Notes: generated by a model not told the origin, from the letters alone. A DNA stretch of 37,765 bases from Intoshia linei (GCA_001642005.1 LWCA01000252.1:1-37765), one strand, 5' to 3'. Numbered from the stretch's first letter, positions 1 to 37,765 are shown. Made by a program: numbers and translations.

Positions 1-1433
1 TAAATTCCAATGGCGACAAAGACTTTTGCTGGCAGAATTATATTTGCCTTTCAAAAAACAAGCAAGTTCTCTTCAATTTGCAACTTCTACGTATCTAAAA
101 TTATATTAATTGTATAAATTTCAAAAAAAATAATAATATAATTCGTTACCTACTATTGAATAAACATTGTGCCCAATAATCAGAAATAAAATCACATGCG
201 GTCACCATTAAATTATCTCGCATGCCAAGTAAATACGCTTTAAAGGTGTAAATTGCTATTGCATTCCACCTAGCGTTAGAGATTGGTCCAAGAGATTTAA
301 ATTTTACAATTGGATTTTTATTAATATTAATTATTATTAAATAATATTTTATTAATTGGATTAATATTGCTTGATAAACAAATAACAAAATGTTCTACAA
401 ATTTGTTTGCATTTTTGTAATCCCTTGTTCTTTTACCATCAAAATAAAGGCATAGATCGCCATCATGTGAATCTAGAATAGGTTTAATCTGTGACTTTAT
501 TAAATTCAATTTTTTCACCTGCGCCTTGAAAATACCACTAGCCAACGGAACTTTCATTTGAACATCGATCTCAAATATTTTTTTGACTTTTCAAACTGAG
601 ACATTGGATGATAATGAAGCTTCTGCTAATTACTACATTTAAAGTTCATTGTTTTAGATGATTTTTTAGGTAGAAGATAATCTTCATCAGATAAATGATC
701 AGAATGAGATTCTATAATACTATCATAATTGAAATCAAAATTTATATTTTTTTTGCATTTTTCCGATGTCAAATTTGTTTCAGAAACGCTACTAGAACAT
801 GATCCACATTCTCCTTTTGTATTTATCTGCATTTGTAGAAACTTTTCATCTTCCTCTTGTATCGTCACTTTTTTATGTCTCAATATAAATATACTGTTCC
901 AAATTTATTTAAATTGCTGGTGATAACGAGGTATTTTAACATATAAAATGTATTTATTCATCAAAGTTCTAATTTTTAATTTTATCTAACCTAATGGAAG
1001 TGAACCGAGTGTAAATTTATTCCAGATATCATATAATTCTATTGCAGTTTTATCACAATAGTATGCTTTTGATTTTCTTGGATTTTCCAATTGTAAAAAA
1101 TGATATCTTCCTAAGATTTTCTTTAATGTAGATAATCTTGATGAACTGCTTAACGGTTCACTAATAAGTATTCTGTATGGACGTGCCAATCTCAATTTTT
1201 TTCTAGATAATATATTTTTTGGTTGTGACATGAAGTATTAGAAAAATGAAATTAATTAATAATTTAAATAATAAACTTATGTTCACGTTTCAATAATAAA
1301 AAAAAATGCATTTTAAAATTCTGCCTTAGAAAATTTTAATTAAATGAATTTTTTTTGCATATTCGTGATCAGCATATAAAAATACACCTATATCCAAATA
1401 TACTTTTTGATCTTTAAAAAAGTGCACACCCTA
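1..1433 (-). mobile_element. hAT-superfamily (hATm-like) DNA transposon, internally deleted copy 1, runs off the window's left edge
   Basis: 5' terminus TAGGGTGTGCAC on the minus strand at 1433. Fragmented transposase ORFs (986-1231, 626-883, 327-557, 146-388) carry the motifs LYFDGKR and LGPISNARWNAIAIYTFKAYLL. Nearly identical to the copy at 1712-2928 but lacks its central ~470 bp. Confidence 0.75.
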
Positions 1434-1710
1434 ATGTTCAATGAATATTGTTCATTTTTGGTATAAGGGATTTTTCAGAAAAATATTGGTAAAAGGGGTT
1501 TTTTCCTTAAGGGTTGGTAAAATTTTGATTTTTTCTAATGCGATTTTACTAAATTGAATAAACTATGCTAAAAATTTATCATTTACCCCAATTATCTAAA
1601 ATTTTCGTATTCACCCCTAATAAAAGTATTTACCTCATGAGAATCACTGCAATATTTGATTAAATTTTATTTAGAAAGGTGCCGTCTTATTAATTTTTTT
1701 AGGAAGTTAG
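842..1710. repeat. 869-bp segment duplicated at 12232-13100 (no differences seen by eye)
   Basis: Same sequence at offset 11390, and the same 81-aa ORF is reported at 986-1231 and 12376-12621. Each copy abuts an N gap (1711, 12231). Confidence 0.9.
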
Positions 1711-1711
1711 N

Positions 1712-2928
1712 ATATTAATTATTATTAAATAATATTTGATTTTTATTGTAGCTTCGTTGAGTTAAGTAGGCGTTTGTCAGATTATATAACTCCAAATAAT
1801 CATCCCTCTATTTACCTTCTATGCTTAATTTATCTTCGATAGGTATAATTCCTTTATAATTATCTATGAGTTCTTTAAAATTGTTTTAGATATAATTAAC
1901 AAAAGGAAAGTTAATATTTGGACTTTGAGAATTAAGTTTAAAAATTTCGTTAAAGGTATGTTTTATCACAAGGTCCAATACATGGAATCGGCATCCTTCG
2001 TAAACAACAACTTGATTGAGTGATTTCATTGTGAGCATTGCAGCTCCATTTTTATTACCGGTATTAGAATAGGTTATGTCGCAAACAATCATCTTTATTT
2101 TATCAGTAATATTATAAATTTCAAGAGTTTTCACAATTGCAGCGTGCATTGTTATACCCTTTCCATTGGGCAACGTTTTTAACGCTATACAGATCGATAG
2201 TCTTTCATTAATATTGCTTGATGAACAAATAACAAAACGTTCTACAAATTTGTTTGCATTTTTGTAATCCCTTGTTCTTTTACCATCAAAATAAAGGCAT
2301 AGATCGCCATCATATGAATCTAGAATATGTTTAATCTGTGACTTTATTAAATTCAATTTTTTCAGCTGCGCCTTGAAAATAACACTAGCCGACAGAACTT
2401 TCATTTGAGCACCGATCTCAAATATTTTTTTGACTTTTAGAACTGAGACTTTTTGGATGATAATGAAGCTTCTGCTAAATTACTACATTTAAAGTTCAGT
2501 GTTTTAGATCATTTTTTAGGTAGAAGATAATCTTCATCAGATGAATGATCAGAATGAGATTCTATAATACTATCATAATTTAAATCTAAATTTATATTTT
2601 TTTTGCATTTTTCCGATGTCAAATTTGTTTCAGAAAAACTACTAGAACATGATCCACATTCTCTGTTTGTATTTATCTGCATTTGTTTGTCAATTTTTTT
2701 CTAGATAATATATTTAATGGTGGTGACATGAGGTATTAGAAAAATGAAATTAGTTAATAATTTTAATAATAAACTAATGTTTACATTTCAATAATAATAA
2801 AAATGCATTTTAAAATTTTGCCTTAGAAAATTTCAATTAAATGAATTTTTTGCATATTCGTGATCAGCATATAAAAATACACCTATATGCGAATATACTT
2901 TTTGATTTTTAAAAAATTGCACACCCTA
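1712..2928 (-). mobile_element. hATm-like DNA transposon, degenerate copy 2 carrying the transposase catalytic core
   Basis: Terminus TAGGGTGTGCA at 2928. ORF 1886-2404 has LYFDGK...IVCDITYSNTGNKNGAA...GCRFHVLDLVIKH, i.e. DD residues plus the CxxH motif of hAT-type transposases. Truncated by the N at 1711. Confidence 0.75.
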
Positions 2929-3107
2929 ATAAGTAAGGATGAAGGATACATGCTACGATAAAGTTTAATGTTTGAATGTGACACCTGGGGAAAATTGTTT
3001 CTTACTCTTATGGCTTATGAATGAATGCATTAAATAATTGTGCAATAAAAAAATATAAGTACGTGGTTATAGGATCTTATTATTTTACATGTATATTTAA
3101 AATTTAG

Positions 3108-6100
3108 GAATTGTTTAATGCTACTCAAAAAAATGAAAAGGTTGTAGCTTATTACAACAAATCTTGCGATCAATTGAATCTTTTAATTTACAAAAAAGGA
3201 ACAGATTTGAAAATAAATGATTCTTTTGACATATATGAAGAAACTTGGAATCGATACTTATTTAGTAATGTAGGATTTCGGTAAATTAATTATTAGATGT
3301 AGTTGGGCGTATTAAGCGAATCGCTTTGAAAATACTTATGAAAAAAGGTGGGTCGCTTTAGGAAAGTAGTCCATTTTGATTTCAAACTATTTTTTTATAT
3401 ATAACTAAAGACAACCAACATTTGAATCGTTGAAATTGATTTTCATAGTATCCATTTAATGATTAAATTTTATTTTACATATTAATTTATTTTGTAGCTA
3501 GTGATTGTACCCTAGAAAAAGATGGGACAAATTCCCAGGGTTTTTAATGTTTTTTTTGAAATTTAATTCCTGGGATTTTTAAAATTTCGCGAAATTGATT
3601 GATTAATATCTAGTGACCATACTAATGAATATGTATACTATACATTGTATGTTACCCTAATAATGATTATGTGACTATACTCTAATGTTATTATTAGATG
3701 GTACATAAAATGTATTGCCCCTATAATTGCAGATTGGTCAAATAAACAAGAAGTTTTATATCAACATCTTTTTCAAAGGAAATCAACTATCACTAGTGAA
3801 ATTTTATCTTCAAAAAATACGCCAATTAAAAAAAAGCCTCAAAAGAATGGTTATTTTTATATTATTATTAGTATATACTATGTATACTTTTATTGTCATT
3901 ACCAGTATGTATTGTATGAATATTAATGTGTCTCCAACGACGAAACTACTATACCGATACCCTCTATTGAGTCTCGACGAAATTTTTGTCAAATGGGGGT
4001 TTATAATTCAAAATATAATTTTACCTCTTATTAAAAAAGATTCAATTGTTTAATATTAAACTGTGAAGTTCAAAGTTCGTATTTATTAAAAATAGCAAAT
4101 ATTTATTGGAAAAATCTTTAAGAGCCCCGAAACACAGCTAATTTAAGTAAAAATATAATTAAAATTTATTTGTGACCCTTTGTGAAATTTAAAAGTTAAT
4201 TTAATTTATATTCTGTGTTTGTGTACTAATTATTCTCAATTTCTTACTTTTTTTAATTTACGACAATAATTTTTTGGAACTTTTTGTATTATCACAACTT
4301 TATAAAATACTAATTATATTTTTAATTGACGTAATATTCATATCATGATACTCGTAGTAATTTTTTGATTAATCTGTGAAATTTCAACTTTATGGTCTTA
4401 TACTTGCCTTTTGACGATATTTTTTAAGTTTGCGGTCCACGAAATTGCTAAATTTTTTTTTGGTCTTCAGTCGCCATGTGTTTGGACCACCCAGGTGTAT
4501 AATTTAATCAATTTTAATGATTGATTTAAATTGCAATTAATTTAATTAGAAAGAAAAAGTTCGGCGAAATCAAACAGATCTACTAAATCCACAGATTCGG
4601 CCCAATCATTTGAAATGTTTTATCAAAAGAAGAGTGAATTAAAATGGTCCAAGGTCGAACAGCCTAAAGAAGTAGAAAACACAAAAAAAGAAACAAAAAA
4701 ATCAAAAAACATCAAGGAAACGAAATCATCCAAAGATGTAAAATCTCCAAATATAAGTGGTTATGATATGCAGCAAGAAATATTTACAAAGGCACAACCT
4801 AAAGAGGTAAACATAATACAGCTAGACTCGTCAATAATGAACACCCTAAATAATGAATTTTTTTAATAGTGAATAATTTTTTTTAAAATTGTGACTACGC
4901 CTTTGTAAAGATTATGGAAGTTCATTATTTTATTTAAATTATTTAAATTCATTATAATCAATTTAGATAAATGGTTAATAATTTTGATATTATTAATTTT
5001 CTTACCAAATTTTTGTGTTTCTTTAAAGGAAAATATTTTCTTCAATTTTTAAAAATTTTGAAGATAATTTTAGAATCAAAAATTTGATAGGGTTTTCAAC
5101 TTTTTTTACCCATTTTTTAAATATTTTTAAGATAACAAAGGACAACATTTTTACAGTTTTAAAAAAAATTTGATTTAGATTTTATTTATAATAGATAAAC
5201 CGAATTGCGAAATATATATTCTAAAAAATAGAGGGAAATATGTCTTCTAGTTATCATAATAATATCATATTAATATTAGTTTATACAAAGGATTATTGAA
5301 TATTTTAAATCATTAAGTGAACTATTTTGGGTAATTAATATGTTTTAAATACATAATTAAAAATGGTGAATCTAATAAAACTATAAAAATTTTAATTATG
5401 AAATTATCTTTAAAAAAAAAAAAGAGAGCTTTAAATTTACTCTATTCATATGTTTTTTAAAGAATTTCTGGGATATTTTTTTTACAGTACAATCTACACG
5501 TGGAGTCGCAAATACATTTTCATGACACAAAATTATTTATCATCCAGATTTTTTTTAAATCAAGTTTTAATAATTAATAAATAGACAAAATTTGAAATCC
5601 ACCATAAATAATAATCATAACGCATGTATACATTTTTTTAACTTATACACGAAATGGTTCACATTTGATAGAGTAATATTTTTTTGATTTTATACAATAA
5701 TGGTCATTCATTTAAAAGTGAATCAACTTTATATATTAGTTTAGTTGTAACTACATAAATGACAGTTATTAATATTAATATGTAAATATTCATTAATCCT
5801 TTAACTACGAGATACATTTTTAAAATTTTTTGAGGAATGTAAAAATTATAATTCATATTTGCATATTATCTTATTTTTAAGCAGATTTTTTTTCAGTGTT
5901 GTTCAGTGTAATCTTAGGTCCAAAATTTTGTGTAGTTTTTAAGGGAAAATATTTTTAACATTTTAAGGGTTTTAAAAGTCTATAAAAAATGGATGAAAAA
6001 AATATAAATTGTTGGTTTAACGATTTTTATGGTTAATATTATACTAATTTATTTAATAAGATAAAATTTACTTAATTATTCAAACATTTCTTAAAATGTT

Positions 6101-9100
6101 CATTGAATCACAGATATGTTTAATAGTGAATCTGTCAAAAATCTGATATTTAGGGTTCATTGTTGACGAATCTGACTGTATTTGCAAAATTATAGATGCA
6201 TTATATATGATGGGTATTAATGTTAAAAATTTTTTTAATTGGAGATTTTGATCGTAACAATGCAAGTTTTTTGTGTTAAGATTAACGACAGTGCTAATGA
6301 TGTTTAATTTTAATGATTTAATTTTCTGATAATCAGATTTATGATAAAACATGACTCTCGAAAAACTATAGTAGAATTTTGGTTGTTTTACATTTTAGGA
6401 CTCTTTATTTTGTAATGAAAGGGTAACACAAAGTCATTTAAATATACAGAATATGTAAAGGATTCAAAATATTTCTTAATTACTTCAATAATTACAATTA
6501 TTGTAAGAGGGTACAAATGAAGAAATTTATATGATATAATGGTAAAATTTGTTTTTGAACGTGAAGATGCAACTTTCTGAGCTTGAAATTTATGATTCTG
6601 TGAATCATTTTAAAATTTGCAATTTAGTTTTTTGGATACAATTTGGGAAACATATTACCATACGTAGGCGGCAAAGAATCAATAATAAATTGTTATGACG
6701 GAACAGAAATATGTGTGAATGTTTACAAGTACACTCAAGGGAAATGTCAAGTTTCATGTAAAGTAGAAAGACACAATTACATTTATAATTGTCATTCAAT
6801 ACCAAAAAACAAGGAAGGAGAATTTTTGGGATTTAATTTCAATCTCACCCTACCGAGTAAAATGTTCATATCAGTAAACAGGTCAAATAAAAATTCAAAT
6901 TTGAATATTGCATGCCCGAATGGATTGTGTGTTAAATTTTATTGCGTTGATCCAATTAACCCAAAAAAAATGTACATTTCTCAACAAATAAATAATAACA
7001 CGAAAAGAGAAAAAGATGTGAAATTTGAAACAAAACGTTTATTTATTAATAACGGTGATGTCATAATCATGTATAATGACGATTCAATTAAAATTTACCA
7101 TCGAAGTGGTGAAATTGATTGTTTATCTAGGAAAAATAACGTCTTAATAGAAAAAAAATTGGATTTTACAAATCAAAAAATGTCTTCAATTATTACTGAC
7201 GAAAATGAAACTTTGGCTGAATCTTCAAGAGTTTCACATGATCCACATGGTGAAACTGACGAAGGGACAAAATCAGAAAATCCGAAAATAATGGAAATCA
7301 ATTTTATTTATCAATATTATAATATTGAAACAATTCATGTGGATGGGTCAATACATTACAATTATGAATGTAACGAAGAAGACTTTAATTTCAAAGACAG
7401 AACAAAATTGAACACGAGATTATCGATGGATCCTCACACTAATCAAACCATGCTCATTCGTGAAGATGCATTCACACACGTTCGAATTAATGAACAATCA
7501 ACAGTTTCAGAGTTTAGTGATGGAACCCGCATAACAAATTTTACTGGAAAAGACCCAAATAAAGATAAGTACATGAAACATCAAAAATGCTCATTATTCA
7601 GTAATAGAAACACAGATGATTCCTTTGTGTTGATAGAATCACCCTCATTTGCCAGTATACTTTACGATATAGATAATGGCCATTCTATGGCTTATTTTTT
7701 TGATGGAACAATGATTAACTCTTATGATATAAATACTCACGAATTTTACACATTAGATTTAACTCATTTTACTTTTAATCTTTCGTACGGCTTAATCAGT
7801 GTGTTTTCAGAGAGTAACAAAATTGACCAACCAAATGTGAATCCAATTGATTCAGAAAATTATTGTTCAGATGATACAAAGAAATACATCAAAGAGAATC
7901 ACATCACAAATTTGTCCTATGTGTTTACCCTTAAAAATGATAATGATGATGTATCGAAAATACCTTTATTTGAAACGGGTGTAGATGAAAATACAAAAAC
8001 TTATACGGTGACACAAAAGGGAGAGTTATTAGTCAAAAATGTAATGAATCCACAATCTATTGATACGTCTTTGAGAAAATCAGAAAAATATAAAGACTGG
8101 ACGGATCCTCGTCTCATTGTAATAAATAATGATGGTTCAGGTGTAGAAATTCATAGTTATGCTGCAATTAAAAATTTTATTACTGAAGCTAGTAGAGATT
8201 CACAAAGTGTTGTGGTAGTTGATGAATTAAAAACAAAAAATATTAATGATATTAATGTGTTTGTTCCTTTTTATAAAAAAACTACTACGTGGAAACACCA
8301 ATATGTCATGGATTCAATTATACCTCATGGTCTGCAATCTAAGAATTTTAGAGAAATGAAAAGATTTTATTTACATGGTGAAGAGGAACCAACTGAAATG
8401 AAAGAAAATATATATTTTAGAAATTATGAACCTGACCCTTTGAATAGTGTTAGTTTAGTTAGAAGGTTTAGAAAATATCCTGTTGATAATGAAGACTATA
8501 AATACTCGTATTTTTTTTATATTATATATGTATATTTAATTATATTTCTGTATTCACATTAGTCAGTAAGATGTCATTTAAACCTGAGCCAAACGTACCG
8601 ACGTCCATTCTTTACAGTAGTGGTTACAGATTGGGAATCTGTGGCCTCCTGGGCCATGAGATTCAAATAAAATATAAAAAAAATTTTATCTAATTTTGTT
8701 AATTTTTATTGGAGAATTTTTTATATTTATTACAGAGTTGCCAGATGTTGGGAATTTATCCCTAAGCCTAGACCGCTACATTATTATTTCAAAAATTCCA
8801 TTTTTATCCTAACATTAATAAACTAAAAAATACCATTTCAAACCCTCAGGGAAATCGACTTTTACCGATATTATTTTTCAAAATGGTATCAAAAATAATC
8901 CACTTAATCAAACATTATAACCACAAAAAAAAATTTAATTTTACCAAAATTTAATGGAAAAATCCCCTTTTTCCAATATTTTATTTTGATTATATTTTAT
9001 TAATGATATTACAAATTTTATTACATCATATACATATGTATGTAGAATATACGAAGCCATAAAAAAAATGGCAGCAAATGAATTGAAGAAATGGGAAGTT

Positions 9101-10968
9101 TATCATGAAGTAGATGTATTAAACGAGAAGGAAAGCATGTTAAAGTCAAAGTTGGCATATATAAATAATATGGTTTATGAATGTTGTGGAAATGCGTTAA
9201 ATGAATCGATTGAAAGGGAAAAGCTTTGTATTGTTAAAATTGAAAATAAACCTGGCGATGTTTGTAAGATTAACGAAGATAAAAAAGACGATTTGACTTA
9301 TTTATTAGAAAAACAGTCAATTAACAATTATGAAATACAAAGTAATCCGGGTACACATTCATACATTAATAATGAAAAAACTGATTTACTAACTTTTGAT
9401 AAAGAATTAAAAGATACTAAAAGTATTCACCAATATATTGGGTAATTATATAATTCTAGATCTTCTTATGCCAACTTCACGACAAATTCGTATTTCTTCT
9501 TTGCCTGATGAAAATTGGGTACCTTCATCACTTAGCAATGACCCAAGTATAATTTTTTGTAGTAGTTATTTTATTTGATATATTTTAGCATATTATTTAA
9601 AACGAAAATCTATGGAAATGTCTAGCATACAGAAGGTGAGCGGAATTATTGAAGAATCAGAAGGTATTTATGTTTATGGATATATGCATTCTTAAATCTT
9701 GAATGAAATGGGTGTGTGTCTTATGTGATCTACGTTAAATTTAAGATTTAAATTATTTTTAAAACTACTTTACAAATATTGCATGTTTAAGTAGATTGTA
9801 CTAAATTTTTTTAGGAATTGTACTAATTTAGCCAATAGTAAATAAAAATAGTAATTTTAATTTTTTATATATTTATAATTAATTTAAAAAATTTAGTGAC
9901 AGATACAACAACAATAAATAAGCCAGTTTCGATGAAAAAAGTCAATATCAAAAGCGGTGGTGTAAAATTGCCACCAATTGAAAAAATGCAATTTAAACAT
10001 TCCAAAAGAAACGTAAAATTACCGGCATGCTTAAAAATTGGACTATGTGATGATACTAAACTGGAAAGAATAAATGTAAATTGATATATTAGTTATTATT
10101 ACTATTATTATATCATACCGTATTACATTTATTTTTTTGTAATATAATTTTAGAATTTTTCCAGTAAAAAAACGGTTAAAAACATTTCTACAATTAAATT
10201 AAAAAATGACATGATACAAGGTCGCCTACGGCTCTTCCCAAAAAGTACACACTTTGGAACTATTTGCGAAGGGTACACGTATGTTAGCAATGTTTGGTTA
10301 ATTAATACTGGAAATGATACGATAAGATTTAAAATTGTACAACCAAGCAATTTTAAAAATGATTTGCAGTCGATATCATCTCTGCAAGTCAAATATAAAC
10401 CTGGACCAGTAATTTCTTCAATACTATTATTTGAGTTTAATAATTTATATTACATATGTAACTAAATTAATAATTGATAATTATAATGTATAGAAACATA
10501 AATTAATGAGGAATTTCATGTAATTTTAAGAAATACATTTAAATTGTAATGTGGTGTAATATGGAAAACCGATAAAACTTTTATTTTAGTAATGTTAATT
10601 TTGTCTATTAGATTGCTGCTGGATTGCGTAGAGAACTAAAATTAATTTACCATGCTGTAGCAATAGGTATGGATTGCCAAGATTTAATTGAAGCAAATTT
10701 TGAAGTTGAAATTATTTCAGAAAACGAAAAATTCCTTCTTCCAGTGAAAGCCAATATTATGAGTAACACTCAATTTTTGAAAAGACAAAAGTATTTAAAA
10801 GGTATTGAAGATGATTTGACATCAATTCACAATAATAAATCAAACAATTTAAAAATTTGGTCAAAGAATACTGATGAACTGGACGGTCTATCATCTCCTA
10901 AAAAGTTGAATTATAATGAAAATTTGTTTATTAATGGAAATTGTCCAAATCGTTTATCTCTAATTTGA
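3108..10968 (+). CDS. SPAG17: Sperm-associated antigen 17 / PF6 axonemal central-pair protein, 3' part (5' exons not in window)
   Basis: Phase-consistent GT-AG exons: 3108-3280, 3698-3849, 4550-4806, 6628-8507, 9046-9422, 9460-9546, 9589-9663, 9897-10075, 10154-10408, 10612-10968. Recognised SPAG17 motifs: WNRYLFSNVGFR, FGYNLGN, DPHTNQTMLIREDAF..SEFSDGTRIT, and the C-terminal Ig/PapD-like LFPKSTHFGTICEGYTY..NTGNDTIRFKIVQP..VKYKPGP|IAAGLRRELKL. Confidence 0.88.
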
Positions 10969-11880
10969 ACCAACCCTGCAAAAAATATGTTATCATTTTT
11001 TGTAACTTATAAAATTTAAATATACAAAGTGAATCATTCGCAAATTTTTTTAATGTATTTTGTTTCTTTTTTATTGATATTATTCGTGGATTCATTCATT
11101 TTTAAAATGGTGTGCTGTTCCAAAAGGTATTTTTATTACATAAATTTAGTTAAGTTTACAACGAAACTTAATTCATTGATATGTGTGACACCCTAACCAC
11201 TCGATGAGTGAAAAGGGAGTAAGACTTGACAATAAAGGGAACTATTATTCTGTATAACTGTATATCAATTGTGATGTTTTAAACATTTTTTGTGTGGTGG
11301 GCGAAATTTTTTTATTCAAACAGGATAAAATTGAAACAAAGTTTGGAAACCGCTGGATTAAACTATGATGGAAGATTAAAAATTTTTTTTTAATCTGTAT
11401 GAGTTTACAACTTTCATATGGCCCATGTTCTTGTTTTCACTTCACAGCACTGTATCCTTCATGCATCCTATGATTTCCTTCTTGATGAATGTTAATTAAA
11501 AACTTATAAGCACACTACAATTGCCTATTATTTTAGGTACGTTTGTTTATAATAGTATAGATTTCGATGTACATTGTATGTAAATTATGTTAACCATAGG
11601 ACTAATTTTATTAGTTTGACAAAGTATTTTTATAGTAATTGTGAATAAGGACACATCTTAATGCATATATTATATGCATATAAGGCCTACATTTTTCTTT
11701 TTCGGATCCACAATTGGCTCTCCACCGCCCTGGGTATGACATTTCTCAAAGATCATCAAGTGAACATAGAATATCCGATGAACCAATCATGATATACATT
11801 CTATATTATAGAATCTATACTATGGAATATCTATAAATACTGAATACATATACTAATACAATAAACATATAAATTATGTA

Positions 11881-12230
11881 TTAGGTCGTTTCATAAGTAA
11901 TGTCGTTTTTTTAACAAAATTAAAAAGTTTATTTGATTACATTAAAAATAAAGTTATATTATAAAATATTCAACATTGCTTTCCAGTCTTTTTCCAACGT
12001 TAGCATAAAAACTCGCTTCTTTATTGAACAAAAACTTTTCTATGTCCAATTTTAACCCTTCATTTGAAGTGTATTTTTTACCATAGTAATGGTTACTCAT
12101 AGCTTTAAATAGGTAATAATCAGATGGTGCTAAGTCTGGTGAATACGGTGGATGTGGTAATACTTCAAATTTTAACTCCTTTAGAAGCTGAGAGGTTTTT
12201 TTAGAAGTGTGAGGTCTAGCATTGTCTTGT
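11881..12230 (-). mobile_element. mariner (D,D34D) transposon, 3' end
   Basis: Minus-strand translation QDNARPHTSKKTSQLLKELKFEVLPHPPYSPDLAPSDYYLFKAM shows D34D spacing and the YSPDL motif. Mariner-type TIR TTAGGTCGTTTCATAAGTAATGTCG is preceded by TA at 11879-11880. Cut by the N at 12231. Confidence 0.92.
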
Positions 12231-12231
12231 N

Positions 12232-12823
12232 CTTTTCATCTTCCTCTTGTATCGTCACTTTTTTATGTCTCAATATAAATATACTGTTCCAAATTTATTT
12301 AAATTGCTGGTGATAACGAGGTATTTTAACATATAAAATGTATTTATTCATCAAAGTTCTAATTTTTAATTTTATCTAACCTAATGGAAGTGAACCGAGT
12401 GTAAATTTATTCCAGATATCATATAATTCTATTGCAGTTTTATCACAATAGTATGCTTTTGATTTTCTTGGATTTTCCAATTGTAAAAAATGATATCTTC
12501 CTAAGATTTTCTTTAATGTAGATAATCTTGATGAACTGCTTAACGGTTCACTAATAAGTATTCTGTATGGACGTGCCAATCTCAATTTTTTTCTAGATAA
12601 TATATTTTTTGGTTGTGACATGAAGTATTAGAAAAATGAAATTAATTAATAATTTAAATAATAAACTTATGTTCACGTTTCAATAATAAAAAAAAATGCA
12701 TTTTAAAATTCTGCCTTAGAAAATTTTAATTAAATGAATTTTTTTTGCATATTCGTGATCAGCATATAAAAATACACCTATATCCAAATATACTTTTTGA
12801 TCTTTAAAAAAGTGCACACCCTA
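12232..12823 (-). mobile_element. hATm-like transposon 5' end (within the duplicate of 842-1710)
   Basis: Matches 842-1433, including the TAGGGTGTGCAC terminus at 12823. Confidence 0.75.
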
Positions 12824-13537
12824 ATGTTCAATGAATATTGTTCATTTTTGGTATAAGGGATTTTTCAGAAAAATATTGGTAAAAGGGGTTTTTTCCTTAA
12901 GGGTTGGTAAAATTTTGATTTTTTCTAATGCGATTTTACTAAATTGAATAAACTATGCTAAAAATTTATCATTTACCCCAATTATCTAAAATTTTCGTAT
13001 TCACCCCTAATAAAAGTATTTACCTCATGAGAATCACTGCAATATTTGATTAAATTTTATTTAGAAAGGTGCCGTCTTATTAATTTTTTTAGGAAGTTAG
13101 TGCGGGCTTCGAACTGTAAATGCTTTCTCACCTCTACTTGTAAAAGTACTTGTAAAAAATGAAAACTTAATCGATTGAAGTTAACAAGATTCAAATTAGA
13201 GTTGTATACAAAAAAAAATTTTAAAGTTACTAATAATTGTTAAAAATCAGTCGTTAGGTTATTTTTTTATAGGTTATTTAAATTGCCCTACTCATCAGTA
13301 ATTCATATTATCAGTTTTTTCTTGTCAGTTTCATTCTCATCAGTAATTTTAATACATTTTCGATTTAAATTCATTTTATATATATTTTTAATTTCTTTTG
13401 ATTTCACCATAGGTATTGTTATCGACAAGATTAAAATTATTTTTCAATTAAAAATGCTTTTGAGATTTGTTGTCATTTAAGTATTATCTTTGTAAATGTG
13501 ATCTTTTTTTTATAATTTGAGCTGAATATATATTATC

Positions 13538-14100
13538 CCAACTTATATAATATGCTACGTGATTTTTGTTTGTGTGTGTATGTGTGTTACACTTTATGTA
13601 AATAACTACCCGTCTTAGAATTTTATAAAGTCGACATTTCAATTACAGTTTTTTCAGTGGGTGTTCGCAAACTTAATTTCAAACTCCCAATTTCATATCT
13701 TACGGGTCAAAAACCCCAGTTGTCCCTTTTTTTGAAAATCAAACGAGTTGAAGAATTTAAAAAAATATATACGCTGATACGGACTTTAAAATCATAAACA
13801 TTACCATAAATTTAAATGCTGATGCGGATTTTAAAATCATAAACATTATCATAAATTTAAATTTAAAAAAATACACTGATGCGGATTTTAAAATCATAAA
13901 CATTATCATAAATTTAAATTTAAAAAAATTATATTTTCAAAGCCAAAACCACAAATTATCCTGCTTTTTTTAATAAAAACAGCTCTAGAATTTCAATATT
14001 CATATATTTTTTTTTTGTATTTTATTTTTAATAGTTGAGATCGAAATTTAAAAATATACATAGATTAATATAAAATTTAATTAACAAAATAAAATAATGT
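13538..14100 (+). mobile_element. Non-autonomous Helitron, 5' portion
   Basis: Starts A|TCCCAACTTATATAATATGCTACG..TTTGTTTGTGTGTG and is the reverse complement of the 5' ends of 20116-21659 and 25764-27126. Contains ~57-bp internal tandem units at 13770-13930. Confidence 0.7.
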
Positions 14101-14103
14101 TTA

Positions 14104-14670
14104 TCATTGTTTTGCATTCCATAGATAGTCTCCAAGCATATTTTTCATGTATTTAGATCGGTATCTATTTTCATATAGGAGGAATTGTTGGTGGAACCTC
14201 TTTCCATGTTCGTCGGACCAGGCTCCGCAATTTTCGGGAAAAATATTTAGGTGCCATTGTAAATAATGCATTTTTTACATTGATAGGTAAAAAAGATTTC
14301 TGATTTCAATGACGATGAATTTATAGTTTTCGATTTTTTAGCGTGTAATATTGGTAGGCTTTTTTGCGGTAGTAAGGTACTAATCTAGGAGTTAAACAAA
14401 AATAACAATCATTAGTATGATTTTTAGGCATAGACTATAGACGTGGAGTTTTAAAGTACATATAGCATACACTGTAAATATGTGATGGGGTCCAAATACT
14501 TTTTAGGTTTTTTGCTGACATCCCAAAAGTATGTTCGTATGCAATGATAATTGAATTTTTCATATCATACATTCTCTTTGATTTGATTTGACAAGGTAAA
14601 TGCCGCAGATGTAACAATACTTTGATGCGTTTTCGTAATTACACATGTTGTTTATAAGTTATCCATGATT
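14104..14670 (-). mobile_element. Chapaev3-like (CMC superfamily) transposase remnant, internally deleted and frameshifted
   Basis: Minus strand encodes the N-terminal zinc-finger-like YCYICGIY../IAYEHTFG..KSIWTPSHIYSVC. It also encodes the C-terminal KMHYLQWHLNIFPENCGAWSDEHGKRFHQQFLLYENRY..NMLGDYLW, matching the recalled HLDFFPENLGAVSDEHGERFHQ motif. Confidence 0.72.
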
Positions 14671-14993
14671 ACGATATCAATGAAACACAAAACAAAATAT
14701 CACTAGTAATAAGTATATACAGCTCAGTTGGAACTGTTACTGTAACTTCACTATTACAACAGATATCAAAATAATATTTTCGATATATGAATTTGTGTTT
14801 TATACTCTTTATATTAGTAGGATTAATAGTACGAGTTAATTTTTTTCTTGATAATTCGAGAAATTCGAAGCTCTAGTCGTGACCCATAAATAATTTAAGG
14901 GCCGATATCAGTTGATTAACATATCATTAAATGATGCATCCAGGCATATCGACCCGTGCAGGGTCTATTTTGTATAACTAATTAAACTTGTAG

Positions 14994-15125
14994 AAGACAC
15001 TTGAACCCATTATCAGAATTGTTAAAGAAAAAATGCAGGACGAAGACTACGTTAGAGCTTATCGATCTGTATTTGGTGTAATGATTGCATCATTGGTGAC
15101 AAAATTTTATAACGTAAAACCATGA
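14994..15125 (+). CDS. Globin exon 2 (G7-H helices), intact; exon 1 not found in window
   Basis: ttgtag acceptor followed by KTLEPIIRIVKEKMQDEDYVRAYRSVFGVMIASLVTKFYNVKP*. Clearly homologous to the exon 2 copies at 18938, 24750 and 30258. Confidence 0.78.
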   Translation, partial: KTLEPIIRIVKEKMQDEDYVRAYRSVFGVMIASLVTKFYNVKP

Positions 15126-15343
15126 TATTCCAAAAGAGTACAGATTTGCTTCTGTTCCATTATATTTTATGTATATTTCAAATATTTTATTATTTATGAT
15201 ATATGTGTATAATTAAATTGGTCACGTTATGGTGTTATATTTTCTTAATCTAATGTAGATTGTAGTAATATCATAAAATTTTTCTTTCTTTGTCACTTAT
15301 GTCGTTGATTAATCAAAATGAAACATTTATCTATGTTATATAT

Positions 15344-15644
15344 CAAGGGTCGGCAACCAGTGACCCATATAATAATTTTAATGCCCCTTTTAGTAAATAT
15401 GTAAATTACTTATTTTTTAACTTTTAAACACCGTTTTAAACACTTTCTACTAGAATTGGTTCATTATAATCATTTTAATACTGAATTTTCAAATCGCCCT
15501 GGGTTTTATTTTGTTGAATATACTAGAAACGTGTCTCTTTATTTGAAATTGAAATGTATCATGTGTAAATTTGAAAAAACAAGTCCCGTGGAATTTTTTG
15601 ATATAAAACAGTGGCCATGAGATACAAAAGGTTGCCGATCCTTG
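15344..15644. mobile_element. hAT-type MITE
   Basis: TIRs CAAGGGTCGGCAACC / GGTTGCCGATCCTTG with 8-bp TSD TTATATAT on both sides. Confidence 0.85.
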
Positions 15645-15982
15645 TTATATATTATACATACACTAATAAATAATAAATTTACATCTCTAACATTATTATC
15701 TCATAATGACTACATGTATTTACATTTAATCTACACTTTAATTTTTATTAATCTTTTGACCATTAGGCCACACTTGGAAGGAATTTAAAATCTAATCTTT
15801 TCGGGTAGGTTAATTTCGACTCTGATCCGACTCTGACGGCTAAATTTTTATGGGAACTGGGTATCTGGAATATAAAAACGTACACAGACTATGCAATCCG
15901 TCAAGTTCAATAATTCATCAACATTTTCCAACTGTAAACATGTTTACATACGATAGATGTTCGATTTTCGAATAGTATAAAT

Positions 15983-18900
15983 ATGCTAAAGTATAATTTA
16001 TTAAAAGTGTCATTTTGTGATATTAGTTTTGTCATAAAAACTTGGAATTCAATCATAAACACCAAAGAATGTGCAATATTGTTTTATAAACAATTATTTA
16101 CAATATATCCAAAATCTCAACTGTTTTTTAAGAAATTTCCCAAAGTTGAAATTAACGAATTAGAAAACAACAGTCAGTTTCTGTTTCAATGTATTTCTAC
16201 ATGGGAAGCAATTTCTCGTGGTATAAATTACTTGTCTTGTAATCTACTAGATGAAGCTAATGTGGAATTAATCAAATTTATTAAAATACATCGAAAAGTA
16301 GAAAATTTTCAAGGTTACATGTTTAAGGTAATGTAAATATTGAACACTTTTTGTTATATATTATACTTTTACGTACTTTACTTATATAAATTTGCAATCT
16401 ATTTAACCTACTATGTATAGTATATTATGTCTAATGTCTGTGTGTAACCGTCTATTTAAAAATATCACAGTAAGAATATAAAAACCCACTTTCTAATATA
16501 CATTTTTCGGGAGTGATGTTTATATCTATGTGTCATTTTCGGAAATTGAGTTATTCAGGGTCAAAAACCGATTTGACCTTTTTTAAAAATAAAATCGATC
16601 CAAAAACTTAATAAAACATAACTTCTGAAACACTTTTTAAAATAATAAACATTATCGTAAATCTCAGCCTCACAAACACACACATTCATTGTCAAAATCC
16701 CCAATTTCCCTGTTTAAAAAAGAAAACATGTCCAAAATTTTATAAAACTTATATTCTTGGATAGTTTTTAAAATAATAAGCATTATCACAGATCTCAACT
16801 TCAACAAAGTACTTTTTCATGATAAAAACACATAATCACCTTTTTTAACGAAATAAAAAGAGTCCTAGAATGAGTTAAAAAAGCACTTTATATTGATTTT
16901 TTTATTTCACCATTTAAAAAATATTGGTTGATAATATATTAGAACATATTAAAAGTTATTTTTGACGGGAATGCGTAGATTTCTGGGATTAAAATTTTGT
17001 TTTTATATTAACTTGAATAAGCAATATCAGAATAATTTTTTTTTAATTGTGATAAGTTATCACTGATAACGTAAATTATTAAAATTTTTTGGTTATAATA
17101 AAATAGTTTCGAAATGCAAAAAATGAATACTAAAGTGCTTTTTTGAACGTAAAGGCGTTATTTTGCTAGATTGAAATTTTTTAAGTGTGTTAGCTGGATA
17201 TAACTGTATCATCTGTATTTTTTTTTAAATTATAGGGTTGTTTTCATTTTTTAAAAAAAAGGGTAATCTGAGGTTTTGATCGTGAAAATAAACTTTTTTG
17301 AGGTTGCCATTTATGATAATGCTTATGATTTTATAAACTATCCCCAAATTTATATTGTATAAAATTCTAGAACTTTTTTCATTTTTACAAAAAAGGGTAA
17401 TTTTGGGTTTTGTCCATGAATATGTTTGTTTTAAAATTAAAAATTATCATAATATTGATGATTTTAAATTCTTAATCAGATTGTGGATTTTTTATAATTC
17501 TAGGACGGGTTTGAATTTAAAAAAGGACAATTGGGGTTTTGACCTTGAAGGACTCAATTTCTGAAAATAAAATTTACCGTAAAACAATCTATCTCGAAAA
17601 ACTGTAATAGAAATATAGAATTGCTAAAATTCGAATCTTCTTACATTTTTAAATAAAATGAAACAGACAGACACACAAACAAGCAGACATACAGATAAAC
17701 ATTTATGATTACTAAATTACTTTATATAAGTAAGGATTCTATAGCATATGTTCGCATTTATACAAATGTATGAAATTTTCATGTCGCTATATATATATTT
17801 GCATTTTGGCGTATAAAGGTAAAATAACAGGATTATAAATTAATTTGGATATTCCCTTTAGAAAATTATTTAAAATTAATTTTAACTTTTCATTTAATTT
17901 TTTCATTTTTAATTTACAGTCGTTAGAGTCTAAATCAGGGTTTTTTTTAACCTTTTTTAAATTTCGCTACCGGTTAGCCGGATCAATTTTTTCCAGCACC
18001 CTGTAAAAAATAAAAAAGTGTATCATTATATAATTATGGATATTTTGGGGTCCCTGTGAAAATTTAATAATCCACGGTAAAACGGTTTGGTTATTTCAGA
18101 TCTATTCAGCAAATTCAAATACAATTGTACTTTGTATAAATAATACTATTAAAATTTAATCAAAATCTGTTAAAGTAATTTTGAATATCTCAATAATAAT
18201 ATATCTTGTAGTACAACTACAAGTAAGTAGTGAGTTATCTACTCAGTCGAAAAATATTTTTAAAAATTATGCACAGACTACAATGTATGTAACATTTAAT
18301 TAAATTACATTAATTAATGTAAAAATGGAGCTACAATCAGTGACGATTCTGGCTAATCGAGATCACTCGGGCTAAAATTTTTATGACAACCACACATTTT
18401 TTTTTAAATTAACATAACTAAGATATAAATAATTTCTCAAAATTTTAGATGTAACCGCTTTATAAATTTAATCTATAGATTTATTTACTAGGTAAATTTA
18501 AATATGCCAGAGTTATATGTATTTAAAATTTAAATTGATTTAAACGTTTATGAAAATATTTCGCTTAGTGATTGTCAAGTGAATAATCTTTTCTGAATTT
18601 CAGAATCTGAATATATAATTGTGCTCATATTTACAAATTAGAAATTAATTTAACAATTATTAAATATTTTATTTTTTTTATTATTTTTCAAAAAATATAA
18701 AAATATCAACTCGGGCTTTGCCCGAGTAACCCGAGTTGGAGAGTCGCCACTGGCTACAATACATGTGTACCTATAAAAATGTATATACAATATATCAAAT
18801 CTTTCAATCTTTTTCTGAGTGGATCACCTTTAGTTTTTATTTACGTTAAAGGTACGTTTAGTAGTTTCATTTAGCGGGACATCAATTTTTTTTTAATGTA

Positions 18901-19087
18901 GACAATATGACTTAATATTTACCTAAAATAATTTTAGATGATGGTGAAACCAATCTGTCATGTAGTAAAAGAAAAAATACAAGACGAATCATATGTAAAA
19001 GCATATAAAACAGTATTTACAATCATATCCAATTTATTATGCGAACATTTCGACAATATCCAATATGATGATAAAATTGTAAAGTAA
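15983..19087 (+). CDS. Globin 1 (164 aa, divergent Cys-rich paralog), exons 15983-16327 and 18938-19087
   Basis: Globin fold landmarks: TrpA12 (IKTW), FYKQLFTIYPKSQLFF (ProC2, PheCD1), GlnE7, proximal HisF8 (KIHRK). Donor AAG|GTAATG and acceptor TTTTAG|ATG place the intron at G7.0. Confidence 0.88.
16374..17736. mobile_element. Two opposed Helitron-related fragments in the globin 1 intron (+ copy from ~16374, - copy with 5' TC end at 17736)
   Basis: ACTTTACTTATATAAA..GTCTGTGTG on + and A|TCCTTACTTATATAAAG..GTTTGTGTGTCTGTCTG on -. Internal blocks (e.g. GGGAATGCGTAGATTTCT, GGGGTTTTGACC) are shared with the 20116-21659 element. Confidence 0.62.
18338..18752. mobile_element. hAT-type MITE
   Basis: TIRs CAGTGACGATTCT / AGAGTCGCCACTG, subterminal CTCGGG/CCCGAG motifs, perfect 8-bp TSD GCTACAAT. 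Confidence 0.85.
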
Positions 19088-19171
19088 TATAAACATAAAT
19101 AACTATTAATATGTTAAATTGTAATAAAAAATTTATATACAGAGTAAAATGTACTGCTAAATAATTTAAAA

Positions 19172-19750
19172 TTAAACATGATGAATATGATAATGTGCAT
19201 AAGAATTTTTACAATACTTGTAAATTCGAAAACGTCTACGTAATCTGAACAATTGTGTTGCAAATTCATGTTTTCTATTTTCAAGAGTAATTTTATTTAA
19301 ATTATTTTTTACATTTCTCCAATTTTCTCTAGATGATTTTTCATAGTGGCGAAATTTTAAATTTCGTAGAGAAAGTTTATTTAAATGGACCAAATTTGAT
19401 TTTTCATCATGTTTCTCAATTCTATAAATTGGTTCATTAATGTGATTTGCCATTTGTCTTGATTGGAATACTCTCGTTCTATTTTCAATTTTCGGTTCAT
19501 TGAATGATTGCAAGTGGTCATCAAAGTTTTTCCACGGCTTTGAACATGCATGTAGATTGAATCCTCGTCTAACAGTTTCAATGTTTGCTTCAATTGTTTT
19601 AGTGTTAGTTTTAGTTGGATTTTTTTGGTTTTTTAAAATTTTTAATTTTTTCAAATGTTTTCCATTTTTTTGATCGTTTTGGTCTTGATTATCCTTATTA
19701 AATTTATTTGTTTTATTAATCGGTTGGAATTTTTTATCATTTTTTAACAT
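19172..19750 (-). CDS. Hypothetical basic protein (~192 aa from ATG 19750; may be a terminal exon)
   Basis: Open for more than 600 nt in very AT-rich DNA, with non-low-complexity C-terminal two thirds. Converges on the globin 1 3' end. No recognisable domain. Confidence 0.5.
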   Translation of the reverse strand: MLKNDKKFQPINKTNKFNKDNQDQNDQKNGKHLKKLKILKNQKNPTKTNTKTIEANIETVRRGFNLHACSKPWKNFDDHLQSFNEPKIENRTRVFQSRQMANHINEPIYRIEKHDEKSNLVHLNKLSLRNLKFRHYEKSSRENWRNVKNNLNKITLENRKHEFATQLFRLRRRFRIYKYCKNSYAHYHIHHV

Positions 19751-20115
19751 TAAAATTAAAAATTTGATAATTTTAACTTTACACAATGCTGTTATCCAAA
19801 CGTAATCAAGTCTATAATTTTGAAACTAATTTAGTGACCCATATACCATGTTCTCATTAAAGTTTAAAATTTTGGTTAAAAAGTAAATTTAATAAATAGT
19901 AGCATGTCAATGTTAATCAATTTATTGATTGACTGTCCCAAAATTTAGTGATTAAATTTTTAATTTACATAAATACAAATGTATTAGTACATCTTATGTT
20001 TAATGTTATTTTTATTAATTACAATTATAATGTATGTTTATTAAAAAATTAATTTATTACATTTTATACATTGTTATTGCAGTGATTGATAAAATTGACT
20101 ATTTATATATCCAAA

Positions 20116-21659
20116 CTAGCTTGGCTGTTTTGTACTACGTACAAACAGCACCTAGCTCTGCCGAAGGCACTCTTTTATTATACCAAAAAAATAAAAAAAT
20201 ATTCACGTTGAAAATCTAACTTAAAAATCCTACTATTAACTATTATCAATCCTTTAAAGGAGTGGTTCCCAAATTTGTTTCACATGGAACTGTCATAACA
20301 TTACTTTTTACTTTAAAGTGAGTTATTCCATCTTAATTTTTTTTGTTAACATTTGCGTAAAGAATTTTCAAAACAATTATTATCCCATTTTATTTATTTA
20401 TTAAACAGAATGTGTGTATAATATTAAAAATAAAGTAAAAACAGTCCAATCCTAAAAATTGTCATAAATAGCATAAATTCCAGAAAAAATAAAATTAAGA
20501 AACCTATTTTGTCATTTTCAATGTGATGACATATATTCAGTATCAATTTAATAAATAAATCCTAAAAATTGTCATAAATAGCATAAATTCCAGAAAAAAT
20601 AAAATTATAAACTATTTTGTTATTTTGAGTGTGATGACATACAAATGTATATTCAGTACCAATTTAATAAATACTTAAAAAAATACCAATTGTGTATCAA
20701 TAATTAATTAAATAATTAATTTTACCATTATTGCAAAGCATTGTAATATAAAAATTATTGATGTTAAAAATGTGTCCATACTTTTGGTCTTTTTTCTTGT
20801 GAATGTTACTTTTCTTTTTAACATTTTCAAATTAAATTAAGTTAGTATCAAAACATTTATAAATTCATTGCCGTAGATGTTCAAAATGTTTAGAAAATAA
20901 AAATTTGAAATTTAAAAATTGCGTAGCAATGAAAAAAATTCCGAAGAAAAGAATTATATAGATTTTCACCCATATTTCTTGACTGGAAATGTGTAGACGT
21001 ACAATCCACATTTTTTTTGAAATTGTAGGAATTTACATTTTCAATTTTTTATTTTAATTGATTTATTTGAAAAATATTGGTTGAATATATTAAAAGTATT
21101 TTTCACCGGGAATGCGTAGATTTCTCGGGTTGAACTTTTGTATTTATATCAACTGGAATAGGTTCTATCAGAATAATTTTTTTTTAATTTTCGGACCATT
21201 AATTATTTCATATTTTTTGTTTTAATAAAATATTTCGGTAAAAAAATATATAAATACTAAAATGCTTTTTTGACCGTAAAGTCGTCACTTATTTGGATTA
21301 AAATTTTTGAAATTCTAGGGCTGTTTTGATTAAAAAAAGAAGCGTAATTTGTGGTTTTGGCTCTGAAGATATAATTTTTTTAAATTGAAATTTATGATAA
21401 TGTTTACAATTTTAAAATCCGCATCAGCGTATATATTTTGTTAAATTCTCCAACTTGTCTAATTTTCAAAAAAAGGGACAACAGGGGTTTTTGACCCTTA
21501 AGATGTGAAATTGGGAGGTTGAAATTTATCTTATTATACGTCCCGGAAAAAACTGTAATTGAAATGTTGTCTTTAAAAAATTCTAAGAGTGCTAGTTATT
21601 TCAAAAAAGTAACACACACACACAAACAAAAATAGCGTTGCATTTTATATAAGTTAGGA
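20116..21659 (-). mobile_element. Full-length non-autonomous Helitron
   Basis: Minus strand reads A|TCCTAACTTATATAAAATGC..GTTTGTGTGTG at the 5' end, and hairpin GCTGTTTGTAC-GTA-GTACAAAACAGC followed by CAAGCTAG|T at the 3' end. Inserted between A and T with no TSD. Internal ~112-bp tandem duplication at ~20445-20672. Confidence 0.82.
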
Positions 21660-22453
21660 TTGATTAATAGCATTTATTACAACCAACGACACGACAAAAC
21701 TACAAAATCTAATATTACATAAGCCAAGTGTTTATAAACCTATTATACTCGATGCTCCGAAAATTAAGAACAAATAAAAAAAATTGCCACAAATTAATTC
21801 CATATCGCTAATAGCCACTTTCTAGTCCATGATGTGGACTTAAAACATTTAAATTAACAACTACACTAACAAATAAAACTAGTAATTTACAAGATTGAAA
21901 AATATTTTATTTTTAAAATTCTCACTTGCAAAAATGAGCTTAATTGGGCATCTTCAATTTTTTACAGAGAATTATTGGTTATATATATATGGGTCGATTC
22001 GAGATACTGATCCAGATGTACCCATAGATGACCGTATCCATAATCGATATGTATATAGTCGATTCTATATAAAATTGACTAACAATAAGAACTTACTTAT
22101 GAATTATGGAGGGGCGATTATAAAAACGGATTGAGAATCCGTGCAATAAAATATTGAGAAATGAATTGATTATGTTCGTTTAATTGACGTCACTTTCTTA
22201 AATTATATTTTAATTAATGAATGCATTGTTTATCTTAGTCTTCGTCATTTTGCTACACCGTAACGCGTGAGAAGACAAGAATTTCAATGTATACTGATAA
22301 TAAAGTGTTTAATGAAAAAAATAATTAAATTTAATCCACTTTAAAAACATACTTCAGATGAATTTTACCAACATTGGAAAGCAATTTCAAAGCATAAAAA
22401 TGTTTTAATTATTTCCATGTAATTCTCGCGCCTGGTGATTGAGTTCCAACTGT

Positions 22454-22710
22454 TTAATTTTGGGTTTTATTTTGGTTAATTTCATAACAATATTTCATCT
22501 TTGACAAATTAATTTTGTTTCTATTTTTAGTCAATATTTTATTAACAGAACTGAAACTACTTTCAACCATGTAAGAGGTTGGAAAAAACAATAATATCCT
22601 TGACATTTTTGAATGCATTAGTGGATAAAGTGATTTTGAAGACTCACATCCCCACAATGAAAAATTTCCACCTTTCTCAAAACGGTACTTGGCTTCTTCG
22701 TCATTTTAAC
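22454..22710 (-). mobile_element. hAT (Charlie/Buster-like) transposase C-terminal dimerisation-domain remnant
   Basis: Translation YPLMHSKMSRILLFFPTSYMVESSFSSVNKILTKNRNKI fits the hATC FPTSYLxExxFS..KxRNRL pattern. Confidence 0.75.
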
Positions 22711-23159
22711 ATTTTGATTGAATTTTAGAAATTAAAATAATGGTGAAATGAGAAATGAGTCAAAAGTAATGTTGTATTGGTGAAGTTGCAGTTATCCATG
22801 AATATGTTATACATTATACATGTTTCATAATTTATTTAAGATTCGAATTCTCTGATACAAGCTCATTTGATTTGATCTTCATTCGATAATACTACAAGTA
22901 ACATCTATGATTTTCAGTGGTGTAGCGTCATAGTGTGCAAAATGTTCGCCGAACACCCTAGAAAACTTAAAAAATTTATATTTTGACCCACTTTTGATAT
23001 TATTTATTTACATTACGTACTGTTCACGTTATATTATGTTACATCGTACACGTATTTGACATGTGTGAATTATAATTAGTTACGTTAGTTATGTTACGAA
23101 ATAAAAAAAAATAAATACCAAAGTGGTTAAAAATTAAAAATTTTTGCGTGTGTTCACTA

Positions 23160-23410
23160 TAGATAACCGTATAAGCTGTAATTTTTTTTAAATTCCAGGA
23201 CCATTTTTATTTTTTAAAAAAATGGTAATCTGGGTTTTTATTGTGAAAATTCACTTTTTTGAGGTTACCATTTATGATAATGCTTATGATTTTAAAAACT
23301 ATTCCAGAATTTATGTTATATAAAATTTTGGGACATATTTAATTTTTAAAAAAATGGGTAATTTGGAGTTTTGACCATGAAGGATTGCATTTATGAGGCT
23401 GATATGTACG
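23160..23410 (-). mobile_element. Helitron-related internal fragment
   Basis: Closely matches 17200-17420 (GGTAATCT..TTTTTTGAGGTT.CCATTTATGATAATGCTTATGATTTTA). Confidence 0.6.
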
Positions 23411-23578
23411 ACAATGTTATGTTATGAAACTGTTAACCTAAATATCTGCAAGGGTCTTTTCAAGTTTTTTTTTACCGTTGTAATTAACTATAGCGACGAT
23501 ATGTAACCAGTAATTATTATCATTTGATAAAAATTTATATATAAAGTTTTACATTTATTTAAAATATTTTTAAATTAG

Positions 23579-23695
23579 CTGGCACTGGAACCACTTTTAT
23601 ATGTGGTTAAATAAAAGTTCATAACACAAGCTTATATAGAAGCCTACAAGAACGTATTTAGTACAATTTTTGATACAATTATATCAAATTATTGA
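23579..23695 (+). pseudogene. Globin pseudo-exon 2 with premature stop; no exon 1
   Basis: AATTAG|LALEPLLYVVK*KFITQAYIEAYKNVFSTIFDTIISNY*. TAA at 23612-23614 replaces the GAA (Glu) seen in the paralogs. Confidence 0.85.
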
Positions 23696-23879
23696 TAAAC
23701 TAATTTAAACTTAAACTTAAAAGAAAAATTTACTACAAGTTGTAGTTCAATAAATATTACTTGTCTTTCATAATTATTATTGTTGGCGAAAGAGGCGTTA
23801 ATAAATTTTGTTGAATGTGTCGCATTGACAAAAATCAGTAAATACGTAAAATTAAATTTATAATTTAATTACGGATTAT

Positions 23880-23950
23880 GGAACGACGGATATATTATCC
23901 TGATTGACTAAATGTAATCGATTTCTTCACGCGATGGAAAATATAAATGG
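23880..23950 (+). promoter_or_regulatory. Putative globin 2 promoter block, shared with the globin 3 upstream region
   Basis: GGAACGACG..GATATATTATC..CTAAATGTAAT here versus GGAAAGACG..GATATATTATC..CTAATGTGAT at ~27676-27725, at a similar distance from the ATG. TATAAAT at ~23942. Confidence 0.4.
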
Positions 23951-24038
23951 TTATTGTTATCCACATTATTGTCTAATCATTAGATTCTAATGGTTATTAT
24001 TAAATATTGTAATTATTCATTCTTATTTGATTTTAAAT

Positions 24039-24866
24039 ATGGTATCATTAAATCTTTCAGGTCTTACTAAAACTGATATAAACATGGTGTTGGGTAGTTG
24101 GGAAAGCATCAATAATGACGAAGCATCATCTATATTCTACAGAGAGTTGTTTAATACTTATCCAGATACTAAAAGTCTTTTCGTAAAGTTTTATAGTGTT
24201 GACAATGATAAACTCATTGATAACCCGGCTGCGTTGAAACAACTCAGGGTTACGTGGACGGCTATAACTACTCTTATTGATTATTTGAAAAAAGGCAGAA
24301 TTGACGAGGCCAACAAAGCAATTGATTATTTGATTGAAAAGCACAGAAAAATCAAAACGTTTCAAGGACCAATGTTTAATGTATATTTATATATAATAAT
24401 TTTTGTTGGTAAAAATTTAAAGCATACCTTGTTATTCCGTCAAAAAATGGTTTTAATAATTCTGTATAATCAATGCATGTAAGAATGCCTTCATTATTTC
24501 CAATTTAAAAAATTTTAGCTGTGATGAATGAAATGTTTTCTATCTTATCTATTTTTTAAATATTGATTTAATTCCATTTTGAAGTGTATATTTACATTTT
24601 ATTTACAGGTTTTTATGTGACACTCACTGTAAATAGAATATTTTATATACAGTGTATTTATAAAAACTCGAAAAAAATTAAATTTAATATTTTTTAAAAT
24701 ACTGTTAATACTGAGATATTTAAATGTATAATTAATATTTTAAAATCAGATGGCACTGGAACCACTCTTGTATTTGGTTAAAGAAAAATTGACAAGTCAA
24801 GCTTATATCGACGCTTACAAGAAGGTTTTTGGTGCGATTTTTTTAACAATTATATCAAAATATTGA
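24039..24866 (+). CDS. Globin 2 (152 aa), exons 24039-24380 and 24750-24866
   Basis: SWE (A12), FYRELFNTYPDTKSLF (TyrB10, ProC2, PheCD1), NPAALKQLRVTW (GlnE7, ThrE11), EKHRK (HisF8). G7.0 intron AAT|GTATAT..ATCAG|ATG. AATAAA downstream. Confidence 0.92.
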
Positions 24867-25763
24867 CACAATTTTACACATAAACGAAAACTCAATTTTA
24901 GATAAAATAATTCAATGCATCTCAATAACTTATATATTAATAAATATTAAACTATTTCATAATTATACTACATAGGTTCAATATATCATTTGATTCAAGG
25001 TTCATGATTCAGATGGAAAAATGTACAGAACTGGGGAAAAGGCGTAGGGTCACATGGTCAAGGCCTATAATCATGAGGGCCTACTTTTTTAATTTATTAA
25101 TTGATCGGTAATGTTGGGAAATTTTCCAAGCATGTCAAAATTATTTAATACTTAAATGTTTTATATGGGCTTTTCCAAGAAATGTCTGTAAATAGCCCGA
25201 TTGGTGGAACATGCTTTCATAAAGCCATTTTAAAATTTTTCAAAATTATACAAAATGCGCAAAAATTTACTTTGATATGGATAAAGTGGCCAAAGTCAAA
25301 ATGTAACTTTTTGATACAAATATTTTAAATTACTTTTGAATAAAATCTAATTTAAACTTTTTAAATTTGATGTAAATTGGTATATTTATTACACAATAAA
25401 ATAACCACAAAATTTAAATTAAGTCATTTTAACATGTTTTAAATACACACATAAATAATAATGTGAATTTTGTATCTAATCAATCCAATCAAAAACTTAA
25501 ATCGACCCAAAGAGGATGATTCTTCCATTATTGTGAACCACTTTTCAGTACAGATCAGTATTGTTACTATCAACTTTAAATCTTTACTTTAGACATAAAA
25601 CTTATGTCTAATAAAAGAATTTTCTTTAAATTTTAATATCGGCAAATTTTAATTGATTAAAAAAAGTCAAACATGTAACTTTTTGATAAAAATATTTTAA
25701 ATTGCCCTTCAATAAAATTAGAGTAAAAAAAACTATGTAATTTGAGTAAAATAATATATTGCA

Positions 25764-27126
25764 CTAGCTTGGCAGTTTTGTACTACGTACAAACAGCACC
25801 TAGCTTTGACGAGGGCACTCTTTTATTATACCAAAAAAATAAATTCATGTTGAAAATCTAACTTAAAAATCCTACTATTCACTATTATCAATCGTTTAAA
25901 GAGTGGTTCCCAAATTTGTTTCAGGTGGAACCGTCATATCACATTACTTTTTACTTTAAAGTAAATTATTTCATATTAATTTTGTTTTAACATTTGCGTA
26001 AATAATTTTAAAAACAATTATTATTCCATTTTTTTAATTTATTAGACTGAATGTGTGTATAATATTAAAAATACAGTAAAAACAGTCCAATCTTAAAAAT
26101 TGTCATAAATAGCATAAATTCCAGAAAAAATAAAATTATAAAAACCTATTTTGTCATTTTCAATGTGATAATATATATTTAGTGTCAATTTGATAAATAC
26201 TTAAAAATACCAATTATGTATCAATACTTAACTGAATCTTCACTTTATAAACATTTCAGTCGAATTTTACCAATATTGCAAAGGATTGTAATAAATATAA
26301 AAATGATACTAACAAATTTTTTTAATTTCGTTGTTTAGTTTCTATTTAAATTTGTATTTCAAATATTTTGAGAGTTTGAAATTTAAAAATAGCGTAGCAA
26401 TGAAACAAATTTCGAAGGAATGAATTATATAAATTTTCACCTATATTTCTTTATTGAATATATGTAGATGTTCAATTCACATTTTTTTTGAAATTGTAGG
26501 ATCAATATTTAAGATTTCAATTTTTATTTTAATCGAAATATTTAAAAAATATTGGTTAATATTATATTAAAAATTATTTTTTATCGGGAATGTGTAGATT
26601 TCTCGGGTTGAACTTTTGTATTTATATCAACTGGAATAGGCTCTATCAGAATAATCTTTTTTTATTTTCGGACCGTTAACTAAAGCACATTTTTTGTTTT
26701 AATAAATATTTTGTAAAAAAATATATGAATACTTCAAAATATATGAAATCGTCACTTATTCGGATTGAAATTTTTTGAAATTCTAGGGCTGTTTTCATTA
26801 AAAAAAGAAGGGTAATTTGTGGTTTTGGCCCTAAAGATATAATTTTTTTAAATTTAAATTTATGATAATGTTTATGATTTTAAAATTTGCATCAGCGTAT
26901 ATATTTTTTTAAATTCTCTAACTCGTTTGATTTTCAAAAACAGGGACAACTGGGGTTTTTGACCCGTAAGATGTAAAATTGGGAAGTTGAAATTATGTTT
27001 GCGCACACCCCGGAAAAAACTGTAATTGAAATGTGCACTTTATAAAATTCTAAGACTGTTAGTTATTTAAATACAGCGTAACACACACACAAACAAAAAT
27101 CGTGTAGCATATTGTATAAGTTCGGA
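25764..27126 (-). mobile_element. Full-length non-autonomous Helitron (same family as 20116-21659)
   Basis: 5' A|TCCGAACTTATACAATATGC and 3' hairpin plus CAAGCTAG|T. Colinear with the 20116-21659 copy but without its internal duplication. Confidence 0.82.
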
Positions 27127-27825
27127 TAAAATATATTAAATATGTTTCTACATTTCCTCAATGCCAATTTACTAAAACTAATAAATTTACTAAAAACTAT
27201 CCACGAAAAGACAGTCATTACATTTTAATATACGGTATATATTTTATGTTATCATAAAATATAGACTACAAAATTTTAATAATATCTAGGAAACATTAAG
27301 ACCAAATTAAAATCAATGTCTTACCATTATATCAAAAATATTGACTTTGTGTCATGTTTAATATAATGTAAATTTTCTTTTTATTTTTAATGAGAAATTA
27401 AACTAGACTAATTTATCAAACCAATTTATTATCTAATAACTAATCAAAAGATTGCTATATAAAATCATAAATTTATAATTTTATGAAATGTGATTTATAG
27501 CACAATAGATTTGAAAAATTGATCAAATGATCAATATATATATAAAAATATACTGCATTCATTTGGATTTTTATTTATTACTGTATCAACTTCATAAATT
27601 TCACTCCAGTTCACCGAATTGAAATGAAATGTAATTATGATACTGAATTTTGGAAATTTAATAATAATAATAATTGGAAAGACGCATTAGATATATTATC
27701 AAATCATTATATTTAGCTAATGTGATTACGTAATAGAAAATGTCTTTCAGTGGATATTCCAATTCAAATTATTGTCATTTTTCTTATCTAATATCTATTC
27801 ATTATTATTTACATTAATTTTAAAA

Positions 27826-30374
27826 ATGAAAACTTTAAACTTTTCAGGCCTTGCTGAAACTGATATAAAGATGGTTTTGAGCAGTTGGGAACGTCTCAAT
27901 AATGACGAAGCATCATCTATATTTTATAGAGAGTTGTTTAATATTTATCCGGATACTAAAAGTCTTTTTGTAAAGTTTTATAGCGTTGATAATGATAAAC
28001 TATTGGATAACCCGGCAGCACTGAGACAGCTTAGACTCACATGGAAGTCTATTACGACCCTAGTTGATCATTTGAAAAACGGTAGGATGGATGCGGCTAA
28101 TAAAGATATTGTGGCTTTAGTTGCTTTGCACAAAAAAATTAAGACTTTTCAAGGACCAATGTTTAATGTATATTTTTTAATTTTTACTATTCAAATACCG
28201 TATTATCTCTGCAATTCGTCGGTTCCTAGTTCGCCAGTCCTCTACATCTCCATCGGCCTAGGTATAAAACATTTTCTAATACCAATTAACCGTTTATATA
28301 TGTATATCGTAGTTTTTCAGTTACATTTCGGTTAACTTAATTATTATCACTATGCTAAAATTATTTCACGTCCCAATATTGCCGAACTGCAGAGAATACA
28401 GTGAAGAGAATACACTGTACAGCAGGGGCCCAAACTTTTTTTTATGCCATCAACTTTAAAATTTTTCAATGAGTAGCGATCGATCAATACATTGATTAGA
28501 AAAATGTTTCTGATCAGAACCTATGTTAAAAATTGAAAAATGTGATCGTTGAAAACATAAAAATTAAAATTCGGAATAATTCGAAGCATTTTCGCTGAAT
28601 ATTTGAAAATTATCGACAAAACTTAGTATAAGAAATAATGGACTTATCTGAATGTCATACTTTAATGTAGCAAGTAAATCATTTAATAATATTGCTATAT
28701 AAGGATTTATATAAGTAAAGTTCCGATACTCACTCCACATGTAATATGATACTTTTTAACAATATATAAATACAATTAAATTTTATAAATATTAAAATAA
28801 ATCATTTTAAAATAGACATCATTTTAATGACGAGTATTATTAAAATAAAAAATTAATTTTAATTTTTTAATTTTGTCGATCGTCTAAAAAATTATCTTCA
28901 ATCGATCAGTCGGTCGCGATCGACAAGTTGAGCATCCCTGCTGCACAATAATATTGTAATATATAATTGTACAATGTAATATATAGGAAATTCCAGTGAA
29001 CAAAGGCATAAATATATATTTAGAATAAATATGTTCTTCAAAATTGACATTTTTTCTTAACATTGGTCACATTATGGAGCTATTAATTTCATAATTATGT
29101 TTATTTTAGTGCGTTGACTATATGTATAATTTTCTCGAATATCTGTAGAAATTTTAACTTTTTAAAAAATATTTAAAAAAAATTTTTCAAATAATGGGTA
29201 TAATGTAGTTTTTTATAACCTTTCTATATTTCAAACAATGTGTAGTTAGACTCTTTATTAATCAGTTATGAAATTTAAAGTTAAATAGAAATAATGATAC
29301 ATGAATTCAATGTTAATTATGTAAATTATCCAAAGACGATTTTTTGTTAAGATATTATAATTAACTTTAGTCTAATTGAGACTTGGCAATGTTAAGCTAG
29401 CATTTTTATATTATGTTTTATATGGATTTTTTTACCCTATTTTCAATGATTTTTTGTGGAATTTTTTATACCAAATTTTAGAGAGGGTTCTTAGGGAAAT
29501 TTTTTTATAAAAATTTGAAGGTTTTTTAAACGAATTTTAAAGATGGTTCCATTTTTTTAATTTGAATTTTTTTTGCTCCATCTTATTTACCAAAGTAAAA
29601 TGTGTAGACTTTTAAAAACATCAATTTTTATAATTTTTTTTCGAGAATTAGATTTTATCGCAAATTAGATTTCAGAAATTGAGTCTTTCCGGTATAAAAA
29701 ATAAAACGAGATCAACATTTTTTTATTATGATTCAATTTCAATTTCAAAAACTTATATATACATGGTCAAAACCACAAATTACCTATCTTAACTTATATA
29801 ATCGTATTTGTTTATGCAATTGTCATATGTGCAATGCACATTGTGCATGATTGTTATTTTATAAAACTAAAAAAACCAAGTATAAGCATTTAAAAAAATA
29901 TTACATTTAATACCGCTTTTCCAGTAAAAATATATGAATAGTTTCAATGTTAAGTTAAGATTTCGTGTTCAAAAAAGAAATTTACTGTTTACCATTTTTT
30001 TTGGGAAATTATTTCATTAAAACAAAACATTTGATATAATGAATGTTCTAGAATTTTATAATAAAAAATGGCCTTGGCACGTTTGGGAATCATTCATTTT
30101 AAAAGATTGGTAATAGTGAATAGTGGCATTGTTTATAAGATTTTATTTTTTTGGTATAATTAGAAAAGTCCTCCCTTAGCAAAGCTAGGTGCTATTTGTA
30201 CAAAATACAAAACATCCAAGCTACTATGTTATATTTATTTATTATATTAAAAATCAGATGGCACTGGAACCAATTTTACATTTGGTTAAAGAAAAGTTGA
30301 TAACACAGGCTTACATCAACGCTTACAAGAATGTGTTTGGTGCGATTTTTACAACAATTATATCAAATTATTGA
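27826..30374 (+). CDS. Globin 3 (152 aa), exons 27826-28167 and 30258-30374
   Basis: About 77% identical to globin 2 by hand count (35/152 differences). TyrB10, PheCD1, GlnE7, ThrE11 and HisF8 (ALHKK) present. Same G7.0 splice sites. Confidence 0.92.
28198..28401. mobile_element. Tc1/pogo-type MITE (degenerate)
   Basis: Inverted ends TA|CCGTATTATCTCTGCAATTCG and CGAACTGCAGAGAATACAG. Confidence 0.55.
28423..28940. mobile_element. hAT-type MITE
   Basis: Imperfect TIRs CAGGGGCCCAAACTT / AAGTTGAGCATCCCTG, subterminal CGATCGA motifs, near-TSD CTGTACAG/CTGCACAA. Confidence 0.65.
29690..30224 (+). mobile_element. Degenerate Helitron 3' portion ending just before globin 3 exon 2
   Basis: AAAGCTAGGTGCTATTTGTAC..TACAAAACATCCAAGCTAC matches the family's 3' hairpin and CTAG end. 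GGTCAAAACCACAAATTACC block at ~29765. Confidence 0.6.
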
Positions 30375-30565
30375 CTCGATTTCACTTATTATTAAAAGAA
30401 CATTTAATCTAATTTAGATATAATATTATTCATAACATACTAACTTATAAATTAATAAATATTACACTAATTTTTACTATCATTTAAAATTATTTTTTGT
30501 TTTAAATTCATTACAGACTGATTCATTTAATTATTAATTATTTATTTTTAAATAAAATTCTTATA

Positions 30566-32987
30566 ATGAATGATGATAATTTTCAAAAGTTTGCAACACA
30601 TCTACATTGTAGAAATAATCTGTCATATACCTGTTAGAATACATTGTATTTATTATTCACTAAAATTATTAGATCTTAAAATTTAAGTCTTAAATTTTAA
30701 ATAGTAAAATAAACTATGATTTAATACACCTGTATCAATAATAATAAATTATAATATTATGAAATTTATTAGTATTTGTTATTTAAATGTTATTTTTATC
30801 TGTGCATTGATAAATGTTATTTATTCAGAGAATGTAAGCAGCAATAACGGTACATTTTTATATTAAAGAAATTTAATGGTTAAACTTAATAGTGATTTAA
30901 TGCTATATTTAGATGCAACTAAGAAAACGCTTGCAAAATTTATGATAGAAAAGGTAAAAAAAAATGTTAATTCTACTAATTATAATACACGGTGTATTAT
31001 AAATTCTTACATTTTTCTTTTATCTAGTTCACTGTTTCCAAACCTTTAAAGTGTCATGCCCCACTTTTATCTTTACGAAATTTTTACGCCCCACCATAAT
31101 TTATAACAAATATTTTCATGTGGTGTTCTAACAGATTTTTTTTATGTTTATATATTATTGCGCAATAAAGTGGGGTAAAATTAAAATGTACATGTAATAT
31201 ACCTAAATTTAACATACAATAAACCGAATTCATTGTTCAAAAAGTATCATTGCTGTAACTTTACCACTGTGTTTCAAATGTAGTTATAAGTTATAACTTT
31301 AAAGTTAAATGTGATAAATTCCTGATATAAATGTGATGTGGTCAATGATCATCATTGTAATCAAAAACGCATGTAAAAATACCTATAAAAATATATGTAA
31401 ATTTTAATAAAAATTGAGCTAATCAATGAATTTGTAACAATAGAAATTATTGACAACTAATCAATTATTTTGTTTTCTAAAATTTTTAAAGCCAACCAAA
31501 TATTCACAAGCCCACTTAAATTTTCTAAGCACTAGCGGTGGGGCGTACGCCCCACGTTAGGAATCACTGATCTAGTTTGTCCATGATAAGATCATGTCTT
31601 GGTCAAACTAGGAAACGTACACTGCAGATGTATGTTTCGCTTTTAGATTATGGTACTTTGGATTATTCTGCCGATTAAAACTTGTTTTATTTTAAATATT
31701 GAAACTGGACATTAAATTTCGCTATATTCTTACGTTTGAGGGACATTTATGTGAAAACAGTTACATAATTAGTCGTTTTATCCAATAGATACTTTTTAAT
31801 ATTTTCATATATTTAAAGGAAATTATTTTCAACATGTAAAAAATGTAAATTCAAGTAGTAATCTCGTATCACAATATATCCGCAAACTCAGCAGCAATAG
31901 CTACTTTTTGAACACCATTTAATATCCAGTCTCCACATATAGTATTTGTTTATTAAAATAAATACACTACGTTAGAATAATTCAGAATAAACGGTCACAT
32001 TTTCGCATCAAATCCATGGTCAAATTTTATACATATTAATTATAATATTAAAAATAGTATGAATCTAGGCAATATTGCACTTATTGTCGAAATTTCAAAT
32101 ATTTTCTTAAACATGAAGCTGTCGATTGGATGGTAATTTTTAATGTTTCATACAATTCAAATTTGTAAATACATAATAAATACATTTAGTCCATTATATC
32201 AAATCTCGCACCAATGTGTAATTCGAATAACACATTTTTTAGATACTTTGTAATTATTACGATAATGTTTTCAAAATGATGAGCTTTTTTATTTATAATT
32301 TAAATTAACCCTTTCACTGTCTGTCTATTCTATACTATACACAGCAATTTCACTTCACACGTCTGTGTATTCTATGATATACACAGCATAATTTGAAAAA
32401 CTTTATTCTTTTATTTTCATACATTTTCACATCAGTAATTTAAAAATAATATAAGTTTAACTTAAAACATAAATTCCAGACGTGTGGTGATAATACATAA
32501 AATTGCATCAGACAGTGAAAGGGTTAATCAAAGTACATGTATTCGATTTTTTATGGAAATTTATTTAATCTAAAACTATTTTGATTTTATATTATAACTC
32601 TTAATGATATTATAATGTCATAATTAATTAAACTAATTAATAGTGTCAAAATTATTTTGGACATGTTATTGGAGAAATTGGATTTGGAACATTACATGGA
32701 GTAAGCTTAAATACATGTATAATCATAATGAAAATGGTTTTTTGTCTGTGATTTCTAATGTTATGGGTTTTTAAATTAGCATTTCCAATAATAATCCTCA
32801 TATTAGTTATAATTATATTCATTTTTAGTGGTACAGTGAATATTGTGAACACATGTATTACTGTGACAGCTTGGAAAGAAAGGTATACATTTCAATTTTA
32901 TAATTAAAATATGCATTATACTTGTAAACCCATATTTAGTTGATTAACCTCATCTACGAACGCAAACACAAGAAAATTCAATGATTA
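30566..32987 (+). CDS. Probable multi-exon gene of unknown function with a C-terminal transmembrane segment (structure unresolved)
   Basis: Short AG..GT-bounded blocks can be joined in frame: INGHIFASNP|WQYCTYCRNFKYFLKHEAVDWM|SIISNLAPMCNSNNTFFRYF, CQNYFGHVIGEIGFGTLHG, FPIIILILVIIIFIFSGTVNIVNTCITVTAWKE. Candidate ATG at 30566, but the 5' exons could not be joined. Confidence 0.4.
31030..31569. mobile_element. hAT-type MITE
   Basis: Ends CACTGTTTCCAAAC / GTTAGGAATCACTG with perfect 8-bp TSD ATCTAGTT. Confidence 0.82.
32309..32523. mobile_element. piggyBac-type MITE
   Basis: Perfect 15-bp TIR CCCTTTCACTGTCTG flanked by TTAA on both sides. Confidence 0.88.
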
Positions 32988-33033
32988 AAAAATTACCTAT
33001 AAATGAATGAATATTTAATAAATTATACAATGT

Positions 33034-36000
33034 TTACATAATTAATTTGCACGCTTTTCCAATAGTTGTAAATTTTTCTTTTTCATCGTGAACACCGTAA
33101 TGATTTAATTTTATCAAATTTAACCAATTCATCATGCTAAAAAAATTGATCAAATTAACAGTATATTCATTTTTACCCCAGTTTTGATGGAGTGATTTTA
33201 ATTTTTTAAAATTAAACGGGTATTTAATGTATCACCACTGGTTATTTTTAAATTATTTTACAAAAAATATCAACATAATATATTTACATAAAAATTACGG
33301 TCTTTCTGTTGTCTCGACTTTTAAAATATGTTTTAAAAGCACGTCATTTCGAAAATTGTCAATTTGTTGCTAAAATGAATTAAACTATGCGTGTATCATT
33401 AGTCCTAAAACTTGAACGGTCTACAAAAAAAAATTTAAATAAGGGCGGACATGGGATGGACCAGTTAACCGACAAAATTTAATTTTTTCGTAATAAATAT
33501 TAAATGAACCTAATAAAGCACAACTGATTAACAATGTACTTCACATTTTGTATGTTAATCTGCAGGTTAATCATTATTAATTCGAGAGAAACTTGCTGAT
33601 TAATGTCATAAGTGAGACCAAATAACAAAATATGTATAATTGACACTTTTGACACACACGGTCTGATGACCCGTGTAAGACTCCACAATATCCATAAAAT
33701 AAAATACAGTTTTTATCAGTCTAAAACTTGCCCAATAAAATATTTTTAAAATCAATTTAGTTTTCATTTTAGACAAAAATCTTGTATACGAGATATAATA
33801 TATATAATTATTATAATAATGTAAATCATACACGATAAACATCCCAATTAATTTCCTTGTGTATTGAATCACTTAATTTTTTCATTTTAACATTATATGC
33901 ATCATAGTTAACAGATTCAAGACGTAGGCCTAGTCCCGGAGCTTTCGGTATATCCATCTAGCGTAAAAAAAATATAAATATTTAAGTACAAGTGTATAAG
34001 TAAAAAATAGAATCGTGAAAGTGACATTACTACAACCTACAATTATGTAAACATCATGAAATATGCTCAATAATATAATTCTGGAATATATTAACGTAGA
34101 CTTTAAATATTTTATCCATTATAACTAGTGATGGGACGATTAATCGGAATCCAAAATTGTGAATTTTTAAAGAATCGAAAGATTTAGAGATTTAGGAGCA
34201 ATCGTCCCACAACAATTATAACAAACCAATGATACTGGACATGAAAAGCTAATTCCTACTGAAGACGCTTTCAAAAAGGCAATTATGAAAAAGTATCGTC
34301 AATCCAATCAACAAGGCTAGATTCAAAACTTTATTTAAAGTATAAAAAAGGTTAAAAAATACATATGAATAGTAAACGTTGGTTCACTCTGGTGTAAATG
34401 TGATTTTAGGTTCATTAATTTATGATTTTTATTATCCTGAGTATATTTATACAAAGATGAATCTTTAAAAAATATAACAATAAAAAACCTTCTTTTTATC
34501 AAATACAGTATCAAATGAATTTTCCGTTAAATGTCCTCTTATTATAGCAATAACAAATCCTAAAATATATTTTAACTTTTTTATTAAAATGTAAATTGAA
34601 AAGTAATAAATAACTTGATGATAATAACTTAGACCAGTGCTAATAAACGTTTTTCAGCTCATCCCTTACTTCATAATTTTTTTCATCTGAAAAATGAAAA
34701 TATAAGCCAAAAATTCAGTTGAGCTAGATAATCATCCATTTTGTTAAAATATTTTTCATAAAATATAAAATAATAAATATCATATGCGTTTTAAAAAATA
34801 GAGAAAATTTCAATTAAACGTATTAATTTTTGTATATTTGTGATCAGTACACAAAAATAAACCTATTTGCAAATAAACTTTTTATTTTTTAAAAAAGTGC
34901 ACACCATAATAAATATATAAAATAAAAAAATATGGGAAAAAGAAGATTATTCCATTAAGGGTTCAATTGGCATCAAATTGTATTTTTTATTTTATGTTTC
35001 GAATATAATAATTAAATTAAATTTAATTGAATGTAATAAAAATTAAAACTTCTATAAAAATAAACAAAAGTTGATAAAATATTTATTTAAGTTTATATTT
35101 TAATTAAATCTCACTGACCCAAGGCATATAGTTTTAGATCCCAATCGAGAACCACTGCTCTAGAGAATGGAAGTCAAATATAATTTTTCATTAGCTTAAT
35201 TCCGTTTAATAAGACCCATAACCTCGCCGTGACCAGGATAAAATCATGGAGAAGGTTTTAATAGTTACTTTCTAATAATTAGTGTAAGTATTGTATTTAT
35301 AATAGTTCTACAATGACATTAATTAATGATATTGCAATAGAAAACAAAACTTTTTTTCAAATTTTTTCAAATATTGTTGTAAATAAAAATTATAATTTTA
35401 AAACTATTCAGAAATTGATGAAATCCAAACCAATCATTTTTCGAATTTGATGCAACATAAAGCTTTGCCCTTTGATAGTAATGGTTCCAAACTCAATACC
35501 CTCGGAAATGTCGAGTTTAAACTATACATAATATGTAATATATAAACTTAAAAAACCTGAATATTCATAATAAAACGTTTTGCATTTTCCTCGTCAAATT
35601 CCCTATATACATTAATTATCAATTAAAAATCTGTCAAAAAATTTTCACTACAGTATTAAGCTAAGCAGTAATAAATAGCATTCTACATTTTAAATATTTG
35701 AGCTCTTTTTTTCTAGGTCACAAAATCTAGAATCTTGTAGAAACTGGAATAGATTTACCGAAAAAGTGCCATATTATGATACTAACCAATTCCGAGCTAT
35801 CGTACCAAAACCGCTTATCGGGGCTCCACTACATTTTCGTAAAATGGGGCCACATTTTTTCAAATTAAGCATTAACAAATTATATTAAAAAATCTTGAAT
35901 TATTTTGTGGCGAGGTGGCTAGGGACTATATTACACTACGGAGCAGTTGATAAAAATAAATTTAGGGATTTATTTTTCATTTTCGGTGGCCTCGAGTTTG

Positions 36001-36733
36001 GTAAGTTCGGCTCTGATATTATCTACTATTTAATAAAATTGTTATTCTGACGTCAAATGATTTTTGCACTATTTTAAGCTATCATGTAATATACGAAATA
36101 ATACTTTCCACTCGTGAAATTGTGAAAATTTTTGGTGCCTTTATAACGAGACAAAAGCTTATTAACAAGATCAATTTTTTCTTTAGAAATTCGATAACAA
36201 TCGGTTATTATCTATTTAAATAAATAAAATAAATCCAAAATAAACAAAATTATTACCTCTGTAAAATTTGAAAATGCAAATGTGGGTAGGGTGTACGCGT
36301 ACGTTCGAGAACTACAACAATTTTTACTACTGAAAGCACGATTCGTTTTAATAATGTCTAAATTGATCCACATCAAAAACCAAACAATATTTAAAGAAAT
36401 CTGTATATTAAATAATAATTACAAATTATTACTTACTAAATAATTAATTAAGTAATTACTAATTGCATTACCTATAATTTTAATGTCTTTTGGGAGATTA
36501 GAATTTAAAGTTTGAATACTATCTTTAACATCAATATATACTTTAGCTGAAACAACATTTCCTAATGCAGATACGCTTTTATCGGTTCGTGCAGCTCGTT
36601 GAAAAGACATCTAAAAATATTTAATTTTTTTTTATTTCTTACTTGATTTTTTTCGTAATGATCTCGAGTAATTATATTAGAATCTAAAAAAGATTTGAAT
36701 AAGCATTTTTCAATTGTATTTGTTTCTCCATTT
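33034..36733 (-). CDS. PUS1: tRNA pseudouridine synthase A / PUS1, 3' ten exons (5' exons not found in window)
   Basis: Phase-consistent exons 36733-36643, 36610-36472, 36357-36257, 36211-36105, 35602-35557, 35521-35431, 34559-34489, 33957-33832, 33369-33299, 33136-33034. Motifs: [14 protein letters not shown] (catalytic Asp), [52 protein letters not shown]. Confidence 0.93.
34790..34908 (-). mobile_element. Old solo 5'-end remnant of the hATm-like family in a PUS1 intron
   Basis: GTGATCAGTACACAAAAATAAACCTAT..AAAAAAGTGCACACCATA resembles 1310-1433. Confidence 0.65.
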
Positions 36734-36759
36734 CTAATTAAATATTTATATTTTAAATA

Positions 36760-37385
36760 CGTGTAGCCTCGTATATAATAAACCCTCAAATCATGCGGGT
36801 AAACCGTAGTCAAGGCTTAAATGCGTCTGTCTCGGGGTTTTTTAACGACTCCAGTCTGAAAGTGGAAAAATCTGATACAGAATGTTTAAAATTAATCAAG
36901 TTTGTTAAAGAAGCAGCCATTCCAGATCCAATAAGCATAGAAGATTTTTTAAAAATAGATTATGATGAAAATGAGGCTATACTTTCGGAAATAGAAGAAA
37001 GCCCAAAGGACACAGTTGATCAACTTAAGACAATAAAAGAAGATGTAAATAAAAAAGAAGAAAGTATTCCAGAAAAAGTTAGTGAAGAAGAATTTTTAAA
37101 TGGCTATTCAAACGATAAAACTTTATTTAAATCAATCAAATGATATAACTGATCCTTATTATGAATTGAATAAAAACAGAAAAATTTATTTATAAAAAGA
37201 GAAATTTAGAAAAGAAAAAAAAGGGATAGATACATTTTTTATAAAAAAACAATAAAAATTAAAAATTAAAAAAAAAATGAATAAAAATTATATCTTTATA
37301 TTCTTAAAATTTTGATCATTAGGATTCTCAAATTCGCTTCTGATTTTCGATTTCCCGGCATCGGCGAATTTAAGAATATTCACTG
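36760..37385 (+). mobile_element. pogo/Tigger-like transposon remnant in a PUS1 intron
   Basis: ORF 36793-37143 resembles the acidic C-terminal tail of pogo transposases (SIEDFLKIDYDENE..VSEEEFL). Right end ..ATATTCACTG|TA. The left end matches poorly. Confidence 0.45.
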
Positions 37386-37559
37386 TATTTTTTATAAGAA
37401 ATTCAAAAACATACCCAGTAAATTAGATGTAATTTTTCAAAAAAATGACAATCCGATGACTAATTCTGAAAAATACTCATTAATGACTCAGCGTTGATCA
37501 ATTAAGACATTAACAAAAAATAACTAAATTTAAGTTTATTTTCATGTTTTTCTTAATTT

Positions 37560-37700
37560 TTTTTACAAAAAGTGAAATTCCTGCTTTGTTTGTGGAGAAA
37601 AATTAAAAATATTTGTATATTTTAATAAAACGCGTTCAGCTGCATCATTTGCAATTTACTTTATTTTATAATAACGAAAATAATTTTTTTATAATTATAA
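37560..37700 (-). mobile_element. hATm-like transposase C-terminal remnant
   Basis: Minus strand reads ..ANDAAERVL.., matching the VNDxAERGV motif containing the catalytic Glu. Degenerate. Confidence 0.4.
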
Positions 37701-37765
37701 TTATTATGATTATTTTGTTTTGGGGTTTAAACAATGTTTGTGGGATAAATAAATGTAGACAATTT

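What the first reader, a model, noticed from the sequence alone, without database searches (positions are those of the whole stretch)
14994..30374. Tandem five-unit globin cluster undergoing birth and death
Seen in sequence: five co-oriented globin exon 2 copies (14994, 18938, 23579, 24750, 30258) and three exon 1 copies (15983, 24039, 27826). These give three complete genes, one intact orphan exon and one pseudo-exon. They form two subfamilies: 14994/18938 share KEKxQDExYVxAY, and 23579/24750/30258 share ALEPxLxxVKEKxxxQAYI. None has a signal peptide. Inference: a lineage-specific expansion of intracellular oxygen/ligand-binding proteins in an otherwise compact genome, plausibly an adaptation to hypoxia or parasitism. 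The ORF track hides this because every gene is split.
Basis: partly seen in the sequence, partly recalled or inferred. Interest (0 to 1): 0.85.

Follow-up and report, generated by a model that had tools for sequence, protein, structure and literature searches.

The report
Tandem globin gene cluster in Intoshia
This stretch of the parasite Intoshia linei's genome holds five tandem copies of a two-exon globin gene (three apparently intact, one decayed, one reduced to its last exon), which is a real but ordinary gene cluster, two of whose genes are already in GenBank.

Summary
The window is a whole contig of the orthonectid Intoshia linei. It carries three globin first exons (15983, 24039, 27826) and five last exons (14994, 18938, 23579, 24750, 30258). 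All are co-oriented, with GT donors and AG acceptors at one phase-0 intron, which counts to the canonical G7.0 globin position.

- **Gene B** is GenBank A3Q56_02502. It scores 36.5 bits on Pfam Globin, and its AF2 model (pLDDT 92.6) matches solved globins at TM 0.80-0.83.
- **Gene C** is A3Q56_02503. The public model reads through the donor and misses the last exon at 30258.
- **Gene A** appears in no protein database searched.
- **The 23579 copy** has an in-frame TAA, and a 9-residue relic of its first exon lies at 21948.
- **The 14994 copy** is an open orphan exon.

B and C have dN/dS of about 0.15. A, B and C keep His F8, Phe CD1, Tyr B10, Gln E7 and Thr E11.

The family has at least 10 loci on 8 contigs, and only Intoshia proteins match below 1e-12. 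The cluster is not one local burst: A is nearest a gene on another contig. High-copy repeats fill the introns and spacers.

No RNA evidence could be obtained, so the splicing of A and C and the hypoxia idea remain inferences. The scan's other note on this stretch (s1-789365) agrees.

The parts
14994..15125 (+). Orphan last exon (unit X): G-H helix part of a globin, 43 codons plus stop, open frame, AG acceptor directly upstream, no first exon found upstream
   Evidence: It is 45% identical to A's last exon. A random frame in DNA of this composition stays open over 43 codons about 2% of the time (my estimate).
15983..16327 (+). Gene A exon 1 (115 codons, helices A to G6); keeps Tyr B10, Phe CD1, Gln E7, Thr E11 and His F8; GTAATG donor
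   Evidence: Pfam Globin 19.3 bits, below the 22-bit cut-off; 4e-27 to P0005. Absent from the protein databases searched.
16328..18937 (+). Inferred intron of gene A (2610 nt), filled with copies of a high-copy interspersed repeat in inverted arrangement
   Evidence: The junction is not confirmed by RNA.
18938..19087 (+). Gene A exon 2 (49 codons plus stop)
21948..21974 (+). Relic of the first exon of the decayed unit (psi): 9 residues identical to the B-helix of B and C, with synonymous differences; a gapped DNA similarity may run on to about 22034
   Evidence: Shuffle test: observed 9, maximum 7 in 200 shuffles.
22454..22657 (-). Remnant of a hAT transposase dimerisation domain, lying between the relic first exon and the pseudo last exon
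   Evidence: PF05699, E 0.00096, 19.3 bits, below the 21.4-bit cut-off
23579..23695 (+). Pseudo last exon (psi): AG acceptor kept, in-frame TAA at 23612-23614 where B has GAA
24039..24380 (+). Gene B exon 1 (114 codons)
   Evidence: Together with 24750-24866 it gives exactly P0001 = A3Q56_02502.
24381..24749 (+). Gene B intron (369 nt, GT..AG, phase 0, 12 residues after His F8)
24750..24866 (+). Gene B exon 2 (38 codons plus stop)
   Evidence: Adding it raises Pfam Globin from 27.5 to 36.5 bits and extends coverage to 3-114 of 117 positions.
27826..28167 (+). Gene C exon 1 (114 codons, 76% identical to B)
   Evidence: 27.0 bits; dN 0.13, dS 0.88 against B. It forms the N-terminus of P0002 = A3Q56_02503.
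28168..30257 (+). Inferred intron of gene C (2090 nt), rich in repeats.
   Evidence: The junction is not confirmed by RNA. The GenBank model instead reads through the donor.
30258..30374 (+). Gene C exon 2 (38 codons plus stop, 79% identical to B's); absent from the GenBank model
20115..21660 (.). High-copy interspersed element between units A and psi; a collinear copy at 25763-27137 lies between B and C
   Evidence: 85-90% identity between the two copies; more than 5000 first-look candidates genome-wide, with many near-full-length copies at 80-88%.
13525..13996 (.). A roughly 470-nt high-copy repeat upstream of unit X; further copies at about 16535-16882, 17221-17682, 21307-21660, 23184-23418 and 26764-27137
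   Evidence: 3198 first-look candidates; 40 scored at 84-93% identity

Best explanation
This is a tandem array of five paralogous units of a single-domain, intracellular, 3-on-3 globin gene in the orthonectid Intoshia linei. Each unit has two exons split by one phase-0 intron. That intron lies 12 residues after the proximal His, which is the canonical G7.0 globin intron; the B12.2 intron is absent.

Three units look functional:
- **A** (15983-16327 plus 18938-19087) is unannotated.
- **B** is A3Q56_02502.
- **C** (27826-28167 plus 30258-30374) is mis-modelled in GenBank as A3Q56_02503.

One unit is a decayed pseudogene. Its first exon is reduced to a relic at 21948, a hAT remnant sits inside it, and its last exon at 23579 carries a TAA. 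The fifth unit is only an open last exon (14994); its first exon was either lost or sits in an assembly gap.

The array belongs to a fast-evolving globin family, so far seen only in Intoshia, with at least 10 loci. Other contigs show the same mix of intact, partial and stop-bearing copies, which is the pattern expected of birth-and-death evolution. Insertions of high-copy repeats stretched the introns to 0.4-2.6 kb, in a genome whose median intron is 57 bp.

**Shown:** globin homology and fold, splice-site conservation, pseudogene lesions, purifying selection between B and C, and the pocket residues Tyr B10, Gln E7, Thr E11 and His F8.

**Inferred:** that A and C are spliced as modelled and expressed, that the proteins bind haem, and that they hold O2 through the Tyr/Gln hydrogen-bond network, with Thr E11 possibly moderating affinity as in Cerebratulus mini-haemoglobin.
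For: **Organism and gene B.** An exact 152-aa match identifies I. linei A3Q56_02502.

**Globin identity.**
- Pfam Globin scores 36.5 bits on spliced B, 27.0 on C exon 1 and 19.3 on A exon 1.
- A family profile matches 71 PDB globin chains; the best is Spisula nerve haemoglobin at 7e-8.
- The AF2 model built on the paralog alignment has pLDDT 92.6 and pTM 0.86.
- Foldseek matches it to Spisula, tardigrade, Lucina, cytoglobin and myoglobin structures at TM 0.80-0.83 and rmsd about 2 A.
- All 30 ESM Atlas feature hits are globin clusters.

**Gene structure and state of the copies.**
- Donors and acceptors sit at the same phase-0 site in all copies.
- B versus C gives dN/dS of 0.13/0.88 in exon 1 and 0.11/0.33 in exon 2.
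- The psi stop is seen directly in the sequence, and the relic first exon passes the shuffle test.
- The pocket residues were placed by alignment to plant and mollusc globins.

**The wider family.**
- The census finds at least 10 loci. The paralog P0007 is modelled with a roughly 2.1-kb intron at the same site.
- Only Intoshia proteins match below 1e-12 among 1.8 billion representatives; the next hit is the Biomphalaria multi-domain haemoglobin at 1e-10.
- In the tree, B and C are sisters at 88/98 (ultrafast bootstrap / SH-aLRT), and the Intoshia copies are separated from the mollusc domains at 97/96.

**Surroundings.** The spacers and introns are made of high-copy repeats. The median intron in this genome is 57 bp (PMC6543705).
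Against: - There is no RNA evidence.
- Introns of 2.1-2.6 kb are about 40 times the genome median, so A and C may be spliced differently or not at all.
- The GenBank predictor chose another structure for C.
- A's first exon alone falls below the Pfam cut-off (19.3 against 22 bits).
- The spliced models of A and C were not searched or folded as joined proteins.
- Lineage specificity rests on very few outgroups.
- dN/dS over the 38 codons of exon 2 does not separate the pseudo-exon from the intact copies.
Confidence: 0.85

Rival explanations
1. Only gene B is a working gene. A and C are unprocessed pseudogenes or dead duplicates, cut off from their last exons by transposon insertions. On this reading the array is mostly wreckage around a single globin gene.
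For: - The introns of A (2610 nt) and C (2090 nt) are far above the 57-bp genome median and are filled with repeats.
- The public annotation did not join C's two exons, and A was never called.
- No expression data are available.
Against: - B and C have a dN/dS of about 0.15 over 114 codons.
- A and C keep open frames, exact splice signals and all haem-pocket residues.
- The paralog P0007 is modelled with a roughly 2.1-kb intron at the same site.
- The true pseudogene in the array shows what decay looks like: a stop codon and a lost first exon.
Confidence: 0.15
2. The orphan last exon at 14994 is not an orphan. Its first exon is the one on the 2.7-kb contig C6 (P0005 = A3Q56_08285), which was left out of this scaffold at the single-N joint at 12231. 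The array would then hold four complete genes.
For: - C6 ends 460 bp after its first exon and has no last exon.
- A's first exon is nearest C6's (40% identity), and A's last exon is nearest the orphan (45%), so the two pairs have matching divergence.
- The orphan's frame is still open and its acceptor is intact.
- The window has 1-N joints at 1711 and 12231, flanked by a 100% identical 869-nt duplicate, which suggests a scaffolding problem.
Against: - No sequence overlap links C6 to the region upstream of 14994. C6's matches to the window are all interspersed repeats.
- The argument rests only on matching divergence.
Confidence: 0.3
3. The extra copies are assembly artefacts (uncollapsed haplotypes or mis-joins), or foreign DNA from the nemertean host, rather than true paralogs in the Intoshia genome.
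For: - The scaffold has suspicious joints and an exact internal duplicate at 842-1710 and 12232-13100.
- Contigs C1736 and C1957 carry 93-95% identical copies, which could be alleles.
- The Tyr B10 / Gln E7 / Thr E11 triad is also found in a nemertean nerve globin.
Against: - The copies in the window differ by 20% or more at DNA level and by 21-61% in protein, far beyond allelic variation.
- GC content is 22-29% throughout the window.
- The introns and spacers carry repeats present in thousands of copies across this genome.
- The best non-Intoshia match is a mollusc.
- The nemertean mini-globin is not among the 60 PDB profile hits shown or the top 50 fold hits.
Confidence: 0.03

Closest known systems
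Vertebrate alpha- and beta-globin gene clusters (the textbook birth-and-death arrays with pseudogenes)
   Same: Both are co-oriented tandem paralogs of different ages, with pseudogenes interspersed. Both have an intron at G7.0: beta-globin's intron 2 lies between codons 104 and 105, 12 residues after His F8, which is the same count as here (established knowledge).
   Different: Here there are two exons rather than three, because the B12.2 intron is missing. Partial units consisting only of a last exon occur. Nothing is known of any developmental switching, and the sequences are only about 20% identical to vertebrate globins.
Spisula solidissima nerve haemoglobin (PDB 8OUP)
   Same: It is the best solved match by sequence profile (7e-8) and by fold (TM 0.80, rmsd 2.4 A). 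It is a spiralian intracellular single-domain globin of similar length.
   Different: Identity is only 19%. Spisula's B10 residue aligns as Phe where Intoshia has Tyr. The Spisula protein is hexacoordinate according to its entry title, whereas the Gln E7 of A, B and C cannot ligate the iron as a His would.
Cerebratulus lacteus nerve mini-haemoglobin
   Same: It has the same distal triad of Tyr B10, Gln E7 and Thr E11. In that protein, Thr E11 re-orients Tyr B10 and brings O2 affinity down to myoglobin level (PMC3430218).
   Different: The mini-haemoglobin has about 109 residues and lacks parts of the fold, whereas these are full 152-aa 3-on-3 globins. No special sequence affinity was seen, so the shared triad looks convergent. 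That the host of I. linei is a nemertean is my own knowledge and is probably a coincidence.
Lucina pectinata haemoglobins II/III and Ascaris haemoglobin (Tyr B10 / Gln E7 high-affinity globins)
   Same: Lucina HbII and HbIII are among the best sequence and fold matches. The Tyr B10 / Gln E7 pair is normally linked to slow O2 release and very high affinity (PMC3430218).
   Different: Identity is about 20%. Thr E11 is present here. The oligomeric state and ligand kinetics are unknown.
Biomphalaria glabrata multi-domain haemoglobin (XP_055883606.1)
   Same: It is the closest protein outside Intoshia in 1.8 billion representatives (1e-10, 23% identity). It is from a spiralian and has Gln at E7 in the aligned domains.
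   Different: It is a chain of 12 or more globin domains in a 1983-aa protein, so its score is summed over domains. Its domains form their own clade (97/96), and B10 is not Tyr.
Caenorhabditis elegans globin family (more than 30 genes)
   Same: A small invertebrate with no circulatory system keeps a large and very divergent set of intracellular globins, some with Tyr B10 / Gln E7 (PMC2867796, abstract seen). The nearest ESM Atlas clusters are nematode globins.
   Different: No orthology was shown. The nematode genes are mostly dispersed, whereas several Intoshia loci are tandem with partial copies.

Membership tests
Globin (Pfam PF00042, 3-on-3 M-family globins) | Score over the Pfam gathering cut-off (22 bits) | tested here: met
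   Spliced B (P0001) scores 36.5 bits over profile positions 3-114 of 117. C exon 1 scores 27.0 and B exon 1 27.5. A exon 1 alone scores 19.3, below the cut-off, but matches the Pfam-passing paralog P0005 at 4e-27. The last exons alone give no hit.
Globin (Pfam PF00042, 3-on-3 M-family globins) | Eight-helix 3-on-3 globin fold | tested here: met
   Tested for B only. The AF2 model has pLDDT 92.6 and eight helices. Foldseek gives TM 0.80-0.83 and rmsd 1.9-2.7 A to solved globins, with 62 hits at E <= 0.001. The joined models of A and C were not folded.
Globin (Pfam PF00042, 3-on-3 M-family globins) | Proximal His F8 and Phe CD1 | tested here: met
   Both are present in A, B and C in alignments with paralogs and with plant and mollusc globins. 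One paralog copy on contig C1736 has Tyr at F8.
Globin (Pfam PF00042, 3-on-3 M-family globins) | Binds haem and a gaseous ligand | not testable with these tools
   This needs expression and spectroscopy.
Globin (Pfam PF00042, 3-on-3 M-family globins) | Ancestral intron positions B12.2 and G7.0 | tested here: inconclusive
   The intron lies in phase 0, 12 residues after His F8, in all copies. This equals G7.0 by comparison with beta-globin codons 104/105 (established knowledge). The first exon is uninterrupted from Met to G6, so B12.2 is absent. One of the two positions is therefore kept.
Birth-and-death tandem gene cluster | Co-oriented tandem paralogs of different ages | tested here: met
   Five units lie on the + strand. 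B and C are 76-79% identical, while A is 33-39% identical to them. The tree agrees.
Birth-and-death tandem gene cluster | Pseudogenes or fragments beside intact copies | tested here: met
   The psi unit has a TAA at 23612-23614 and a relic first exon. There is an orphan last exon at 14994. The same pattern occurs on C1736, C1957, C1369 and C2994.
Birth-and-death tandem gene cluster | Purifying selection on retained copies | tested here: met
   B against C gives a dN/dS of about 0.15 in exon 1 and 0.34 in exon 2. A is too diverged for dS to be estimated.
Birth-and-death tandem gene cluster | Retained copies are expressed | not tested
No run found is on record as RNA.

The most novel reading that the evidence does not exclude
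Orthonectids, among the most reduced bilaterians and without any circulatory system, evolved their own radiation of at least 10 globins. One branch of it (this cluster plus the C6 gene) converged on the Tyr B10 / Gln E7 / Thr E11 pocket of nemertean nerve mini-haemoglobin. These globins would capture or buffer O2 (or detoxify NO or sulfide) for the plasmodium living inside host tissue. The duplicated last exons might also serve as alternative 3' exons, giving G-H helix variants.
Probability: 0.15. Interest if true: 0.55.

Novelty: new member of a known kind. Interest (0 to 1): 0.33.

Why it matters
- **Annotation.** The work corrects the public annotation of I. linei. A3Q56_02503 should be a 152-aa globin, one globin gene (A) is missing, and several paralog models are chimeric.
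- **A gene family nobody has described.** A genome reported at roughly 8,700 genes (my recollection of the genome paper, not checked here) keeps at least 10 very divergent globin loci. My literature searches found no paper on orthonectid globins.
- **Use to specialists.** For globin specialists it adds a spiralian parasite lineage with a Tyr B10 / Gln E7 / Thr E11 pocket and a retained G7.0 intron. For genome biologists it is a local example of repeat-driven intron inflation and gene decay in an otherwise intron-miniaturised genome.

It does not reveal a new kind of system.

Tried and rejected

- **Read laying.** Local scripts masked them. Loci L004 and L020, which contain them, came back from the genome search but were not used.
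- **Single-sequence AF2 model and its Foldseek search.** The model had pLDDT 62.8 and gave no hit at E <= 0.001 (TM about 0.3). It was replaced by the alignment-based model.
- **PDB phmmer search.** The top hits to designer PPR repeat proteins are summed-repeat artefacts and were ignored.
- **Word-indexed homolog searches.** They returned only Intoshia proteins, or nothing.
- **Sigma-70 promoter scan.** It is irrelevant to a eukaryote and was disregarded.

**Ideas rejected**
- **A first exon upstream of 14994.** None was found using seven family queries.
- **The collinear 1.5-kb blocks as proof of a segmental duplication.** The blocks at 20115-21660 and 25763-27137 are copies of a high-copy interspersed element, so they prove nothing about the duplication.
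- **Host contamination or gene transfer.** Rejected on base composition, genome-wide repeats inside the introns, and the identity of the nearest relatives.

- **Joined models of A and C.** These have no reference, so they were not searched or folded. They were examined exon by exon only. B's spliced protein was available as P0001.
- **A broad phylogeny with spiralian globin classes.** It was not possible, because only one mollusc and one plant outgroup were retrievable.

Full report
**What the window is.** A search with the first exon at 24039 returned one protein, 100% identical: A3Q56_02502 of Intoshia linei, 152 aa, on a contig of 37,765 bp, which is the window itself. I. linei is an orthonectid, a tiny and highly reduced spiralian parasite. 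GC content is 20-30% throughout the window.

**Checking the observation.** A tblastn of that protein against the window finds three first-exon copies and five last-exon copies, all on the + strand.
- First exons: 15983-16327, 24039-24380 and 27826-28167.
- Last exons: 14994-15125, 18938-19087, 23579-23695, 24750-24866 and 30258-30374.

Every first exon ends with Met-Phe plus one residue, followed by GTA. Every last exon is directly preceded by AG, in phase 0.

Joining 24039-24380 to 24750-24866 reproduces the GenBank protein exactly. The copy at 23579 has a TAA at 23612-23614 where gene B has GAA.

The last exons at 14994 and 18938 are 45% identical to each other. Those at 23579, 24750 and 30258 are 68-79% identical. 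Between the groups, identity is 29-39%.

I add a relic of a fourth first exon at 21948-21974. It is nine residues identical to the B-helix of B and C, with synonymous differences. In 200 composition-preserving shuffles the longest such match was seven. No first exon lies upstream of 14994.

**Are they globins?**
- Pfam Globin gives 27.5, 27.0 and 19.3 bits for the first exons of B, C and A.
- For spliced B it gives 36.5 bits over positions 3-114 of 117, so the last exon supplies the G-H helices.
- A profile of the paralogs hits 71 PDB globin chains at E <= 0.01. The best is Spisula nerve haemoglobin at 7e-8, followed by a chironomid haemoglobin, hagfish haemoglobin and Lucina HbII/III.
- A single-sequence AF2 model was poor. 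With a 10-row alignment of paralogs and window exons, the model reached pLDDT 92.6 and pTM 0.86, with eight helices.
- That model matches solved globins at TM 0.80-0.83 and rmsd about 2 A.
- All 30 ESM Atlas feature hits are globin clusters.

Aligned with plant and mollusc globins, A, B and C keep His F8 and Phe CD1, and carry Tyr B10, Gln E7 and Thr E11. This agrees with the scan's other note on this stretch.

The intron lies 12 residues after His F8 in phase 0. That is the same count as beta-globin intron 2 (codons 104/105, established knowledge), so it is the ancestral G7.0 intron. The B12.2 intron is absent.

**Gene models and public annotation.**
- **B** is correctly annotated.
- **C** is A3Q56_02503 (P0002, 247 aa). 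That model reads through the conserved donor into the intron and joins exons beyond 30876, so it skips the last exon at 30258. The homology model (27826-28167 plus 30258-30374) gives a 152-aa globin, 76-79% identical to B.
- **A** is in no protein set. It is absent from the 12 hits of an exhaustive phmmer over 1.8 billion representatives and from a direct search.

The joined proteins of A and C have no reference. I therefore examined them exon by exon and left out searches and folds of the joined models.

**Selection and decay.** B against C gives dN 0.13 and dS 0.88 in exon 1, and 0.11 and 0.33 in exon 2, so both have been under purifying selection. The psi unit shows real decay: its first exon is reduced to a relic, a hAT dimerisation-domain remnant lies at 22454-22657 on the minus strand (below the Pfam cut-off), and there is a stop in its last exon.

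The orphan at 14994 is as far from A's last exon as A's first exon is from its nearest relative, yet its 43-codon frame is still open. By my estimate that happens about 2% of the time by chance in DNA of this composition. It was therefore functional until recently, or it still has a partner.

**The wider family.** Six-frame searches of the whole assembly find at least 10 loci on 8 contigs, all with the same intron site.
- C1953 (P0007) has an intron of about 2.1 kb.
- C2716 (P0004) has a wrong C-terminus in the public model.
- C6 (P0005) ends 460 bp after its first exon.
- C1736 carries one full unit with Tyr at F8 plus a partial unit; P0003 is stitched from both.
- C1957 carries a partial unit with stops plus a full first exon. 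The latter is fused in P0006 to a kinase-like fragment (judged by eye).
- C1369 and C2994 carry stops.

Partial and broken copies beside intact ones are therefore typical of the family.

In an exon-1 tree, B and C are sisters (88/98, ultrafast bootstrap / SH-aLRT). Six other loci form a clade (87/84). A and the C6 gene sit unresolved at the base, each being the other's nearest relative at 40% identity. The Biomphalaria domains are a separate clade (97/96).

The window's genes are thus not one local burst. A, B, C and C6 share Gln E7 and Thr E11, whereas P0003, P0004 and P0007, representing the six-locus clade, have Ile or Met at E7.

Outside Intoshia the best hit is the Biomphalaria multi-domain haemoglobin at 1e-10, a score summed over domains. 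This fits a fast-evolving, lineage-specific radiation of spiralian origin, but the outgroup sampling is thin.

**Surroundings.** The spaces between and inside the units are interspersed repeats.
- A roughly 470-nt element has 3198 first-look candidates in the genome.
- A 1.2-1.5-kb element has more than 5000.

The latter explains the collinear blocks at 20115-21660 and 25763-27137, so those blocks are not evidence of a segmental duplication.

The median intron in this genome is 57 bp (PMC6543705). The introns here are 369, 2090 and 2610 nt and are made largely of these repeats. This is the main reason for doubting the splicing of A and C. Against that doubt stand their intact signals and the selection result.

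**What could not be done.** Transcription and junctions are therefore untested.

**Function.** The Tyr B10 / Gln E7 pair is normally linked to slow O2 release and very high affinity. In Cerebratulus mini-haemoglobin, Thr E11 re-orients Tyr B10 and lowers affinity to myoglobin level (PMC3430218).

The most likely role is intracellular O2 storage or buffering. NO or sulfide handling is an alternative. All of this is inferred. The Cerebratulus protein shows no special sequence affinity, so the shared triad looks convergent.

**Novelty and verdict.** Tandem globin clusters with pseudogenes are textbook. Two of the three genes are already in GenBank and are flagged as globin-domain proteins. No paper on orthonectid globins turned up.

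What is new is the re-annotation, the third gene, the fragments and the family census. I file it as a new member of a known kind, of modest interest.

Noticed in passing
window 842-1710 and 12232-13100; single N at 1711 and 12231: An 869-nt stretch is repeated at 100% identity. The first copy ends at a one-N scaffold joint and the second begins at another. This looks like a scaffolding artefact, and missing sequence could lie at 12231.
   Followed up: partly
window 360-836 / 2207-2686; 1192-1435 / 2690-2930 / 12582-12825: Further local duplicates at 92-95% identity lie in the first 13 kb of the contig.
   Followed up: no
window 6643-8562 (+): A 639-aa open reading frame, the longest in the window, has no Pfam match. 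Five other ORFs of 108-172 aa also have none.
   Followed up: partly
window 13525-13996 and at least six other places; genome-wide: A roughly 470-nt interspersed repeat has thousands of copies at 84-93% identity. In A's intron, two copies form a large inverted pair.
   Followed up: partly
window 20115-21660 and 25763-27137: A 1.2-1.5-kb high-copy element has many near-full-length copies on other contigs. It was not classified.
   Followed up: partly
window 14104-14271 (-) and 19172-19786 (-): By eye, the short ORF resembles a transposase C-terminus, and the 204-aa Lys/Asn-rich ORF resembles the tail of a retroelement integrase. Pfam gave no significant hit for either.
   Followed up: partly
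window 27826-28335 and 30876-31049 (GenBank A3Q56_02503, P0002): The public model for gene C is a chimera of the globin first exon, intron read-through, and downstream exons with no known domain.
   Followed up: yes
G000 C1736 (L009, L014) and C1957 (L010, L017): These two contigs carry 93-95% identical globin units arranged as full plus partial copies. One full first exon has Tyr in place of the proximal His, and the C1957 partial unit has stops. P0003 is stitched from two units, and P0006 fuses what looks like a kinase fragment to a globin first exon.
   Followed up: partly
G000 C1369 (L013) and C2994 (L015): Two more family members carry in-frame stops. The C1369 copy seems to have a very short intron, of about 33 nt, at the G7.0 site.
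   Followed up: no
It was not among my Pfam Globin hits and was not examined.
   Followed up: no
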